A stretch of DNA of 64,000 nucleotides, from the NCBI GenBank assembly GCA_937958015.1, contig CALGOA010000063.1, forward strand, positions 9,079-73,078, read 5' to 3'. The notes beneath the pieces are model-generated. The model made no database searches. It worked only from the letters and a program-made list of their open reading frames with translations, and was not told the origin of the DNA. This document shows positions 1 through 64,000 of this stretch, piece after piece. The translations under genes were made by a program, and so were the position numbers. Origin of the DNA: an uncultured Acidimicrobiales bacterium. Its GTDB lineage: Bacteria; Actinomycetota; Acidimicrobiia; Acidimicrobiales; SZUA-35. Each line of letters starts with the position of its first letter. Position 1 is the stretch's first letter.

Positions 1-1812
1 GTAGTGCGTGTCGTACAGCTGCCAATCGGTTACCGGCGCACCGGCGATCGCGGCATGGATCCGTTCGGGGGCCCGCATGGCGGCGAGTGCCGCTAGGTAT
101 CCACCGAACGACCAGCCTCGGATGCCGACCCGGCCCAGATCGAGGAAGGGATACATCGCAGCTGCGGCGTCGAGGGCATCCAGCTGATCCTCAAGAACCG
201 GTGCCGCCAGATCGCCCCACACCATCCGCTCGAATGCGGGACCGCGTCCGGGGGTGCCCCGGCCGTCGGTGACCAGCACCGCGTAACCCTGCTCGGCAAA
301 CCACCGGGACACCAGGTGTGGGTTGTGCGACTTGAGTACTCGCTGGGCGTGGGGACCACCGTAGGGGTCGAGAAGCACCGGCAGGGCGGATTCGCCGTCG
401 TGATCCGAGGGCAGAAACAGAGCGCTGGACAGGTGCCGCGAACCCAACGAGAGAAAGATGGGTTCGGCTCGGAGCCACGGGTCCTCGCACAGATTGCGGA
501 TCGTTCTGGTCTCCTCGGCCCGCCGCACCTCGTAGGTCGTGATGGGGGAGGTGGGGTCGGTGGAGGCGATGACCATGGTGCCGGCCGCCGCCGTTGCGCT
601 GTGCACGCCAGGGGTTGTGGTCAACGTTTCTGGCGACCAACCGTCGGCCGGGATCAGCACCACATGGATCTCGGTTGGATCCTCGAGGCTGGCGGTTATG
701 AGCGCACCCTGTTCGTCGACGGATACAAGGCTTCGAACCTGCAGAGGTTTCTCGGTGACCGGATTCCCGTCGATGCAGAGAGCTCGTCGGTCCGGTAGAT
801 CCTCGATCGTGTAGAGGCTGCCGTCGTGGAGGCGGGGCGCCCCGGGGTGAAGTTCGGTCCAGTGCGCATCGGTGATCGACCGAAGAACCGTGGGGGTCGC
901 GCTGTCGGCGAACTGCAGGACCGAGGTGGTTCGCTGATCTCTCGACTGGGTGACCACGATCGGATCGCCCGAATTCCACACGACGTCGGCGAGGTACTCG
1001 TCGGAGCCTTCGATCGCCCACGAGAGTTGTTGGGAGCCCCCGGACAAGGCGAAGCGATGGAGCTCGACGTCGGCGTTGGGCGACCCGGCCCGCGGATACC
1101 GAATCTCGGTCGGCGTCACCGATGGGTTGGCGGGGTCGGCGATGTGCCAGACCGGAACCGCTTCCACGTCGACGCGACAGGCGATGAGTTCATCGCTATC
1201 CGGCGACCACCAGAATCCGCGAGTTCGGCCCATTTCCTCACCGGCTACGAACTCGGCCAAACCCCACGAGACCGTGTCTGCTTCGGTTGGAGAAATTGCA
1301 GCGTCGCGGTCGGGTTGACCATCGGAACCCAGGGTGGTGACCCGGAGCTGATTGTTCGACACGTAGGCGATGGCCGTTCCAGACGGACAGAGGCGTGCGT
1401 CGAAGGCGGGTTCGGCACTGTCGACCGATCGGAGTTCTCCGGAGGAGATGTTCACAAGGTAGATAGAGCCGGCGAGCACGAACGTGGCAAGCGGGAGTTC
1501 CTGGGCGACCGCGTAACGGACGATGCCGCCTGCGGACTCACGGGCGCGCTCCCGGCGGGCTTTCTCCTCGGCGCTCAGTTCGTCCTGATCACCGCCGAGG
1601 GTGGCGGCATCGACGATCAGGCGTTCGGTTCCGCTGTCGACGTCGAGGGCCCACAGCCCCAGTGTCGCGGTCGTTCCGTTGACCGATCGGAGAAAAAGGA
1701 CCGTCGCCCCATCGTCGATGATCGACAACGACCTCGGTACGCCGAGGCTGAATCGTTGGGTCTTCGCATAGGCGAGGGGAAAACCCAAAACGGCCGTTGA
1801 ATCTGCTCCCAT
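1..1812 (-). CDS. S9 family serine peptidase (DPP IV-type N-terminal propeller plus prolyl-oligopeptidase catalytic domain); the C-terminus runs off the window start
   Basis: Open minus-strand frame from ATG at 1812 to base 1. It is missing from the ORF track because no stop lies in the window. The translation contains LLDPYGGPHAQ and the nucleophile elbow GIRGWSFGGYLA (GxSxGG). Confidence 0.85.
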   Translation of the reverse strand, partial: MGADSTAVLGFPLAYAKTQRFSLGVPRSLSIIDDGATVLFLRSVNGTTATLGLWALDVDSGTERLIVDAATLGGDQDELSAEEKARRERARESAGGIVRYAVAQELPLATFVLAGSIYLVNISSGELRSVDSAEPAFDARLCPSGTAIAYVSNNQLRVTTLGSDGQPDRDAAISPTEADTVSWGLAEFVAGEEMGRTRGFWWSPDSDELIACRVDVEAVPVWHIADPANPSVTPTEIRYPRAGSPNADVELHRFALSGGSQQLSWAIEGSDEYLADVVWNSGDPIVVTQSRDQRTTSVLQFADSATPTVLRSITDAHWTELHPGAPRLHDGSLYTIEDLPDRRALCIDGNPVTEKPLQVRSLVSVDEQGALITASLEDPTEIHVVLIPADGWSPETLTTTPGVHSATAAAGTMVIASTDPTSPITTYEVRRAEETRTIRNLCEDPWLRAEPIFLSLGSRHLSSALFLPSDHDGESALPVLLDPYGGPHAQRVLKSHNPHLVSRWFAEQGYAVLVTDGRGTPGRGPAFERMVWGDLAAPVLEDQLDALDAAAAMYPFLDLGRVGIRGWSFGGYLAALAAMRAPERIHAAIAGAPVTDWQLYDTHY

Positions 1813-1877
1813 TACCGCCCGAACCTAGCCAACAATGGGGCATTCCGCGCTCGGAACCATCGGCGGTGGTTGGGGCG

Positions 1878-3284
1878 TCACCGTATGCGCGCCCGGATGC
1901 CGAGATCGCCGAAACCGGCCCGGAAACAGTTCTTCAAAAGCTTGACCTCGGAGATCGCAGCGGGGTCGATGTGCATGCCGACAAAGACCGAGTCGGTGTA
2001 GGAAAGCAGGGTCACGTTCAGCGCCGTTCCCGAGACCGGACCGACCGGAATCCACTTGAGGACCTTCTGGCCTGCGAAGAATGCATCGATCGGTGGACCG
2101 GGCACGTTGCTGGTTGCGAGATCGACCCGGCTGGCCTGGCCGAGGGCGAGACCGGCGGAGAGATCGGTGGGAAGCGCCGCAGCTAGACCGCTGACCGAAC
2201 CGAGCAGATCCCGATGGGACCGCAGGGCGTCTCGGCGTAACTGGATCTCGGTATTGATGTAGGCAACCCGCTCATCGGCGCCGACGCCGTGGCCCGGGAG
2301 ATGAATACTGGCCGGGGTAAAGGCGTTGACGGTGGCGTCGTCGTCGGGTCGACGGGTGCTGACCACAACCGTGGACGAGATCTCGGGCAGTTCGACCCCG
2401 AACTCGTCGTGATACCGGAGAACCCCTTCGGCGCAGGATCCGACGAAGACGTCGTTGAGCCGGACACCACGCTTCTTGGCCGACGCCTTCAGTTGCGGCA
2501 GCGGAATCTCCAACCATTCCAGCCTCCGGTTGCGTGACCGGTCGCTCCAGAGATCCGAGCCGGAGTGCCCACCGAGGCCGGGGAACTGGTTGGCCACCGC
2601 ACGCGCCGCCTGCACCGCATCGTTGCCCGCTGATGTGATACGCCGGCGATCCGCCAGTAGCGATGCGATGTCGCCGACCCGACTGAAGAAGCCGGGGCCA
2701 TCCTCATCGTCGTTCTCGGGCTCCGCCTCTTCGGATTGCACTGCGGCAACAGCCGATTCGGTCTGCAATTCGGCGAACACCTGTTGCAGGTCGATCGCTT
2801 CCGGCGGAGAGCCGGGTTCGCCGAAGGAGTAGATCTCACCGGCCATCTGCAGTGCACCGAGCCCGTCGGCAATCGAATGATGCAACTTCGCAACGAGGGC
2901 TGCCCGCCCACCGGGTAGGCCGGTGATCAGCAGCGACTCCCATAGCGGTCGGCTGCGATCAAAGGGATCGTTGATCCACTGCACCACCGCGTTCGACAGT
3001 TCCTCGGCGGTCGCCTTGGCAGGAAGGCGCATGAATCGAACGTGGTGATCGAGGTCGAACTGGGTGTCCAGGGTCCACACCGGGGATCCGATCCCCAGGG
3101 TCGGTTCGGACACCTTGAGGCGCAGTCGGGGGACGCGAGCGACGGCTTTCCGCCACGACGCCAGCGCCCATTCGCGGTCGGGGGCGCGGTCCAGAATCAG
3201 CAGCGAACCCATGGTGGATGCGAGGTTCGGGTTCGACTCGAGGCCCCAGAGCAACTCCTCGGTATCGGTCAGTGCGAGTTCCAC
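1878..3284 (-). CDS. wax ester synthase/diacylglycerol acyltransferase (WS/DGAT) family
   Basis: 468 aa ORF with the catalytic HHxxxDG motif (HHSIADG) and a typical WS/DGAT N-terminus and length. Confidence 0.9.
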   Translation of the reverse strand: MELALTDTEELLWGLESNPNLASTMGSLLILDRAPDREWALASWRKAVARVPRLRLKVSEPTLGIGSPVWTLDTQFDLDHHVRFMRLPAKATAEELSNAVVQWINDPFDRSRPLWESLLITGLPGGRAALVAKLHHSIADGLGALQMAGEIYSFGEPGSPPEAIDLQQVFAELQTESAVAAVQSEEAEPENDDEDGPGFFSRVGDIASLLADRRRITSAGNDAVQAARAVANQFPGLGGHSGSDLWSDRSRNRRLEWLEIPLPQLKASAKKRGVRLNDVFVGSCAEGVLRYHDEFGVELPEISSTVVVSTRRPDDDATVNAFTPASIHLPGHGVGADERVAYINTEIQLRRDALRSHRDLLGSVSGLAAALPTDLSAGLALGQASRVDLATSNVPGPPIDAFFAGQKVLKWIPVGPVSGTALNVTLLSYTDSVFVGMHIDPAAISEVKLLKNCFRAGFGDLGIRARIR

Positions 3285-3445
3285 GATCCCAGCCTAGGAC
3301 GCTGTCTATCTCTCGGTCTGATCGATGCCCGGTGCCGTCGTTTGCAGGGCTGAAACGCTTCGGTTCCAGAGTCAGCGCGATTGGCCGATACACTAAGAGG
3401 ACATTGCAACGGGCAAACGCCCGTTAAGGAAATGAGGTTACTTTC

Positions 3446-3712
3446 ATGGTCAAAGTATGGATTGATCAGGATCTTTGCACCGGCGACGGCCTGTGCGCTG
3501 AGATTGCTCCCGACGTCTTCTTCGGAATGGACGATGGGCTGTACTACGTGAAAGAGGACAAAGGAAACTTTGGTGAAGAGAAGCTCTTCGACGGCGCGGC
3601 ACATCCCGCTGGCGTCGAAGGAATGGCTCGGGTACCCGACGGTGGCCTCGATCGAGTGATCGAGTCGGCGGAAGAGTGTCCCGGCGAATGCATCTTTATC
3701 GAGGTCGAGTAA
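3446..3712 (+). CDS. small single-cluster ferredoxin
   Basis: 88 aa. CTGDGLC...ECPGEC cysteine pattern typical of actinobacterial 3Fe-4S/4Fe-4S ferredoxins. GGAAATGAGG lies upstream of the ATG. Confidence 0.85.
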   Translation: MVKVWIDQDLCTGDGLCAEIAPDVFFGMDDGLYYVKEDKGNFGEEKLFDGAAHPAGVEGMARVPDGGLDRVIESAEECPGECIFIEVE

Positions 3713-3719
3713 CACCTCG

Positions 3720-3781
3720 GCCCCGTAGTGCGGGGCACAACATGATCTGAAAGAAACGCCGGGCCTTTGGCTCGGCGTTTC
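3720..3781 (+). terminator. two hairpins downstream of the ferredoxin gene
   Basis: GCCCCG-tagtg-CGGGGC (3720-3736) and GAAACGCCG-11 nt-CGGCGTTTC (3753-3781, 9-bp stem). The second overlaps the track start at 3767, which argues for the later start of the next gene. Confidence 0.45.
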
Positions 3782-3796
3782 TCATTGAATGGACAT

Positions 3797-4711
3797 ATGG
3801 GCCGATTGGACCATGTGCACTGGGATTGGATCATCGCGACGAAGTACGTCGCAGCTGTCGGAATGATCGTCGGGTTGGGCTGGATGTGGTCCAACCGCGA
3901 CATCGTGACCGACCCATACGTGAACGACCACACCGTCGAGGCGCTGCGCATCGAACCGTTGACGTTCACCGCAGCCACCATCCCGCCCGACTCCCGGCGT
4001 TCGCTCGCCCTCGCCGAAGCACCCGATACCGGCGAGGTAGCGCTGAGTCCACTCGCGTTCGTCGATGAAGCCGTCGATCCGCCGGCCGTTCGCGGTGGTG
4101 CCGCCAGAATCTCGGGCCGGGTTCGTGGCCTCGATGCCACCGATGTAGGGGTGGTTCAGCTCACCCGCATTACCGACGGTGGTTCCTCGTCGATCTCGGT
4201 TTCCATCGAGGACGATGGCTCCTACCGGGCCGCCGGGCTCCAGGGTGGGCGCTACCGGGTTCGAGCGTTGGTTCCGGGGCTCCGGGCCTCCAACGGCTCG
4301 GTCGTCATCTTTCTGGGCAACGAAGGGGATCGGACCGCCGACCTTTCGGTCACGACGCCACCGCAGGGTCTGGTCTTCGATGTGGTCTCCACCGAACGGC
4401 CGATTCTTGGCAATCGTTCGGTCGTTGCGATCACCGTTGGTCAGCAGGTGGTCGACAATTCGGGACGCTCGGTCGTGTCGCCGGTTCCGAACGTTGCCGT
4501 CACCGCAAGCTTCTCGCCGATCGTGAGCCTGCTGTCGGAATCGACCGCGATCACCAACGGTGGTGGCGCCGCCCGGTTCCTCGTTCAGTGCGACCAACTC
4601 GGCACAAGTTCGATCACCGTGACCGCGCAGGATCAGACGGCGGTGTTGACCATCTCGCCCTGTGTCGTAGAACCTCCGCCCGAGGTGGAAGCCGAGGATG
4701 ACGATGGCTGA
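3797..4711 (+). CDS. membrane-anchored hypothetical protein with a carboxypeptidase-regulatory-like beta-sandwich segment
   Basis: ORF 3767..4711, start moved to the in-frame ATG at 3797 (MGRLDHVHW) beyond the upstream hairpin. It has an N-terminal TM helix, then ISGRVRG...DDGSYRAAGLQGGRYRVRA. It overlaps the PBP gene by 14 nt. Confidence 0.6.
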   Translation: MGRLDHVHWDWIIATKYVAAVGMIVGLGWMWSNRDIVTDPYVNDHTVEALRIEPLTFTAATIPPDSRRSLALAEAPDTGEVALSPLAFVDEAVDPPAVRGGAARISGRVRGLDATDVGVVQLTRITDGGSSSISVSIEDDGSYRAAGLQGGRYRVRALVPGLRASNGSVVIFLGNEGDRTADLSVTTPPQGLVFDVVSTERPILGNRSVVAITVGQQVVDNSGRSVVSPVPNVAVTASFSPIVSLLSESTAITNGGGAARFLVQCDQLGTSSITVTAQDQTAVLTISPCVVEPPPEVEAEDDDG

Positions 4712-6899
4712 GTTTGACCGCTTCGGGGAACGTCGGGGCACCGGTTTTGTGATCGGTCTCCTCCATACGATGTCGGCCTTTGGTTTGGGCCTGTTCTTCG
4801 TGCCGCCGCTGATCGCCGGTGTCGCAGCACTCACGCTGTTGAAGGCGCCCCTGCCCGGTGCGCTCCCGGACGAACGACCTGATCTCATAGCGAAGCCTTC
4901 GGTCATCGTTGACAAGAACGGTGAGGAGATCGGTCTGCTGCGCGGGTTCGAGCAGACGGTTGAGGTGCGCCAGGCCGACGTGCCGAAGGTGATGAAGAAC
5001 GCCATAGTCGCAATTGAGGACCAGCGTTTCTGGGAACACGATGGTGTTGATCTCGAAGGTGTTGCCCGTGCAGCGCGGGTCAACCTTGAAGCGGGCGGGA
5101 TCTCCCAGGGCGGATCAACGATCACACAGCAGTACGTGAAGAACGTCTACCTGACGAAGGATCAGACCTTCGAACGTAAAGCACGCGAGGCCCTGTTGGC
5201 GGCCGAACTCGAACAGGTGATGTCGAAAGAGACGATCCTGTTCCGATACCTCGAAACCTCGTACTTCGGGGCCGGCGCCTACGGAGTGGGAGCGGCCGCC
5301 GAGGTGTACTTCGGCAAGTCGATCCGGGATCTCGATATTTCTGAGGCCGCGACCCTTGCCGGGATCGTCAAAGCGCCCTCACGCCTCAGTCCCCGCGAAA
5401 ACGTCGAGGCAGCCGACGAACGACGACGCGTTGTTCTTCAGTCGATGCTCGACCAGGACTACCTCACCGAGGAGGAGTACGAACGCGAGGCCGCCCGAAC
5501 CCTTTGGTTGGTAGAGAACGGCCCGCCACCGAGCGGACCGGTCACCGTGATCGTTCCGCTGGAGTCCAAAGGCGCCACCGATCACCCGTTCTTCGTGGAC
5601 TGGGTTGAGGCCGAACTGCTCGAACGTTTCGACGATGAACTGGTGTACCGAGGTGGGCTCACGGTTGAAACCACGATCGATCCTGCGCTGCAGTTGGAGG
5701 CCGAGGCGGCGATTGCCGACCGTTTGGGCTCGACCGAGTACCCGATCGAAATGGCATCGGTGACCCTGGACCACAGCAACGGTCACGTTCTGGCCATGGT
5801 CGGCGGACGAGACTACGACTTCAGTCAGGTGAACCTCGCCATTGGCGGAAGTACCGGCTTTCAGCCCGGATCGTCGTTCAAACCGATCGTGCTCGCCGAG
5901 GCGTTCAGCCGCGGTCTCGGCCCCGACACGATGTACCGGGCGCCCGGATCCATTGAAGTGCCCGGGTGTGTTGGCACCCAGTGCACCATCGAGAACTACG
6001 ACTACAAGGACCGGGGCCGGATCGATCTTCGCGAAGCCACGTGGAAGTCGGTCAACACAGTCTTCGCCCAGCTCGTTCTGGACGTTTCGATTCCGGACAC
6101 GGTCACCCTCGCTCGCGAGTTGGGTCTGGAACGGCTCAACCCGAACGGGGAGTACGGCGCCAGCCTGGCGCTCGGTGCCGCCGAAAGTTCACCGTTGGAG
6201 ATGGCGTCGGCGTACGGCACCTTCGCCAACCGCGGCGTTCGGGTAGCCCCGACCGGCATCCTCCGAGTGTTCGACGACGAAGGAAACGTTCTGCTCGACA
6301 ATTCGCAGGGCCTGGACACCAGAGTGCTGAAGGAAGCGGTCGCCGATCACGTCACCGACGTGTTGCGTGGTGTTGTGACCGACGGAACCGGTAAGGAAGC
6401 TCAGGTCGAGGGGCATGACATCGCGGGGAAGACCGGCACCGCACAGGCCTATCGAGCTGCATGGTTCGTTGGTTATGACACCCATGTGACCACCGCGGTC
6501 TGGATGGGACACGCCGACAAGCTGGCGAGCCTCCGCAACATCAATGGCGTCGGCAACGTCACCGGTGGAAGCCACCCGGCCAAGGCCTTCGCTCGGATCA
6601 TGTCCGCCGCTCTCGCCGGGGTTGACCCGGTCGAGTTCCCCGAACCCGCCGAACTGCCGCAGCGGGCGACGTCACGAGACCAGGTAGTGGCCAGTCGAAG
6701 TGAAACCGCCGCCAACCCCCGTTCCCCGGTCCGGGGTGTCGCAGCCGACTGTGGGGGTCCCTGCTTCTCGTCCGACATCCCAACCCCGGCCCTGATCGCT
6801 CCGCCCACCACCGTTCCGGCCCCGCCCACAACTCTCGAACCAACCGAAGAACCGACGTCGACGACCAGCGCAGAACCTGCGCAGGGAGAACAGCCATGA
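4698..6899 (+). CDS. class A penicillin-binding protein (bifunctional transglycosylase/transpeptidase, PBP1A-type)
   Basis: GT51 motifs EDQRFWEHDGVD, GGSTITQQ and RKAREA. Transpeptidase motifs SSFK (SxxK), SVN (SxN) and KTGT. N-terminal TM anchor and a Pro/Thr-rich tail. Confidence 0.95.
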   Translation: MTMAEFDRFGERRGTGFVIGLLHTMSAFGLGLFFVPPLIAGVAALTLLKAPLPGALPDERPDLIAKPSVIVDKNGEEIGLLRGFEQTVEVRQADVPKVMKNAIVAIEDQRFWEHDGVDLEGVARAARVNLEAGGISQGGSTITQQYVKNVYLTKDQTFERKAREALLAAELEQVMSKETILFRYLETSYFGAGAYGVGAAAEVYFGKSIRDLDISEAATLAGIVKAPSRLSPRENVEAADERRRVVLQSMLDQDYLTEEEYEREAARTLWLVENGPPPSGPVTVIVPLESKGATDHPFFVDWVEAELLERFDDELVYRGGLTVETTIDPALQLEAEAAIADRLGSTEYPIEMASVTLDHSNGHVLAMVGGRDYDFSQVNLAIGGSTGFQPGSSFKPIVLAEAFSRGLGPDTMYRAPGSIEVPGCVGTQCTIENYDYKDRGRIDLREATWKSVNTVFAQLVLDVSIPDTVTLARELGLERLNPNGEYGASLALGAAESSPLEMASAYGTFANRGVRVAPTGILRVFDDEGNVLLDNSQGLDTRVLKEAVADHVTDVLRGVVTDGTGKEAQVEGHDIAGKTGTAQAYRAAWFVGYDTHVTTAVWMGHADKLASLRNINGVGNVTGGSHPAKAFARIMSAALAGVDPVEFPEPAELPQRATSRDQVVASRSETAANPRSPVRGVAADCGGPCFSSDIPTPALIAPPTTVPAPPTTLEPTEEPTSTTSAEPAQGEQP

Positions 6900-8257
6900 G
6901 CCCACGAGAAACCACCACCACGACCAGCGTTCCGTCGGTCGATGCGCCGGTCTCTTCCGCCCCGGTGGACCTTCGCCAACAGCGCCCGAGCTCCCAGGCG
7001 AAGACGTTGATCGAACGCCGCGGTGCACCGCAGTCGACGCCGGCCGAACCGCGCCACTCGGCCGCCCCGCCCTCCGACCGCCTGCGCCGGGCGGCAACCA
7101 GGTTGCCTGCGACCTCCGAACGCTCGGCGGCTCCGGCTCCCTCTCCGACTCCGACTCCGACCACGGTTGATCCGCAGCTGCGGGGCCGTACATCTTCGAA
7201 CGACTCACTATCGGACCTGCTGGATCGGGGCCGTGCCCTCTTCGAAGGACGAACCCGCACCGGTGGAGTGGCCCCGTCGATTCGGCCCCGCACCGCCTGG
7301 GATCGGTTCCGCGAGGGGCGACTGCTCGAGCGTCGGGGCTTCGTGCCCCTTACTCCGGGCCGCTCGAAGCGTCGACACCGGATCCTTCCCCGCACCGTGA
7401 TCGGAATTTCGTTCATGTTGCTTGCGCTTTCGGTGGGCGTGGCGTTCGCCGGCGCAGGCTTCTACGCCTACTACGACAACCGCCTTGCTGCGAACGAGGA
7501 GGAAATCGCTCAGTTCGTCGAAGGATTCGATGCTCAATTCGTCGATGCCTCCAACTCGATCAACGAACTGCGGGGTGACTCGCTCGAACAGATCAGAGAC
7601 GAACTCCAACCGCTCGGCGAGTACGTGTCCGAGCAGAACGGTGTCGTGAACCTGCCCGACCTGGTCGGGCCGTCGGTGTATCAACTTCGCACCGCCAACG
7701 AACGGGGCGCTCCGGTGGCGGGAACCGCAGCAGCGGTTGCGAAACATCCCAACGGCACCGTGTTCGTGACGAGTTACTCGCTGGTGAAATCCAGCACGAT
7801 CCGACCCTCGCCTGCGATCGAACTGTTGAAGGGTGAAGAAACGATCCCCGCCACGTTGTGGTCATGGGACCCCGACCGCGACCTTGCCCTGGTCATCGTC
7901 GAGGCAGAAGTTCCAACCCTCGAGTTCGCAACCGAGGAGCAGTTGGTGTCGTCGATCGGTTTGAAGATCTTCGCCATGAGCGGCACCGGTGGTCAGGGCT
8001 CAACCGCCTCGCCCGGGACCGTGCTCGACCGCAGCGAGGCTGGATATCAGCACACCGCCGCCGTTGGCGAGTTGTTCAACGGGGGCCCACTGGTGAGCAG
8101 CGATGGCAAGCTCATGGGTATTGCCAGCACCTCGTATGCCCCGCTCGGCTTCGCTGGCGGCGACGTACGTTTCGCTCCGGACCTGACCGGGCTCTGCGCT
8201 CGGCTGCTCAACTGTGCCGATCCGGTCGAGCCCGAAGCTGCCGATCCCGACAACTGA
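6896..8257 (+). CDS. Pro/Arg-rich membrane protein with a degenerate trypsin-like (S1C/HtrA-type) domain
   Basis: ATGA overlap with the PBP gene. Long low-complexity N-terminus, one TM helix, then a trypsin_2-like fold. The His-box equivalent reads FVTSYSLV, the Asp box is DRDLALV, and the Ser box reads LFNGGPLV instead of GNSGGP. Confidence 0.7.
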   Translation: MSPRETTTTTSVPSVDAPVSSAPVDLRQQRPSSQAKTLIERRGAPQSTPAEPRHSAAPPSDRLRRAATRLPATSERSAAPAPSPTPTPTTVDPQLRGRTSSNDSLSDLLDRGRALFEGRTRTGGVAPSIRPRTAWDRFREGRLLERRGFVPLTPGRSKRRHRILPRTVIGISFMLLALSVGVAFAGAGFYAYYDNRLAANEEEIAQFVEGFDAQFVDASNSINELRGDSLEQIRDELQPLGEYVSEQNGVVNLPDLVGPSVYQLRTANERGAPVAGTAAAVAKHPNGTVFVTSYSLVKSSTIRPSPAIELLKGEETIPATLWSWDPDRDLALVIVEAEVPTLEFATEEQLVSSIGLKIFAMSGTGGQGSTASPGTVLDRSEAGYQHTAAVGELFNGGPLVSSDGKLMGIASTSYAPLGFAGGDVRFAPDLTGLCARLLNCADPVEPEAADPDN

Positions 8258-8329
8258 TCCGTCGGACGGGTCGCAGATCCCGACCGGAGTGGTCGGGGCC
8301 AAGTGGGCACGCTCCAGTAGTCTGATCGG

Positions 8330-8521
8330 ATGATCTCTCAAACCGGGATGCTGCTGGGCGGCGCAGGATTGCTGTTGGCTTTGATTGCGGTCATCATCGA
8401 CCGACTCAACTTCCCTCAACGTAAGTTCATCCCGAAGCGGGTGTGGACCTACGGTCGGGGCCCATTCCGTGATCGCACCGGCGCTCATATCGCCGAGGTC
8501 TGGGAAGAGGAGGACTACTGA
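8330..8521 (+). CDS. small membrane protein (hypothetical)
   Basis: 63 aa with one clear TM helix (LLGGAGLLLALIAVII). Its stop overlaps the ATG of the next gene (TGATG). Confidence 0.5.
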   Translation: MISQTGMLLGGAGLLLALIAVIIDRLNFPQRKFIPKRVWTYGRGPFRDRTGAHIAEVWEEEDY

Positions 8522-9663
8522 TGGTGGCAAGTGTTCGAGATCGGGTGTCGTCGATGGATCTCAATCCGCTCGACGATCCCAGCGCCACCCAGTACCGGGT
8601 GGGGTTCATCAAGACCGCCAAGCTCGTGTTTAAGCGTTTCGGCAAACACAACGCCACCGTGATCGCGGCGGGCATCGCCTTCTATGCGCTGTTGGCGTTG
8701 CTTCCCACCCTGATCGCTATGACCAGCCTGTACTCGCTCCTGAATGATCCCCAAGAGATCCTCGATCAGGTGAATGAGTTCGCAGCCAACCTCGATGAGG
8801 AAGGCGCGGCAGCGGAAGACAACAGCACCAGCGAACTGGTTCGTAGCTTCGGCGAAGCCGCCGTGCCAAAGAACGACGACGGCACCGTCGCCGATGGTGG
8901 TTTCAGCACCGGCCGGCTGATCAGCGTGATCGTTGCCGTGGCCATCGCCCTGTTCTCGGCATCGGGTACGACCCAGAAGTTGATGAACATCGTGAATGGT
9001 GCCTACGAAGCCGAAGAGTCACGAAGTGGTCTGCTTCTGCGCGGTTTGGCGTACCTGTTCACCGCGCTCGCCATCCTGTTCGTGGTCGTATTGATTGGCG
9101 CGTTGGGTGTGATCCCGGCGATTGCGGCTCAGGCTGACCTCGGCGGCACGGCCGAGGTTGCGGTGAACGTTGGAACCTACGTGGGTCTGGCGATCCTGTT
9201 TCCGCTGGCCTTGACCGTGCTGTACCGCTATAGCCCGGATCGAGTGAAGAAGACCCCGTGGAAGAACAAGGGAGCCCGCGTCGCGATGGTCCTGTGGGTC
9301 CTTTCGGCGATTGCGCTCAGCTTCTACGCCCGCAACATCGGCAGTTTCGGTGCCGCCTATGCCCTTATCGGAGGTATTGCCGGCATCATCATCTTCTTCC
9401 AGCTCACCGCCATCTCGATCATCATCGGCGCCGAGGTGAACGCCGTGCTCGAGGATCCTGCGAACGCCTCGGTCAAGTCCACCGCAGTCGTGCCCGCCAC
9501 CGCGATGGCCGTGACACCGGCCGCCGTGACCCGCCCGGTCGATCGGATCAATGCGGCCAAACGGGGTGGCAAGAAGACGGTGCCTGTGCCCAAGGAACCC
9601 ATACCGCTCGGCAAGGCCCTCGCCGGTGTCGCCGCGCTGGTCTTCCTGGGGCGGCACACCTGA
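8521..9663 (+). CDS. YihY/BrkB (virulence factor BrkB / RNase BN-like) family membrane protein
   Basis: 380 aa, multi-TM. N-terminal signature FKRFGKHNATVIAAGIAFYALLALLP is typical of the YihY family. Confidence 0.85.
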   Translation: MVASVRDRVSSMDLNPLDDPSATQYRVGFIKTAKLVFKRFGKHNATVIAAGIAFYALLALLPTLIAMTSLYSLLNDPQEILDQVNEFAANLDEEGAAAEDNSTSELVRSFGEAAVPKNDDGTVADGGFSTGRLISVIVAVAIALFSASGTTQKLMNIVNGAYEAEESRSGLLLRGLAYLFTALAILFVVVLIGALGVIPAIAAQADLGGTAEVAVNVGTYVGLAILFPLALTVLYRYSPDRVKKTPWKNKGARVAMVLWVLSAIALSFYARNIGSFGAAYALIGGIAGIIIFFQLTAISIIIGAEVNAVLEDPANASVKSTAVVPATAMAVTPAAVTRPVDRINAAKRGGKKTVPVPKEPIPLGKALAGVAALVFLGRHT

Positions 9664-10610
9664 GCCAACATCCGCTTGAGGACATCGCAGGCGAGATCGA
9701 ACGCCTGGTCGATGCGACCCGCGGTATCGACCCATGGTGTTCCGCGCCGGACTGGACCTTTAGCACCCACCTCGGATTTGCCCCCGGCGTCGAGCCGATA
9801 ACGCTCGGCGATCTCGACCGGTGGGCGGTTCTTCTGGGCCGCTACATCGACGAGGAGGATCACCGGGTGCTGGGTGGGATCGAGCCGTTGTGGGGCTTCT
9901 CCTGTCCGCTGCTTTTGCCCGAGCCGGCCCGGCATGCCAACGAGTTCGTCGACGAGGTGGTTCAGGTTCCCGATTGGAGCCGGCTGGTGCTCACGGGACT
10001 CGATGCAGAATCGGATCTGTACTTCGAGGTGATCAGGGCGCTGGCCCGGATCGGCACCGTCTACCGGGCCGATGGCATCGATCGTTGCGTGGCCGATCTT
10101 TCGCAGGGGGTTGGCCCCTGGTTGGATCGACGTTCGTCTCGGTTCCGTCAACAGTGGCGTCGACGGGAACGGTCGCTAGCCGGGTCCGGGATTGAAATCG
10201 AAGTGATCGACACTGCCGAGGGCCTCATGGACCGCTTCCTCGCGATCGAACGAAGAGGCTGGAAGGGCCGTCGGGCCGACGGGATCACGTCATCGGCGAT
10301 GGAGGCGACCTACCGGCACATGATCGATCGATTGGGCGCAGCGGGACGGCTGCGGGCTGCGGTGGCCCGAAGTGGCGATCGCGACGTCGGCTTCATCCTC
10401 GGCGGCGTGCGCGGCGGCATCTACCGCGGACTGCAATTGTCCTACGTGGAGCAGGTTGCAGACCTGGGGGTCGGACACACCCTGCAGGCGTTCCAGATCA
10501 ACGCGTTGGGGCCCGAGATTCACACCTACGACATGGGGATGGACATGGAGTACAAACGTCGGTACGCCGACGAGCTGCGACCGTCGGTCGTGGTGATCCT
10601 GCACCGTTAG
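9660..10610 (+). CDS. GNAT-fold acetyltransferase (BioF2/CelD-like, Acetyltransf_6-type)
   Basis: Only the 3' ~316 codons of track ORF 9258..10610 lie outside the YihY gene. The C-terminal part (RFLAIERRGWKGR...VGFILGG...LQLSYVEQVADLGVGHTLQ) looks GNAT/FemAB-like. The start is uncertain: no in-frame ATG or GTG lies near 9660, and CTG at 9660 is only a guess. Confidence 0.6.
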   Translation: MSQHPLEDIAGEIERLVDATRGIDPWCSAPDWTFSTHLGFAPGVEPITLGDLDRWAVLLGRYIDEEDHRVLGGIEPLWGFSCPLLLPEPARHANEFVDEVVQVPDWSRLVLTGLDAESDLYFEVIRALARIGTVYRADGIDRCVADLSQGVGPWLDRRSSRFRQQWRRRERSLAGSGIEIEVIDTAEGLMDRFLAIERRGWKGRRADGITSSAMEATYRHMIDRLGAAGRLRAAVARSGDRDVGFILGGVRGGIYRGLQLSYVEQVADLGVGHTLQAFQINALGPEIHTYDMGMDMEYKRRYADELRPSVVVILHR

Positions 10611-10659
10611 CGTCGGGCGTGGCTCCCGGCCGGTGTGGTGCGGAGTAGGTGCGATCCGT

Positions 10660-11235
10660 TCAGTCGTCGATCCACGACTCGTCCGGGACGCCGAGTCCGT
10701 CGGCGATCCGGTTGACGTAGGCGTAGTAGGCGGTGACCTCGGCGATGTCGAGGATGTCCCGGTCGGAGAAACCAGCCGAGCGCAGGGCGTCGACGTCGGA
10801 CTTCACCATTTCGCCGGGACGCAGGGTGAGTTTTACCGCGTACTCCAGCATCGCCGTTCTGGACGGCGACAGCTGCGCCTGGCGCCAATCTGTTTCGATG
10901 CTGTTGAGCAGTTCATCGTCATGCAGGAGTCGACGCAGACCGCGTCGGTGATGCACCACTCAATAGTGGCAATGGTTCTCGAGGCTGACGACCAGTGCGA
11001 TCATCTCCCGCTCCACCTTCCGGAGCGTGGCTGTTCCCGCCATCGCAGACTGGTAGACCGCGTTGTGAGCAGCGAGTCCTCTGGGATTCAGCGACTGGAT
11101 CGCCATGATGTTGTCGATTCGGCCGTACTGGCCATCGACCACCGTTCCGTCCAGCTCGGCCAAGCCGCCCGACCCCTCCTCGTTCCACCGTTCGTCGGGG
11201 ATCGTTTCGATCCATGCTTCGTCGTGGGTAGCCAT
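10660..11235 (-). CDS. AhpD/carboxymuconolactone-decarboxylase-family 'peroxidase-related enzyme' with in-frame TGA (candidate selenocysteine, CxxU)
   Basis: Track ORFs 10960..11553(-) and 10660..10959(-) share one frame and are separated only by TGA at 10962..10960. The joined 191-codon product reads ...KVEREMIALVVSLENHCHY[TGA]VVHHRRGLRRLL...AMLEYAVKLT...LRSAGFSDRDILDIAEVTAYYAYVNRIADGLG. This is collinear with the CMD/AhpD core, whose motif is C-x-Y-C-V-x-x-H. The start ATG at 11235 is in frame. Confidence 0.65.
10931..10947 (-). promoter_or_regulatory. SECIS-like stem-loop downstream of the in-frame UGA
   Basis: The mRNA reads UGA GUG GUG CAU CAC CGACGC-GGUCU-GCGUCG, a perfect 6-bp GC-rich stem with a 5-nt loop. 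Counting U of UGA as 1, the loop GGUCU occupies nt 22-26. Confidence 0.5.
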
Positions 11236-11303
11236 AACCCATTGTTCCACAGCACAGCCGATCGCTTCCCGTGTGGTGGCACTAGAAGAAGACCACCAGT
11301 GGT

Positions 11304-11720
11304 CTAGATCTCGACCCACGCCGCCGGTCGGTTGGGGCGACTGGGCGGTGTGGGTCGTCGACCGGGATGGTCGTGAGTCTCGGGCGACTGTTCCCAGTCC
11401 CGCAGGTCGCCCAACCACCGGTCGTAGGCGTAGCTGTGGCTGAGGGACCGGGAAGTGAAGTGGTTCATCGCCTCGGCATAGGCGGCCACCACCGCGGCTC
11501 GCTCGCGGCAGAGCGTGGCGAGTTCTGCCAGTTCGACGGCGTCGGCGGCACACTCGTTTTCAACCCGGGTGACGAACAGGTCGACCTCCATTGCAAGCTG
11601 TCCGCCGGTCAGTACGTCGGGACCAAAGGAGCCAGCGATGAGGTTGGGCGTCGCGGACACCTCATCGCTGGCCTCCTCGAACAGCCGGGCAGCGTGCAGA
11701 AAGTCGGACTCGGTCGGCAT
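11304..11720 (-). CDS. hypothetical protein, translationally coupled partner of the WXG100-like gene
   Basis: 138 aa ORF starting 5 nt after the stop of the upstream gene. Predicted helical N-terminal part and a Pro-rich tail. No motif recognised. Confidence 0.55.
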   Translation of the reverse strand: MPTESDFLHAARLFEEASDEVSATPNLIAGSFGPDVLTGGQLAMEVDLFVTRVENECAADAVELAELATLCRERAAVVAAYAEAMNHFTSRSLSHSYAYDRWLGDLRDWEQSPETHDHPGRRPTPPSRPNRPAAWVEI

Positions 11721-11725
11721 GGGGA

Positions 11726-12211
11726 TTAGCCGACCGACATCCCGCCCATGGCGGCTTCGAGATTGGCCCGCTGGGTTGTCACCGCGGTGCTCATTGACGT
11801 GGACGACTGAGAAGCTGAGTCGAGCGCAGCATGGATCTCCTGGGCGTACGCGGCGATCTCTTCACCCATGCGGCCGATTGTGGCCCGCAGGCCGGTGAAG
11901 GTCTCGTTGGTATTGGTCTGGGCGGTATTCATGGCGGCTTCGAAGTCGCCGTAGTGCCCATCGAACGTGACCCGATTGGGGCCGGTCCAGTCGGCCGCAG
12001 CCAGTTCGCCCCGAGACCTGGCCACGGCGGCGACCATGTCGGCCATGGCCTGTTCGATCGCGGACCGCGTGGCTTCGGCGATGTCGTTCATCTGGGCCAC
12101 TGCGTCGCCGGCCGCTCGTTGCGCGTTGCCGTTGACATCGAGGATGTCGGCTGAGGTCTGGCCGAGCGACCCGCTGAGCGAATCGAGTTGGTCGAGTGAT
12201 GCACCGATCAT
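11726..12211 (-). CDS. WXG100-like (ESAT-6-like) helical protein
   Basis: Start moved to the ATG at 12211, which is preceded by AAGGAG 7 nt upstream. Ala/Gln-rich helical sequence with a central W-x-G (AAADWTGPNRVTFDGHYGDFEAAM). At 161 aa it is longer than canonical ~100-aa WXG100 proteins. Confidence 0.6.
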   Translation of the reverse strand: MIGASLDQLDSLSGSLGQTSADILDVNGNAQRAAGDAVAQMNDIAEATRSAIEQAMADMVAAVARSRGELAAADWTGPNRVTFDGHYGDFEAAMNTAQTNTNETFTGLRATIGRMGEEIAAYAQEIHAALDSASQSSTSMSTAVTTQRANLEAAMGGMSVG

Positions 12212-12390
12212 TGCTGAACTCCTTGGTTGAGAAATGCGGCTAAATGCGTTCAACCGCTTTCAAGTGAATGTACCGAACCGACGTTGAAAGTAAATAGACG
12301 AATTAGAGGTTGGGAACGTCTACCTACGGTTGAGTGATGGTGGACCGCCGCCATTGGAGGCTGTTCGAAGCGGGGGAGTAGGTTCGGATT

Positions 12391-13134
12391 ATGAATGAAC
12401 GTCCGGTCGCCATCGTCGCCAATGCCAAACACTACGTGGGCCCCCACCTCGCCCGGGCCTTTGCTCGGGCTGGGTATGACCTGGTGGTTGGAGACCCGGC
12501 CGAGGGTCTGATCGAGGAACTCGATGAGTTGGGTGCAAGCAGCTGGATCGCCGACAACGTCCTGGACCTGGCCGACCCGACGGCCGCCCCACGTCTGGTC
12601 GACATTGCGATGGACGCCTACGCCCGTATCGATTCGGCTGTGTTCTTCGGTGGTGACATCGTGATCGGTTCGTTCATGAAGAGTTCGGCCGAGGATCTTG
12701 AACGCGTCATGCGAGGCAACATAGAAGGCGTCTATCGGCCGTTGCGGGTGTTCCTGCCGCCGATGATCGAACGCGGGGCCGGACAGGTGTTGGTGCTCAC
12801 CAGTGCATCGGGACTACGGGTAACGCCGGGTGCACCGCTGTATTCGGCCACTCGGGCGGCGGCGAACATGTTGGTTCGAAACGTTGCGGCCGAGGTGGCA
12901 GGCAGCGGGGTCCAGGTGAACGCCGTCGGTACCAACTTCATGGACTTCCCCGGATTTCTCGATGCCAGTGGCGCAAACGATCCAGCGGTGCGGGCCAAGA
13001 TCGAACAGCAGGTGCCGATGAATCGGCTCGGTGGCATGGAGGAGTTCGCCCGGTTCTGCATGGCTTTCGTCGACGGCTCGTCTCGATTCCAGACCGGTCA
13101 AACGATCGGCTACGACGGCGGCTGGAGCGCCTGA
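12391..13134 (+). CDS. halohydrin dehalogenase-type SDR homolog (Ser-Tyr-Arg triad)
   Basis: 247 aa SDR fold that lacks the TGxxxGxG dinucleotide motif. The N-terminus AIVANAKHYVGP resembles the HHDH motif T-x4-F/Y-x-G. The catalytic segment TSASGLRVTPGAPLYSATR fits S-x12-Y-x3-R, with Arg in place of the SDR Lys. Confidence 0.75.
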   Translation: MNERPVAIVANAKHYVGPHLARAFARAGYDLVVGDPAEGLIEELDELGASSWIADNVLDLADPTAAPRLVDIAMDAYARIDSAVFFGGDIVIGSFMKSSAEDLERVMRGNIEGVYRPLRVFLPPMIERGAGQVLVLTSASGLRVTPGAPLYSATRAAANMLVRNVAAEVAGSGVQVNAVGTNFMDFPGFLDASGANDPAVRAKIEQQVPMNRLGGMEEFARFCMAFVDGSSRFQTGQTIGYDGGWSA

Positions 13135-13261
13135 GCGAGGTTCCGATGCGAATCTGATTCGTTTCGTGCCCTGCAAGGCGCCAGTCGAATCCGATTGGTC
13201 AGGCCGGCGGTGATCCAATTCGATTCCGGTCCCTCAGGGCTCCTTTCGAATCTGATTGGGT

Positions 13262-13624
13262 TCAGTGACTGCGTTGATGTCTTGCCTGCGACTTGAGCCG
13301 CTTACGTTCTACGGAACGCTCCCACTTGCGCTGTCGACTCCGGCAGGCCTTGCGGCAGAAGATGTGGTTGGCGGAGCGGCGTTCAAAGAGTTCTCCACAG
13401 CGCCAGTAGCGGCAGTCGGTGAGGCGTTCGGGATCCACATCCTCGAACGGAAATTCGTCGGATTCTTCGATGAGACCAGTGTTGCCGGTCTTGAACCGAA
13501 ATTGCAGACCATCGGCCGCCCGCAAACGCGGCACCGCCGGCCCGATTACTCGGACCGGCGGTGCTGGGTTGTTCTTCGCACTCTGATTCGTTGTGTTATG
13601 CGTGGCTGATTGCCTCCAACACAT
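13262..13624 (-). CDS. small Cys4 zinc-ribbon protein (hypothetical, basic C-terminus)
   Basis: C-x4-C-x13-C-x3-C pattern (CRYWRCGELFERRSANHIFCRKAC) followed by an Arg/Lys-rich tail. The start is uncertain: ATG at 13624 overlaps the permease stop by 29 nt, and an in-frame GTG at 13534 is the alternative. Confidence 0.45.
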   Translation of the reverse strand: MCWRQSATHNTTNQSAKNNPAPPVRVIGPAVPRLRAADGLQFRFKTGNTGLIEESDEFPFEDVDPERLTDCRYWRCGELFERRSANHIFCRKACRSRQRKWERSVERKRLKSQARHQRSH

Positions 13625-16115
13625 TCAACTTGCTGGCCCGGCGGGCCGGGAAGGCGGCGGCGGCGAGTCCGCTCACTGCACAGATGGCGACCAGCAGAGC
13701 GATGTTGGCGAAGGGGAACGCCAGAACCGAGACGAAGCTGTCGGGCAGGGCGGTCACGGCGCCCCACCCGAACACCAGGCCCAGGCCGATTCCCAGGAGC
13801 GATCCGAACATCGCAACCTGTGCAGCCTCCCACCGGATCATCCGGCGGGATTGGCGACGGCTCATGCCGACGGCTCGGAGCAGTCCGATCTCACGGGTGC
13901 GTTCGAAGACCGACAGGGCCAGCGTGTTGGCGATACCGATCAGGGCGATGACGATGGCCAGAACCAGCATGGCGTTGATCGCAACGAGCATTCCGTCGAT
14001 CTGAGATTCCAGTGACTCGTTGAAGTCGGCCCGGTTCTCGAACTGCACCTGGGGGTACATCTCGGTCAACGAGGCGAATGTCGCATCTGCGGTTTCAGCG
14101 CTGACACCGTCGGCCAGAAGCGCGGATGCCCACCAGTCGGTGGCATCGCCGAAGCGGGTGAGCCACCCCTCGTTGTGGATGAGGTACTTCTCATCCACGA
14201 TCGTGGTGCTGCTGAAGATGGCGCCCACCGTCATGGTTTCGGTGTTGCCCGAGGGGAAGGTGACGGCGAGTTCGTCGCCAACGGTAAGGGCCCGGTCGGC
14301 TGCCTCGGATTCGAGGACTGCGATCTGACTCTGGTCGTTGACCAACTGTCCATCCACGATGCCGATGTCGAACATCAGACCGGTCGCTTCCAGATCGCCA
14401 CCCATGACTCCGGTGACGTCGTCGCCAACCTTGATCTCGTTGTAGCGGTAGCCGGAGACGGCGCTGAAGGTGTCCGACTGGCCCATCTCGGCGATCAGTG
14501 CGCTGTTGATGGCCTCGTCTGAGCTGCTGATGTAGTCGGCCTTGACCTCGCTGGCCAGCGTTTCGGAGATGCTCTGCTTCAGCGACTCACCAACGACCAT
14601 GGCGGTGGTCACCAGGGCGAGACCCACCATCAGCGATGCTGCGGTGCTCGCCGTACGGCGAGGATTGCGGCCTGCGTTCTGGGTGGACAGTGTGCCGGCG
14701 GTGCCCAGGGCCCGGAGGGGGAGGCCGACCGTGCTGATCATCGGCTTGGCGATGGCCGGGCTGGCGAACGTGAGTCCGATGAAGGTAAGGATGGCTCCGA
14801 CTGCGAGCATTGTGATTCGGCCGGCAACACCATCAATCGAACCGAAGAGTCCGAAGGAACCGACGGCGACACCGCTGGCCAGCACCGCTGCTCCGGCGAG
14901 GTTGCGGAGACGGTCGCTCTGGCGGGGTGCGTCGATGCTGTCCTGCATGGCGGCGATCGGGGCAATCCGTCCGGCCTTTCGAGCGGGGCCGAAAGCGGAC
15001 AACATGGTTACTCCGACACCGACGACAAGGGCGACGATGATGGTGCGGGGAGCGAGGATCAGGTCGCTCTGGGGCAACTCTGCACCCAATGCGGAGAACA
15101 TTGCTCGCAGGCCGTAGTTCAGACCGAGTCCGCCGAGGATGCCGAGACCGGAGGCGACGAGGCCAACGATCAGTGCTTCCAACATGGTGGAGCGCCGGAC
15201 CTGTTTGGGGCTGGCGCCGATGGCTCGCAGCAGCGCCAGTTCCTTGGTGCGTTGTCCCAGGACGATCGCAAAGGTGTTGGCGATGATGAAGATCGACACG
15301 AACAGCGCCACACCGGCGAAGCCGAGGAGGATGTTGTTGAAGATGTTGATCCCGCTGTTGAAGTCGGCCTTGATCTCGGCGAGAAGCGCGTCCTGGTCGA
15401 CTGCGACAGCCTGCTCGGGGAGGATGTCGGTTATGGCGGCCTGAACGGCGATGCGGTCGGCGCCATCGTCGAACCGGACGAGAACCGAGTCGAGTTGTCC
15501 CTCACGGATGAACAGTTCCTGAGCGGTCTCCAACGGGTACTGACTCAGCACTGCGCCGAGGGTGGCATTCGACTCTCCGAAGCGGGTGATGCCGACCAGA
15601 TCCATGTCGACCCGACCAGCTGGCGTGATGACGCCATAGGTGTTGCCGATGACCAGGTCGTTGTTGGCGGCCGCATCTTCGTCGATCGAGAATTCCATCC
15701 CGCTGGCGGGGGCTCGGCCGTCGACGATCGTGAAGCCGCTGAGCGACGAGTCGTCGACCCAGGACATGCCGATCATTGGTGGTCCAACCGTGGAGATCGG
15801 AGTTCCGTCGGCCTTGATCGGCTGGATGCCTTCCGTGCTGACGAATCCGACTGCGTTGGCCACACCGTCGACGGACCCGACCGTTGCGGCGAGCCCTTCG
15901 TCGAGTGGCTGAGCCGAGCCGAAGTCGCTCTGGGGTTCAACCTCCAGATCGACACCGCCCACGATCTCTTCCGAGAGTGAGCCGAAGCTGTTGCGAAGTC
16001 CGTCGCCCAGTACGAGCGATGAAACGACGAAGCTGACGCCGAGAACGACAGCGAATGTGGTGAGGGCCAACCGAATCTTGTTGGCGTTGAGGGTGCGGAG
16101 TGTGAGCTTGAACAT
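13596..16115 (-). CDS. ABC transporter permease, FtsX/MacB-type with duplicated FtsX domains
   Basis: 839 aa with two 4-TM FtsX-like modules, each preceded by a large extracytoplasmic domain. It sits immediately downstream of the ATPase gene. Confidence 0.9.
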   Translation of the reverse strand: MFKLTLRTLNANKIRLALTTFAVVLGVSFVVSSLVLGDGLRNSFGSLSEEIVGGVDLEVEPQSDFGSAQPLDEGLAATVGSVDGVANAVGFVSTEGIQPIKADGTPISTVGPPMIGMSWVDDSSLSGFTIVDGRAPASGMEFSIDEDAAANNDLVIGNTYGVITPAGRVDMDLVGITRFGESNATLGAVLSQYPLETAQELFIREGQLDSVLVRFDDGADRIAVQAAITDILPEQAVAVDQDALLAEIKADFNSGINIFNNILLGFAGVALFVSIFIIANTFAIVLGQRTKELALLRAIGASPKQVRRSTMLEALIVGLVASGLGILGGLGLNYGLRAMFSALGAELPQSDLILAPRTIIVALVVGVGVTMLSAFGPARKAGRIAPIAAMQDSIDAPRQSDRLRNLAGAAVLASGVAVGSFGLFGSIDGVAGRITMLAVGAILTFIGLTFASPAIAKPMISTVGLPLRALGTAGTLSTQNAGRNPRRTASTAASLMVGLALVTTAMVVGESLKQSISETLASEVKADYISSSDEAINSALIAEMGQSDTFSAVSGYRYNEIKVGDDVTGVMGGDLEATGLMFDIGIVDGQLVNDQSQIAVLESEAADRALTVGDELAVTFPSGNTETMTVGAIFSSTTIVDEKYLIHNEGWLTRFGDATDWWASALLADGVSAETADATFASLTEMYPQVQFENRADFNESLESQIDGMLVAINAMLVLAIVIALIGIANTLALSVFERTREIGLLRAVGMSRRQSRRMIRWEAAQVAMFGSLLGIGLGLVFGWGAVTALPDSFVSVLAFPFANIALLVAICAVSGLAAAAFPARRASKLNVLEAISHA

Positions 16116-16116
16116 C

Positions 16117-16890
16117 TCAGTCTCCCATCGTCTTCATGTGGTTGAGGACCGATTCGGCGGTGGGAGAGTGGATCTCATCGACGATGCGACCGTCGGCCAG
16201 GAAGACCGCCCGGTCGGCGTAGGAGGCGGCGATCGGATCGTGGGTGACCATCACGATGGTCTGTCCCATTTCGTCCACGGCCGACCGCATGAAGGCGAGG
16301 ATCTCGCCGCCGGTTCGGCTGTCGAGGTTGCCGGTGGGTTCGTCGGCGAAGATGACCTTGGGCTGGGCGGCGAGGGCCCGGGCCACAGCGACCCGCTGCC
16401 GCTGACCACCGCTGAGTTCGTCGGGCCGGTGGCCGAGGCGGTCGCCGAGGCCTACGGTGTCGATGACCGTCGCTAGCCAGCCAGCATCGGGTGTGGTTCC
16501 GGCCAGGGCGGCGGGAAGTTTGATGTTCTCCTCCACGGTGAGGGTGGGGATCAGGTTGAACGCCTGGAAGACGAATCCGACGTGATCCCGACGGAGCTTG
16601 GTCAACTGCTTTTCGTTCAGGTCACTGAGGCTGACGTCGCCGATCGAGACCGAACCCGAGGTGAGTTGGTCGAGGCCGGCGATGCAGTGCATGAGAGTGG
16701 ACTTGCCCGAGCCGGACGGGCCCATGATCGCAGTGAAGCGACCCTGCTCGAAGTCGACGCTGACACCATCGAGCGCACGCACCTCGGTTTCCCCGGTGCG
16801 GTAGAGCTTCGTAGCGTTCCGGGCGCTTGCGGCGACCGGAGCGGTGACGGGCTGGATCTGGTTGGTTTCTTCGATTGCAAGTAGCGACAT
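16117..16890 (-). CDS. ABC transporter ATP-binding protein (MacB/LolD-like)
   Basis: Walker [10 protein letters not shown], signature [15 protein letters not shown], Walker [13 protein letters not shown]. Confidence 0.95.
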
Positions 16891-17034
16891 GAGCGTTCCT
16901 CGTGACTAGGCGATTTCGTTTGCTCACTGACAATCGCTCGGAACTGGATCTGCCGATATGCGGGAGAACCCCCATCGTCCCCCGACCAACCCCGACTGAA
17001 CCCCGAGCCCACCCCTGAGTGGGTGCCGGGTCGT

Positions 17035-17230
17035 GTGAACGCCCCCGAACTGTCGGCTGCCGGCGTGAACCCGCCCGAACTGTCCGTGGGGCAGGTGAAC
17101 CCGCCCGAAGCGTCACCTCGCATTTCGAACGCCCCCGAACTGTCGGCTGCCGGTGTGAACCCGCCCGAACTGTCCGATTCGAGCGGTTGGGGGTGGTTCG
17201 TAGGCCGTGAGAGCGGTTCGGGGGTGTTTA
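17035..17230. repeat. 30-nt-phased array of 20-nt boxes (5 forward plus 2 inverted), intergenic repeat family, locus A
   Basis: Forward boxes GTGAAC(C/G)C(G/C)CCCGAA(C/G)(T/C)GTC start at 17035, 17065, 17095, 17125 and 17155. Inverted boxes GAGCGGTT(G/C)GGGG(T/-)G(G/T)TT start at 17181 and 17211. All seven starts are spaced by 26 or 30 nt, and the five forward boxes are exactly 30 nt apart. Confidence 0.85.
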
Positions 17231-17288
17231 GCCCGTCGCGTTTTGCCCGGAGCCAACCGGGTTGGGTGGGCCGACTAGCCTCTGAGGG

Positions 17289-17732
17289 ATGCAAACCGAC
17301 AAGTTCATCAAGCGGGCGCAAGAATTCATCGGTTCTGACGGAAGTGTTGATCGCACGGTTGTGGTGCAACAACGGCCGATCACAGCCGTGCTCGCTGGTG
17401 CGGCCGCCTTCTTCGTGGTTTCGATCCTGTTGGCCATCATCGGAGTGGACAACATCATCGTCGCCGGTGGTTTAGGTGGCCTCGCCTTGGCGCTGGCTAC
17501 TGCCTCGATGACCAAGAACTACTACCTCGCCGGCGTGGGCGACCAGATTCAGATGATCCGCCTCAAACAGTGGAGTGGGCAACCCGAGGCTCTCCACAAG
17601 ACCCTGGCTCGGCCATTGGCGGTTGAGCCCTCGAAGGGACTGCTCACCAAGGGCATTCTCCTCGACGGCGAAAAGTACGTCGTCAGCAAGTTGTTCGAAG
17701 AGGAACTTCACGCCCTCCGCCAACCCGTGTAG
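17289..17732 (+). CDS. hypothetical membrane protein
   Basis: 147 aa with two adjacent TM helices (AVLAGAAAFFVVSILLAIIG / GGLGGLALALATASM), then a soluble C-terminal part. It is flanked by inverted copies of the repeat family. Confidence 0.55.
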   Translation: MQTDKFIKRAQEFIGSDGSVDRTVVVQQRPITAVLAGAAAFFVVSILLAIIGVDNIIVAGGLGGLALALATASMTKNYYLAGVGDQIQMIRLKQWSGQPEALHKTLARPLAVEPSKGLLTKGILLDGEKYVVSKLFEEELHALRQPV

Positions 17733-17740
17733 AGCCGCAG

Positions 17741-17850
17741 ACAACCCCGAACCGCTCCCGTCGGCCCCGAACCACCCCCAACCGCTCGATTACGACAGTT
17801 CAGGCGGTTTCATTCGCACAAAGGTCACTTCGGGCGTGCTGTGTGGATCT
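17741..17850. repeat. intergenic box repeat, locus E (reverse orientation relative to locus A)
   Basis: The reverse complement reads ...ACGCCCGAAGTGAC...ATGAAACCGCCTGAACTGTC GTAATCGAGCGGTTGGGGGTGGTTCGGGGCCGACGGGAGCGGTTCGGGGTTGT. By eye this is about 85-90% identical to 17160-17230. Confidence 0.8.
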
Positions 17851-18121
17851 GGATATCGAATCCGATCGATTGCCGCTTCTGACGCTCCTGCCGCAGAGCA
17901 GATCGCCTGCGAGGTCCCAATCCCACCTGATGACGTCTAGCCGCAAGACAAACGGGACAATCCGCCTTTGGCCCTCTGTGGGCCTGGAATCTAAGAAATC
18001 CAATACCTGAGGATGATTCAGGAAACTCCGGGCGGGGCTGCGTGTTGTTCGACCAAGACCTGCTCGCAGCTCAAGGCCGTTTCGCCGGGCGATTGGGGCA
18101 ACGATGGTACGTTTCGTGCCT

Positions 18122-19657
18122 ATGGCAGAGAAAGTCAAGCTGCGGATTGGAAGCGTGGCAAAGGCTGTGCTCGTTACGGGTCAGGCATATCAGGACCCGA
18201 AGGACGCATTAAACGAATTCGTCTCGAACGCTGCCGACGAGTACATCGCCACCGAGTTTGGTCGGATTCGCGTGATCCTTCGCCGGCGCGGCCGCTACCC
18301 GACCATCGCTATCGACGATATGGGCCGTGGAATGTCTCAGGATCGACTGAGGGAGGTTGCTCGAAACCTCTTTAAGTCGGTAAAGGCGGGAGATGACAAG
18401 ACCCTGGGTGAGAAGGCGATCGGACTTCTGGCGTTTCAACAGCTCGGCGCTCGATTGGAAGTCGTTTCTCGTGCAGAAGGAAGTGACGAGACTTGGAGCC
18501 TGAAACTCGAGCGCGGATCGGCCACGGCAAACCTCGCACTCGAAAAACGTCGGGCTCGATCGATGCCCGGTACAACGGTGTACTTGGGCCGCCTCGACAA
18601 AGAGGTTCTTCGTATGCTCACCCAACGCAAGGTGGTCGACTACCTCCGACGTCGGCGTGGGCCCGCCATCGAGCAGGGCCTCTACGAAATCGAGGTCATC
18701 GAGGGCCAGAGCTCCGAACTGGTCACCCCGGACGAACCCGAGGGGGTCAAGGTGCCTCTCAGGGCTCAGGCCACCTTGTGGGGTCCGCTCGAGTTTTCGC
18801 TGTACGTCACACCTCCTGATGGCAAGGACCGGTCGGTCGCTGTGGTCGGTCGGGCTGGTACGACGATCATCGATGACCTTTCTGAGATGGAGGAGTTTCA
18901 GACCCAGCCATGGACGGCGGGTCAGGTAACAGGTCGAATCAGCTTTCCACCGCTTCAGCAGTCAGCGGGACGCCGTGCGATCCTGCGGGACGACAGTGCG
19001 TTTCCGGTATTCCTGGACACGGTTCGTGCGATCGAGCCGTCAGTCCAAACGCTTTTGGAGCGCGTGAGGGCAGAGATCGATCGTGTCGCCAGCGACCGAA
19101 TGTCGGACGAGATTCGGAGGATCTTTGCTTCGGTTCTTCGGGAACTGGAAGATCTGGACAACCCGATGCGTAGTCCTACCGGCGGATTACTCGGTGACGT
19201 CGGTGAAGACCCGGGCGACATTGACACCGTGGGAGACGAAGAGCAGGGCGCAGGACCCACCGAGGAGTCAGCCGACTCGGATCCCCACGACGAATCAGAT
19301 CCGAGTATCGACGATCTCACCGGTCACGGCCGTCCGCCGATTCCGCCCGAACCCAAGGGCGAGGGCCGCAAGAACCGGCGTTCCCGCAAGCTGCCAACAC
19401 TCGAGCCAGACCCAGCACCGGGGGATGTCCGCAGCCGATTCGACCCCGAGGAACGCGTAGTGTTCTATTCTGAGCGCCACCCTGACTTTCTCATGGTGAA
19501 GGGAAACGAGGCTGAGCTACTGGACTACCTGGCAACGCTGGTCGCCAAGGAATATGTCGTCTACAACAACCCCATGGCAGCCGCTCCTGAACTGGCTGAG
19601 GAGATGGTTCGCATGGTGATCCGAGTCCGGCGCCATCTCATTCGTCGACGCCGCTAG
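18122..19657 (+). CDS. GHKL-superfamily ATPase (HATPase_c_3 / MORC-like), orphan
   Basis: Bergerat-fold motifs: N-box ALNEFVSNAADE, G1 IDDMGRGMS (DxGxG) and G2 GEKAIGLLAFQQLG. A long acidic disordered linker and a conserved-looking C-terminal helical module follow. The track start is 18104, and ATG at 18122 is equally possible. Codon usage is visibly less GC-rich than in neighbouring genes. Confidence 0.7.
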   Translation: MAEKVKLRIGSVAKAVLVTGQAYQDPKDALNEFVSNAADEYIATEFGRIRVILRRRGRYPTIAIDDMGRGMSQDRLREVARNLFKSVKAGDDKTLGEKAIGLLAFQQLGARLEVVSRAEGSDETWSLKLERGSATANLALEKRRARSMPGTTVYLGRLDKEVLRMLTQRKVVDYLRRRRGPAIEQGLYEIEVIEGQSSELVTPDEPEGVKVPLRAQATLWGPLEFSLYVTPPDGKDRSVAVVGRAGTTIIDDLSEMEEFQTQPWTAGQVTGRISFPPLQQSAGRRAILRDDSAFPVFLDTVRAIEPSVQTLLERVRAEIDRVASDRMSDEIRRIFASVLRELEDLDNPMRSPTGGLLGDVGEDPGDIDTVGDEEQGAGPTEESADSDPHDESDPSIDDLTGHGRPPIPPEPKGEGRKNRRSRKLPTLEPDPAPGDVRSRFDPEERVVFYSERHPDFLMVKGNEAELLDYLATLVAKEYVVYNNPMAAAPELAEEMVRMVIRVRRHLIRRRR

Positions 19658-19692
19658 GTCTATGACGGGCTCAAACGCTAAGCGCCTCTTTG

Positions 19693-19741
19693 TCTAGCGC
19701 CCTTGGCAAGAATCGAACTTGCGACGCACGGTTTAGGAAAC
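19693..19741. repeat. 49-bp direct repeat, a duplicated 3' half of tRNA-Arg (att-like, distal copy)
   Basis: TCTAGCGCCCTTGGCAAGAATCGAACTTGCGACGCACGGTTTAGGAAAC is identical to 22683..22731, which covers the anticodon loop to the 3' end of the intact tRNA. Confidence 0.9.
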
Positions 19742-19900
19742 TGCCGTGAGCGGTACCGGCCCGTGCCGACGAGTTCCGAAAATTGTCAGTTTGTCCTGTT
19801 CAGAAACGGCCCGCTTGCCGGATCGTTCCGTTCGATACCGGACGTTCCCGCCCTGTCCAGACCACCCATATGGGACAATCCATGGGACACTCCAACGTCG

Positions 19901-21373
19901 CTAAGACGCGGCGCCATACCCGCCCAGGTTGGCGGAAAGGGCCAGTTCAGACTGCAAGCCCAGCGCTATCAGGAACAAGTCGAGCGGAAGACTGCCGATG
20001 CCCGACTCATCTGGAGGTTGCACCTGTGATGGCGGCGTCACCAAGAACGATCGGCCCGAAAACTCAGGAAAGCGTTCAATGAGCCGGCCGAGTCCACTAC
20101 GGGAATGGGAGACCGAGGAACCAATCTCGAACGCCATCGGCGCACCCGGCAGATTCAGGATCAAGTCAACTTCCTCCCTCTTGTCCCGCCAATGAAAGAC
20201 CCGGGTGTTGGTGAGGATGGCCAGATTGCGCACCGCGGTAGCTACGAGGTTCTCAAGTAGATGACCAAGCTCGGTGGGGTTATCCAGCGGAGTCAACCCT
20301 CTCTGAAGCGCAGCGTTTCGGATCGCACCATCGACGAAATACAGCTTTCGCCCTCGGCGCTGGACATTCGACTCAATTCCAGAGAAGTTCGACAAGGTAA
20401 AGATCATGTAGGCCTGCTCGAGATACGAAACGTACTTATCGAGAGTGGGTTGGGCGATACCTAGATCGTTACTCACGTTGGTCGGCGACAGAATTCCCGT
20501 GACCTGCGCGGCCAGAACGTAAAGCAGCCTCTCCAGTGTCATCGGGTTGTCAACGCCAAACGACTGAGGAATGTCCTTGTAGATCGCTCGCTCAACAGCA
20601 TCGGTTCGAAGCACTCGCTGAGATCGGAGCAGTTGGTCGCCTTCGCTCTCGGGCGCGTCCCTCACCAAAGCAGCAAGAAGTTCTGGAAACCCACCCACCA
20701 GCATGAAGGCCCGGCGCTGTGCCATCAACGCCTCGGTCGTCGGCTGACCGGGCCGCAAGTGTGCGATCGTCTCGGCCAGATCACTGCCGACGTCAATCTG
20801 GGGAGGCTCAACTCCAGCCAGATTCAGGAACTCGGCAAAATGGTACGGGCCAAGGTACTGCTCGGTCCACCGGCCGATCCCACTTTCGGTTCGTCTCTTG
20901 CGCAGATCAGCTGTTGCGCTCGAAGTCGCAGCGATGCGCACCGGCCATTGGTCGTCGAAGAATGTCTTCAACCAAAGATCCCAGTCCTCGATGTAGACCA
21001 GTTCGTCCAACATCAAGTACACCGGCCGATCCGGAGTTGCGCCCGCAGCATTCATCGCCTGGCGGACCAAACGAGAGAGATCCTCCCGCATCAGCACCGG
21101 ATGATCGAGACGCATCCACCAGATTCGATCGGGCGAGACACCCTCACTGATCAGGTGGCGCACCGTCTGATACAGAACGGTTGTCTTGCCAACCCGTCGC
21201 GGTCCGAGAATCAAGTGGAATCGATGCGGATCGTCCTCCAGCAACGACTTCCAAAGCGCTTTCGCCATTGGCCTCTCAGTCGGTGGGGCGAGAGAATCCG
21301 ACACTTGTCCTCGCCGATGCCAAACGTTCTGTTCCTCAAACACACGGAGAATTTCCTCAGCGCTCATAACCAA
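19901..21373 (-). CDS. AAA+ ATPase with C-terminal DUF4143-type domain (COG1373-like)
   Basis: 490 aa. Walker A GPRRVGKTT and Walker B LMLDELVY. The overall AAA_14 plus DUF4143 architecture was recognised from sequence. It lies inside the tRNA-bracketed insertion. Confidence 0.85.
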   Translation of the reverse strand: MVMSAEEILRVFEEQNVWHRRGQVSDSLAPPTERPMAKALWKSLLEDDPHRFHLILGPRRVGKTTVLYQTVRHLISEGVSPDRIWWMRLDHPVLMREDLSRLVRQAMNAAGATPDRPVYLMLDELVYIEDWDLWLKTFFDDQWPVRIAATSSATADLRKRRTESGIGRWTEQYLGPYHFAEFLNLAGVEPPQIDVGSDLAETIAHLRPGQPTTEALMAQRRAFMLVGGFPELLAALVRDAPESEGDQLLRSQRVLRTDAVERAIYKDIPQSFGVDNPMTLERLLYVLAAQVTGILSPTNVSNDLGIAQPTLDKYVSYLEQAYMIFTLSNFSGIESNVQRRGRKLYFVDGAIRNAALQRGLTPLDNPTELGHLLENLVATAVRNLAILTNTRVFHWRDKREEVDLILNLPGAPMAFEIGSSVSHSRSGLGRLIERFPEFSGRSFLVTPPSQVQPPDESGIGSLPLDLFLIALGLQSELALSANLGGYGAAS

Positions 21374-21665
21374 TCCACCTTTTAGCCAATCTTTCCTAGA
21401 GCGTCAATAACATACTCACCAAATATGTTAATGGACAAACTACATAGCTAAAGGCCAGTTCAGATTGGCTACGGCACCCGTGCGTCACGAGTACCTGTCG
21501 AACGGACCGAAAAAGCAAGTCATTCCGATCCCGACGCTGGCGTAGTGTGAGCAAGCTGGGAATATTCGACAACGTCACTGCCGTCAGATTTATAGACGCT
21601 GGAGTTCCCCCATTTCGTGAGACACCTGAGTCTGCGAGAATGGTCTTCCAGGGAAGGAGTCCGAG

Positions 21666-21947
21666 ATGGGCACGAGAAGGTATCCCGAGGAGTTTCGTCG
21701 TGAGGCGGTGGAATTGTGGCGGTCGTCTGATCGGCCGCGTCGCCGGGTAGCTGAATCGCTGGGTATCAGCGATGGCACGCTGGTGGCGTGGATTCACGAG
21801 TTCGACCGGGACGAAGAGCCTGGCGCGCTGACCAGTGACTGGCGGGCCGAGTTGGTTCGTCTTCGTAAGGAGTTGGCTGAGGTCAAGCAGGAACGAGAGA
21901 TCCTGAAGAAGGCGGCCGCGTATTTCGCGAAAGAGACGACCAGGTGA
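21666..21947 (+). CDS. IS3-family transposase OrfA (HTH)
   Basis: 93 aa. RRYPEEFRREAVELW...ESLGISDGTLVAWI plus a leucine-zipper-like tail ending KKAAAYFAKE, typical of IS3 OrfA. Confidence 0.8.
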   Translation: MGTRRYPEEFRREAVELWRSSDRPRRRVAESLGISDGTLVAWIHEFDRDEEPGALTSDWRAELVRLRKELAEVKQEREILKKAAAYFAKETTR

Positions 21948-22538
21948 CCCCGACTGGTTCGTTCATGATCATCGAGCGGAGTTCCCTGTGAACAGGCTAT
22001 GTGAGCTCGTGGAGGTGTCGAACGCGACTTCAGTGCTGTGACGTCGAACCTGAAATGGGTTGTCGATGTCACCGAGTTCAGATGTATCGATGGCAAGCTC
22101 TACCTGGCCGGGATCCTTGACCTGCACGACCGGGGACTGGCGGGCTGGTCGATGGGTGAACGCAACAACACTGACCTCGTCGTCAATGCCCTCGTCATGG
22201 CACTCGCCCGTCGTGATCCCGATGGTGATCTGGTCCATCACGCCGACCGGGGTTCGCCCTACACCTCGATCGAGTTCACCAACCGGTTGTCGGACTGGAA
22301 CCTGACCCCGTCGTATGGGTCAACCGGCGATGCCTTCGACAACGCCGCCATCGAATCGTTTTGGGCGACCCTCAAGCGTGAGATCAACCACATCCACGGC
22401 GGCTGGCAACAACTCACCCGATCCGAACTACGAACAATCCTGTTCGACTACATCGAAGTGTTCTACAACCGCCAACGCCACCAAGCTCGACTCGAGCACC
22501 AAACACCCGCCGAGGCCTACGCTAAATCAGCAGCATGA
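21948..22538 (+). pseudogene. IS3-family transposase OrfB, N-terminally deleted (DDE/rve core only)
   Basis: The rve core is present (WVVDVTEF...LYLAGILDLHDRGLAGW...HHADRGSPYTS...DNAAIESFWATLKRE...FYNRQRHQARL). About 100 residues normally lying between the FPV..LC..L..S segment (present at ~21990, then a stop) and the catalytic core are missing. Confidence 0.75.
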
Positions 22539-22687
22539 ACTAACAATCACCCGTGTCTCACCAACCGGGGGAACTCCACGCCGACCCTAGCGAACATATG
22601 GACACTTACATGGGACACGCGATCGGAAAGACCGATACAAGCCAGTACATTCCGGCACGACAGGCCGTTGAACTGGACTTTCTCTAG

Positions 22688-22760
22688 CGCCCTTGGCAAG
22701 AATCGAACTTGCGACGCACGGTTTAGGAAACCGACGCTCTATCCACTGAGCTACAAGGGC
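22688..22760 (-). tRNA. tRNA-Arg (anticodon CCT)
   Basis: 73-nt cloverleaf folded by hand: acceptor GCCCTTG/CAAGGGC, D arm GCTC/GAGC, anticodon loop TTCCTAA, T arm GCAAG-TTCGATT-CTTGC, discriminator G. CCA is not encoded. Confidence 0.9.
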
Positions 22761-22828
22761 AGTGTCTGAGTGGAACTCAGCTCGCGAGCGTATCGCCGGT
22801 AGATCCGACGCTCACGTCGGTATCGCTC

Positions 22829-22935
22829 GAACCCACCTGAGCTGTGTCGTTGATGGCGCTGAGCCTCGCTTGAACTGCTCGAATCGAGCGGTTCAGGGTG
22901 GCTGAGGTGTGGTGGGAGCGCTTCGGGAGGGTTGG
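22829..22935. repeat. degenerate copy of the intergenic box repeat, locus D
   Basis: CGAACCCACCTGAGCTGTGTC, GAGCCTCGCTTGAACTGCTC, GAATCGAGCGGTTCAGGGTGGCTG and GAGCGCTTCGGGAGGGTTGG, lying between the tRNA and the SDR gene. Confidence 0.5.
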
Positions 22936-23703
22936 TTAGCCGGCCATGGTCAGTCCGCCGGAGACGCTGAGCACCTGTCCGGTGACGAACGAAGCGTCGT
23001 CGCTGGCAAAGAACAACACGGCGCCCGCTAGATCATCGGGCTGGCCGAGGCGTCCGATCGGAATGGCTCGGCGAAATGCCTCCCGCAACTTCTCGGGGTT
23101 CGCGGCAGCGTCGGTCACGGTGGCCAGGAGAGCAGTGTCGGTGGGACCAGGGCACACCACGTTGAAGGTCACCCCGTGGCGAGAGTGCTCCCGAGCCAAC
23201 GTCTTGGAAAAAGCGATGATGCCGGCTTTGCATGCGGCGTAAACAGCTTCGCCCGATGAACCAACTCGAGCTGCGTCGGAGGCGATGTTGACGATTCGGC
23301 CCCCGCCTCGTTCCACCATGGCCGGCAAGACGGCGTGATGCATGTTGAGGGCGCCGACCAGATTGATGTCGATCAGCCGGGACCAGTCCTCGGGTTCGGT
23401 ATCGAGGAATGGGACGAAGAGATCCCAGCCAGCGTTGTTGACCAACACATCGACGGGGCCGAGGTCGGTGACGGTTCGTTCGAGTGCGGCGTTGACCGAT
23501 TCTCGTTCCGTGATGTCGCAATCGAGCGCGATCACTCCGACGTCATCGCTGCGAAGCGAGTCGGCAACGGCCTTCGCAGCAGCAAGATCCCGGTCGAGAA
23601 CCGCGACGGCCGCTCCCTCCTGCACGAACCGATGGCACAGGGCGCCGCCGATTCCGCCCCCGCCGCCGGTCACGATCACGGTCTTGCCTTCGAATCTGTT
23701 CAC
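22936..23703 (-). CDS. classical SDR oxidoreductase (FabG-like 3-oxoacyl reductase family)
   Basis: TGGGGGIG dinucleotide motif, NNAG, and S...YAACK catalytic tetrad elements. Confidence 0.9.
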   Translation of the reverse strand: MNRFEGKTVIVTGGGGGIGGALCHRFVQEGAAVAVLDRDLAAAKAVADSLRSDDVGVIALDCDITERESVNAALERTVTDLGPVDVLVNNAGWDLFVPFLDTEPEDWSRLIDINLVGALNMHHAVLPAMVERGGGRIVNIASDAARVGSSGEAVYAACKAGIIAFSKTLAREHSRHGVTFNVVCPGPTDTALLATVTDAAANPEKLREAFRRAIPIGRLGQPDDLAGAVLFFASDDASFVTGQVLSVSGGLTMAG

Positions 23704-23790
23704 TCGGAGTCCTTCGTTCGTTGGGGAGCCTTAGACGAATCTTGCCCTCGGACGACCGCGTGTCAATTTTCGATGGCGGGAGAACCGGGC

Positions 23791-24080
23791 CCTGGCCCCC
23801 GAACCGACGCAAGCTTGATTGAGTTCGCCCGAACTGTTCGATTCGAGCGGTTGGGGAGGGTTGTGGTGAACCCGCCTGAAGTGTCGTGGGCGTACGTGAA
23901 CGCGCCCGAACTGTCGGCTGTTGGCTCGAGTCCGCCTGAACTGTTCGATTCGGGCGCTTGGGGGTGGTTCGTCGTGAATCCGTCCGAAGTGACGTGGGCG
24001 TGCGTGAACACACCCGAAGTGACGTGGGCGGGCGTGAATCCGTCTGAAGTGATCGAATCGAGCGGTTGGGGTGGTTTTGG
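23791..24080. repeat. 30-nt-phased box array with ~107-nt higher-order periodicity, locus B
   Basis: Forward boxes start at 23821, 23866, 23896, 23926, 23974, 24004 and 24034, 30 nt apart within each block, with a degenerate box at ~23791. Each block ends in GA(T/A)TCG(A/G)GCG(G/C)TTGGGG.GG.T, at 23840, 23947 and 24055. Confidence 0.85.
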
Positions 24081-25676
24081 CTAGTCGTGGGTGAGGACGG
24101 TCTCGGTGCCGTCGTGGACGTGGGTGATGGAGAACGTGTCCGCAGCCAGGTCGGCCATAAGCGTGGCGGTCGTGGTTCCGTTCTCCCAGCGCAGGCCGAG
24201 CTGATTCGGTTCGGTGGCGAGCACGGTGAGCTCGCCCGCGAATGCGGCCGAGGTGTTCCGGAGCCGCATGATCTCCAACTGGTCCTGAACCACACTGCGC
24301 TTGAGACCATCGTCGATGTCTTGAGCGGTGAGGTTGGTCCGGTTGATCTCCTTGTGGCCACCGGCGCCGCCGCGGTCGGCGGCGGCATAGTCGTTCGCGC
24401 CCGCGAACAGATCCAGATACCAGACCTGAGGGGTGCCCGGCATGAACAGCTGAATCGCTCGGGCCAGTCGCAGACGAGCCTCGCTCTCGCCGAGGGCACT
24501 GAAGAACGTGGTGTTCACCTGATAGTAGGAAATCTTCGAACCATCGGGTCCGTACAGATTCTTCACCCGGCCACCCCGCTCCAACAACCGCTCGATGATC
24601 GATTCGATCTCTTCGTTGGCCAATAACCCGTCCGTCTGCGACGTGCCACCGCCTCGTAGATCGATTACCGGGACGCCGTCGTGGCAACCGAGCATGTTGA
24701 CCGTCTTCAGGTCCTTCTCGACGATCTCACCGATCCACCGGAGCAGACGAGCATTGGTGCCGCTGTCTATGGCATCGATCACCAGACCGGGAAAGAAGAA
24801 GTCGTAGATCGGGTAGTCCTGAGCCGACAATTCTTCGTGCAGTCCTGTGCCGTACTCGGAGTGGATCTCGGGCAGCAGAACCAGGCCGCACTCCTCCGCG
24901 ATGTGTCGTAGTCGATCGAGGTACTGCCAAGTGCCGGGCGTGTTGAAGAAGTTGGATTCCCCAATCTCCTTGTGCAGATAGGCAAACGCATCGAGGCGAA
25001 GAATCTTCGCTCCGAAGTCGGCGAGTTGACGCAGGGTTGTGTGATAGAAGTCCCACACCTGTTCCGATCGAGCGTTCAGGTCCATCTGCCCCAGATACGT
25101 TCGTTCGCCGTCCACCACATCGACCTGTTGATAGAAGGTGTTCCAGTAGAAGCGGTCGGACCCGTCGGGAAATCGCACCTGCAAGATTGGTAGACCGGGT
25201 TTTCGCATGAACAGCTTCTCGAGGTGTTCGGGTGACGGCACGACGTAGCCGTCCTCGTGCAGCTCACCGCTCCCGTCCCAGAACGAGTTCCAGTCGATGA
25301 AGAAGTCGGTGAACTCAGACCGGTCGCCGTTGGCCACCAAGTCCTGAAACTGGGGTGACCCAACAGAGAGGTGATTCAGCACAAGGTCGAACTTGAGCAT
25401 GATCCCCAGGTCGTTCAACGCATCGAGATCCTCCGGCGACACCAGATCGGCATTGAGGTTGTAGTCGATGATGGAGAAGCCACGATCGAGATCGCTGTTG
25501 AAGAACGTGGGCAGCACGTAGAACAACGAGAACACATCCCGCAGTTCGGACCGTTGCAACATCCGCACCGTGCCGGCGAGGTCGGTATCCAAGCTGTCGG
25601 GGTACGCGTTGAGCATCACCCCGTTTGGCAGGCCGTGTTTCATGCTCGCCCCGAAGCTGGCCGGTTCCGCAGTCAT
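24081..25676 (-). CDS. GH13_18 sucrose-phosphorylase-like glycoside phosphorylase
   Basis: 531 aa. N-terminus GVMLNAYPDS, RLDAFAYL (nucleophile region) and LPEIHSEYG (acid/base region), all typical of the sucrose phosphorylase subfamily. Confidence 0.85.
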   Translation of the reverse strand: MTAEPASFGASMKHGLPNGVMLNAYPDSLDTDLAGTVRMLQRSELRDVFSLFYVLPTFFNSDLDRGFSIIDYNLNADLVSPEDLDALNDLGIMLKFDLVLNHLSVGSPQFQDLVANGDRSEFTDFFIDWNSFWDGSGELHEDGYVVPSPEHLEKLFMRKPGLPILQVRFPDGSDRFYWNTFYQQVDVVDGERTYLGQMDLNARSEQVWDFYHTTLRQLADFGAKILRLDAFAYLHKEIGESNFFNTPGTWQYLDRLRHIAEECGLVLLPEIHSEYGTGLHEELSAQDYPIYDFFFPGLVIDAIDSGTNARLLRWIGEIVEKDLKTVNMLGCHDGVPVIDLRGGGTSQTDGLLANEEIESIIERLLERGGRVKNLYGPDGSKISYYQVNTTFFSALGESEARLRLARAIQLFMPGTPQVWYLDLFAGANDYAAADRGGAGGHKEINRTNLTAQDIDDGLKRSVVQDQLEIMRLRNTSAAFAGELTVLATEPNQLGLRWENGTTTATLMADLAADTFSITHVHDGTETVLTHD

Positions 25677-26386
25677 CGGACCGGTACAACCTCGTAGTCG
25701 CGGGTGATAACGAAGTCGGCCAACTGTCGGTGGCCGGCGATGATCTTGTGTTCGATCTTCAACACGTTTTCGATAAACGGATCCCCGACCTCACTGCCGC
25801 GGTTTCGCTTCTGACGATGTTCCAGGGTGTCGATTCGATTTCTGGCGATGAAGACTTTGGTGTCGACGTTCTTGAGCAGCGAGGTGTACGTGCCTTCGGC
25901 GATCACCACCTTGATCCCAGCGAGGTTGATCGTCTCCTCTTCGACCGAGTTCTCGTCGTAGTCGATGAGCGGTTTGACGATCTGTGCAGCTCCCTCGATC
26001 GCATCGATCAGGTTCTGTTCGAGAAGATCGAGATGAACCTCGACGTGTGGCCCCAACCAGCTGTCGTCCTCGCGACGTTTCGCATCGTTGGACCGCGGCG
26101 GCAACTTGAAATAGTCATCCTGACCGAGCAGAACAGCCCCGATCCCATCCTTCGCAAGCTCGTCAGCGATGGCCTTGCCCGTCTCTGACTTACCACTGCC
26201 AGACTCGCCCGCAACCGTGATCGTGTAACGGCCCGTCTTCGCGTTCACGGCGGCAAGAATCTCGGGCACGATCACGCGTGCTGCGGCTATGTGATGTTCT
26301 TCAAGAACGATGATGTCGCCCTTCACAGGCCCACTCTCCTCGGTTCGATACGTAACGCACAAAACGGCGGTCGCGGATCGTACCAC
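25673..26386 (-). CDS. P-loop kinase of the uridine kinase/phosphoribulokinase (PRK) family
   Basis: Walker A GESGSGKSET and LLGQDDYF. Its stop overlaps the phosphorylase start (ATGA at 25673-25676). The true start within the first ~25 codons is uncertain. Confidence 0.7.
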   Translation of the reverse strand: MVRSATAVLCVTYRTEESGPVKGDIIVLEEHHIAAARVIVPEILAAVNAKTGRYTITVAGESGSGKSETGKAIADELAKDGIGAVLLGQDDYFKLPPRSNDAKRREDDSWLGPHVEVHLDLLEQNLIDAIEGAAQIVKPLIDYDENSVEEETINLAGIKVVIAEGTYTSLLKNVDTKVFIARNRIDTLEHRQKRNRGSEVGDPFIENVLKIEHKIIAGHRQLADFVITRDYEVVPVR

Positions 26387-26503
26387 TGCTGCTCACCACA
26401 ACTTCGAGCGAAACTCGAGCCAAATTCTCCACGGCACCGGGTCCGAGGTCCCCGACCTTGCCTAGCAGTGCCTCGCCGTCTCGCGCTGCGCGAGGATGTC
26501 AAC

Positions 26504-26914
26504 ATGTCAGATCACGACCACTGCCCCAGCTGTGGGCACGAATTGAGCATGTTTCGAGTAAGTGCACCGGGACAGGGCGAGCGGGTGGCGAACGCCATCG
26601 CCTCCCGGGTGGCCTCCTGGTGGTTCCCGACGTTGGTGTTGGTGGGGGTGGGCATCTGGAGCCTGATCAACGTTGTGTCCCGTCCAATCGAGCCCTATCC
26701 GGTGGTGGTTCTGGCATGGATCAGCGCAGTGCTGGCCACCGTTGCCGCCTGTCAGGGGCCGTTGATCCTCCTGAGTCAACGGCGGGCAGCACTACATGAT
26801 CGGGAGCGGGATGAGGAGGTGTTTCGAGTGGCGGTCAATTCCGAAGCCGACCTTCACACGATCGTGAATCGCCTCGACAGCATCGACGCGAAACTCTCCG
26901 CCCGCGACCGGTAG
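26504..26914 (+). CDS. DUF1003-family membrane protein
   Basis: Start moved to the in-frame ATG at 26504 (MSDHDHCPSCGHEL). Two TM helices, then LLSQRRAALHDRERDE...NSEADL, typical of DUF1003. The upstream part of the track ORF overlaps the kinase gene region. Confidence 0.7.
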   Translation: MSDHDHCPSCGHELSMFRVSAPGQGERVANAIASRVASWWFPTLVLVGVGIWSLINVVSRPIEPYPVVVLAWISAVLATVAACQGPLILLSQRRAALHDRERDEEVFRVAVNSEADLHTIVNRLDSIDAKLSARDR

Positions 26915-27103
26915 TCCCTACGGCCGGGAGGTGGACGCTGAGCATCGAATTCGACCAATCGTGGGACTCCGATTGGACGAATATCCATGTCAGTGCACTT
27001 ACGAAAGATCTGTGACGATATACCTAGTCGCTAATGTGTTCTAGGTGATCGGTCGAGGTGTCCTATAGTAGAAAAACCCCTGCACGGGACGTTGGAGTCC
27101 GAA

Positions 27104-27697
27104 ATGTCGAACAAGAACGAATCGAATCAAACCGACGGTCGTTACGAGTTTCGCGTCTGGGGAGACCATCGCAAGGCCGAAAAGAAGCTGGCGGACATGG
27201 CTACCACCGAACTCCGCGAGGAGTTTGAAGACTGCTATCTACTGGTCGACGACGACGAGGTGAACGCCAAGGTTCGGGACAGCACCCTGAAGGTGAAGCA
27301 ACTCGTCTCCACCGACAAGGGTTTCGATCAGTGGTCTTCGGACTGGCACACCGATGCTGATTCGGCCCCTTCGCCGCTGGATGAAGTGTTCGAGGAACTC
27401 TCCCTGGACCGTCCTCAGCGAGGCAAGAGTTACAGCATCAACAAGGCCGTCAAAGACCTCGACGACGACGCCACCGCCCGGCCCGTGTTTGTGGTGAAGA
27501 ACCGTCGTCGATATCGCATCGGTTCGATGAAGGCCGAGGTGACCGAGATCAATGTGAAGGGTCGAAACAAGTCGCTTCGAACCGTCGCCATCGAGGGCGA
27601 CAACCTGAAGGACCTCGTCGCGCTCCGTCGGGAACTGGGTCTGAAGGGCGAAGCCAACGTGCCGATGCACGTGGCGCTGGACCGTCAGGCCAGCTGA
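27104..27697 (+). CDS. hypothetical protein, possibly CYTH-like (triphosphate tunnel) fold
   Basis: GGAG lies 6 nt before the ATG at 27104. YEFRVWG near the N-terminus and KNRRRYRIG...AEVTEINVKG...VAIEG weakly resemble CYTH strands. Charged, lower-GC gene. Confidence 0.45.
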   Translation: MSNKNESNQTDGRYEFRVWGDHRKAEKKLADMATTELREEFEDCYLLVDDDEVNAKVRDSTLKVKQLVSTDKGFDQWSSDWHTDADSAPSPLDEVFEELSLDRPQRGKSYSINKAVKDLDDDATARPVFVVKNRRRYRIGSMKAEVTEINVKGRNKSLRTVAIEGDNLKDLVALRRELGLKGEANVPMHVALDRQAS

Positions 27698-27702
27698 CTC
27701 AG

Positions 27703-28386
27703 CTAGTCGTCGAGGTCGACCGTGCCCTCAGCTGCATAGTCGACGTGGGGGATCGGCTCTCCCGAGGTTCGGACCACGCCGATGAGGTTCATGACGATGC
27801 GGCGCAGATAGCGGTAGTAGATCGCGAGCGGAACAACCTCGTGACCAGGCTGGGTCGACGTCATGAATCCGTCGATTTTCTGCTGGTGGTTCGCCGCAAT
27901 CTCGAGCGCCCGATCGGCGAACTCATCTACTGCCGAGTCGCTGGCGTCGGAGTCACCGAGCAGTTCGGCGGCATCAACAAACAGCCTGGACACGATCTGG
28001 CGGCCCAGCAGCAATTCGTCGATGTCGGCGCTATCGACCAGGGAGACACCACTCTCGGCCAGATCCAGTACGTTCTTGGCCTGGTCGCCGATCCGTTCGA
28101 TCTTCTTGATCAGCAACGTGAATCCGAGTACCGAGCCGATGTCGGCGTTGCCCTGAACCGTGACGTGGACGACCAGTTCCGACCGAAGCTCCTGCTCGGC
28201 GGTGTTGATTCGCTGGTCGGTCTCGCGAATGTCGTTGGCGACCGTTTCGGCATCGGTTTCGGTGAGCAACGCCAGCGTGGCCAGATCAAATGAGTGGCGG
28301 GCGTCGCTGAGCATCCCGATCGACCGGGCGACGATGGCGTCGAAGGATCCATCGCTCGAACCACCTCTAAAGAATGCAAGAACCAT
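27703..28386 (-). CDS. PhoU-domain protein (Na/Pi-cotransporter-associated)
   Basis: Two PhoU-like helical repeats, with IKKIERIGDQAKNV matching the PhoU E/D-R-I-G-D signature. It lies directly downstream of the Na/Pi transporter gene. Confidence 0.75.
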   Translation of the reverse strand: MVLAFFRGGSSDGSFDAIVARSIGMLSDARHSFDLATLALLTETDAETVANDIRETDQRINTAEQELRSELVVHVTVQGNADIGSVLGFTLLIKKIERIGDQAKNVLDLAESGVSLVDSADIDELLLGRQIVSRLFVDAAELLGDSDASDSAVDEFADRALEIAANHQQKIDGFMTSTQPGHEVVPLAIYYRYLRRIVMNLIGVVRTSGEPIPHVDYAAEGTVDLDD

Positions 28387-28398
28387 AGTGAGCTCCTT

Positions 28399-29526
28399 CT
28401 AACCGAGAATAACGACGCCGATGAGCGGCAGCACGACGAACGAGAAGACGACGTAGGCCACGGCGGCCGAGCCGTTCTTGACCGCCAGACCAGCGAGTCC
28501 CTCGGCGAGCCGAATGGGGATATCACGCAGGAAGGGGAGTCCGTAGAGCACGGCGATGCCGTAGATGTTGAAGGTGGTGTGGGCGAGGGCCACGGTGAGC
28601 GACTCGGGGCTGGACGCAGCCAGCGAAGCGAGAAGGGCAGTGATGGTGGTTCCGATGTTCGCACCGAGCGTGACCGGGTACGCATTGCGGAGGGTGATCA
28701 CGCCTGCGCCTGCGAGGGGGATGAGGATTGACGTAGTGATGCTGGAGGATTGAACCGCCACGGTGATGATTGCGCCGATGACGATGGCGACGACCCCGCC
28801 ACCCCTACTGAGAAGGGCATTCACCGCCCGTTCCACGCGATCGGCGACGAGTGCCCGCATGTTCCTAGTGATCAGGGTTAATGCCAGCAGGATGATGACG
28901 AGCCCGGTACCGATCATCAGAACACCGCGGAAACCGTCGGTTGCCCCGACCGCTTCCCAGAAGCTTTGAATCCAGCCCACCGGCTCCTTGACCCACACCT
29001 TGACCGGACTCTTCCACTCGGTGCCGGCGGTTCCCACCAGTCGACCGCTCACCCACTCGGCCACGCTGCTGATGATGCCGAAGGCCAACTCGAGGGGCAG
29101 GAGGATCATCACGGCGAGCACGTTGAAGAAGTCGTGCACCGCGGCGGCGGCGAAGGCCCGCCGGAACTCGCCGGACTGGCGAATGTGTCCCAGTGAAACG
29201 AGGGTGTTGGTCACCGTGGTGCCGATGTTGGCGCCCATGATCATCGGCACGGCGTCGTCGACACCCAGGGCACCGGAGGCCACGAGGCCAACGATCACCG
29301 ATGTAGAGGCCGATGACGACTGCACCAGAACAGTGCCAAGCACACCGATACACAGCGCCGCTATAGGGTTGCTGGCTGCGGAGAACAGACTCTCCTGGGT
29401 GTCTGAGCCAAGGATCTTGATGCCCGTTTCGAGTGAGGACACTCCGACAAGAAAGAAATAGATCAGCGAGACGACGATCGCCGACTGGATATAGCCGGGA
29501 ATTTCTCTCGTAGTGGTCTTGGTCAC
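28399..29526 (-). CDS. Na+/phosphate cotransporter family protein (NptA-like)
   Basis: 375 aa polytopic protein with the duplicated Na_Pi_cotrans pattern (QSSSASTSV... and QSSSITTSI... repeats, GANIGTT twice). Confidence 0.85.
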   Translation of the reverse strand: MTKTTTREIPGYIQSAIVVSLIYFFLVGVSSLETGIKILGSDTQESLFSAASNPIAALCIGVLGTVLVQSSSASTSVIVGLVASGALGVDDAVPMIMGANIGTTVTNTLVSLGHIRQSGEFRRAFAAAAVHDFFNVLAVMILLPLELAFGIISSVAEWVSGRLVGTAGTEWKSPVKVWVKEPVGWIQSFWEAVGATDGFRGVLMIGTGLVIILLALTLITRNMRALVADRVERAVNALLSRGGGVVAIVIGAIITVAVQSSSITTSILIPLAGAGVITLRNAYPVTLGANIGTTITALLASLAASSPESLTVALAHTTFNIYGIAVLYGLPFLRDIPIRLAEGLAGLAVKNGSAAVAYVVFSFVVLPLIGVVILG

Positions 29527-29620
29527 AGCGTGCGAAAGACTACTGGCGTCGACCCCCTGTTGCTACGAACCGGCTCCGAACCGATTGAAGCGTTGGGTCG
29601 CTTGGCAATAGTTTCGAGGT

Positions 29621-30352
29621 ATGGAATTGTCGGGACGTACAGCATTGGTAACCGGTTCGAGCAGCGGAATCGGTGAACGCACCGCGGAACGGTTGGCCGA
29701 ACTAGGCGCCAATGTGGTGGTCAATTCGGTGTCGTCGGTAGAGGCCGGGGCTGAAGTGGCAGAGCGTCTGGGGGAGCGGGGCCACTACCTGCAGGGCGAC
29801 ATCTCCGATGGTGAACAGGCGAAGGCGCTGATCGATGGAACGATCGACCGTTTCGGCCAACTCGACATTCTTGTCAACAACGCCGGTTGGACCACCGTGG
29901 TGCCCCACGACGACCTCGACTCGCTCACCGACGACATATTTCAGAAAACCTTCGAAGTGAACGTGTTCGGCACCTGGCAGTTGACCAAGTTGGCGATTCC
30001 GCACCTTCGCCAGAGCGACGATCCCAACGTCATCACCATCACGTCGATCGCCGGTGTGCGCCCGGTTGGGTCCTCGATCGCCTACTCGATGTCGAAGGCG
30101 GCGCTCAATCACATGACCCTGCTCCTGGCGAAGTCATACGGACCGATTCGATTTAATGCCGTGGCTCCCGGGTTGGTGGCGACACCGTGGACGAGTGACT
30201 GGGATGCGCTGCACGCGTCCGTCGCCAAGAGGGCGCCGGTGCCGAGATCGGCGACCCCCGACGATTGTGCCGAGGCGGTTCTGGCGTTCGTCCGGAACCG
30301 CTACACGTCCGGCGCTGTGTTCGTAGTCGATGGTGGGTTGACGCAGGTATGA
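29621..30352 (+). CDS. classical SDR oxidoreductase
   Basis: TGSSSGIG, NNAG, S...YSMSKAAL catalytic motif. Confidence 0.9.
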   Translation: MELSGRTALVTGSSSGIGERTAERLAELGANVVVNSVSSVEAGAEVAERLGERGHYLQGDISDGEQAKALIDGTIDRFGQLDILVNNAGWTTVVPHDDLDSLTDDIFQKTFEVNVFGTWQLTKLAIPHLRQSDDPNVITITSIAGVRPVGSSIAYSMSKAALNHMTLLLAKSYGPIRFNAVAPGLVATPWTSDWDALHASVAKRAPVPRSATPDDCAEAVLAFVRNRYTSGAVFVVDGGLTQV

Positions 30353-30572
30353 CCGAGCACTGGGGCCCGACATCGACACGGCATAACTCAAGGCCTCGAC
30401 CTGCGGCTTTTCGTTGACCTTGCGCGTAATAAAGCTGGCGTAAATAAGCCTCATATAAACGAAAGTAGATCTTCGAGAAACTTCCCAAATTGTGGGAATG
30501 GGATCGAGGGGTCGTGAGTTCTATAGCGCTGACCGGCCACAACGGACGGTGCCTCTGAAAGGAACTCTCGAC

Positions 30573-31691
30573 ATGACTACTCGCCTCCCCCTCCCGAACT
30601 GGAAGCGCACCGCTGCGCTGCTGCTCGCCGTCAGCCTCACCGCAGCTGCGTGCGGATCCGATGATCCCGAAGCCGCGGCCGGTGTCGACGACCAAACCGA
30701 ACAGGCCGTCGAAGCCGAAGAAGCAATGGAAGATGAAGAAGGATCCATGGAGGACGACGAGTCCATGGAGGAAGATTCGATGGAGGACGAAGACTCGATG
30801 GAGGAGGATTCCATGGAGGAGGACTCGATGGGGGAGGATTCCATGGAGGAGGACTCGATGGAAGAAGAGGGAGCGATGTCTGAAGGTCGGCCGACCATCG
30901 ACATCACCTTCGAAGGCCTCGAACCGCTCGGCGATAACTTCGAATACGAGCTGTGGACGGTTGTCGACGGTGCGCCCGTGACCGGCGGCATCTTCGACAT
31001 CGACGCCGCGGGCGACGTTGTGTTCTCATCCGATCAGGATGTGTTCTACGGACACGACGGTGCGTCCGACGTTGTGATCTCGATCGAGCCCGCCGTCGAC
31101 CCTGACCCCGCCCCTGCAGCAGCCAAACCGCTTGGTGGCGCCATCGCCGATGACGGTTCCTTCACGCTGGGGACCAGCCACCCGGCAGCCTTTGGCACCG
31201 ACTTCGCCGACGCCAGTGGTGGATACATCCTGGCCACACCGAGCAACGGTCCCGACACCGACGAGCTCTCCGGACTGTGGTTCCTCCAGGTCGGCGATGA
31301 CGGCCCCGAGGCCAGCCTGAACCTTCCCGAACTCCCCGAGGGTTGGGTGTACGAAGGGTGGGCCGTCGCCGATGGCCAGCCGATCTCGACCGGCACCTTC
31401 ACCGATGGCGCCGCCGCCGACGACTTCGACGGATTCACCGGACCCGGCGATGTGCCGGCGTACCCCGGTGAGGACTTCCTGGTGAACGCTCCTGACGGGA
31501 TCGACTTCCCGATCAACCTGCAGGGTGGCCTGGCCGTGATCAGCGTTGAACCGGCCGATGATAATGACCCCGCTCCGTTTGCGCTGAAGCCGCTCGTGGG
31601 TGAGATCCCCGCCGATGCCGAACCGTTCACCAACTACGACCTCGGAACCGGCCCCGTCTTCTCCGGAAGCGGACAACAGAACAACGGCTGA
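30573..31691 (+). CDS. lipoprotein with an acidic SMEED-repeat linker and two RskA-C-terminal-like (anti-sigma-K-type) extracytoplasmic domains
   Basis: Start moved to ATG at 30573. Signal peptide with lipobox LTAAAC. The repeat run MEDEEGSMEDDESMEEDSMEDEDSMEEDSMEEDSMGEDSMEEDSMEEE follows. Then two modules with (Y/W)E(L/G)W.V.DG.P..(T/S)G.F. Confidence 0.65.
   Translation: MTTRLPLPNWKRTAALLLAVSLTAAACGSDDPEAAAGVDDQTEQAVEAEEAMEDEEGSMEDDESMEEDSMEDEDSMEEDSMEEDSMGEDSMEEDSMEEEGAMSEGRPTIDITFEGLEPLGDNFEYELWTVVDGAPVTGGIFDIDAAGDVVFSSDQDVFYGHDGASDVVISIEPAVDPDPAPAAAKPLGGAIADDGSFTLGTSHPAAFGTDFADASGGYILATPSNGPDTDELSGLWFLQVGDDGPEASLNLPELPEGWVYEGWAVADGQPISTGTFTDGAAADDFDGFTGPGDVPAYPGEDFLVNAPDGIDFPINLQGGLAVISVEPADDNDPAPFALKPLVGEIPADAEPFTNYDLGTGPVFSGSGQQNNG
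30726..30878 (+). repeat. in-frame 15-nt/30-nt tandem repeat encoding (D/E)SMEE units
   Basis: GAGGATTCCATGGAGGAGGACTCGATGG(A/G)G is reiterated, with about ten 5-aa units. Confidence 0.75.
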
Positions 31692-31710
31692 TCTCCCACA
31701 GCCGCTGACC

Positions 31711-31774
31711 GGTAGGCGTTCCCTCTCCCGCCTACCACCCGCCTGAGGGCCATCCGCTGCGGCGGATGGCCCTC
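31711..31774. terminator. pair of strong hairpins between convergent genes (bidirectional terminator candidate)
   Basis: GGTAGGCG-10 nt-CGCCTACC (31711-31736), and a perfect 13-bp stem GAGGGCCATCCGC-tgcg-GCGGATGGCCCTC (31745-31774) followed by TTAAGGTTTTC. Confidence 0.6.
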
Positions 31775-32428
31775 TTAAGGTTTTCGGGCCCGTTCGATGC
31801 CGGTGGGAACAACCGACTCGGGACCGTAGGGGAATCGGTTTTCGAACTCTGCGTTCACCGAGACCCAACGCACCACCTGAGCGCGATCCAGTGCGCCGTT
31901 GTCCATTAGGCTTTTCCAGTACTGAAAGCCGTCCTCGTCGGGTTGTCGTCCCAGCATGTTGAAATAGACCCGACGCAGATATGCCTCGTGATCGTTCTCG
32001 GGTATGTCCTCGTATTGTGCCGCGAACTCGGGTTGAAGCGGATTGGCAAACCAGTGCGTGATTCCGGCCAGGTCGATCACCTGGGTCGAGCAGAAAAGAT
32101 CGGTTGAGGTGCCGTTGATTCGGGTGGAGTGTGACTCGGGCCCGGTCCCCAACAGTGGGTTCCAGATGTCGTAGTCCAGATGACCGGCCTGCTCTCCGGT
32201 CTGGGTGGTGCCGTAGGTCATCACCATGCCATCGGGTGTGAGGGCGGCGTGGATGGGCACGATCGGCCAGTCGGCCAGATCGGACCACTGTCCGGTCGAG
32301 TCGGCTGCCGCGGCCGCTCGGGGCCCACCGCCGATCGCGGCCATCAGTGCCGTCAGCAGGATCACCGTTGTTGCTACGACAAAACGCCGTCGTATGTTCC
32401 GCCTCTTCAGTCCGCCGTCGCGGTTCAC
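31775..32428 (-). CDS. secreted protein: glyoxal/galactose-oxidase-like N-terminal fragment fused to a DUF4214-like C-terminus
   Basis: Signal/TM segment, then GQWSDLADWPIVPIHAALTPDGMVMTYG, typical of the first blades of GlxA/glyoxal oxidases. After ~110 aa it switches to YLRRVYFNMLGRQPDEDGFQYWKSLMDNG...VSVNAEF (DUF4214 pattern). Confidence 0.55.
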   Translation of the reverse strand: MNRDGGLKRRNIRRRFVVATTVILLTALMAAIGGGPRAAAAADSTGQWSDLADWPIVPIHAALTPDGMVMTYGTTQTGEQAGHLDYDIWNPLLGTGPESHSTRINGTSTDLFCSTQVIDLAGITHWFANPLQPEFAAQYEDIPENDHEAYLRRVYFNMLGRQPDEDGFQYWKSLMDNGALDRAQVVRWVSVNAEFENRFPYGPESVVPTGIERARKP

Positions 32429-32629
32429 CCGATTCCCCCCGGGAAGATATGTAACGCCCGCTGTTCTCGTTGCGCCTGCCCGCCCATTCGTAGTCTGTCC
32501 GCCTGCACCGCCAAAGCGTGCGGAATTCTAAGAAAATTCTCCAGAGTCCAAAGACTCTGACGAGTGACTGCGTGGCCCGATGTCTTCGTCAGCTTGCACC
32601 GGCGGGGGTGCGTGCGTCAGGCTCGAACC

Positions 32630-33820
32630 ATGACGAACCTTGGATCGATTGGCCCTGACCTGCTGCAGGCAGCCCGTGACCTGCAAGAGGACACGATCGA
32701 GATGCGTCGGCTGGTGCACGCCGATCCAGAAATTGGACTGCAGCTCCCGGCCACACAGGCGAAGATTCTGGATGCCTTGACCGGACTGGGACTCGACATC
32801 ACTCTGGGCGAGTCAACGACGTCTGTGGTGGCTGACCTCGACACCGGGACTCCCGGCCCCACCGTGCTGCTCCGGGGCGATATGGACGCTCTGCCCCTCA
32901 CCGAGGACTTCGTCAGCGACTTCCAGTCCAAGAACCAAGGTGTGATGCACGCCTGCGGGCACGACACCCATGTCGCCATGCTGGCCAGTGCGGCCCGACT
33001 GCTCAGCGAAAACCGTGACAGCTTCACCGGGCGCATTCGGTTCATGTTCCAACCCGGTGAGGAGGGTTACCACGGAGCGCAATACATGATCGACGAAGGC
33101 GTGCTCGACGGCGTCGACCGGGCTTTCGCCATTCACGTTGTCACCAACATGCCCAACGGACTGCTGGCCACCAAAGGTGGACCGTTGTTGGCCAGCGCCG
33201 ACAAGTTCGAGGTGACCGTTCACGGCAAGGGGGGTCATGCCTCGGCCCCCCACGACTGCGTCGATCCGATTCCGCCGGCAGCTGCGATGGTCGGAGGGTT
33301 CCAAACCATCCTGACCAGGGACCTCGATCCTTCGCAGTCCGCGGTGTTGACCGTCGGGCACATCGAAGCTGGCACCACGAACAACATCATCCCGCCGTCG
33401 GCTTTTCTGGAGGGAACGATTCGAACATTCGACGAATCGGTACGGGCGAAGATCCACGAGGGGGTCCACCGCATCGCAGCGGGGACGGCGTCGAACCACC
33501 GTTGCACCTGCACCTCGAACATCATCCCCGGCTATCCGGTAACCATCAACGATCAGGCCCAGGCCGAGCTGACCGCCGAGGTTGCCTCGAAGCTCGTGGG
33601 AGCCGATGGCTTCCTGATGGCGGAGGAGCCCGCATTCGCAGCCGAGGACTTCAGCTATGTGCTCCAGCAGGTTCCGGGTGCAATGGCGATGCTCGGCGTC
33701 TGTCCCGACGATGTCAGTCCAGCCGAGGCGGAGCCGAATCACTCGAACCTCATGCAGGTCAACGAGTCGGCGCTCTACAACGGTGTCGGCCTCTATGCAG
33801 CCATGGCGATGGCGGGTTAG
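32630..33820 (+). CDS. M20-family amidohydrolase (N-acyl-L-amino acid amidohydrolase/hippurate hydrolase type)
   Basis: Start moved to ATG at 32630. RRLVHADPEIG, GDMDALP, HACGHDTH and FQPGEEG are classic M20D motifs. Confidence 0.9.
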   Translation: MTNLGSIGPDLLQAARDLQEDTIEMRRLVHADPEIGLQLPATQAKILDALTGLGLDITLGESTTSVVADLDTGTPGPTVLLRGDMDALPLTEDFVSDFQSKNQGVMHACGHDTHVAMLASAARLLSENRDSFTGRIRFMFQPGEEGYHGAQYMIDEGVLDGVDRAFAIHVVTNMPNGLLATKGGPLLASADKFEVTVHGKGGHASAPHDCVDPIPPAAAMVGGFQTILTRDLDPSQSAVLTVGHIEAGTTNNIIPPSAFLEGTIRTFDESVRAKIHEGVHRIAAGTASNHRCTCTSNIIPGYPVTINDQAQAELTAEVASKLVGADGFLMAEEPAFAAEDFSYVLQQVPGAMAMLGVCPDDVSPAEAEPNHSNLMQVNESALYNGVGLYAAMAMAG

Positions 33821-35247
33821 GCCGGGCCCGCTTCCGGAAGCTCGATTCGAAACCGTGCGCCGCCCAGCGGCGAATCGCCGATTTCGATCGTGCCACCGTG
33901 GCTGTCCACGATCGATTTCGCAATTGCGAGACCGAGACCTGAGCCTCCGGTGGTTCGATGGCGGGAGGGATCCAGTCGGCTGAAACGATCGAACACGACC
34001 TTGCGCTGGTCGATCGGAATCCCGGGTCCATCATCTTCGACGATGAGGACAACCGCACCGTCGGATTCGTTGCGGTGACATGCCACCGAGATCGTGCTGC
34101 CTCCGTGGCGGTGGGCGTTGTCGATGAGGTTGCGGACCACTCGACCAAGGCGGCCCGGGTCACCGATCATCCGGACCGGCGTGATGTCCAAAGTTCGGAT
34201 GGTGGCCGGATGCAGTCGGGCCTCGGAGCGAAGAATGTCATCGAGGTCGACCTCCACTCGCTGAGGCTGCACCTCTCCGTAGCGCGAGAGATCCAGCAGA
34301 TCCTGGATCAACCCGCTCATGCGTCGGCCATGTTCAAGGACCAGACCGTTCGCCCGCTCCAGCCGTTCGGGATGACCCGATGCGAGTTCGGCTTCGCCCA
34401 GGAGGACCGTCAGTGGACTCTGCAGTTCATGGGAGGCGTCAGAGACAAACTGCTTCTGGGCCTGTGCGCCACGGTCGAGCCGGGACAACATGTGGTTGAG
34501 CGTCGTGGCGAGGCGATCGATCTCGTCGTTGGTGCCCGGAGCTTCCAACCGTTCATGCAACGTGTCCGCGCTGATGGCGCTCGCTTTGGCTGTCATCTCG
34601 TCGACCGGTCGTAGGACGCGGCCCGTCACCAACCAGACGAGTCCGCCGAATATCGCCGTGAGCAGCGGGATGATCAGCCAGAGGACCGAGCGCACCTGGT
34701 CGACGTTTCGATCCACGAGGTTGAGCGGGGACAACGCCTGCACCGCATAGGAGGTGCCGTCGGGGGCGATCGCGGGCCGTTCGGTCACCTCCCACGGCTG
34801 GTCTAGGAAGAAGTCTGTGAGGATCTCGTCGTCGAAGATCGGCTCCACGCTCGATGAGGTGGCCAGAACGCCATCACCGGGCACCACGAATTCGGACCCA
34901 TCTGGTCCGACGACGATGTCGCCGGGTTGGAAGAATGCGCCATCGAACTCCACCACCTCGGTCGTGAAAAAGTCGACCTGCACGATCGATGCGTTGATGA
35001 ACGATCCGTCGGAGGTCAAGATCGCGAACTCGGTGCTGTCCGAACCCAGCGGCATCGAGAATCGGCGGGGATCCTCGCCTTCCTCGATCATGGCCACGAT
35101 GTCGCTCAGGGTGTTTTCGTTCTGCTCGGCCAGTTCGAGTCGGACCTCGCGTCCGACGAGCGTGACGATCACGATCGACGCCAACGCAAGAACGGTGGCC
35201 AGAATGATGGTGGCGGCCGCGGTGATTCGGGCCCGGAGGCTCCTCAT
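33817..35247 (-). CDS. two-component sensor histidine kinase
   Basis: Two TM segments flank a periplasmic domain, followed by a HAMP region, the H-box SHELQSPLT, and N/G boxes (NLIDNAHRH, DDGPGI, GGSGLGLAI). Confidence 0.9.
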   Translation of the reverse strand: MRSLRARITAAATIILATVLALASIVIVTLVGREVRLELAEQNENTLSDIVAMIEEGEDPRRFSMPLGSDSTEFAILTSDGSFINASIVQVDFFTTEVVEFDGAFFQPGDIVVGPDGSEFVVPGDGVLATSSSVEPIFDDEILTDFFLDQPWEVTERPAIAPDGTSYAVQALSPLNLVDRNVDQVRSVLWLIIPLLTAIFGGLVWLVTGRVLRPVDEMTAKASAISADTLHERLEAPGTNDEIDRLATTLNHMLSRLDRGAQAQKQFVSDASHELQSPLTVLLGEAELASGHPERLERANGLVLEHGRRMSGLIQDLLDLSRYGEVQPQRVEVDLDDILRSEARLHPATIRTLDITPVRMIGDPGRLGRVVRNLIDNAHRHGGSTISVACHRNESDGAVVLIVEDDGPGIPIDQRKVVFDRFSRLDPSRHRTTGGSGLGLAIAKSIVDSHGGTIEIGDSPLGGARFRIELPEAGPA

Positions 35248-35969
35248 TCGCGCACCCTGAAACCAACTCCGCGAAGATTCTCAATCTGGTCTGAGCCCAA
35301 TTTCTTTCGCAGGTATCCCACGTACACGTCGACCACATTGGGGTCACCGTCGAAGTCCATTCCCCACACCTGTCGGACCAACTCGTCCCGGGAGAGCGGG
35401 CGATCCTCGGCCTTCAGAAGTGTCTCGAGCAACGTGGCCTCCCGAGTCGTGAGCGCCGTCTCTACCCCGTCCTTCGCACATCGTCGGGAGGTCGTATCGA
35501 ACGTGATCGAACCTCTCGCAAGAACCGAAGATCGTCGCACCGCGGGGGTTCGGCGCATGAGCGCTCGCAGGCGGGAAACGAGTACGGCGGTCGAGAACGG
35601 TTTGCGCAGATAGTCATCCGCACCCAGGTCGAGTCCGTCGGCTTCGTCAAACTCGCCGGCTTTCGCGGTCAGCATCAGTATCGGAATCATGCTCGACTCG
35701 GCCCGCAACGTGCGACAGACCTCGTAGCCGTTCATGCCCGGCATCAGGATGTCGAGGACTACTGCCGCATAGTTCGACTCTCGGGCCATCCACAACCCGT
35801 CGAGTCCATTGGCAGCTCGGTCCGATTCGATTCCGGCGTCCCGAAGCGTCTGCTGAACCAGTTCCGCGATGGCGTCGTCATCTTCCACCACCAGAACGCG
35901 CGAGCTTTCGATCCCGGACGCGCCCGAGTCGACGTGGGGCGTAGCGACGGTTTTCGGAGTGGGTTTCAT
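35244..35969 (-). CDS. OmpR-family response regulator
   Basis: Receiver motifs VLVVEDDD, DILMPGMNG and LTAK. The C-terminal winged-helix region ends in RGVGFRV. 4-nt overlap with the kinase gene. Confidence 0.9.
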   Translation of the reverse strand: MKPTPKTVATPHVDSGASGIESSRVLVVEDDDAIAELVQQTLRDAGIESDRAANGLDGLWMARESNYAAVVLDILMPGMNGYEVCRTLRAESSMIPILMLTAKAGEFDEADGLDLGADDYLRKPFSTAVLVSRLRALMRRTPAVRRSSVLARGSITFDTTSRRCAKDGVETALTTREATLLETLLKAEDRPLSRDELVRQVWGMDFDGDPNVVDVYVGYLRKKLGSDQIENLRGVGFRVRE

Positions 35970-36141
35970 GATCGAGTGTTGGCGTTCCTATCGGCGGCGG
36001 CAACGGGGCTATGAAACCAGCTCGACGGTAAGAGAGGCCTAAGAACTCTCCGTTGCTGAGGCTTCGCCGTGTATGGCAGTTGAGAGTCGGTCCGCAGAAT
36101 CGGGTTTTCGCCGCAAACACGGGTCGACTACGTTCGCCCCT

Positions 36142-37230
36142 ATGACAAGGGCGAGCGCAGTTCTCGTGGCAGCGACGATTCTGGTAGCGGGTTGCTCCGG
36201 GGGCTCCGAGCCCGAGGGGGCCGATACGACCGTGGCCCCGTCCTCGTCCACCACCGAAGCCTCCACCACAACGACCACGGCCCCAACAACCACCACGACG
36301 ACCGAGGCCACCACCACGACCGTCGCGTTTGCGTTCCCCGATGATCCGGGCCGGATGATCGCTGCAGTGCAGTTGACCGGGGCCGAGTTCGGCGCCGATT
36401 ACATCGAGAGCGACAATGACGACCCCGATGATGAGCCTCTCTGTGACGGTGTCGACTCGTTGAACACCCAGTTCCCTCCCCAACTCGATGACCAAAAGGT
36501 CTTCGAAGGTGACCATCTGTTCTTCTCCAACGTTGGCGTGTACCCCACCGCAGCCGACGCCGACGCGGCATTCGACTACCTCCGCACCGCCTACGAACGA
36601 TGCAACGAGGGGATTCGGATCGAGGACGGACAGGAGATCCTGCTGGCTGCGATTCCCTTCAGCCCGCCCTCCATTCTGGGGGCCGACCGTCTGACGGGCC
36701 TGGCCCTGGACCAGACCACCCCCGATGTTGCCGTTCTGGTTCAGACCCGTCTGATCACGGTAGATCGGCTATTGATCTTCGTCGGTGGATCTGATCCCGA
36801 CGTTGTACAGCAGATGGCGGAGGCGGTGGTTGCCCGCACGCGTGAACCGGCGGAACCCGAGAGCTTCGCCCCGGTCGGAAGTCTGAACGTGGGCCCCGGC
36901 TACACGAATCCTGCGTACTACAGCTTCGCCGAGGGCCCGGACCAGCTCCGGGCTCTGGGGTTGAGCGAGGCGTCGCTGATGTGGCTCAATACCAACTCGC
37001 TGGAACGTGTCGATGAGGTGGCCAGCAGCAGTTGTGTCGCCACCCAGCAGTTGACCCCGGGGGACTCGGGAGCATTGGTCGATGAGATCATTCTGGGCGT
37101 CTTCAGCGCCGAGGATCGGGCCACGTATCCGCCGGAGGCGCTCGGCGAGGTATACGGAGCTGCGAACGGGATCTATTGTCCTGGGCTTTCGGAGTATCTC
37201 ACGGAGGTCATCGACGCCATTCCGGGGTAG
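36142..37230 (+). CDS. hypothetical lipoprotein with Thr-rich linker
   Basis: Start moved to ATG at 36142 (MTRASAVLVAATILVAGC lipobox), followed by a TTEASTTTTTAPTTTTTTEATTTT linker. No enzymatic motif recognised. Confidence 0.6.
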   Translation: MTRASAVLVAATILVAGCSGGSEPEGADTTVAPSSSTTEASTTTTTAPTTTTTTEATTTTVAFAFPDDPGRMIAAVQLTGAEFGADYIESDNDDPDDEPLCDGVDSLNTQFPPQLDDQKVFEGDHLFFSNVGVYPTAADADAAFDYLRTAYERCNEGIRIEDGQEILLAAIPFSPPSILGADRLTGLALDQTTPDVAVLVQTRLITVDRLLIFVGGSDPDVVQQMAEAVVARTREPAEPESFAPVGSLNVGPGYTNPAYYSFAEGPDQLRALGLSEASLMWLNTNSLERVDEVASSSCVATQQLTPGDSGALVDEIILGVFSAEDRATYPPEALGEVYGAANGIYCPGLSEYLTEVIDAIPG

Positions 37231-37256
37231 GTAGCTCGCCGACCGCGGCCTATAGG

Positions 37257-37784
37257 GTGGCGTCCGTGGCTACCCCTCCTCCTGAATCAGAGCGCGAAAT
37301 ACTCGACTGGGCGACCTACGGCGTCGCCATCCGAGAGTTGGCGGGCCAGGTGGCCGACGATGGTTTCCGGCCCGACATGATACTGGCGATCGCCCGCGGC
37401 GGTCTCTTTGCGGCCGGTTCGCTCGGTTATGCGCTCTCGGTCAAGAATCTGTATGTCATGAACCTCGAGTTCTATGCCGGTGTGGATGAACGGCTCGATA
37501 TGCCGGTCATGCTGCCGCCGTACATGGACAAGGTCGATCTCACCGGTGCCCGGGTTCTTGTTGCGGACGACGTGGCCGACACCGGACACACGCTGAAGGC
37601 GGTCCATGAGTTCTGTCAGGACGTGGTGGCCGAGTCCCGAACTGCGGTGTTATACGAGAAGCCCCACTCGTTGGTGAAGTGTGACTACGTGTGGAAACGA
37701 ACCGGTCGTTGGATCAACTTCCCTTGGTCGACCGAACCGCCTTTGGCTGCCCCCGGTGGCGGTGGCATCGTCCTCGACGCCTGA
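37257..37784 (+). CDS. purine phosphoribosyltransferase (XGPRT/HGPRT-like)
   Basis: In-frame GTG at 37257, after the upstream stop at 37230. PRPP-binding loop VLVADDVADTGHTL, then WINFPW near the C-terminus. Confidence 0.8.
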   Translation: MASVATPPPESEREILDWATYGVAIRELAGQVADDGFRPDMILAIARGGLFAAGSLGYALSVKNLYVMNLEFYAGVDERLDMPVMLPPYMDKVDLTGARVLVADDVADTGHTLKAVHEFCQDVVAESRTAVLYEKPHSLVKCDYVWKRTGRWINFPWSTEPPLAAPGGGGIVLDA

Positions 37785-37787
37785 CCG

Positions 37788-38600
37788 GTGATCACCGCCC
37801 AACTCGAATCGGCGACCTCGGAGCTGGGGCTCTCGGTCGTCATCGCAAGTTTGGTGTTGGTCGCCCTTTCGATTGCCCTCGCCCAATGGCTGCGACTGGG
37901 CGTCACCCGGGACATTGTCGTTTCTGCGCTGCGAGCGGCGGTGCAGCTACTGGCGGTCGGGGTCATCCTCACCAGCCTCTTCACCTCACGGTGGGCGACC
38001 GCGGCATCGATCCTGTGGGTTGGAGTGATGATCGCAATCGCAACGTTCGTCATCGGGCGCCGGGCCAAGTCCCCGTCTCGGGCCCTGTACGGGGTGGCGG
38101 GGGTAACCGTGGCCCTCTCGACGGTACTGAGCCTTCTCGTGGTCTTTGTCAGTGGTGTCTTCGACCTGTCACCGGTTGCGACCGTGGTGATGGCCGGCAT
38201 CACGATCGGCAATGCGATGCCCTCAGCGGTACTCGGGGTGAATCAGGCGGTCGCGGCCAATCGCAATGGCAAGAACCAGTTGGAAGCGTTGCTGTCGCTG
38301 GGCATGACCCGGTCCCAAGTCGTCCGTTTCATGGCTCCTACGCCGGCTCGTAGTGCCCTGGTGCCTCAGATCGAGCGCACCAAGGTCGTTGGACTGATCG
38401 CTCTGCCCGGTGCGATGACGGGCCTCCTGTTGGCCGGTGTGGATCCGCTTGATGCCGTACTGATTCAGATCCTGGTGATGTACCTGGTCCTCGGAGCTAC
38501 CGCGTTGTGTGCTCTGGTGACGGTCGCTGCGGTAAGCCGCAGTGCGGTCACCGACGGTCTTGTGGTTGCCGATTGGGTGAGCGGACAGGATCCCGCCTGA
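37788..38600 (+). CDS. FetB/YbbM-family (UPF0014) ABC-type permease
   Basis: C-terminal segment GLIALPGAMTGLLLAGVDPLDAVLIQILVMY closely resembles E. coli FetB GLVSLPGMMSGLIFAGIDPVKAIKYQIMV (recalled from memory). 270 aa, multi-TM. Confidence 0.75.
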   Translation: MITAQLESATSELGLSVVIASLVLVALSIALAQWLRLGVTRDIVVSALRAAVQLLAVGVILTSLFTSRWATAASILWVGVMIAIATFVIGRRAKSPSRALYGVAGVTVALSTVLSLLVVFVSGVFDLSPVATVVMAGITIGNAMPSAVLGVNQAVAANRNGKNQLEALLSLGMTRSQVVRFMAPTPARSALVPQIERTKVVGLIALPGAMTGLLLAGVDPLDAVLIQILVMYLVLGATALCALVTVAAVSRSAVTDGLVVADWVSGQDPA

Positions 38601-38603
38601 GGT

Positions 38604-38660
38604 GGGCCCGAAAACGGTTGGGGCCCGACCCCAGCCGCCGAAGCGGTCGGGATCGGGCCC
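38604..38660. terminator. GC-rich hairpins between convergent genes
   Basis: GGGCCC-11 nt-GGGCCC (38604-38626) and CCCGACC-14 nt-GGTCGGG (38624-38651). There is no clear U-tract. Confidence 0.4.
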
Positions 38661-38679
38661 AAAGTATTCCTGGCCGGAA

Positions 38680-39096
38680 TCAGGCGAGGTCGAGTCCCTC
38701 GGTCGCTGCCATTCCAGCCTCGCGAATTCGTTCTCGCTCAGCGTTTCGTTCCCGTCGCTCCGCCGTCCGCCTCTTCCAGGCTTTCACCTTCCAGTGTCGT
38801 TTCGGCTTCCTCTTGGGGGCGGTACGTGGAGGCTTGTCGAACTTAGGCCGGCTGAATACAGCGCCCTCGGGATCCTCCACGGTATGTAGCTCCTGATGGA
38901 GCTGGTGCCGTACCTTCCGGTGCTCCTTGGCTCGGACTGTTTTGTCCGGCCGGAGTTCGACCTCGTCGATCTTCTCCGGTGTCAAGAGGCTTCCGTCCTT
39001 GCGGTGACGTGCACTCACGTTGGCTGGCTCCTTCCCGTCCGGACAGCGCCGGACAATCGGTCCTGGACGCTGGCATTCAGCGCCAGGATTCACCAC
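38680..39096 (-). CDS. highly basic hypothetical protein
   Basis: 138 aa ORF, Lys/Arg-rich (PKRKPKRHWKVKAWKRRTAERRERNAERER). No motif recognised, and the start is uncertain. Confidence 0.4.
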   Translation of the reverse strand: MVNPGAECQRPGPIVRRCPDGKEPANVSARHRKDGSLLTPEKIDEVELRPDKTVRAKEHRKVRHQLHQELHTVEDPEGAVFSRPKFDKPPRTAPKRKPKRHWKVKAWKRRTAERRERNAERERIREAGMAATEGLDLA

Positions 39097-39231
39097 GAGT
39101 TAGCTATCACTAACCCGTAGTTCACTTTCTCACATTGGGATCTCAATGTCCATGAGCCTCCCGAACCAATTCGTGACCGACGTCATATGTCCTGCTCAAG
39201 CGTGTCCAAGCACTTCGGTTGCTGACCGGTC

Positions 39232-40716
39232 CTATCGGTCGAGTTGCACCGCGAACGTATTCACCGCGGTCCCGGACCCGAAATCGGTGCTGAACAACAC
39301 GTACCGGCCGAGTGGATCGAGGGCGATGAAGGGTGTGGACCCCCACTCGAAACCAAAGCCGAGGTCGAAGGACATTCGGTGTCGACCCAGGCGATAGATG
39401 GTCACGTCCGGCCCGGTGTCGACAAGCAGAATCTCTCCCTGATACGGCGCCCCAGCTCCCGAATCCGCCGCCCGGGTGACCGCAGCCACCACACCCGCGG
39501 ACAACGTGGTGGACAACTGGCCGTTGCCCACCGCCTGGGAACCGGTCGAATCGTCGAGCAACGATCGGCGGTCCCCGGTGACCAGGTCAAAGGCGATCAC
39601 CAGTCCATTGCTCTCGCGATCACCGGTCAGCGTCACAAGGGCGAGTGGGTGAGCGTCCGCGCCTCCGATCGTGACTGCCTGCGCGTCAGCCCGGACGATG
39701 ATCGGGTCCTGGGGCGTTGGTTGAAGGTCGCCGTCCAGAACCCGGATGGCGGTGTCGGTGATGGCGGCGAACAGCGTGCCATCAGGCGAGGCCGAGGTTG
39801 GGGCCGTTTCGCCCTGATCGACGAGTTCGCTGATGACGACCTCCCCGGTGAGGAGGTTGTAGGTCATCCAATGTTCGCCGTCCGCCTGCGTGCACAGGAG
39901 GCCCATCACCCCGGTGCCGTTGGCCGTGGAGCCGATGCCGCGACCCTGCCCGATTCGGTCACAGGCCTCGAAGGTCTCGGCTACTCGTCGAGCGCCGGTC
40001 CGTACGTCCAGTTCGATGAGCCGGTTGCTTTCACCACCGTCCCAGTCGCTGAAGTAGATCAGTGACTCTTGGGTCGGATGCCACGAGAAGTTGTAGACGT
40101 CGTCGCTGACGATCGACAGCTCGCGAAGGGGCGCGAGGGTGTTCCCGTCGTACAGCTCGTGGCCTTCACCCTGCTGGTACAAGATGACCAGCGAACCGCT
40201 GGGGTTGAAGGTCTGCGACGTGGAATAGACAGGCGTAATCGTCCCGCCCACCGGTGCGTCGGTCACCTGAACTATCGAGGTGCCAAAGTCGGGTTCGGTC
40301 CACTCGGTCCCGGGCCCCGCCGGCAACGACGAGGATGTGGTCTCGGTCAGAGCCACCGGATCGCCGTGTTGAACGGCGTTCTGCAGATCGAGGGGCATCG
40401 GAGGTGGGAGGGTGAGTTCGCTGACCGGCCCGCCATCGGCGCCGTCAGACGTGCCGGTCGTTGAAGTGGCGTTGGTCGTTGAGGTGGTGATGGTGGTTTC
40501 GGGCGGCGCGACGGCCTCGAGATCCTCGTTCCCGCCGTCCTGTAGCAGGGTGCGCAGGCCGAAAACACCGGCGATCGCCAATACGGCAACGGCGATACCA
40601 GCTGCGAATGGACCGACGGAGGAGGACCGCGGCGTGAACTCGGGTGGCGTGAGATTGTCGGTCTCGACCCTCAGGTCCTGCGCCGCCGAACGCAGCACAT
40701 CATCGAAGTCATCCAT
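39232..40716 (-). CDS. single-pass membrane protein with extracytoplasmic beta-propeller-like domain, co-transcribed with ECF sigma (putative cognate regulator)
   Basis: 8-nt overlap with the sigma gene. Short cytoplasmic N-terminus, TM helix (FAAGIAVAVLAIAGVFGL), Thr-rich linker, then repeated strand-rich segments resembling TolB/WD40-like propellers. No zf-HC2 anti-sigma motif was seen. Confidence 0.65.
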   Translation of the reverse strand: MDDFDDVLRSAAQDLRVETDNLTPPEFTPRSSSVGPFAAGIAVAVLAIAGVFGLRTLLQDGGNEDLEAVAPPETTITTSTTNATSTTGTSDGADGGPVSELTLPPPMPLDLQNAVQHGDPVALTETTSSSLPAGPGTEWTEPDFGTSIVQVTDAPVGGTITPVYSTSQTFNPSGSLVILYQQGEGHELYDGNTLAPLRELSIVSDDVYNFSWHPTQESLIYFSDWDGGESNRLIELDVRTGARRVAETFEACDRIGQGRGIGSTANGTGVMGLLCTQADGEHWMTYNLLTGEVVISELVDQGETAPTSASPDGTLFAAITDTAIRVLDGDLQPTPQDPIIVRADAQAVTIGGADAHPLALVTLTGDRESNGLVIAFDLVTGDRRSLLDDSTGSQAVGNGQLSTTLSAGVVAAVTRAADSGAGAPYQGEILLVDTGPDVTIYRLGRHRMSFDLGFGFEWGSTPFIALDPLGRYVLFSTDFGSGTAVNTFAVQLDR

Positions 40717-41287
40717 CGAGCGTCCCCCTTTCCGGCATGATCTCGCTCAGTTTCGCCCGACCCCGCTTGAGGTGGGTTTTCACCGATTCTTCTCCGACCT
40801 CCAGGATCGTGGCGATCTGGGCGATCGTGAGGTCCTCCCAGTAGTGGAGGGTGATGGCCTGAGCCTGCCGTTTGGGAAGTGCCCTGACCGCCTCCCACAC
40901 GGCGCTGGAGCGATCGGGGAGTCGGATGTCGGCCTCTGGTTCGACCCGACGGGCGCGCACCTTGGTGATCATGCGGGCCTCGCTCATGAGGCGACGACCC
41001 CGGGAGTGGCATTTGTTCACCAGTACCCGTCGGATCCATGCTTCGGGGTAGTCGTACCCGGTCACTTCGCTCCAGCGGCGATGAGCCTCGGTGAAGGCAT
41101 CGTGCACCATGTCCTCGGCCACCATGCGGTTGCCCGTCAGGGCATAGGCGAGGCCCACCAGTCGCGAGTACTGCTGGGTGTAGAAGTCGTCGAAGACGAG
41201 GTTGGCCCGGACCGGAACGTCGTCCGGTGGGGAATCGTGGAGTATTCGGCGTTGCATGGAGTGCCGCCGAGCGTACGTAGCCGTCAA
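40709..41287 (-). CDS. ECF-type RNA polymerase sigma-70 factor
   Basis: Region 2 (FDDFYTQQYSRLVGLAYALTGNRMVAEDMVHDAF) and region 4 (LPKRQAQAITLHYWEDLTIAQIATILEVGEESVKTHLKRG). Confidence 0.9.
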   Translation of the reverse strand: MTATYARRHSMQRRILHDSPPDDVPVRANLVFDDFYTQQYSRLVGLAYALTGNRMVAEDMVHDAFTEAHRRWSEVTGYDYPEAWIRRVLVNKCHSRGRRLMSEARMITKVRARRVEPEADIRLPDRSSAVWEAVRALPKRQAQAITLHYWEDLTIAQIATILEVGEESVKTHLKRGRAKLSEIMPERGTLDG

Positions 41288-41366
41288 ACCAATGTCCCAT
41301 TCCGGTCCCGCATATCTGCTTGAACGATCCAGCGTGACGACGCGGGGGACAGGTTCGCTCAGATTT

Positions 41367-42293
41367 CTACTCCGCCACCGGTCCGGTCCGGTACCGCCCG
41401 CGAACTTCGACCGGCTCGAGGGTGGGGACCGTCAACGTTCCGGCGTCGAGATCGAGTGTGTCGAACGCCGGATGGGCGTGTAGCAACGAACGAACCCGGT
41501 CCAGATCAACCGGCGCAGGGTCTCGGCGTTTCTGGCAGTTGGGACAGACGCCCAGGCGCCGTTGCCACGGGGATTGTTTTCCCGAGTACCGCTCCACCCT
41601 CGAGCCACAGATCAGACAGCGCCGCCGGGCCGAGGGCAGAATCCACTGTTCCATTCTCTGGCGCGGTTGACCGGTGGTTCGCTGGGGCCCCAGCCTGGCG
41701 TTCGTCCGAATCAACGCCGCTCCGATCGCTACGACCCGGTGGATGTCCGGGATTGTGTCGACCGGCTGGAATGGTGTGATCCCACAGATGAACGGCGTCT
41801 CCACTGCGTAGATGTTGCCGAACCCGGCGATCAGCCGCTGGTTCAGCAGCGCCCCGCCCAGCGGAGCAGGTCCTGCGGACCGGAGCCGTTCGACCGCCTT
41901 CTCGTGGTCATAACGACCGCAGAGATCGGGACCGAGGTAGGCGAGAATTCGCTCCTCATCCTTGGTCTTGATGATGTCCAACTTGGGAACATCGATTCCA
42001 GTCACAACACCCGAGTCGAGGGTGAACTCGAACCGTCGACGCCACTGCGGCACGTCGTAGGCCGGTCGGAACGTCACCCGGCCCTGCATCAGCATGTGGG
42101 CGTGAAGGGTCCGACCATCGTCGAAGCGCACGAGGAGGTGTTTGCCTCGGGCGTCCGCGCTGAGGATCGTTCGCCCGTCGAAGGATGCGGTGGCGAGTCG
42201 GGGGTGGCGAAAGGTGGATTTCTTGATGACCGCGCCCTCGTGACGCTCCTGGAAGGCGGCCGCCATACGGCGGATGGTGTCTCCCTCAGGCAT
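41367..42293 (-). CDS. Fpg/Nei-family DNA glycosylase (endonuclease VIII-like)
   Basis: Start at ATG 42293 gives the canonical N-terminus MPEGDT. An H2TH region (LLNQRLIAGFGNIY) and a C-terminal C-x2-C...C-x2-C zinc finger are present. The upstream 143 codons of the track ORF were rejected. Confidence 0.85.
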   Translation of the reverse strand: MPEGDTIRRMAAAFQERHEGAVIKKSTFRHPRLATASFDGRTILSADARGKHLLVRFDDGRTLHAHMLMQGRVTFRPAYDVPQWRRRFEFTLDSGVVTGIDVPKLDIIKTKDEERILAYLGPDLCGRYDHEKAVERLRSAGPAPLGGALLNQRLIAGFGNIYAVETPFICGITPFQPVDTIPDIHRVVAIGAALIRTNARLGPQRTTGQPRQRMEQWILPSARRRCLICGSRVERYSGKQSPWQRRLGVCPNCQKRRDPAPVDLDRVRSLLHAHPAFDTLDLDAGTLTVPTLEPVEVRGRYRTGPVAE

Positions 42294-42307
42294 CGGAGAG
42301 GTTCGAC

Positions 42308-43153
42308 CTATACAAAGGCACCCGCCACCGATAGCGCTTTCGGAAGCGATTCGATGGTGACCGGGCCCCGCTGGGGAAGGGGTTCGCCGTCGGCCCACCA
42401 GGATGCATCGATCTCCACCGTGACACGTTCGATCCGTTGGTGATGAACCTTGCGGCTTCGAATGTGCTGGCCGATGAACGCGGTGGGAAGCACGAGCGCG
42501 AGATGGGCCGGGTTCACCGCGTCCACGACGACCAATTGCATCCGACCATCGGTGGGCCGTGCTGTCGGGCAGATCGCCATCCCACCGCCAAAGAACCGGG
42601 TGTTTCCGAACGCCAGAATCGAAAACCGATCGCCCGTTTCGAGTCCGGTGACCCGATGGGTTTCCAATCGGGGCAGACACCTTAGGGTTGCCAATGTGTA
42701 TTTGAGCTGGCCTCCGGCCCACGTGATTCGGTTTGCGGTATCGGTGACCACACCGGAAAATCCAGCGGTCAGCACGCTCACCGCGATCGAACGGTTGTTG
42801 TGGGAGTCGGTGATAGCGATGAGGTCCATCGGTGTGGTTGGTCCCAGCGCCAGCGCGGCGGCCTTGGCGACGGAACCGGGGATGCCAAGGGCCCGGGCGA
42901 TGTCGTTTCCGGTCCCGGCCGGCACGATTCCAACCTCGATCGAACGACCGTGGAGCGACTGCACGGCGTGATGGATCATGCCGTCTCCACCGGAGATGAT
43001 CAGTCGTTCGATGGGCTGGTGATCCAGTAGTTCAGCGATGTGGGAGGCGTCGTCCGATGCCAATGGCTGCACCGTGGCCCCGGCGGTCTCCAATGCATCG
43101 ATCGTGCGGTCGAGCTTCGGCTGGTTTCGTTTGTGGAGCAGGTGAACGTGCAA
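42308..43153 (-). CDS. diacylglycerol kinase catalytic-domain lipid kinase (YegS/DagK family)
   Basis: GGDGMIHHAV and PAGTGNDIAR motifs. Confidence 0.85.
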   Translation of the reverse strand: MHVHLLHKRNQPKLDRTIDALETAGATVQPLASDDASHIAELLDHQPIERLIISGGDGMIHHAVQSLHGRSIEVGIVPAGTGNDIARALGIPGSVAKAAALALGPTTPMDLIAITDSHNNRSIAVSVLTAGFSGVVTDTANRITWAGGQLKYTLATLRCLPRLETHRVTGLETGDRFSILAFGNTRFFGGGMAICPTARPTDGRMQLVVVDAVNPAHLALVLPTAFIGQHIRSRKVHHQRIERVTVEIDASWWADGEPLPQRGPVTIESLPKALSVAGAFV

Positions 43154-43162
43154 GCGGCGCTC

Positions 43163-43570
43163 TCAATCTCGGTCGGGTCGATACTTACGGTTCGCCTTGC
43201 GTTGGGACTGTTCACGTTTGGCCCGCAGGCGCCGCTCCTTGGCCCCTCGGCTGGGTTTGGTGGCCGCCCTCTTACGCTTCGGCCGCAGCGCCTGCTCGGC
43301 TCGCTCGGCCAGTCGGGTCAGTGCGATATCGCGGTTGCGCGCCTGGGACCGGCTGTCGTCGGCCACGATTCGCATCCTCGGTCCGAATTCGGCGGTGAGC
43401 GCATTTCGTTGTCCCTCGGTCAGGACCGTGCTCTCGCCGATTTCGAAAACCAACTCGGCGCGGGTGTTGGCGGTATTCGCATGTTGACCGCCGGGGCCTC
43501 CGGAGGGCCCGAAGCGCCACTGCAATTCGGCGTCGGGGATCGTGAGCTGGTCGTTGATGCGAACACCCAT
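43163..43570 (-). CDS. arfB: alternative ribosome-rescue factor ArfB (peptidyl-tRNA hydrolase, YaeJ-type)
   Basis: 135 aa. GGQ motif in SGGPGGQHANT, with the basic C-terminal tail typical of ArfB. Confidence 0.9.
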   Translation of the reverse strand: MGVRINDQLTIPDAELQWRFGPSGGPGGQHANTANTRAELVFEIGESTVLTEGQRNALTAEFGPRMRIVADDSRSQARNRDIALTRLAERAEQALRPKRKRAATKPSRGAKERRLRAKREQSQRKANRKYRPDRD

Positions 43571-43582
43571 CTCAGACTCGGG

Positions 43583-43981
43583 TCATTCTGTTGCCAGCTG
43601 CACGATGCGGGGATCGAGTCGGTGGTAGTCGCCGGCTTCGGATGCGAAATAGATGATTTCGGTGGACAGTCCCGTCGGCTGGTCCAGCGTCCCGGCACAT
43701 ATCGACCATGTTGAGCTCTCCTCAGAATCGCGCCAGAACAGGCTCGATCCGCACGTTGAACAGAAGCCGTAACCCACGTTCGGATCATCGGCGGGGTGAA
43801 ACCACGACAGGGTGTCGGCGGACCCGATCACGATCCGTTCCCGTTCGGCCCGGGTGGCTGCCATGTGATGGCCGGTGATTCGACGGCAGCGTTCACAGTG
43901 GCAATCGATCACCGCCCGCAGATCGCCATGCACCACGTAGTCGACCGATCCGCAGAGACATCGGCCGTGATGATGGCTCAC
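43583..43981 (-). CDS. GFA (glutathione-dependent formaldehyde-activating/CENP-V-like) family protein
   Basis: GTG at 43981 overlaps the rhomboid stop (GTGA). Cys pattern CLCGSV...CHCERCR...CSTCGS. Confidence 0.8.
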   Translation of the reverse strand: MSHHHGRCLCGSVDYVVHGDLRAVIDCHCERCRRITGHHMAATRAERERIVIGSADTLSWFHPADDPNVGYGFCSTCGSSLFWRDSEESSTWSICAGTLDQPTGLSTEIIYFASEAGDYHRLDPRIVQLATE

Positions 43982-44661
43982 TGGGTGTTGAGCCAGGGTT
44001 GGTCGTCGCCGAAGTACTTCTCGATGTCGGCGTCGGGATCGGGGCGGGATTGGCGATCGCCGGCCAGCAGTTTGGAAGCGGCGATACCGCTGACAAATCC
44101 GGCGAGGTGACCCTCCCACGAGATGCCGTCCTGGGGGACCAGCCCAACGATCACGGTGGTGGTGTACATCACGACCGCCACCAGAGCGGGTGCGAAGGCG
44201 GCGGGGCGCCGTTCGAAGAATGCGGCGCCGAACAGAGCGCCGAAGTAGGCGAAGACGACACCGCTGGCACCGATGTGGTTGTTCCCCTCGGCGAAAAGCC
44301 AGGTGAGGAACCCGCCCAGTAGAACGGCGATGATCGTGACGAAGACCCAGCGGCGGAACCCCCGGATCATCACCAGTCCCGAAAGGATGAGGAACGGGAA
44401 GGTGTTCGAAATCAGATGCCCAAAGTCGCTATGGAGAAAGGGGGCCCACAGGATTCCGTCGAACCCTTCGCGACGGCGCGGCAGGATTCCGTTGCGCTGC
44501 AGGCTGTCGTCGAGCAGGTAGGTGTCGAGAATTTCGATGAACCACCACGACCCCACGATGGCGGCCAGGGTGATCACCGCCGTGACGATCGGTGCCGACC
44601 AGCGCGGCGTTGGCGTGGGGGTGGTGGCGGTCATGGTCCCTTCAGGATACGACAGGAGCAC
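43978..44661 (-). CDS. rhomboid-family intramembrane serine protease
   Basis: Six TM segments. HSDFGHLISN, catalytic GASGVVFAYFG (GxSG), and His in HLAGFVSG. Confidence 0.85.
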   Translation of the reverse strand: MLLSYPEGTMTATTPTPTPRWSAPIVTAVITLAAIVGSWWFIEILDTYLLDDSLQRNGILPRRREGFDGILWAPFLHSDFGHLISNTFPFLILSGLVMIRGFRRWVFVTIIAVLLGGFLTWLFAEGNNHIGASGVVFAYFGALFGAAFFERRPAAFAPALVAVVMYTTTVIVGLVPQDGISWEGHLAGFVSGIAASKLLAGDRQSRPDPDADIEKYFGDDQPWLNTQ

Positions 44662-44710
44662 GATGCCCTACCACCACCCCATTCACCGGTGGAGGTGTCC
44701 GGCTAGCCCA

Positions 44711-45883
44711 TTAGTTGCCGGTGAGGACGATCTCCCGTTCGTTCTCGTACGCCTGGGTGGCTTCGTCGACGGCCTGTAGCTGTTTCTCGGCAAGCTCGGG
44801 GCGGCTGGCCCGAGCCCGATCGGCGGCGGCCACCAGTCCGGATCCTCCACTCTGGAAGTGCGGCATCACGTGGCGGGCGAACAGCTCCCAACTCTTCTTG
44901 GTTGCCTGCGGGTTGGCCCAGTTGTGAGCCAGTTGCAGGTAGGCGCCGAATCCGCCATTGCTCTGTTCGAGCAGTTCCTCGATTTGGGCGATGGCCTGCT
45001 CGGGTGTTCCGACGACACCGAGGCCACCGTTTACGAAGTTCACCATCTCGTCGATATCGCCACCCTCGACCGCCATCTGGGGGAAGGCTGCCACGTTCTG
45101 GAAGTAGCGGAACCACTGCGTTATTCCGTACTCGACGTCCTGGCGGGCCTCCTCCTCGGTCTCGGCCAGATGCATCAGACCTACCAGGCGCCACTTGTCG
45201 CGATCGGCGACCTGCCCGTTGGCGGCGGCCACCTCTTCCTGAATGGTCCAGTGATGGGCCAGCACGTCCATGCCAACGGCGACGGTTGCGCCGAGTGACA
45301 GAACACCGGCACCGTACTTGCCGGCCAGTTTGGCGCCGGACGGTGATGCGACCGCGGCCACGGCGATGTCGAAGAGTGGCTCGGAGTACGGGCGCAGATG
45401 CAGGCGGGCGTCCTTGAGCGTCAGCCGGTCGGACTGGTAGTTGACCGGTTCATCGGTCGTGAGCAACTGCATCACGATCTCCATGTATTCATGAAGCAAC
45501 GGGCGCATTTGGGGTGGTTCGAGACCCAACATGGCGGCGTCGGTTGGCAGCGCGCCCGGCCCCACGCCCAGCATGATGCGGCCCCGGGTGAGGTGATCGA
45601 GCAACACCATTCGTTCGGCCACCCACAGTGGATTGTGATAGGGCAACGACACCACGCCGGTACCGAGCTTGATCCGCTTGGTCCGGGCCGCAGCCGCGGC
45701 GATGAAGATCTCGGGCGAGGCGATGATCTCGCTGCCCGCCGAGTGATGTTCGCCGACCCAGACTTCGTCGAAGCCGAGGTCGTCCATGTGTTCGATCAGG
45801 TCGAGGTCCTGTTCCAACGAGATGGTGGGGTTGTGTTCGGGCGCGTGGAAAGGCGCCATGAATGTTCCGAATCGCATACGCAT
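44711..45883 (-). CDS. LLM-class flavin-dependent monooxygenase (LimB-like)
   Basis: Start moved to ATG at 45883, preceded by AAGGAG 7 nt upstream (MRMRFGTFMAPFH). DEVWVGEHH and LGTGVVSLPYHNP are typical luciferase-like motifs. Confidence 0.85.
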   Translation of the reverse strand: MRMRFGTFMAPFHAPEHNPTISLEQDLDLIEHMDDLGFDEVWVGEHHSAGSEIIASPEIFIAAAAARTKRIKLGTGVVSLPYHNPLWVAERMVLLDHLTRGRIMLGVGPGALPTDAAMLGLEPPQMRPLLHEYMEIVMQLLTTDEPVNYQSDRLTLKDARLHLRPYSEPLFDIAVAAVASPSGAKLAGKYGAGVLSLGATVAVGMDVLAHHWTIQEEVAAANGQVADRDKWRLVGLMHLAETEEEARQDVEYGITQWFRYFQNVAAFPQMAVEGGDIDEMVNFVNGGLGVVGTPEQAIAQIEELLEQSNGGFGAYLQLAHNWANPQATKKSWELFARHVMPHFQSGGSGLVAAADRARASRPELAEKQLQAVDEATQAYENEREIVLTGN

Positions 45884-45976
45884 GCGGGTTCTCCTTGTGT
45901 TTGCCGGTTCCCTTGACCTCAACCTAGTGACTGGGGTCACATATGTCGAAATCGTGACGAAGGGTGGCCCGAACGG

Positions 45977-46546
45977 GTGACTTCGCCCAACGAGACGGGT
46001 CTGGCGGGGGGACCGGGTCTTGCGCCATTCTGGATCCGGAGAACGTCGGATGATTTCGACGCAGTGGAGAGACATCACAAGTTGAGTGAATTCAAGCGCA
46101 CAGAGATCTTTACGGTGTTCCTTATCGGCGCCGTCGCCGTCGCGCTCTTGGTCGTGGGGTTCAACCGCGACCGCAGCAGCCTGATCGAAGCGGAACCGGC
46201 CGGTACCAGTACCTCGGCGCCGGTGACTCCGATTTCAGCTCCGGCAAACACCACCGAAGCGACCACCACCGTGGCTACAACGACGACCGAAACCTCTACA
46301 ACTACGACGCTCCCCACCACGACCAACACCTCCACAACTACGACGCTGCCGACCACGACCACGGTCGCCACCACAACCACTGAGGCGACGACCACCACTG
46401 CGGCCCCAGCCACGACGGCGGCGCCGCGGCGTACGACCCGTCCGCCGACGACCCGTCGGCCCACGACGACTCGTCCGCCCACCACTCCGGCACCTACCCA
46501 GCCGCCTCGTACCTTCGCTCCGCCGACGTGGACGGTTGCGCCCTAG
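45977..46546 (+). CDS. membrane-anchored Thr/Pro-rich low-complexity protein
   Basis: One TM helix (IFTVFLIGAVAVALLVVGF), then about 110 aa of T/P-rich sequence including a 36-nt direct duplication at 46292-46360. The start is uncertain: GTG at 45977 or TTG at 46082. Confidence 0.45.
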   Translation: MTSPNETGLAGGPGLAPFWIRRTSDDFDAVERHHKLSEFKRTEIFTVFLIGAVAVALLVVGFNRDRSSLIEAEPAGTSTSAPVTPISAPANTTEATTTVATTTTETSTTTTLPTTTNTSTTTTLPTTTTVATTTTEATTTTAAPATTAAPRRTTRPPTTRRPTTTRPPTTPAPTQPPRTFAPPTWTVAP

Positions 46547-46564
46547 CGGGTCTTGCTCCGTGGC

Positions 46565-47323
46565 TTAGCCAAGGTCACGGTCGGCGGTGCAGTTGACGTT
46601 GCCGTCGCCGACGGTCATCTCGACACCGTCTCCCATGTAGATCGGGTTCGGGTCTTCAAAGATCGGCTCGCCGTCGATTCGTACGCTGAGCTGGGCCGGA
46701 TCCGCTCCCTGATCGATGAACTGCTGGCGGTAGGCATCGGTGATCAGTCCGCGGGTAACCGTGTATGCGGTTCTCATGCAGCTGCTCGACCCGATCACGT
46801 TTTGGCTGTAGGCATACGCGGTCGGGGTGAGGCCGAGGTCGTCGCTGACCCACGGGAACACATCGGTGGCCTTGCCGAGGAGGCCTTTGGAGACGGTGAC
46901 CGAATCGGCGGTCTCCACCGCGTTGACGCGAGGTCGAACGAACTTGATCGATTCTGCGGGGATCACGATTTCGGTGGTCCCGTCGGCTCGTCGGAGAACT
47001 TTGGCCGCCCCACCGTCGACGCAGGTATCCACATCGCCAATTGCCACCATGTCGATCGTGTCGGTCCGGTAGACCTGATCGAATAGTGAGTGCTCACGTC
47101 GTCCCGAAACCGGGACCTCAGCGTGTACCCGGGCTCGGCAGTCGAGCATGATCGGCTCGACGTTCACGATGCGCGCCTCGGTGGGGAGCTCCAGCTCTAC
47201 CTGAACCTCGGCGAATTCTGGGACGATGTCCCACGGCCAGGTGAACGACAACGATCCGGTGGCCGCCACGAAGGCCACCACCGCAACGATTCCGAGGACG
47301 ATTCCAGCGCCGAGACGCTTCAT
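46565..47323 (-). CDS. membrane-anchored hypothetical protein
   Basis: 252 aa with an N-terminal signal-anchor (MKRLGAGIVLGIVAVVAFVAATG). No catalytic motif recognised. Confidence 0.6.
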   Translation of the reverse strand: MKRLGAGIVLGIVAVVAFVAATGSLSFTWPWDIVPEFAEVQVELELPTEARIVNVEPIMLDCRARVHAEVPVSGRREHSLFDQVYRTDTIDMVAIGDVDTCVDGGAAKVLRRADGTTEIVIPAESIKFVRPRVNAVETADSVTVSKGLLGKATDVFPWVSDDLGLTPTAYAYSQNVIGSSSCMRTAYTVTRGLITDAYRQQFIDQGADPAQLSVRIDGEPIFEDPNPIYMGDGVEMTVGDGNVNCTADRDLG

Positions 47324-47504
47324 TTATGCACACTTCCTGAGCTGTTGGTCGAGATGTCACCCACAGTACAGACGTCCATGGGCCCCAAAAGTCGCGGCCT
47401 ACTTGTCGACGCAGCGAGACGAAGATGAGAGTAGGGGAGGTCTCTCCTGCGTGTGTCCCCCTTTCGGGGTACTCTTTACCTAGTTCAAACTTGAAGGGGA
47501 TGCG

Positions 47505-47873
47505 ATGAACATCGTGGCATGGATTACGGGACTGGTGCTGATCGCTGGTTTTGGCAGCTCAGGAGCGTTCAAGATCATGGACAATCCGCAGATGCAGGAA
47601 GTTCGTGAACACTTCGGCATCGCCAAGCAGCAATTTCAGGGCCTCGGTGCCCTCGAGGTGCTGGGTGCTCTCGGTGTGTTGATCGGCCTGCTGGTCAACA
47701 ACGGCAATGCCCTTGAAGCGCTCGGTCCGCTCGCCGGAGCCGGCCTGGCGGCGGTTGGTTTCGGCGCCTTTGTCAAACACCAACAGAAGAAGGACGACAT
47801 CCAGATGGCGGCCCCCGCCCTGGTGCTTGGGATCGTTGCGGTGGTGTACATCATCGCGATCTTCGCCCGCTGA
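47505..47873 (+). CDS. DoxX-like small membrane protein
   Basis: 122 aa with four TM helices. GAFKI...LGALEVLGALGVLIGLL resembles the DoxX family. Confidence 0.65.
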   Translation: MNIVAWITGLVLIAGFGSSGAFKIMDNPQMQEVREHFGIAKQQFQGLGALEVLGALGVLIGLLVNNGNALEALGPLAGAGLAAVGFGAFVKHQQKKDDIQMAAPALVLGIVAVVYIIAIFAR

Positions 47874-47954
47874 CCGGTTCGGTCGAGCGGCCGCTCAGTG
47901 TGCGTAACCCGACCGCGGCCGGGTGTGGGTGTCCTATCCTGAGGGGCTTCTCAT

Positions 47955-48755
47955 ATGGGTACCGACACCGAACTCTCTATCGATGATCAGCGCGCCGCGC
48001 TGCTCGACGCGCTCTTGGAGCCCGACTGCACCGACTCTCTGTGGGAGTTCTGCGATTCGGGTCTGGCAGCTGTTGTCGTACCCGAACTTCCGGCCCTGCA
48101 ACTGGAGCAGGACCCGATCCACAAACACAAAGACGTGCTGGCCCACACCATCGCGGTGACCAGCAAGACCGCCCCCGAGGCCACGGTAAGACTGGCGGCG
48201 CTCTTCCACGACATCGGCAAACCGGCCACCCGCTCTTTCGAGCATGGCGGGGTGACGTTCCGGCACCATGAGGCCGTCGGGGCCAAGATGACCAAGAAAC
48301 GTCTCCGCGCCCTCGGGTTCGAGTCATCGACGGTGCGGGATGTGGCCGAACTCGTCCGACTCTCGGGCCGGTTCAAGGGGTACGCCGATGGGTGGAGCGA
48401 CTCGGCGGTGCGACGATACGCCCGAGACGCCGGACATCTGCTAGGCCACCTGAATCAGTTGGTGCGGTGTGACTGCACCACCCGCAATCGGGCCAAGGAA
48501 GCGCGGCTGATGGCCCATATCGACGAACTGGAGGAACGGATCCTCGAGCTCGCCAAGGCGGATGCCAAGGCTCGTGAACGGCCCCAGATGGACGGCAACG
48601 CCGTCATGGAGTACCTCGGCCTGTCCGGCGGACCGATGGTCGGCAAGGCCCTCGGCTTCCTGCTGGAACTCAAACGGTCCGAGGGTGAGCTTCCGCAACG
48701 GGAGATCGAACACCGCCTCGATGCGTGGTGGAGCAAGAACAAGCCCGGTGACTGA
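47955..48755 (+). CDS. stand-alone HD-domain protein resembling the C-terminal half of actinobacterial CCA-adding enzyme/poly(A) polymerase
   Basis: HKHKDVLAHT...LFHDIGKP...FRHHEAVGA (HD motifs), then a tRNA-NT C-terminal-like region (DGNAVMEYLGLSGGPMVGKAL). No nucleotidyltransferase head domain is encoded upstream. Confidence 0.8.
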   Translation: MGTDTELSIDDQRAALLDALLEPDCTDSLWEFCDSGLAAVVVPELPALQLEQDPIHKHKDVLAHTIAVTSKTAPEATVRLAALFHDIGKPATRSFEHGGVTFRHHEAVGAKMTKKRLRALGFESSTVRDVAELVRLSGRFKGYADGWSDSAVRRYARDAGHLLGHLNQLVRCDCTTRNRAKEARLMAHIDELEERILELAKADAKARERPQMDGNAVMEYLGLSGGPMVGKALGFLLELKRSEGELPQREIEHRLDAWWSKNKPGD

Positions 48756-49035
48756 CGGCCGCTTCGAGACCGAGGTGTTGCGGGTTCTCGCCGACACCGA
48801 ACCCGGCGATGTCCTCACCTACGGCGAAGTCGCCGCTGAAGCTGGATTCCCCGGTGCGGCACGAGCGGTCGGCAACCTTCTGCGAACCAGCGAGGGATTG
48901 GTGTGGTGGCGGGTTGTTGCAGCATCGGGCCGCCTCAATCCAAGCGACCCCGCGGGTCACGCTGAACTGCTTCGCTCAGAGGGGCACCGAGTCGAGCCCA
49001 ATCGCAGCGGTGAACTGCGCATCGTGCGTCGCTGA
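48748..49035 (+). CDS. MGMT DNA-binding-domain protein lacking the acceptor Cys (alkyltransferase-like, ATL/YbaZ-type)
   Basis: GTG at 48748 overlaps the HD gene by 8 nt. The sequence reads TYGEVAAEAGFPGAARAVGNLL...VWWRVV, where MGMTs have PCHRV. Confidence 0.7.
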   Translation: MTDGRFETEVLRVLADTEPGDVLTYGEVAAEAGFPGAARAVGNLLRTSEGLVWWRVVAASGRLNPSDPAGHAELLRSEGHRVEPNRSGELRIVRR

Positions 49036-49058
49036 GATTCCGGGATTTCGTTCGGCGG

Positions 49059-50012
49059 TTAGTAGCCGAAGATCTTGCGCGCCGGTCCGGTGATGGCGCT
49101 CACCACCCGGCGCTGCTGCGCGGGCAGTTTCGTGGTCCAGGCGTCATCGAGTCGCAGGGTGACATCAGCGCTTCCGAAGCGCATCGGATTCCCAGCGGCC
49201 GAGTGCATCGGGGTAGCCAGGACACCCGTGGACCCATCGAAGACCCCCTCGGGAAAGTCGGGTGGTTCGATTCCGGCGAAGGTGGCGATGGTTCGCAACG
49301 ATCCGAGCGAGTCGTTGAGGAAGTCCTCATATCTCAGGCGCAGCGTCGGAACCCCCAGCCGTTCGAGCTGAGCAAAGCCGGTGTTGTCGCTGACCCACCG
49401 GCCCGCCGTTCGGGCTGGGCTGTAACGCGGCATCTCGGCCATGTCGCCGCCCGATGCTTCGGGTCGAGCGATCTCTTTGGTCCAGGAGTAGGCGACCCCT
49501 CGCGGATCGCGCAACACATGGAGGACGCGAACGTCGAGTCGCTCATCGAGTGAATACAGCGCTGCAGAGCTGAGGTGTTTGGACGAGTCGAGGATGATTT
49601 CCGCCCCGGTTCGCTCTCGGGCCAACTCTCCAGCGGCTACCAGGACCGACCCGATCAGATCCAAATAGTCACGGTGTTCCGAGGGCAGCGTTTTGCCTCG
49701 CAGCGCCCGGACGATCTGTGGCATCTGGCGCGTCCGGTCGGTGTGCCAGCGCATGTCGATGACCCGCTCGGAGTCGATCTCGGACCATGAGCCGAACGCC
49801 CGACGGCCAACCTCGGACCAGAACACGCATTCGCTAAACGAGTCGCCGCAGCCACACAGTTCGTCATCGCGAACGCCACGTTCCCAGATGTGAACGCTCT
49901 CGCCGATCGCGAAGGTGGATGGGTATTCGTTGAGAAGCCGTTCGATCAGCGTGCTGCCCGAACGGCCGAGACCGCCGATGAACAACACCCGTTGGCGTTC
50001 GGTCATGACCAT
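49059..50012 (-). CDS. sulfotransferase family protein
   Basis: 5'-PSB-type loop FIGGLGRSGSTLIERLL. The size and layout fit PAPS-dependent sulfotransferases. Confidence 0.8.
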   Translation of the reverse strand: MVMTERQRVLFIGGLGRSGSTLIERLLNEYPSTFAIGESVHIWERGVRDDELCGCGDSFSECVFWSEVGRRAFGSWSEIDSERVIDMRWHTDRTRQMPQIVRALRGKTLPSEHRDYLDLIGSVLVAAGELARERTGAEIILDSSKHLSSAALYSLDERLDVRVLHVLRDPRGVAYSWTKEIARPEASGGDMAEMPRYSPARTAGRWVSDNTGFAQLERLGVPTLRLRYEDFLNDSLGSLRTIATFAGIEPPDFPEGVFDGSTGVLATPMHSAAGNPMRFGSADVTLRLDDAWTTKLPAQQRRVVSAITGPARKIFGY

Positions 50013-50986
50013 CCCATTTCGCGGTTCAGTAGTTTCTCGGTGGCGTCGATGCTGGGCTGGAGAAGTTGGCGCAACGATGACTCCTGTTCGGGCGGTAACG
50101 AGGATGTCGCCTTCATGTTCCAGGCACCGAACTCGGCCGGTTCGAACGGTTTCAGGCCCAGGAAGTCGAGCACCTGGCCATAAACATCTGCAGGGTTCTG
50201 GTACATGTCTTCACTTCGGAGGATGAGAAGCTGCGACGCCGGCCACTGTTCGATCCAGCGGCCGAGGCCTCGCTCGTAACGGCCCTGGTCGACGTAACCG
50301 AAGTGTTGATGGGCGAAGCTCGTGTAGTCCGGGTCGGCGATCATCCTTTCCTCTTCGCCGTCCAGCCGTTCGGATTCGGCGGCAAGAGCCTGGTCGAAGG
50401 GCAACCATTCAACGCCGTTGCGGGTTCGTTCCCCCCAGTGGCCAAAGGCGCGCTGCACCGGATCCCGCAGCAGAGCGATGATCTTCGCGTCGGGTGCGTA
50501 GGAGCGAGCCCGGCTGGGGGCGTGAGGATGGTGGAGGTAATACGGCACCGCCTCGCCGATTACCTGTTTGGACCCGGACCGTCGGCTCTGCAGGGCGACC
50601 GCTACCCGGGTGGGGAAGTGGGAGCGATACCACGACGATCCCCGGTTGTAGTTGACGTCGAAGTAGTAGGTGCCTTTGCGGGTTTCGCGAGCGGGGAACA
50701 GCGACCCGACGTCGGGATGTTGCAGGACCCAACGGGCGAGCGAGGTGCTGCCGCCCCGTTTGGTTCCGATGATCAGATAGTCCGGCGTCATTCGCAGATG
50801 CGCCGTGAGTGCGCCGTATCGACGGAGCGCCGCCAGGCTCGCTCCCTTCAGCTGGTCGGCGAGGCCATCGCGTTCGCGGACGGGGCCGCCGTACGGGCTG
50901 ATCGCCGGCAGAGGTTGGGGCGGTTGTGGCCCCTGGAATCGAGGGCTCTCTGAGTGGACGGCGTCATTCCCCGCTGCGGGACTCAT
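50003..50986 (-). CDS. sulfotransferase-domain protein (Sulfotransfer_1/3-like)
   Basis: IIGTKRGGSTSLARWV (PSB loop), and LLRDPVQRAFGHW (3'-PB region). 10-nt overlap with the downstream sulfotransferase gene. Confidence 0.8.
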   Translation of the reverse strand: MSPAAGNDAVHSESPRFQGPQPPQPLPAISPYGGPVRERDGLADQLKGASLAALRRYGALTAHLRMTPDYLIIGTKRGGSTSLARWVLQHPDVGSLFPARETRKGTYYFDVNYNRGSSWYRSHFPTRVAVALQSRRSGSKQVIGEAVPYYLHHPHAPSRARSYAPDAKIIALLRDPVQRAFGHWGERTRNGVEWLPFDQALAAESERLDGEEERMIADPDYTSFAHQHFGYVDQGRYERGLGRWIEQWPASQLLILRSEDMYQNPADVYGQVLDFLGLKPFEPAEFGAWNMKATSSLPPEQESSLRQLLQPSIDATEKLLNREMGWS

Positions 50987-51963
50987 GCGTGAATCGGTCC
51001 GGTGTGGGAGGACAACGATGCGGGTGGACGGCCGCGACGGACGGCGAGAAACTCCGCCGCCACGGCGACGGCGGTTTCGGCCGGACTCCGCGATCCGAGG
51101 TCCAATCCGACCGGACCGTGGATTCGTGAACGGTCGGTATGGCCCAACGCCTCCAGCCGCTCGGCTCGGGCGGTCTGGGTGTGGCGGGATCCCATGGCGC
51201 CGATGTATCCGACCTCGCTAACGAGTGCCGCAGCGAGCGCGGGGGTGTCCACGTCGGGATCGTGACTCAGCACCAGCAACGCATCGGCGGGGTTGGCGTC
51301 CGCGCAGAAGTCGATAGCCGGTTGGGCGGTGTCGGTCTGAGAAACCTCCCAGCCCATCAACTGACCCTGGGCCGCAAACGCGTCGGCCATCGGCCCTCCA
51401 CCGACGATCATCGTTCGGGTGGTGGGGATAGCGGCGTTGAAGAGCACATCGACGCCATCGACCTCATGGATCTCGGCCACCGAGGCGCCTCCCCGAATGA
51501 TCCGATGGGCGATCGTTGCGGCGGCGTCGTCGTTTACAGCCGCATCCAGAGAGCCGGCAACGCCGTGTGGACTCACGACGAGGTCCGCCCCACTCCCGTC
51601 GGCCGGGGTGGCGATCACGACCGGTTCCGCCGCAGTGAACCACGCGAACGTTTCTGCTGGAAGGTCAGCGAGCGGCGACAGCAGGAGCGTGGCTCGACCA
51701 CCACACACCAACCCCGCGTCACCGGCCTCGGCGTCGGAGATTCCAACCTGCAGCGTATGGCGGGCAGGGTCGGCCTCGACCAGTTGAGCGTCGGCGACGC
51801 CTCGGAGAACCGAACCGTGAACGGTTCGGGAGCCGTCGGCGTCAGCGATCATCACGGCCGCATCGTCACTCTCCCGCAGGCCCACACCCGAGATGCGGAC
51901 CACGCGAACCAACGTTCCGACCCGGGGTTCCAACGTCCGAAAAGGTTCTCGTACCAGTTCCAT
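50983..51963 (-). CDS. XdhC/CoxI-family accessory protein
   Basis: Start chosen at ATG 51963 (MELVREPF). An N-terminal XdhC_CoxI-like segment and a C-terminal Rossmann-like part (MIVGGGPMADAFAAQGQLMGWEV) are present. 4-nt overlap with the sulfotransferase gene. Confidence 0.7.
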   Translation of the reverse strand: MELVREPFRTLEPRVGTLVRVVRISGVGLRESDDAAVMIADADGSRTVHGSVLRGVADAQLVEADPARHTLQVGISDAEAGDAGLVCGGRATLLLSPLADLPAETFAWFTAAEPVVIATPADGSGADLVVSPHGVAGSLDAAVNDDAAATIAHRIIRGGASVAEIHEVDGVDVLFNAAIPTTRTMIVGGGPMADAFAAQGQLMGWEVSQTDTAQPAIDFCADANPADALLVLSHDPDVDTPALAAALVSEVGYIGAMGSRHTQTARAERLEALGHTDRSRIHGPVGLDLGSRSPAETAVAVAAEFLAVRRGRPPASLSSHTGPIHA

Positions 51964-51972
51964 CACCACAGC

Positions 51973-52557
51973 ATGCCGAGAGGCGATACTCTTTGCGCCG
52001 TGGGTTTGATTTGTAGTCGCATAGGTTGCCGCGAAAAGGCAGCCGCCAGCCTTCAGTTCGATGCTGAGCGCTCCACCGCGATCCTCATCGACCTCACCCA
52101 CGCCCGGAACGGGATGCCGTTGTGTGAGCGTCACGCCTCGTCCCGGACCGCCCCCGTTGGCTGGCAAATGGTCGATCGCCGAACCGGAGCTCGCAAGATG
52201 GAGATCTGGTCAGCTGAGCAAGAGGGTCGCCCGGCGCCAGCCTTCGCAGCACCGACCGATCGCCCGGCGCCCAAGCGTCCTTCGGAACCGATGACCCGTC
52301 GGGTCGAGGATCGCGATGGCGAGGACACACCCGCCGCTGCGCCAACACGGTCGGTGCCCGAGGAACGTCCCGCCGCCAAACGACCACAACCTGAACCGGT
52401 GGCGGAGCCCGAACCGGCCCCGGTCACTGCAGCCGACGACGCGCCCCAGAGCGAGTTCCGCTGGCCAAAACAGAGCGATCAGCAGGACGACGAGGACAAG
52501 CAGGACATCGCGGCCGACAGCCCGCTGCTGTCCCGGGCGTTCCGCGCCGCCAAGTAG
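51973..52557 (+). CDS. DUF3499-family protein with an acidic/Pro-rich tail
   Basis: Only the 3' part of track ORF 51139..52557 is credible. CSRIGCREKAAASLQFD...LCERHASSRTAPVGWQMVDRR matches the actinobacterial DUF3499 pattern. The start (ATG 51973 or GTG ~52000) is uncertain. Confidence 0.65.
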   Translation: MPRGDTLCAVGLICSRIGCREKAAASLQFDAERSTAILIDLTHARNGMPLCERHASSRTAPVGWQMVDRRTGARKMEIWSAEQEGRPAPAFAAPTDRPAPKRPSEPMTRRVEDRDGEDTPAAAPTRSVPEERPAAKRPQPEPVAEPEPAPVTAADDAPQSEFRWPKQSDQQDDEDKQDIAADSPLLSRAFRAAK

Positions 52558-52650
52558 GCAAAACCTCAAGTGGACAAAACCTACGGTCTATCGCACGGGT
52601 GGTTCGGCTCGTCCTGACGCTCCCGATTACCCCGAAACGTCGCGATCGTT

Positions 52651-52730
52651 GCTGAACCCGCCCGAAGTGTTCTATTCGAGCGGTTCGGGCGGGTTCGTGC
52701 ACCGAACGAGCGGTTCGGGCGGGTTCGTGG
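52651..52730. repeat. intergenic box repeat, locus C (one forward plus two inverted boxes; perfect 13-bp hairpin)
   Basis: GAACCCGCCCGAA (52654-52666) is the exact reverse complement of TTCGGGCGGGTTC at 52684-52696 and again at 52714-52726. The inverted boxes are 30 nt apart. Confidence 0.8.
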
Positions 52731-52741
52731 TTGAGCGTTCC

Positions 52742-55579
52742 TTACTCGGCGAAGGCCTCCAACGGGGGACAGGAACACTGCAGATTGCGGTCGCCGTGGG
52801 CGTTGTCGATTCGACCGACCGGGGGGAAGTACTTGTCCCTCTCCATTCCCGGCAACGGGAAGGCGGCGTGGGCCCGGGTATAGGGCCGGTCCCATTCTTC
52901 GGTGGTGACATCGGCGGCGGTGTGGGGAGCCCGCCGCAGCACGCTCTGTTCGATCGCCACCTCACCATCGGACACCCGGGCGATCTCGGTCGCGATACCG
53001 ATCATCGAGTCGCAGAAGCGGTCGAGCTCGGCGAGACCCTCACTCTCGGTCGGTTCGATCATGAGGGTGCCGCCGACGGGGAAACTCATCGTTGGTGCAT
53101 GGAACCCGTAGTCGGCCAGTCGTTTGGCGATGTCATCGACGTCCACCCCGGTGCTCTCGTGCAGCGGTCGGATGTCGATGATGCACTCGTGAGCGATGAG
53201 CCCGCCCGGTCCGGTGTAGAGGATCGGAAAGTGTTCCCGGAGTCGGGACGCCACGTAGTTTGCCGCCAGGACGGCGCCTTCGGTGGCTCGCCGTAGCCCT
53301 CGTGGTCCCATCATGCGGATGTACATCCACGAGATGGGCAGGATCCCCGCCGAGCCATAGGCGGCTCCGGAAATTCGACGTTGGGGTTCGTCGGCGGTCG
53401 GTACGTGGGTCTGGGGGAGGAACGGAATCAGGTGTTCGCCGACTCCGATCGGCCCAACCCCGGGACCACCGCCGCCGTGGGGGATACAGAAGGTCTTGTG
53501 GAGATTCAGATGGCTCACGTCGCTACCGAATTGGCCGGGTTGAGCGACACCGACCAGCGCATTGAGGTTGGCACCGTCGGTGTACACCTGACCGCCGGCG
53601 TCGTGCACGAGCGAACAGACCCGAGCGACGGTGTGCTCGTACACGCCATGGGTGCTGGGGTAGGTGATCATGAGGGCCGCGAGTTCGTCGCGGTTGGCTT
53701 CGATCTTGGCTTCCAGATCGGGCATGTCGATGTCGCCGCGTTCGTTGGTCGCGACCACGACCACCTTCATCCCGGCCATGACCGCCGACGCGGCGTTCGT
53801 GCCGTGGGCACTCTGGGGAATCAGACAGATAGTGCGGTGTCCTTCGCCCCGAGCTTCCTGCCAACCCTTGATGGCGAGAAGACCGGCGTATTCGCCCTGG
53901 CTCCCGGCGTTGGGCTGCAGGCTGATGGCGTCGTAGCCGGTTATTTCGGAGAGGTCCCTTTCGAGGTCGTCGATCAGCGCGGCGTACCCGCGGGTTTGGT
54001 TTTCCGGAGCGAACGGGTGGATCGCTGCGAACTCGGGCCAGGTGATCGGTTCCATTTCGGCGGCGGCGTTCAGCTTCATCGTGCACGAACCCAGCGGGAT
54101 CATGGTCCGGTCGAGGGCGAGGTCGCGGTCGGCGAGGCGTCGTAACCATCGGAGCATCTCGTGTTCGCTTTGGAAGCGGTGGAAACGATCGTCGGTTAGG
54201 TACTCCGAGGTTCGTTGCATCGAGGCGGGAATGCCGGGCATCGAACCCGCAGGCGTCTCGTCCTGGTCCCCGGTAATGCCGAAGCTCTCGACCACCGCCT
54301 TGACCGTTTCCATAGTGCAGGTTTCGTCGAATGAGAACGAGACGTGACTGTCATCGATCCGGCGTAGGTTGATGCGGTTCGCGACCGCAGCGTTCACTAC
54401 GGCGTCGGCATCCTCGACTTGCACCGTGATCGTGTCGAAGAAGGTCGGCGGAACCGTGTAGCCGTTCTTCTCGAGCGTCCCGCCCACCATTGCGGTCAGG
54501 TTGTTGATCCGGTCGGCGATGACCTTAAGACCGTCGGGGCCATGCCAGCAGGCGTACGACGCGGCGACGTTGGCGAGCAGTGCCTGGGCGGTGCAGATGT
54601 TGCTGGTGGCCTTGTCCCGTCGGATGTGTTGTTCGCGGGTCTGGAGGGCCAGTCGGTAGGCGGGATCGCCGTGGCTGTCGATGCTGACACCCACCAGGCG
54701 GCCGGGCAGTGAACGGGCGTGTTTTTCGCGTGTCGCCATGAATCCAGCGTGGGGCCCACCGAACCCCATCGGCACGCCGAACCGCTGTGCACTGCCGACC
54801 ACCACGTCGGCTCCCAGTTCGCCCGGTGAAACGCCGAGCGTGCAGTAGAACAGATCGGTTGTCACCGCGACCGAGGCTCCGCCGGCGTGGATCGATTCGA
54901 TGATGGGACCGAGGTCCCGCACGATGCCCGAGGAGCCGGGCTGGGCGATGAGGGCGCCGTAGATGTCGTCGGGCACCAGGTCGGTTGCCGGGTCGCCGAC
55001 GGTGATGTTGATGCCCAGGGGCTCCGCCCGAGTCCGACAGACGGCGATGGTCTGGGGATGGCAGTCCTCGTCGACAAAGAAGCCGGTTCGTTTCGTGCGG
55101 TCCAGTCGCCGCAGCATGGTCATCGCCTCTGCGGATGCGGTTGCCTCATCGAGCAACGATGCGTTTGCGAGTTCGCAGCCTGTCAGGTCGGCGATCATCG
55201 TCTGAAAGACCAGCAGCATCTCGAGCCGGCCCTGGCTGATCTCGGGTTGGTAGGGCGTGTAGGCGGTGTACCAGGCCGGGTTCTCGATCATGTTGCGACG
55301 GATCACGGCCGGGGTGATCGTTGCGTTCCACCCCTGTCCGAGCAGACTGGTGAAGACCTCGTTCTGGTCGGCATAGGACCGCAGCAGCGCCAGTGCCTCG
55401 GTTTCATCCAGAGCATCGGGGAGTGAAAGAAGTCCCTTCAGATGGATGTCGTCGGGCACGGCCGCTTCCAACAGGTCGGAGGCGGTGGCATAACCGAGAC
55501 CGGCCAGCATCTTGGCCTGGTCGTCCGAGGTGAGGCTGACGTGGCGGTCGGCGAAGTTGTGATGGCGTGGACTGTTCAT
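52742..55579 (-). CDS. gcvP: glycine dehydrogenase (decarboxylating), glycine cleavage system P protein
   Basis: 945 aa single-chain P protein with typical N- and C-terminal halves (e.g. [12 protein letters not shown].., [19 protein letters not shown] with the PLP lysine region). Confidence 0.97.
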
Positions 55580-55582
55580 GAA

Positions 55583-56704
55583 TCAGGCTCCTCGATGGAA
55601 ACGATGGGGGACGAATGGCAGGGGTGCAACGACGCAGGGCACGTCGTTGCCCCGAACGTCGGCGATCAGTTCGGTGCCGATTTCGGAAAGGGCTGGAGGT
55701 ACGAACCCCATGGCGACGGGCGCTTCAACCGTGGGCCCGAACCCGCCGCTGGAGACCACACCGATCGGCTCGGAGGTACCCCGGGTGCGAAGAGAAGCGC
55801 CGTCGCGGACCGGACGGCGTCCCTGTGGCGCCAGCCCTACTCGAATTCGTGATGGGCCCGATTCCCACTCCGACAGGATGCGTTCGGCACCCGGGAAGTC
55901 GGCGGCCTCCCGCCGCCGTTTGGGGATGGTCCATCGGAGATCGGCTTCGACGGGTGAGATGGTTTCATCGAGGTCGTTGCCGTAGAGGCACAACCCTGCT
56001 TCAAGCCGCAGAGTGTCGCGCGCCCCCAGGCCTGCGGGCTTCACCCGCTCGTCGGCTAGTAACGCTCGGGCCAACGCCTCGGCGTTTTCTGATGCGACGG
56101 CGATTTCGAAGCCATCCTCGCCGGTGTATCCGGCCCGGAATGCGGCGGTCTGGAAGCCGCCCAGTTCCGCCATTCGGGCGTCCAGAAAGACCGTGTCGGC
56201 TAACGAGGGGTCCATGCCGACGACCACGGATGCGGCCTCGGGACCCTGGAGTGCCAACAGCGCAATCTCGGGTTTCGGACGCACCTCGATCGAATACTGT
56301 TCCAACCGTTCGGTGAGGTGGGGAATGTCGACGCCGGCCCTCGATGCGTTCACGACCAGCGTGAAGTGGTTCCCCCAGTTGATCGCCATGAAATCGTCGA
56401 TAACGCCGCCGTCGTCGTTGGTGAGCAGCCCATACCGTTGGCGGCCCGAGGCAAGCGTTGTGAAGCCGGCGGGTGAAACCGATTCGAGGGCGGCGGCCGG
56501 ATCGTCTCCCCACAACTCGACAACCGCCATGTGGGCGACATCGAACAACACGGCACTGGATCGGCACCAGTTGTGTTCTGCGACGACGCCCTGGTACTGG
56601 ATTGGCATCTCCCACCCGGCGAAGGGCACCAGCCGACCACCGAGTTCGGTGTGGAGTGCATGAAGCGGTGTCGTCTGTAGATCGGACGGTTCTGGATTGG
56701 ACAT
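55583..56704 (-). CDS. gcvT: aminomethyltransferase, glycine cleavage system T protein
   Basis: TPLHALHTELGGRLVPFAGWEMPIQY is the canonical GcvT N-terminus. ATG at 56704 is preceded by GAGG 6 nt upstream; the track uses TTG at 56716. Confidence 0.95.
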   Translation of the reverse strand: MSNPEPSDLQTTPLHALHTELGGRLVPFAGWEMPIQYQGVVAEHNWCRSSAVLFDVAHMAVVELWGDDPAAALESVSPAGFTTLASGRQRYGLLTNDDGGVIDDFMAINWGNHFTLVVNASRAGVDIPHLTERLEQYSIEVRPKPEIALLALQGPEAASVVVGMDPSLADTVFLDARMAELGGFQTAAFRAGYTGEDGFEIAVASENAEALARALLADERVKPAGLGARDTLRLEAGLCLYGNDLDETISPVEADLRWTIPKRRREAADFPGAERILSEWESGPSRIRVGLAPQGRRPVRDGASLRTRGTSEPIGVVSSGGFGPTVEAPVAMGFVPPALSEIGTELIADVRGNDVPCVVAPLPFVPHRFHRGA

Positions 56705-56731
56705 TGGGCACCTCAATGGTCGGGAGAAGTA

Positions 56732-56897
56732 CCCCCTCTGTCATTGGTGCCTGAGAGCATTGCCCCTTCGGCGGTTGGCGGTGCCAACTCTCTCCAGAGG
56801 AGCCGGGATGCAGTGCGGTACATGGGCCTGAGAGTTTCCGGGGTGGTTGCTCCTTCGGCGGCCGGGTTCGGACCGGCACTCTCCCACACTGCCGTGC
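56732..56897 (-). promoter_or_regulatory. tandem glycine riboswitch (two aptamers) in the gcvT leader
   Basis: The minus-strand RNA reads GGGAGAGUGCCGG...GCCGCCGAAGGAGCAACC...CUCUCAGG, followed by CUCUGGAGAGAGUUGGCACCGCC...CCGAAGGGGCAAUGCUCUCAGGCACCAAUGACAG. This matches the conserved cores of both glycine aptamers. Confidence 0.9.
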
Positions 56898-56954
56898 GGC
56901 TCATTGAGAAAGGTAGCAGCCCCTCGCCGTTGAGCAAGCTACTCGGGTGTCGGG

Positions 56955-57383
56955 TTGGCATCGATACCGTTCACGAACATGGCTGAGCCTCCGGTACTGC
57001 CGGTTCGCGAGATAGGAACCACCATCGCCGAAGACGGAGAACGGCTTCCGACCGCTGTCATCGATGTGGCCGGTCATCCCGAGGTTGCCGACTTGGCTCG
57101 GGTTCATGCCACCGATGGGATTGGCGACATCACCACCGAGGCGTTGTGTCTGCCATGGGGCGAGGGTCACCAGTTATTGCTGGGGGTGCGGGTCACGGTG
57201 CCTGTTGTCTGCACCTTTGTGTTGGCGTTCGACCTGCCTGCTCAACGGCAGGTGGTCGACGCCGCCATGGTGTCTGAGCGCCTGGTGGTCGCAACGACCG
57301 ATCCGGCGGCGGCCGTCCTCGATCAGCCGCTGTGGTTGGCTATCGACCTCGACGCTGAAGCCGTTGCGGCCGTGCTTCCGTAA
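56955..57383 (+). CDS. hypothetical protein
   Basis: 142 aa ORF divergent from the gcv leader. Codon usage looks coding and no motif was recognised. ATG at 56979 is an alternative start. Confidence 0.45.
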   Translation: MASIPFTNMAEPPVLPVREIGTTIAEDGERLPTAVIDVAGHPEVADLARVHATDGIGDITTEALCLPWGEGHQLLLGVRVTVPVVCTFVLAFDLPAQRQVVDAAMVSERLVVATTDPAAAVLDQPLWLAIDLDAEAVAAVLP

Positions 57384-57410
57384 CGCGCAACCGTTTGGTA
57401 GCGTATTGAT

Positions 57411-58325
57411 ATGACTCGTCCCTTCCGCTTCGCCGTTCAGCGTTCGTCGCTCACCACCCGGGCCGAGGTCGAGCGGTTCGCCGCGATCGCCGAAAGCAAC
57501 GGGTTCGAGGAGTACTACACCTCGGACCATCTGGGTGACGAGGATCCGTTCATCTCGCTGATGATTGCGGCCGCGGCGGCGCCGTCGCTGAAGGTTGGTC
57601 CCCTCGTCCTCAACAACGAGTTTCATCATCCGGTCCTTCTGGCCCGGACGGCCGCGTCCGTCGACCGATTTACCGATGGCCGTCTCATCCTCGGTCTTGG
57701 CACCGGATACATGCAGTCCGAACACGATGCGGCGGGAATCGAGTTGCGTGCTCCGGGGGAGCGGGTCACCCGTTTCGAACAGTCCATTCGGGCCCTCCGT
57801 GAACTTCTCGACTCGCAGACCTGCCACATGGAAACCGAGCACCACCGGCTCGCCATCGATGACCTTGGGGTTGCTCCGGTGGCCCGAGTTCCGTTCCTCA
57901 TCGGAGGGTTCGGCCGTCGCGTCGTTGGCATCGCAGGCCGTCACGCCGACATCTACCAGTTCACCGGGCTCGGCCACGGACCGGATGGGTCACCGATGCC
58001 GGTCGGTTTCCGAATGCCCGATGTGGTGCAGCGCGCCAGATGGCTGACCGACGCGGCGGGGGATCGGATCGATCACATCGAACGGTCCGCCCTCGTGCAG
58101 CGGACCGAGGTCGGCGCCGATGCATCGGCCGTTCGGTCCGAACTCGCCGAACGATGGGATATGTCCCTAACCGAGGTGGATGAGTCTCCGTTCGTTCTGG
58201 TGGGATCGGTCGAACAGATCATCGACAAAATCGAAGGACTGCGCGAACGGCTTGGAATCAGTCACTTCGTGGTGCGGGATCCCGAGGCGATGGCGCCGGT
58301 CGTCGCCGCCTTGGCCGGCCGCTAG
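57411..58325 (+). CDS. LLM-class F420-dependent oxidoreductase (TIGR03621-like)
   Basis: MTRPFRFAVQ..., YTSDHL, LKVGPLVLNNEFHHP and GRLILGLGTGYM, the typical luciferase-like F420 subgroup pattern. Confidence 0.85.
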   Translation: MTRPFRFAVQRSSLTTRAEVERFAAIAESNGFEEYYTSDHLGDEDPFISLMIAAAAAPSLKVGPLVLNNEFHHPVLLARTAASVDRFTDGRLILGLGTGYMQSEHDAAGIELRAPGERVTRFEQSIRALRELLDSQTCHMETEHHRLAIDDLGVAPVARVPFLIGGFGRRVVGIAGRHADIYQFTGLGHGPDGSPMPVGFRMPDVVQRARWLTDAAGDRIDHIERSALVQRTEVGADASAVRSELAERWDMSLTEVDESPFVLVGSVEQIIDKIEGLRERLGISHFVVRDPEAMAPVVAALAGR

Positions 58326-58368
58326 ACCACTAGGCGTTAGGCCAAGACACAAGCGGCATACTGGCGCC

Positions 58369-59250
58369 GTGACTGGGTTGACGATCGTTCTGGATCCTGG
58401 CAGTGAAGACGAGACGTGGGCCGAACTGCTTCGGGCCGAGTTTCCCGAGGCGACGATCGTGGGGGCCGACGATTCGGTCGAGCCGGCATCGGTCGACTTC
58501 CTCGTCAACTGGAAACACCCGGTCGAGCGGATCCTTGGGTACCCGAACCTGAAGGCGATGGTGCTGAGCAGTGCCGGCTTTGATCACCTGCCCGCGGATC
58601 TGCTGAACCGGGTACCTGCGGTCCGGCTGATCGATCCGGGCATGTCGGCCGACATCGCCACGTATTGCCTCGGCTGGATCATTCACTTCCAACGAGACTT
58701 CGATGTGTTTGCTCAGAACGCCACGACGGGACGATGGCGCAAGACCCGACCCCGGTTTCCCTCCGATGTGGTCGTCGGGGTGCTGGGGCGGGGAACCATC
58801 GGATCGGTGGTGCTCGACACGGTGGCCGCCCACGGATTTCAGACGATCGGCTGGTCTCGTTCCGACAACGACCGACCCCTTCTGCAGTTCTATGCCGACT
58901 GCGATGTGGTGATCAACCTGCTGCCCTACAGCACTGCCACCCACCATGCGGTCGGAGCCGAGCAGTTGTCGGCGTTGGATGATGGCGTGCTCATCAACGT
59001 GGGCCGGGGCGCAACCGTTGACAACGATGCGCTTCTGGTCGCACTGGAGGGACCGATGCGGGCCGCCGTGCTCGACGTCTTCGAGACCGAACCGCTCCCG
59101 CAGGACAGCCCACTGTGGACCCATCCCAAGGTCACCGTGACTCCCCACATCGCCGGCCGGACCGACCCCCATACGGCGAGCGCGGTTGTGGCTTCCTCGA
59201 TCCGGTCTCTACTCGCCGGCGAAACCCCCGCCGGACTGATCCACCCCTGA
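58369..59250 (+). CDS. D-2-hydroxyacid dehydrogenase family (glyoxylate/hydroxypyruvate reductase A-like)
   Basis: In-frame GTG at 58369 after the upstream stop. NAD motif GVLGRGTIGSVV, catalytic region NVGRGATVD...DVFETEPLP...VTPHIAG. Confidence 0.85.
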   Translation: MTGLTIVLDPGSEDETWAELLRAEFPEATIVGADDSVEPASVDFLVNWKHPVERILGYPNLKAMVLSSAGFDHLPADLLNRVPAVRLIDPGMSADIATYCLGWIIHFQRDFDVFAQNATTGRWRKTRPRFPSDVVVGVLGRGTIGSVVLDTVAAHGFQTIGWSRSDNDRPLLQFYADCDVVINLLPYSTATHHAVGAEQLSALDDGVLINVGRGATVDNDALLVALEGPMRAAVLDVFETEPLPQDSPLWTHPKVTVTPHIAGRTDPHTASAVVASSIRSLLAGETPAGLIHP

Positions 59251-59336
59251 GCCAACCCCCGAGCTTTCTGTCTGCTGTGGACCACATTCCGCCCAAATTT
59301 GGGGGCTTTTGTAGCGGGTGGCAGACAGAAGGGTGG

Positions 59337-60416
59337 TTATTCGAGGGCGGAAGCGAAGAGTTCGAGCATGCTGGGTGGGCCGCTCAGGAGGAAGGTCGTG
59401 ATGCAGCTCTTACGCCACTCGGACAGTTCTTCCTGGATCTTTGGGATCGGTCCCACGAGCGCCACGTCCTCCACCATCTGCAACGGAATCGACGCGATGG
59501 CTTCGTCCTTGCGGCCTTCGAGATACAGCTCCTGCACCCGGGTGGCCACGTCTTCGTACCCCATGCGGGCGAAGACGTCGAAGTGGAAGTTGGCTTCTTT
59601 GGCTCCCATTCCGCCGGCGTACAACGCAAGCACCGGGCGAATCCGGTCGGCGGCCTTTTCCACATCATCGTCCGGGGAAACCCACAGCGGTGAACAGACT
59701 TCGAAACGGTCGGCTTTGCCGTCTTCGCCCGATGCCTCGAATCCCTGCTTCAGGCGATCCCGATACCAGGCATCTTCCTTGGGTGTGAAGAACAGCGGCA
59801 ACCAGCCATCGCAGATCTCGGCCGACAGCGACACGTTCTTGGGACCCTCGGCCGCCAGGTAGATCGGGATGTCGGGTCGCCGGGGATGCAGGGTCGACTT
59901 CAGTGGTTTACCAAGGTTGGTGCCGCCGTCGTAGGGGAGTTGGTAGTGGGCCCCAGCGAACTCGACCGGGCCTTGGCGGGCGAAGATGTCCCGCATGATC
60001 GCCACATACTCCCGGGTGCGCGCCAGCGGCTTTGGGTAGGGCTGTCCGTACCAGCCCTCAACCACCTGGGGTCCGGAGGCGCCGATGCCCAGAATCATCC
60101 GACCGTCGGAGAGGTGATCCATCGTCATGGCTGCCATGGCGGTGGCGGCGGGGGTTCGGGCTGACATCTGGGCGATTCCGGTGCCCAGTTTCACGTTCGT
60201 GGTGTTGGCGCCCCACCAGGCCAGGGGGGTGAAGCAGTCCGAGCCATACGCCTCGGCGGTCCAGACCGAGTCAAAGCCGAGCCGATCGGCCTCTTTGACC
60301 CCCTCAAGGGCGTCAACCGGCGGGCCCGAACTCCAGTAGCCGACCGAATATCCGAGCTTGACCTTCTTCTCTGTCGTCACGGCAACGACCATAGGCCGTT
60401 CTATGGCGAACGGCAT
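59337..60416 (-). CDS. LLM-class F420-dependent oxidoreductase
   Basis: KLGYSVGYW, FDSVWTAEAYGSD and GRMILGIGASGPQVVEGWYG, typical of the actinobacterial F420-dependent LLM subgroup. Confidence 0.85.
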   Translation of the reverse strand: MPFAIERPMVVAVTTEKKVKLGYSVGYWSSGPPVDALEGVKEADRLGFDSVWTAEAYGSDCFTPLAWWGANTTNVKLGTGIAQMSARTPAATAMAAMTMDHLSDGRMILGIGASGPQVVEGWYGQPYPKPLARTREYVAIMRDIFARQGPVEFAGAHYQLPYDGGTNLGKPLKSTLHPRRPDIPIYLAAEGPKNVSLSAEICDGWLPLFFTPKEDAWYRDRLKQGFEASGEDGKADRFEVCSPLWVSPDDDVEKAADRIRPVLALYAGGMGAKEANFHFDVFARMGYEDVATRVQELYLEGRKDEAIASIPLQMVEDVALVGPIPKIQEELSEWRKSCITTFLLSGPPSMLELFASALE

Positions 60417-60507
60417 ACTTCACCGGCCGGGCTCGGCGTGCGGGTGTGAACGGCGATCTTGGCGTCTCGGTCCTCTGGCGTGGGCGGGATGCCCGTAGGG
60501 TGACGAG

Positions 60508-61347
60508 ATGACGAAGCGGCCCCAGATTCTGGTGACCAACGATGACGGCATCGACTCGCTGGGACTACACGCACTGGCCATTGCCGTTGCCGAACTGGGC
60601 GACGTTACCGTCATCGCTCCCGATCAGGAGTTCAGCGGCGCTGGTGCTGCGATCGGATCGATCTTTGACATCCAACCCCAGGCCCATCGCCGACTCATCA
60701 ACGGATTGCCCGGCACCGACAACGTCTGGGCGATCAGCGGTTCGCCGGCGTTATGTGTGCTGTTCGCTCGGATGGGGGCCTTCGATGTGGAACCCGACCT
60801 GATCGTTAGTGGTATCAACCCCGGCGCCAACGTTGGTCGCAGCGTCTATCACTCTGGCACGATCGGCGCCTGCCTCACGGGCCGCAATGGCGGTGTGCCG
60901 GGCATCGCCGTCAGTCAGGCGCTTCAGAACTGGAACACGAACGGGCAGGCGTGGGGCGAGGCCATCGCCAAACTCGACTGGTCCACGGCGGCGACGATCG
61001 GGGCTCGGGCGGCCAAGGCACTACTCGATGCTCCTCCGGCCCAACCCGGCGTGTTGAACATCAACGTTCCCGACCGGCCGTTGGCCGAAATAGATGACTG
61101 GTTGTGGACGACGGTGGCGGAGAAACCTCCCACCGACGACACCACGGCAACTCTCGAGCCGCTTGCGGGACACTCCAATTCATTCGATATCAAGGTGAAC
61201 TGGGGTTCCAAATGGAACGGGGAGGCGGGGAGCGACGTCCACGCCATCTCGGAAGGGCAGCTCTCACTGAGTTGGATCAGCAAACTCGAGTCGACGCCAG
61301 ATTCTGGAACACAAGTAGGCGCCGCCATCGACGCCCTTCTCGGCTGA
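60508..61347 (+). CDS. surE: 5'/3'-nucleotidase SurE
   Basis: N-terminus ILVTNDDGIDSLGL, plus GINPGANVG and SGTIGA motifs. Confidence 0.9.
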   Translation: MTKRPQILVTNDDGIDSLGLHALAIAVAELGDVTVIAPDQEFSGAGAAIGSIFDIQPQAHRRLINGLPGTDNVWAISGSPALCVLFARMGAFDVEPDLIVSGINPGANVGRSVYHSGTIGACLTGRNGGVPGIAVSQALQNWNTNGQAWGEAIAKLDWSTAATIGARAAKALLDAPPAQPGVLNINVPDRPLAEIDDWLWTTVAEKPPTDDTTATLEPLAGHSNSFDIKVNWGSKWNGEAGSDVHAISEGQLSLSWISKLESTPDSGTQVGAAIDALLG

Positions 61348-61358
61348 CACCCACTCCG

Positions 61359-62066
61359 TCAGCGGGTGAGAAACAGCCAACTGAAACCCAGCACTCCCCG
61401 GTAGTCCTGATACTCGGCCAGTCGCTGATCGGCGAACGTCTCAGCCTCGGGTGTTCCGACGAGCCGGACACCTTCGATCCAGGCGTGTTCGAACCCATCC
61501 CACTCGTCGAGCGTGGACCGGGAATGGGCCGCAATGTTCCAGCCCGTTGCCTGCGCCACGGCCTCGAGTTCATGCGGGGTTGGCAACGCGCCGAAGTCGT
61601 CGAGGAGTGCGGATGTGGGCGGCATCGACCACACCCCATCGCCCACTACCGCTGCCGCGATTCCTGATTCGAACAGCGAGGTGAACATGTCCTCGGTCCC
61701 GTCGAAGGCATGCGAGGCACCAATACTCAGCATCGCCTCGGTCGAGGCGTCCATCAGAGCCTCCGAGACCGTCGCGACCTCGAATCGCACCCGATCGGCC
61801 ACTGCCCGCTCGATGGCTCTACTCCGGGCCCGTTGGATCGCATGTTCGTCGATATCGACTCCGACGATCCTGGCCAGCTCAGGCCTCGACGCCAGTTCGA
61901 GAACGAGCCGGCCCTCGCCGCAACCGAGGTCGAGCACAGAGGTGGCGTGCTCGGCGACGAAGTGTGCAATCTCGTCTGCACGTGCTCCGCTCATCGGCGT
62001 ATTGAAGCGGACCGCGGCGCCGCCCGCTTTCATCAATTCCGATCGGACGTCGTCTGCGATCGTCAT
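61359..62066 (-). CDS. class I SAM-dependent methyltransferase
   Basis: Motif I VLDLGCGEGRL and post-I VGVDIDE. Confidence 0.8.
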   Translation of the reverse strand: MTIADDVRSELMKAGGAAVRFNTPMSGARADEIAHFVAEHATSVLDLGCGEGRLVLELASRPELARIVGVDIDEHAIQRARSRAIERAVADRVRFEVATVSEALMDASTEAMLSIGASHAFDGTEDMFTSLFESGIAAAVVGDGVWSMPPTSALLDDFGALPTPHELEAVAQATGWNIAAHSRSTLDEWDGFEHAWIEGVRLVGTPEAETFADQRLAEYQDYRGVLGFSWLFLTR

Positions 62067-62117
62067 GCCACGACGTTACTGCTAGGGGTGATTTGGCGTC
62101 CGAGTGTTTCGTGACAG

Positions 62118-63158
62118 CTACATGTCCTCGGCGAGTTCGATAGCCATCCCGGCCAGCGAGTCGACCTGCACCCGGAAGGCCTCGAGGTCGACGTCGTTGT
62201 CCAGTGCGCCCTTCATGTAACGACTGAGCACACCCTCGACGATCGCGCCGAGGCGCCAGAACTGGAAGGCTCGGTAGTAGTTCGGATTGGCGACCTCGAA
62301 GCCGGTCTTTTCGACATACCGAGCGATGAGATCATCGCGCGACATGAAACCACCGTCGGCGGTGGGGAAGTCCGTAGCGCCCGCCACCTGATCGAGTTCG
62401 CCCGGCTCGACCCAGTTGTTCAGTAGATATCCGAGGTCGGCTAGAGGGTCGCCAAGTGTGCACAATTCCCAGTCGAGGACGGCGGCCACGGTGCCGGTCT
62501 CGGGAATCACCAGCATGTTTCCGAGTCGGTAGTCGCCGTGCACGACGGTGTTGTACTTCTCCTCGGGCAACGCTTCCAGCAGCAGTTGATAGGTGCGATC
62601 CATCGCTGGGAGCTCACGGGTCTTGGTCTTCTCCCACTGGCCCTGCCATCGCTTGAGTTGGCGCTCCAGGTAACCCGATCGTCGACCGAGGTCACCCAGG
62701 CCGATCTCGTCGGGGTCGGCGGTGTGAAGCGCAGCCAGTGTGTCCACCACCGACTCGCTGAGTTTGATCCGCTGGTCGGCGGGAATGGAAGCGGCCGTAA
62801 TGGTCCGATCGTGGAGCACGACCCCGTCGACGAAGTCCATTACGTAGAACGGTGAACCGTTCACCTCAAGGTCTTCGCAGAGTCCGAGCGTTTCGGGACA
62901 GGCCACCGGGGTTGGGCCAAAGGCCGATATCACGCGGTGTTCCCGCACCATGTCGTGCGCAGTTGCCAATACGGCCGTGAGTGGAGGTCGCCGCAACACC
63001 AGGCGGCGGCCTGCGGCATCGGTAACGCCGAAGGTGAGGTTGCTGTGGCCGCCGGCGATGGGTGAGAACTCGAACGGTGCGCTCACCCCCGGGATCGTGT
63101 CAACCATCCATTTGGTGACGGATTCAAGATCGATGCCGGCGACGTCTTCAGTGCTCAC
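62118..63158 (-). CDS. phosphotransferase-family protein (APH/ChoK-like kinase fold)
   Basis: Brenner motif HGDYRLGNMLV and DWELCTLGDPLADL. Confidence 0.85.
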   Translation of the reverse strand: MSTEDVAGIDLESVTKWMVDTIPGVSAPFEFSPIAGGHSNLTFGVTDAAGRRLVLRRPPLTAVLATAHDMVREHRVISAFGPTPVACPETLGLCEDLEVNGSPFYVMDFVDGVVLHDRTITAASIPADQRIKLSESVVDTLAALHTADPDEIGLGDLGRRSGYLERQLKRWQGQWEKTKTRELPAMDRTYQLLLEALPEEKYNTVVHGDYRLGNMLVIPETGTVAAVLDWELCTLGDPLADLGYLLNNWVEPGELDQVAGATDFPTADGGFMSRDDLIARYVEKTGFEVANPNYYRAFQFWRLGAIVEGVLSRYMKGALDNDVDLEAFRVQVDSLAGMAIELAEDM

Positions 63159-63185
63159 GGGGGTGACCGTAGCGTTTGGTGGAGG

Positions 63186-63989
63186 TCACGACGAATGCGT
63201 CAGAACGAGAAGCGTCCAACCGTCGTATTCATGGCTGTCTGAGATCTCTCGGCCGTACGCAGCCCGGGTTCGCTCGCTCTGGTCCCGGCCCCGAATCCCG
63301 GTCACAACGATCGGGGCATCTCGGTTCACGAGGGCGACGATTGCCGCTGCTTCAGCTTCGTGAACCGTCACCAGAGTGTTGACGACTGCGAGATCGAAAC
63401 CGGCCGACCTGCGGAGGTGGTCGGGTGAGGCCAGTTGTGTCGGCGTGGCGCACACGAAACTGGTTCGGTCGTCGAGCCCGTTCCGGACGGCGTTCGAGGT
63501 AGCGATACGCACCGCTTCGGGGTCGATATCACAACCGGCGACCGTCCAACCGGCACTGGCCGCAGCGAGGCTGAGAACACCCGAACCCGAACCGACGTCG
63601 AGCATCGACGACCGCACGGGAAGTCGGTCCAGCGCATCCAGGGCCAGTCGTGTGGTGGGATGCCCTCCGTGGCCGAACGAGGTTCCGATCTCCAACTCGA
63701 TCATCCCCGAAGGGGTTGCGATCGTGGACAGCTCGTCGATGGTCCAGTCGTCGGCGGTGGTAATGGGGTGGGCACGGGCTGCAAACCCGAGTTCGAGGAG
63801 CGATTGGCGGAACCGTCGGGCGTCGGATTCGGTGTCGAACCCGACGATGAGGCCGAGACCATCCGGGTCGCTGACCTCGGCGATTCCGGTGGTTTCGGCC
63901 ATGATCGCCATCGTCTCGATCGTGTCGACCCGATCGGCGGTGGAACCGGCATCCTCGTGGACCCGGTCCACTCGAACGACCCAGCTCAT
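63186..63989 (-). CDS. prmA: ribosomal protein L11 methyltransferase-like (PrmA family)
   Basis: FGHGGHPTTRLALDAL...MLDVGSGSGVLSLAAA...GCDIDPEAV...N matches PrmA core motifs. Confidence 0.75.
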   Translation of the reverse strand: MSWVVRVDRVHEDAGSTADRVDTIETMAIMAETTGIAEVSDPDGLGLIVGFDTESDARRFRQSLLELGFAARAHPITTADDWTIDELSTIATPSGMIELEIGTSFGHGGHPTTRLALDALDRLPVRSSMLDVGSGSGVLSLAAASAGWTVAGCDIDPEAVRIATSNAVRNGLDDRTSFVCATPTQLASPDHLRRSAGFDLAVVNTLVTVHEAEAAAIVALVNRDAPIVVTGIRGRDQSERTRAAYGREISDSHEYDGWTLLVLTHSS

Positions 63990-64000
63990 CGCAACGCTTA

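Follow-up and report, generated by a model that had tools for sequence, protein, structure and literature searches.

The locus studied here raises the question whether two adjoining open reading frames (ORFs) on the minus strand are the halves of one gene whose internal TGA codon is decoded as selenocysteine (Sec), or whether the gene is broken, split or read through by other means. In the window (the whole stretch of 64,000 nucleotides that was analysed), the ORFs at 10960..11553 and 10660..10959 were found to lie in the same frame, with the TGA at 10962-10960 as their sole separator. These two abutting same-frame ORFs parted by a single TGA had been reported in the original prediction, all sequence statements of which check out. 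The likely start of the gene is the ATG at 11235, the same ATG that public gene callers use, and translation from this codon yields 91 residues, the TGA, and then 99 residues up to a second TGA (10662-10660). Around the in-frame TGA, the joined product reads ...EREMIALVVSLENHCHY-[TGA]-VVHHRRGLRRLL... and the locus comprises the following features:

10660..11235, minus strand: complete AhpD-like (TIGR01926) gene, very probably coding for a selenoprotein, of 191 codons plus the terminal TGA (10662-10660)
11005..11007, minus strand: codon E77 (Sec-15), corresponding to Glu118 of Mtb AhpD and Glu36 of PA0269
10960..10962, minus strand: in-frame UGA, codon 92, putatively Sec, second redox position in the C89-H-Y-U92 motif
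10948..10959, minus strand: spacer of 12 nt between the UGA and the hairpin, codons V93 V94 H95 H96
10931..10947 (loop 10937-10941), minus strand: SECIS-like hairpin CGACGC-GGUCU-GCGUCG, within codons R97-R102 (RRGLRR)

On comparative sequence grounds, it is very probable that this AhpD-like gene does encode Sec and that its SECIS element is functional. The gene displays the traits of an AhpD-like CxxU selenoprotein, namely a TGA aligned with Cys, a conserved open frame, and a selected stem-loop with a G in its loop.

A first line of evidence consists of the protein encoded across the TGA. The joined product scored 145.3 bits against TIGR01926, 'peroxidase-related enzyme' (cutoff 81.8; TGA replaced by Cys), and 49.5 bits against the Pfam CMD family (cutoff 23). 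Furthermore, the PDB homologs 3c1l, 2pfx, 6k40, 2oyo, and 2prr aligned continuously with residues 33-184, across the TGA, with E-values down to 3e-33. This indicates that the two ORFs form one domain, and both the HMM scores and the PDB homologs support the assignment to the TIGR01926/CMD group of AhpD-like enzymes with a CxxU motif that had been proposed initially. The TGA column coincides with the second Cys of the motif C-x-Y-C-x3-H in 3c1l, 2pfx, and 6k40, and Cys occupies this column in 51 homologs, solved structures included. The product contains EREMIA...C-H-Y-U-x3-H, of which the DREMIA/EREMIA part is kept in the PDB homologs. The AhpD active-site pattern E-x11-C-x-x-C-x3-H is thereby present as E77, C89, Y91, U92 (TGA), and H96, the last being the conserved His at Sec+4 that belongs to the AhpD proton relay (C-x-x-C-x3-H). 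A proton relay of Glu/Cys/Tyr(His)/Cys/His, with these residues and this spacing, has been described for Mtb AhpD and PA0269 (PMC3141380).

The homologous position also bears on the role of the putative Sec. The TGA column aligns with Cys133 of Mtb AhpD, which is reported to attack AhpC (at Cys61), Cys130 being partly buried (PMC6626918). The TGA had been placed on the second, resolving Cys of the redox centre; the second position stands, but the label 'resolving' is probably wrong, as the aligned residue is the reported attacker. Sec thus most likely replaces the attacking and not the resolving residue, although these roles may not transfer between family members, since the reported emphasis is opposite in the AhpD of B. 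thailandensis, with the first Cys as the more important one (PMC6626918). Mtb AhpD (Cys130-Ser-His-Cys133, Glu118, His137), the reductant of AhpC, shares the superfamily and the E-x11-C-x-x-C/U-x3-H spacing with the window protein. It differs in having Cys instead of Sec, in carrying its active site in the C-terminal helices of a larger protein, and in having a known partner, AhpC with the lipoamide system; the window protein falls into TIGR01926, a shorter subfamily, and carries at -1 a Tyr in place of the His of Mtb AhpD. Similarly, the superfamily and the CxxU motif are common to the window protein and NF041238 (AhpD_rel_CFYUT, 'alkylhydroperoxidase-related (seleno)protein'), but the former is not a member of this family (40 bits versus a cutoff of 175). 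The same two traits are shared with NF041047 ('distant AhpD homolog'), another selenoprotein of the AhpD superfamily.

A second line of evidence came from the relatives of the gene. One genome per species of GTDB r232 was scanned, and of the 137 relatives returned the best 80 were kept; these were 61-81% identical and almost all labelled as Acidimicrobiales, Acidimicrobiia, or Actinomycetota MAGs. The patterns used in the scan were back-translated with Cys at the TGA column, so that the scan was unbiased towards TGA. As to whether orthologs carry Cys or TGA at this column, TGA was found in 80/80 of the relatives (best 80 of 137) and TGC in none, with the hairpin present downstream. In addition, every one of the best 80 of 137 had C-H-Y before and HH(R/K/G)RGLR after the TGA. 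Between 98 and 116 open codons followed the TGA in all 81 genes (the window and the best 80 of 137), and the amino-acid identity of the best 80 of 137 to the window was 0.689 downstream versus 0.671 upstream of the TGA. These nearly equal values indicate that purifying selection acts alike on both halves. The terminator of the gene itself was TGA in 59 of the 81 (the window included, together with the best 80 of 137), which indicates that these genomes still use TGA as a stop. The conserved TGA, the open and conserved 3' half, and the TGA terminators together exclude a recent nonsense mutation as well as a genome-wide reassignment. If Sec is indeed encoded, it would be fixed at the AhpD-like site across the Acidimicrobiia-type relatives sampled (80/80; best 80 of 137).

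These data bear directly on two alternatives. According to the first, the locus would be a pseudogene, in which a Cys codon (TGC or TGT) recently changed into TGA, a single base change away, and in which the hairpin would be a by-product of the RRGLRR codons. Against this stand the TGA in all 80 species-level relatives (best 80 of 137), down to 61% identity, and a 3' half that is always open and as conserved as the 5' half; moreover, 80 loci at 61-81% identity cannot be the assembly artefacts of one sequence. The second alternative is a genuinely split gene, with re-initiation at a GTG beside the TGA and with polypeptides of 91 and about 99 residues that would assemble into one fold. Although a GTG directly follows the TGA in the window and in 29/80 loci (best 80 of 137), and gene callers do annotate such halves, no ATG, GTG, or TTG occurs within 12 codons after the TGA in 41/80 loci (best 80 of 137), and the TGA is often followed by ATT, ATC, ACC, or CTC. 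Furthermore, the break would separate the two redox residues within one helix of a single domain, which the solved homologs show as continuous, and a split gene leaves the frozen GGUCU loop described below unexplained. We consider a split gene very improbable.

A third line of evidence concerns the hairpin. The window mRNA reads UGA GUG GUG CAU CAC CGACGC GGUCU GCGUCG, in which positions 16-32, counted from the U of UGA, fold into a GGUCU loop on a fully paired stem of 6 bp, a hairpin that is also present in the predicted MFE structure. The stem, the loop, and their position at 10931-10947 had been predicted as such and were verified in the sequence. The length of the spacer between UGA and hairpin was invariant in the 81 sequences (the window and the best 80 of 137 relatives), and its CAY CAY codons were invariant at the amino-acid level in the same set. 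The sequence and spacing given for the E. coli fdhF SECIS in the original prediction proved correct: counted from the U of UGA, GGUCUGC falls at 22-28 in both genes, and the 46-nt fdhF SECIS sequence matched 5,413 fdhF-annotated E. coli records at 100% identity.

Within a single window, the hairpin is not statistically remarkable on its own. Indeed, a 76-nt fold of the region was not better than its shuffles (z = -1.24), and the motif TGA-N18-GGTCTGC is expected 0.17 times per window, with at least one match in 17% of shuffles. Its significance follows from the comparison with the relatives, i.e., from the TGA in 80/80, the motif in 76/80, and the frozen synonymous sites. The exact TGA-N18-GGTCTGC motif occurred at the same site in 76/80 relatives (best 80 of 137), and G22, G23, C25, and U26 were invariant in the 81 sequences (the window and the best 80 of 137), with U24 in 80/81.

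The fdhF SECIS and the window hairpin are alike in the GGUCUGC register at 22-28 and in being coding-region hairpins just 3' of the UGA. The window stem is perfect (4-6 bp), and its 5-nt loop is closed by C21-G27; in contrast, the fdhF SECIS closes a GGUC tetraloop with A21-U26, carries a bulged U in its upper stem, and extends into a long lower helix. The bulged U of the fdhF upper stem is U17/U18. Unlike the fdhF SECIS, the window hairpin has neither the bulged U nor a conserved lower helix. The hairpin probably works like the fdhF SECIS, which binds SelB, without being a structural copy of it. An extended lower helix was suggested by the single-sequence MFE structure but rejected, as RNAalifold on the 81 sequences kept only a 4-bp core. 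No SECIS or other relevant family was found by Rfam scans, at gathering thresholds for the window and permissively for 10850-11050; this is uninformative, since Rfam covers bacterial SECIS elements poorly, a shortcoming also noted in a 2026 preprint.

Since RRGLRR in CGN codons dictates four of the six stem pairs and four of the five loop bases, the hairpin could have arisen purely from codon constraint. The third codon positions allowed RNA and protein to be told apart. In the 81 sequences (the window and the best 80 of 137 relatives), the third-position entropies of the five hairpin codons were 0.62, 0.38, 0.10, 0.23, and 0.89 bits, whereas the gene's remaining 52 conserved four-fold sites ranged from 0.96 to 1.97 bits. 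For example, Gly99 was encoded by GGT in 80/81 sequences, whereas GGT made up only 12-24% at other conserved Gly columns. The stem positions were paired in 91.9% of cells in these 81 sequences (best 80 of 137 plus the window), versus 18-49% when the partners were slid, and the observed pairing or covariation score was reached by none of 500 shuffles. Pair 21-27 was CG in 75 sequences, UG in three, and UA in three, and never unpaired; pair 18-30 was GC in 52, GU in 17, AU in seven, and another combination in five. Double changes from CG to UA and from GC to AU were thus seen in the stem, and the covariation within the clade was modest (covariation term -0.31 kcal/mol).

Homologs with Cys provided a control. 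Six of these (P0004 and P0008-P0012) likewise read HHRRGL(R/Q)RLL, which is a point in favour of the pseudogene reading, as are the four stem pairs forced by CGN codons. In these six Cys forms with the RRGL(R/Q)R peptide, Gly was encoded by GGA, GGT, GGT, GGC, GGG, and GGT, and Arg98 by CGC, CGG, CGC, CGG, CGT, and CGG, and one form had Leu as TTG and Gln. The intact core stem with GGUCU occurred in 1/6 Cys forms versus 75/81 TGA forms (best 80 of 137 plus the window). For Cys versus TGA forms, Fisher's test gave p = 7e-4 at position 24 and p = 2e-4 at position 21, values that stem from only six, phylogenetically non-independent Cys forms. In addition, a distant TGA form from an organism of 30% GC (L087/L088) reads TGA...GGA AAA GGT CTT TTC C, with a GGAAAA/UUUUCC stem around GGUC at 22-25, the same register, and the A21-U26 closing pair of fdhF. 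Its peptide is GKGLFL, so that both stem and peptide differ from those of the window, but loop and register do not. The frozen synonymous sites, the co-adjusted wobble pairs, and the relaxed Cys forms together point to selection at the RNA level that is specific for the TGA forms. The hairpin is therefore not explained solely by codon constraint shared with Cys homologs, a possibility kept in view from the start: the wobble sites are constrained only in the TGA forms and relaxed in the Cys forms with the same peptide. The confinement of the wobble constraint to the TGA forms also speaks against a pseudogene, a reading that the comparative data refute and to which we assign practically no probability.

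The same comparison raises the question which molecule dictates the sequence after the active site. With slightly less than an even chance, as judged from the sequences, RRGLRR may be imposed by the RNA and not by the protein. The stem of GC-rich TGA forms, CGNCGC/GCGNCG, encodes Arg-Arg...Arg-Arg, and that of the AT-rich TGA form, GGAAAA/UUUUCC, encodes Gly-Lys...Phe-Leu, while ordinary Cys homologs have GAAVRQ or SAALRK at the position of RRGLRR. If this holds, the small Cys clade with RRGLRR and relaxed wobble positions would be a Sec-to-Cys revertant that carries a 'fossil SECIS' in its protein, and such a fossil would be a sequence signature by which losses of Sec could be dated and counted.

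A last alternative accepts that the UGA is read through, but without Sec, either because a suppressor or near-cognate tRNA inserts Trp, Cys, or Gly or because TGA is reassigned, with the hairpin as a generic stimulator. It could draw on the lack of any sel gene or tRNA-Sec within the 64-kb window, on the W at this column in 15 database entries, and on GGA (Gly) in one relative and TTA (Leu) in another at the column. In the window, the only tRNA found by ARAGORN was a tRNA-Arg, and Pfam searches with 40 of its ORFs gave no SelA, SelB, or SelD domain. Among the relatives, a scan of 60 loci yielded no tRNA-Sec, and no sel genes were among the recurrent neighbours of the 80 loci (best 80 of 137). 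The absence of sel genes from the window is uninformative, as they can sit anywhere in a genome; selA, selB, selC, and selD were reported in a 2026 preprint for all 84 complete genomes of Actinomarina, which belongs to the same class as the window organism. A 92-nt 'tRNA-Arg' call in one relative (L010) was rejected as an artefact, as it falls on the SECIS region.

The W entries have a simpler cause. Fifteen 'full-length' database entries have W at the column, and for the one of which the DNA was checked (P0018, from L087/L088), the locus carries TGA, rendered as Trp, and under table 11 it does not yield the query protein; the W there is thus a gene-caller artefact. A genome-wide reassignment is contradicted by the use of TGA as own terminator in 59/81 orthologs. 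Furthermore, the loop GGUC is the SelB-contact motif in the fdhF register and is frozen at synonymous sites, the column holds the redox-active Cys in homologs, as in a classic Sec/Cys pair, and the AhpD-like family has already been catalogued as a selenoprotein family. Read-through without Sec is accordingly given only a small probability, higher than that of a split gene or a pseudogene.

Decoding as Sec would proceed as follows. To a ribosome that reaches the UGA, the short mRNA hairpin 12 nt downstream would present its GGUC(U) loop, in the register of the SelB-binding loop of E. coli fdhF (G22 G23 U24 C25). SelB-GTP with Sec-tRNA(Sec) would bind this loop and deliver Sec to the A site, whereupon translation would run on through the hairpin, which also codes for RRGLRR, to the true stop, a TGA that lacks a hairpin. 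By homology, Sec92 would take the place of the exposed, attacking Cys133 of Mtb AhpD, and Cys89 would be its resolving partner, giving a selenenylsulfide; Tyr91, His96, and Glu77 would flank Sec92 as proton relay. The protein probably reduces an oxidised partner of the peroxiredoxin type, or a peroxide or disulfide substrate, as judged from its homologs.

AhpD-like Sec proteins had been said to occur in selenoproteome surveys, and this is well founded, the family having been catalogued since 2005 (PMC1088965, PMC2398784, PMC13188914). The Sargasso Sea survey counted an AhpD-like family (COG2128) with CxxU among its new selenoprotein families, gave 27 sequences for it, and showed its SECIS elements in a figure (PMC1088965); in 2006, the family was also reported from sequenced genomes (PMC1794560). 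In GOS, 'AhpD-like 1' ranked fourth in abundance among the selenoprotein families of prokaryotes, with 299 sequences (PMC2398784), and a 2026 review lists 'AhpD-like protein' with TIGR01926 and CxxU (PMC13188914). BSepDB has a page for the AhpD-like family as well. In the catalogued family, as in the window gene, the HMM is TIGR01926, Sec is second in the motif, and a SECIS hairpin with loop guanosines lies directly downstream; there is no essential difference between the two. The window gene is hence a further member of a well-catalogued selenoprotein family and nothing new in kind, and it leaves the knowledge of Sec decoding and of the AhpD family unchanged. What is added is detail, namely that the TGA is fixed in all of the best 80 of 137 relatives, almost all from Acidimicrobiia/Actinomycetota, that the loop keeps the register of E. 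coli fdhF, and that the RRGLRR peptide is co-determined by the stem. The TGA in all of the best 80 of 137 relatives fits the metagenome surveys, in which AhpD-like proteins are among the most abundant marine selenoproteins. As a separate observation, many of the best 80 relatives were marine or environmental MAGs, as in the surveys of the AhpD-like family.

For annotation, the consequences are practical. That pipelines would split this gene had been foreseen, and the databases bear this out: the 91-aa N-terminal piece of the window gene (MATHDE...NHCHY) is a separate called protein in NCBI/ENA, and about 40 of the homologs returned are orphan C-terminal halves of 105-116 aa that start just after the TGA and are named 'hypothetical' or partial. 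The public call at the locus ends at the TGA, and at least 15 further entries have a spurious Trp in the active site. With the gene recognised as a whole, a complete redox enzyme is regained, and the organism can be regarded as a likely user of selenium.

Other selenoprotein genes were looked for in the window and its flanks as a TGA with a GGUC hairpin and flanking open frames, and only the element reported here was convincing. Additional TGA-N18-GGTCTGC matches in two relatives' loci (L078 and L081) were rejected for want of ORF continuity, and the GC3-based 'TGA-split' candidates at 46381 (plus strand) and 57992 (minus strand) look like antisense or upstream-ORF effects. A peroxiredoxin or ahpC-like operon partner was absent from the annotated window genes and from the recurrent neighbours of the 81 loci. 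The immediate neighbours in the window are unrelated genes, coding for a GNAT-domain protein, a BrkB-family membrane protein, an SDR, and an ABC/FtsX transporter, and two small ORFs without Pfam match also adjoin the AhpD-like gene. Among the 81 loci (the window and the best 80 of 137), the commonest and only recurrent neighbour was a divergently transcribed SDR gene (29/81, with the window among them), and an AcnX-like pair was located downstream in about 20 loci.

Two relatives carried a Leu or a Gly codon rather than TGA at the alignment column of the in-frame TGA (Sec column). In the ortholog P0003 (GCA_024275815.1, contig JAJRYI010000263.1; locus L089, positions 2247-2249), this codon is TTA (Leu), which differs from TGA by a single base, and the perfect hairpin CGUCGC-GGUCU-GCGACG is still present. 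Either the gene was inactivated by mutation very recently, or the base was misread in sequencing, the MAG contig being of low coverage. The more distant homolog P0021, encoded by the Latescibacterota genome CP070677.1 (locus L090, positions 2244-2246) and annotated in NCBI as an ordinary peroxidase-related enzyme, possesses GGA (Gly) in the motif C-D-Y-G. The hairpin-like sequence GGGAAG-AGUC-UUUUCC that comes after this codon may be a SECIS that decayed after loss of Sec. A third homolog, the 112-aa protein P0083 of Candidatus Poriferisodalis sp., encoded on a 3.6-Mb contig, is missing about residues 80-147, a stretch that takes in the CxxU motif and the SECIS region (...KVEREYIA/QREAGFSDRD...). 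Either part of the gene was deleted internally, or its gene model was joined incorrectly.

The clade of Cys forms that keep the peptide RRGLRR, encoded across the hairpin in GC-rich TGA forms, was retrieved from soil and sediment metagenomes (loci L081-L084, L092, and L093). These genes have a recurrent neighbourhood unlike that of the TGA forms, consisting of a 105-aa ORF directly 5' of the gene, ApbE, a SulP/STAS sulfate transporter, and an ECF sigma factor. Furthermore, Acidimicrobiia-type TGA genes, with 61-63% identity and the same hairpin, were found on the MAG contigs L074 and L078, whose labels (Saprospiraceae and Thermoanaerobaculia, respectively) place them in other phyla, suggesting mis-binning or horizontal transfer. 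ARAGORN called a 92-nt 'tRNA-Arg (gcg)' in one relative (L010:1860-1951, plus strand), starting on the SECIS hairpin, 26 nt past the TGA; the CG-rich stem almost certainly produced this call spuriously.

In the window, the interval between the selenoprotein gene and a divergent SDR gene contains two short ORFs whose coding signal is strong:

11726-12253, minus strand, small ORF
11304-11720, minus strand, small ORF

A Pfam search returned no significant match for either, and the neighbourhood comparison showed that they are not kept beside the selenoprotein gene in other loci. The product of one of them, 175 aa long, has a W-x-G motif (ADWTGPN) and might be WXG100-like.

Elsewhere in the window, the following features were present:

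56728-56896, minus strand, glycine riboswitch with two tandem aptamers scoring 63 and 51 bits
55583-56716, minus strand, gcvT
52742-55579, minus strand, gcvP
22687-22760, minus strand, tRNA-Arg(CCT)
18104-21373, genes for a HATPase_c_3 protein and an AAA_14/DUF4143 ATPase

The riboswitch lies immediately 5' of gcvT and gcvP, which is the standard arrangement. The two genes at 18104-21373 have a GC3 of 0.66, compared with about 0.75-0.80 elsewhere; given this reduced GC3 and the nearby tRNA gene, the region may be an acquired island.

Follow-up and report, generated by a model that had tools for sequence, protein, structure and literature searches.

The 64,000-nt stretch of DNA from an uncultured Acidimicrobiales bacterium that was analysed here (the window) carries at positions 17035-17230 a series of 20-nt boxes in 30-nt phase, and the question is which kind of element they form. 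The first-pass annotation had read them as an array of sites for a cooperatively binding protein rather than as a simple hairpin. Direct reading of the sequence located five forward (F) boxes (GTGAACCCGCCCGAACTGTC) beginning exactly at 17035, 17065, 17095, 17125 and 17155 and two inverted (R) boxes (GAGCGGTTSGGGGTGGTTC) beginning 30 nt apart at 17181 and 17211, all as annotated. The annotated consensus with the initial letters GTGAAC describes most F boxes of this array, only the fourth begins with TCGAAC. The spacer GGCTGCCGG is present at both 17055 and 17145, thus the suggested 90-nt super-period was confirmed. Tandem Repeats Finder reported a period of 30 nt for 17035-17174 and periods of 108 nt and 30 nt for 23826-24076. 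Eight copies of the 20-mer with at most three mismatches occur in the window, against 0.01 expected from shuffled sequences.

HMMs were built from the F and R boxes and the window was scanned. The F model detected 15 boxes at E<=0.02, the R model nine at E<=0.053 and two weaker ones at 23952 (E=0.15) and 24059 (E=1.1). Every detected box falls within one of five loci: A (17035-17230), B (17739-17843, minus strand), C (22827-22935), D (23819-24080) and E (52652-52727). The four further arrays listed by the first-pass annotation are real and occur in both orientations, while its possible degenerate copy near 1813-1875 had no HMM match even at E<=50 and was discarded. All five loci within the 64 kb are situated between genes, in a window that is ~80 % coding, so the described restriction to intergenic DNA holds. 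Conserved phasing was likewise recovered: the F-to-F interval is 30 nt in nine of ten cases, with an exception of 32 nt in locus C, the R-to-R interval is 30 nt in all four, and inner F and inner R boxes begin 26 nt apart in six of seven. The R box had been equated with the reverse complement of the F box; the two are related in this way, yet they are distinct sequences, as the F model scored reversed R boxes with ~8 bits versus 14-20 bits for most true F boxes.

A common plan was recognised at all five loci: one to five F units are followed by a loop of ~6 nt, with the sequence CGATTC, CGAATC or similar, and then by one or two R units. The basic unit has ~110 nt: an outer and an inner F box separated by a spacer, then the loop (CGATTC), then an inner and an outer R box, again separated by a spacer. 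Locus A, laid out as 5F + 2R, comprises on the plus strand a forward arm of five F units of 30 nt, each a 20-nt box plus a 10-nt spacer of type a, b or c (17035-17174), the central loop CGATTC between inner F and inner R (17175-17180), and a reverse arm of two R units 30 nt apart (17181-17230), the first of which pairs with the fifth F unit and the second with the fourth. Three F units are left without an R partner and are nonetheless well conserved. Loci B (17739-17843, minus strand) and C (22827-22935, plus strand) both consist of two F units, the loop and two R units, B being the most decayed copy. Locus D (23819-24080, plus strand) is composed of three tandem hairpin units (1F+R, 3F+R and 3F+R) with a period of 108 nt. 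Locus E (52624-52730, plus strand) has a degenerate outer F unit, an inner F unit, the loop and two identical R units. The spacers of loci A and D fall into recurring classes (a, GGCTGCCGGY; b, GTGGGCGKRC), and a 75-nt block of the order F-a-F-loop-R is 84 % identical between these loci. Together, the spacer classes and the common block indicate that blocks of several boxes were copied between loci as units; further local tandem duplications of 30, 90 and 108 nt have presumably taken place.

Loci A and D resemble each other also on the F side. Some 85 nt of their left flanks align with a score of 31, the maximum among 300 shuffles being 29. The left tail of locus A (16905-17034, plus strand) holds degenerate F-like boxes and the ~85 nt, GCGGGAGAACC among them, that resemble the left flank of locus D; the tail of locus D (23731-23818, plus strand) holds a degenerate F box and the sequence resembling the tail of A, ~30-115 nt upstream of the start codon of an SDR gene. 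Both tails extend towards start codons, those of two unrelated genes. A left tail was sought at all copies and significant similarity was found solely between A and D, with loci B, C and E lacking it. The shared tail could be an additional module of the element, or a shared promoter or leader that the element carried along. The motif GCGGGAGAACC precedes by ~70 nt the start codons of an ABC ATPase gene and of the SDR gene, which are unrelated and both on the minus strand; it was not enriched elsewhere in the window. An identity of the arrays as canonical promoters was dismissed.

That the arrays code for a protein of VNPPELS repeats, represent a CRISPR-like array or are an artefact of assembly is scarcely credible. 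In the F array no stop codon interrupts five of the six frames, one of which reads VNPPELS, and the 30-nt period equals ten codons; however, stop codons break the VNPPELS frame at loci B and C, the long open reading frames overlap with real genes of another frame or of the opposite strand, and the six-frame translation had no match at E<=10 among 5.8 billion proteins. The arrays are thus not translated as a real repeat protein. CRISPR arrays require repeats of 24-48 nt and unique spacers of similar length; here the boxes measure 20 nt, and identical types of 10-nt spacer return at different loci. Run ERR9287628 was assembled independently by Logan, and contig L001 of that assembly contains locus B completely and locus A in part, with 99.7 % identity; the start of this contig falls inside array A, its end at another repeat. 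Since the loci were reproduced independently, the arrays are real and not created by assembly.

The boxes are restricted in their distribution. GcvP and the sucrose-phosphorylase-like protein encoded in the window had their best matches, with 80-82 % identity, in uncultured Acidimicrobiales close to Ilumatobacter, and I. coccineus was 74 % identical in this comparison. Five relatives share the gene order around gcvP, and the intergenic region 3' of the gene has there 4, 4, 29, 4 and 23 nt compared to 184 nt in the window. The gap that follows the sucrose phosphorylase gene measures 117 or 7 nt in relatives and 377 nt here. The orthologous sites are empty: a scan of ~117 kb of relatives at ~80 % amino-acid identity with the F and R models revealed no significant box. 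No boxes were present in the 4.5 kb beyond the left end of the window. Exact and degenerate box searches in 185,579 reference genomes, evidently without the genome of the window itself, yielded eight chance singletons in unrelated taxa. A pattern of the hairpin centre, which matches seven of seven units in the window, found 39 singletons in JGI metagenomes, none with an F core beside the match; viral contigs gave chance singletons only. Plasmid and phage searches had no match, a literature search for the box strings returned nothing, and in Rfam the arrays had no match at the gathering score, nor at E<=5 over 16800-24300. The statement that the element belongs to no described family was therefore upheld in these collections. 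The absence from relatives and from the searched data suggests a family private to the lineage, as far as these searches reach, that would have arisen after the split at ~80 % amino-acid identity. An analogous family of other sequence was sought in the relatives, where a single unrelated 52-bp perfect palindrome, GCTTCTGTCATAGGTTTATCGGTCTA / TAGACCGATAAACCTATGACAGAAGC, was found; it lies in one relative (L072, 11584-11635) 3' of the sucrose phosphorylase gene, at the place that array D takes in the window, and the Logan contig L073 ends inside it.

The arrangement of inverted F and R doublets, which pair in all loci, results in a two-tier imperfect hairpin of ~110 nt: the inner F unit pairs with the inner R unit and the outer F unit with the outer R unit. 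Minimum free energies were -64.1 kcal/mol for locus E, -65.7 kcal/mol for locus C and -62 kcal/mol for locus A. In comparison to shuffled sequences the folds of E and C had z-scores of -4.9 and -3.7, the decayed locus B had -0.3. In an alignment of seven hairpin units, standard pairs occupy 80.6 % of 222 cells, and pairing falls to 31-53 % once the partners are slid by one to three columns. Seven pairs have changes on both sides. The covariation signal is weak with only seven sequences, 22 of 500 shuffles reaching the observed score. Equal modules of 30 nt on both arms keep the two tiers of the hairpin in register, which explains the strict period without recourse to the helical phase of the DNA. 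A G-quadruplex in the G-rich arm was considered and rejected, as the arm has too few G runs and the loops between them would be too long.

The pairing is strongly asymmetric. In the alignment, 47 G·T cells are opposed by 3 A·C cells, hence the strand that reads from F to R is paired to the above 80.6 % and its complement to 60.8 %, and the minimum free energies of the two strands are 10-24 kcal/mol apart. The bias is kept in the inverted copy B; it thus follows the orientation of the element and not the chromosomal or replication strand. A structure that folds as a single strand is expected to have such an excess of G·T over A·C, a site that is bound as duplex is not. Most copies have three mismatches in common (C·T, G·G and G·G). 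Locus E is the exception: its identical R units (52678-52727) are perfectly complementary to the F core, and all three mismatches are replaced by Watson-Crick pairs because both R units carry three changes relative to the common R type. This perfection would fit a template-switch correction of a quasi-palindrome or an ancestral perfect form.

With these folds, long hairpins of the plan F(n)-loop-R(m) at every locus with a strand-dependent wobble bias, the preference of the first-pass annotation for a protein array over a hairpin was not supported. Its argument that a phase of 30 bp places all boxes on one face of the DNA also failed: 30 bp correspond to 2.86 turns of B-DNA, successive boxes are rotated by ~51 degrees, and one face is not kept. 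We regard it as improbable that the boxes are duplex sites for a cooperatively binding nucleoid-associated or regulatory protein, for example a winged-helix response regulator on GAAC half-sites 10 bp apart. A protein may nonetheless bind to the boxes or to the hairpin. The boxes are better conserved than the spacers (identity 0.78 versus 0.39), a feature that fits hairpin and protein-binding readings alike. The motif GAAC-N6-GAAC in each box, recurring with strict period, and the conservation of the unpaired F units of locus A would suit protein binding, and an OmpR-family regulator is encoded at 35244-35969, which is circumstantial. Apart from the drift around the helix, the sites speak against such a role by their position at gene 3' ends and between convergent genes, beside unrelated functions, and by their absence from the orthologous regions of relatives; a G·T bias has no meaning for binding to duplex DNA. 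Loop, spacer classes and the 85-nt tail are common to several loci, which argues for common descent and not for convergent protein sites. The likeness of GAAC-N6-GAAC to a PHO box or GlnR box was rejected: the half-sites have a period of 10 instead of 11 nt and the sites lie at 3' ends.

The gene context differs between locus A and the remaining loci. Locus A, with its left tail, occupies a divergent region: on one side starts the ABC ATPase gene (16890, minus strand), upstream of which the tail lies, on the other a gene for a membrane protein of 147 amino acids. At locus B, the R end is 6 nt past the stop codon of this 147-aa gene (17289-17732). The R end of locus C is 0 nt from the TAA stop of the SDR gene (22936-23703, minus strand), and the element is placed upstream of a tRNA-Arg gene. 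The R end of locus D is 0 nt from the TAG stop of the sucrose-phosphorylase-like gene (24081-25676, minus strand), so that this element fills the space between the sucrose phosphorylase stop and the SDR start. The C-terminal end of the sucrose phosphorylase falls into the same alignment column as in seven homologs, which places element D outside the gene. Locus E is situated between the convergent genes for a DUF3499 protein (stop 52557) and gcvP (stop 52742-52744), with the R end 11 nt from the gcvP stop codon. Thus, at four of the five loci (B, C, D and E) the R end is near the stop codon of the gene that is transcribed into the element, and at all four the mRNA of this gene corresponds to the weaker-folding strand. 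A rule of orientation, the R end at the stop codon, is suggested by these four cases. The stop codons beside the elements are TAA or TAG in five of five cases in comparison to 49 % in the window; a p value of ~0.03 was considered too weak to claim a TA-type stop codon as target site. TAG or TAC is present at both ends of all five elements, with boundaries chosen by eye. The element ends are fuzzy, the arms being inverted repeats with degenerate outer ends, and a clear target-site duplication was not found at the five loci.

Hairpins directly behind stop codons may be selected transcript-end elements, acting as terminators, as barriers against 3'-exonucleases or as insulators between transcription units. 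We consider this unlikely, and it is compatible with an origin as interspersed repeat. The distances of 0, 0, 6 and 11 nt to the stop codons at four of five loci, the situation of locus E between convergent genes and the fact that the mRNA-sense strand still folds, with -35 to -54 kcal/mol, are in favour of such a function. However, a T-run is absent and a scan for terminators was empty at all arrays, so that intrinsic terminators were dismissed; the better-folding F-to-R strand is antisense to the upstream gene at all four 3'-end loci, locus A lies between gene starts, and the same sites comprise just 4-29 nt in relatives. Nor would surplus unpaired F units be needed.

The neighbourhood of the loci has several further features. 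The 147-aa gene (17289-17732, plus strand) codes for a predicted membrane protein with neither a Pfam or PADLOC match nor a transposase signature, and lies between arrays A and B, which are inverted relative to each other. The tRNA-Arg(CCT) gene at 22687-22760 (minus strand) has its 3' half duplicated 3 kb away with 95 % identity (19688-19746, 22678-22736), which resembles the att sites of an integrated island in decay. A DUF4143/AAA_14 ATPase gene (19901-21373) of this island matches the PADLOC candidate defence family PDC-S01, and near the tRNA gene the island holds IS3-family transposase fragments (21666-21947, 22038-22538); the GC content is lower over 17.7-21.4 kb. Upstream of gcvT-gcvP lies a tandem glycine riboswitch (56728-56896, minus strand) with two aptamers scoring 63 and 51 bits, as expected for this operon. 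The DUF3499 protein (51139-52557, plus strand) was called with 472 aa, its relatives have 164-247 aa, and the Pfam match is limited to residues 292-351; the long call may result from a miscalled start or reflect an extension. Tandem repeats occur also inside open reading frames. An in-frame 15/30-nt repeat at 30732-30862 encodes an acidic stretch rich in Met, Glu and Asp in an anti-sigma-K (RskA_C) like protein (30492-31691, plus strand). Two similar regions with ACC/ACG-rich repeats on the plus strand are located at 36244-36320 (ORF 36073-37230, plus strand) and 46259-46482 (ORF 46075-46485, minus strand).

In its design the element is closest to the BOX elements of pneumococci and also to REP/BIME. 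BOX elements have a modular structure of boxA, a variable number of boxB and boxC (Croucher et al. 2011, PMC3049150). The likeness includes the composite build of an intergenic repeat whose internal tandem modules vary in number, ends that pair into a stem-loop, the enrichment downstream of genes, changes in length by gain or loss of modules and the absence of an own transposase. In contrast, pairing takes place here between the tandem modules themselves, which form the arms on either side in matching register; separate end modules corresponding to A and C are missing, and the sequence is GC-rich without similarity to BOX, in a host that belongs to the actinobacterial Acidimicrobiales and not to the Firmicutes. 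The resemblance is thus one of architecture only; the boxA, boxB and boxC modules were not matched in sequence or layout.

The REP, BIME and REPIN repeats of Proteobacteria (Nunvar et al. 2010, PMC2817692; Delihas 2011, PMC3184786) share with our arrays the GC-rich extragenic units in regularly spaced clusters, the species-specific sequence, hairpins formed from inverted pairs, and the frequent location at 3' ends and between convergent genes. As in REPINs, two inverted units form a hairpin doublet. A REP unit, however, is an imperfect palindrome of 20-40 nt that folds on itself, whereas the F box GTGAACCCGCCCGAACTGTC is not self-complementary, and BIMEs alternate in orientation, whereas direct repeats are found here within each arm. 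A REP-associated tyrosine transposase (RAYT) was not seen in the window. A Pfam annotation of the ~50 genes of the window revealed neither a RAYT/Y1 nor an IS200/IS605 gene nor another plausible mobilising gene; the IS3 fragments were the only insertion sequence remains. MITEs are delimited by terminal inverted repeats and target-site duplications, and their ends would match those of an autonomous insertion sequence of the same genome, for which the window offers just these fragments.

Mycobacterial interspersed repetitive units (MIRU) consist of direct repeats of 46-101 bp only and often carry small open reading frames coupled to the flanking genes; an inverted arm or hairpin is absent. Our family is like MIRUs in its actinobacterial host, the intergenic location, the variable copy number of tandem units and the dispersed loci, and differs in the presence of the inverted arm and the hairpin. 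Integron attC sites, including the Vibrio cholerae repeats, are imperfect palindromes of ~60-140 nt just past open reading frames. They fold as single strands with strand-specific mismatches, and are defined by R''/L''...L'/R' sites with an integrase or cassette array nearby. Size, position, fold and the consistent orientation to the upstream reading frame, four of four here, are shared traits. Nevertheless, the elements of the window are accompanied by neither an integrase nor a co-oriented cassette array and are dispersed among syntenic housekeeping genes. An identity with attC was rejected, as the RYYYAAC / GTTRRRY cores were not matched (the box cores are CCCGAAC and GTTSGGG) and an integrase was not found in the window.

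Taken together, the boxes are probably the arms of an interspersed palindromic repeat that is new, non-coding and specific to its lineage, and that belongs in general terms to the REP/BIME-BOX-MITE kind. The ~110-nt unit would fold as single-stranded DNA or RNA, in the F-to-R strand, into the two-tier imperfect hairpin, and some copies would carry the ~85-nt tail on the F side. Copies appear to have been inserted into short intergenic gaps, mostly right past stop codons, as the comparison with the empty sites of the relatives suggests. Arms may subsequently have grown and shrunk by tandem duplication of 30-, 90- and 108-nt blocks, through slippage or unequal recombination. The elements would act as selfish or neutral DNA, and transcribed hairpins would probably serve as 3'-end barriers or stabilisers as a by-product. 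The evidence comprises five loci with seven hairpin units. Against a repeat of this kind counts that the window lacks transposases of the types by which hairpin repeats are known to be moved; the fuzzy ends, the weak covariation, the conserved mismatches, the unpaired yet conserved F units of locus A and the better conservation of boxes than of spacers count against it likewise.

Neither the asymmetry of the wobble pairs nor the uniform orientation towards TA-type stop codons is accounted for by a purely neutral model. Recognition of a single strand is conceivable in view of the G·T bias, of mismatches kept among the copies, of the two tiers with their cognate partners and of the uniform orientation, with the R end at TAA/TAG stops. 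The family may thus represent a new strand-specific system of the Acidimicrobiia in which the folded single strand is moved or used, either as a target, built of modular arms, of an HUH/Y1-type or other single-strand recombinase or as an antisense RNA family; we rate this as quite unlikely. A structured antisense RNA family might be transcribed across the gene 3' ends.

To our knowledge, small interspersed repeats have not been described in Acidimicrobiia, and a literature search for such repeats in this class found none. Acidimicrobiia are abundant, mostly uncultured Actinomycetota of water and soil. If the boxes are indeed arms of an interspersed palindromic repeat, genomes of this class can hold dense hairpin repeats that are private to a lineage, in our case five loci in 64 kb. 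Such repeats inflate intergenic regions and break assemblies, as seen in the Logan contigs that end inside arrays. The number of units may vary between strains and would then be a possible strain marker. With its arms in register and the asymmetry of its wobble pairs, the family presents a compact case for the question whether selection acts on the single-stranded structure of such repeats.
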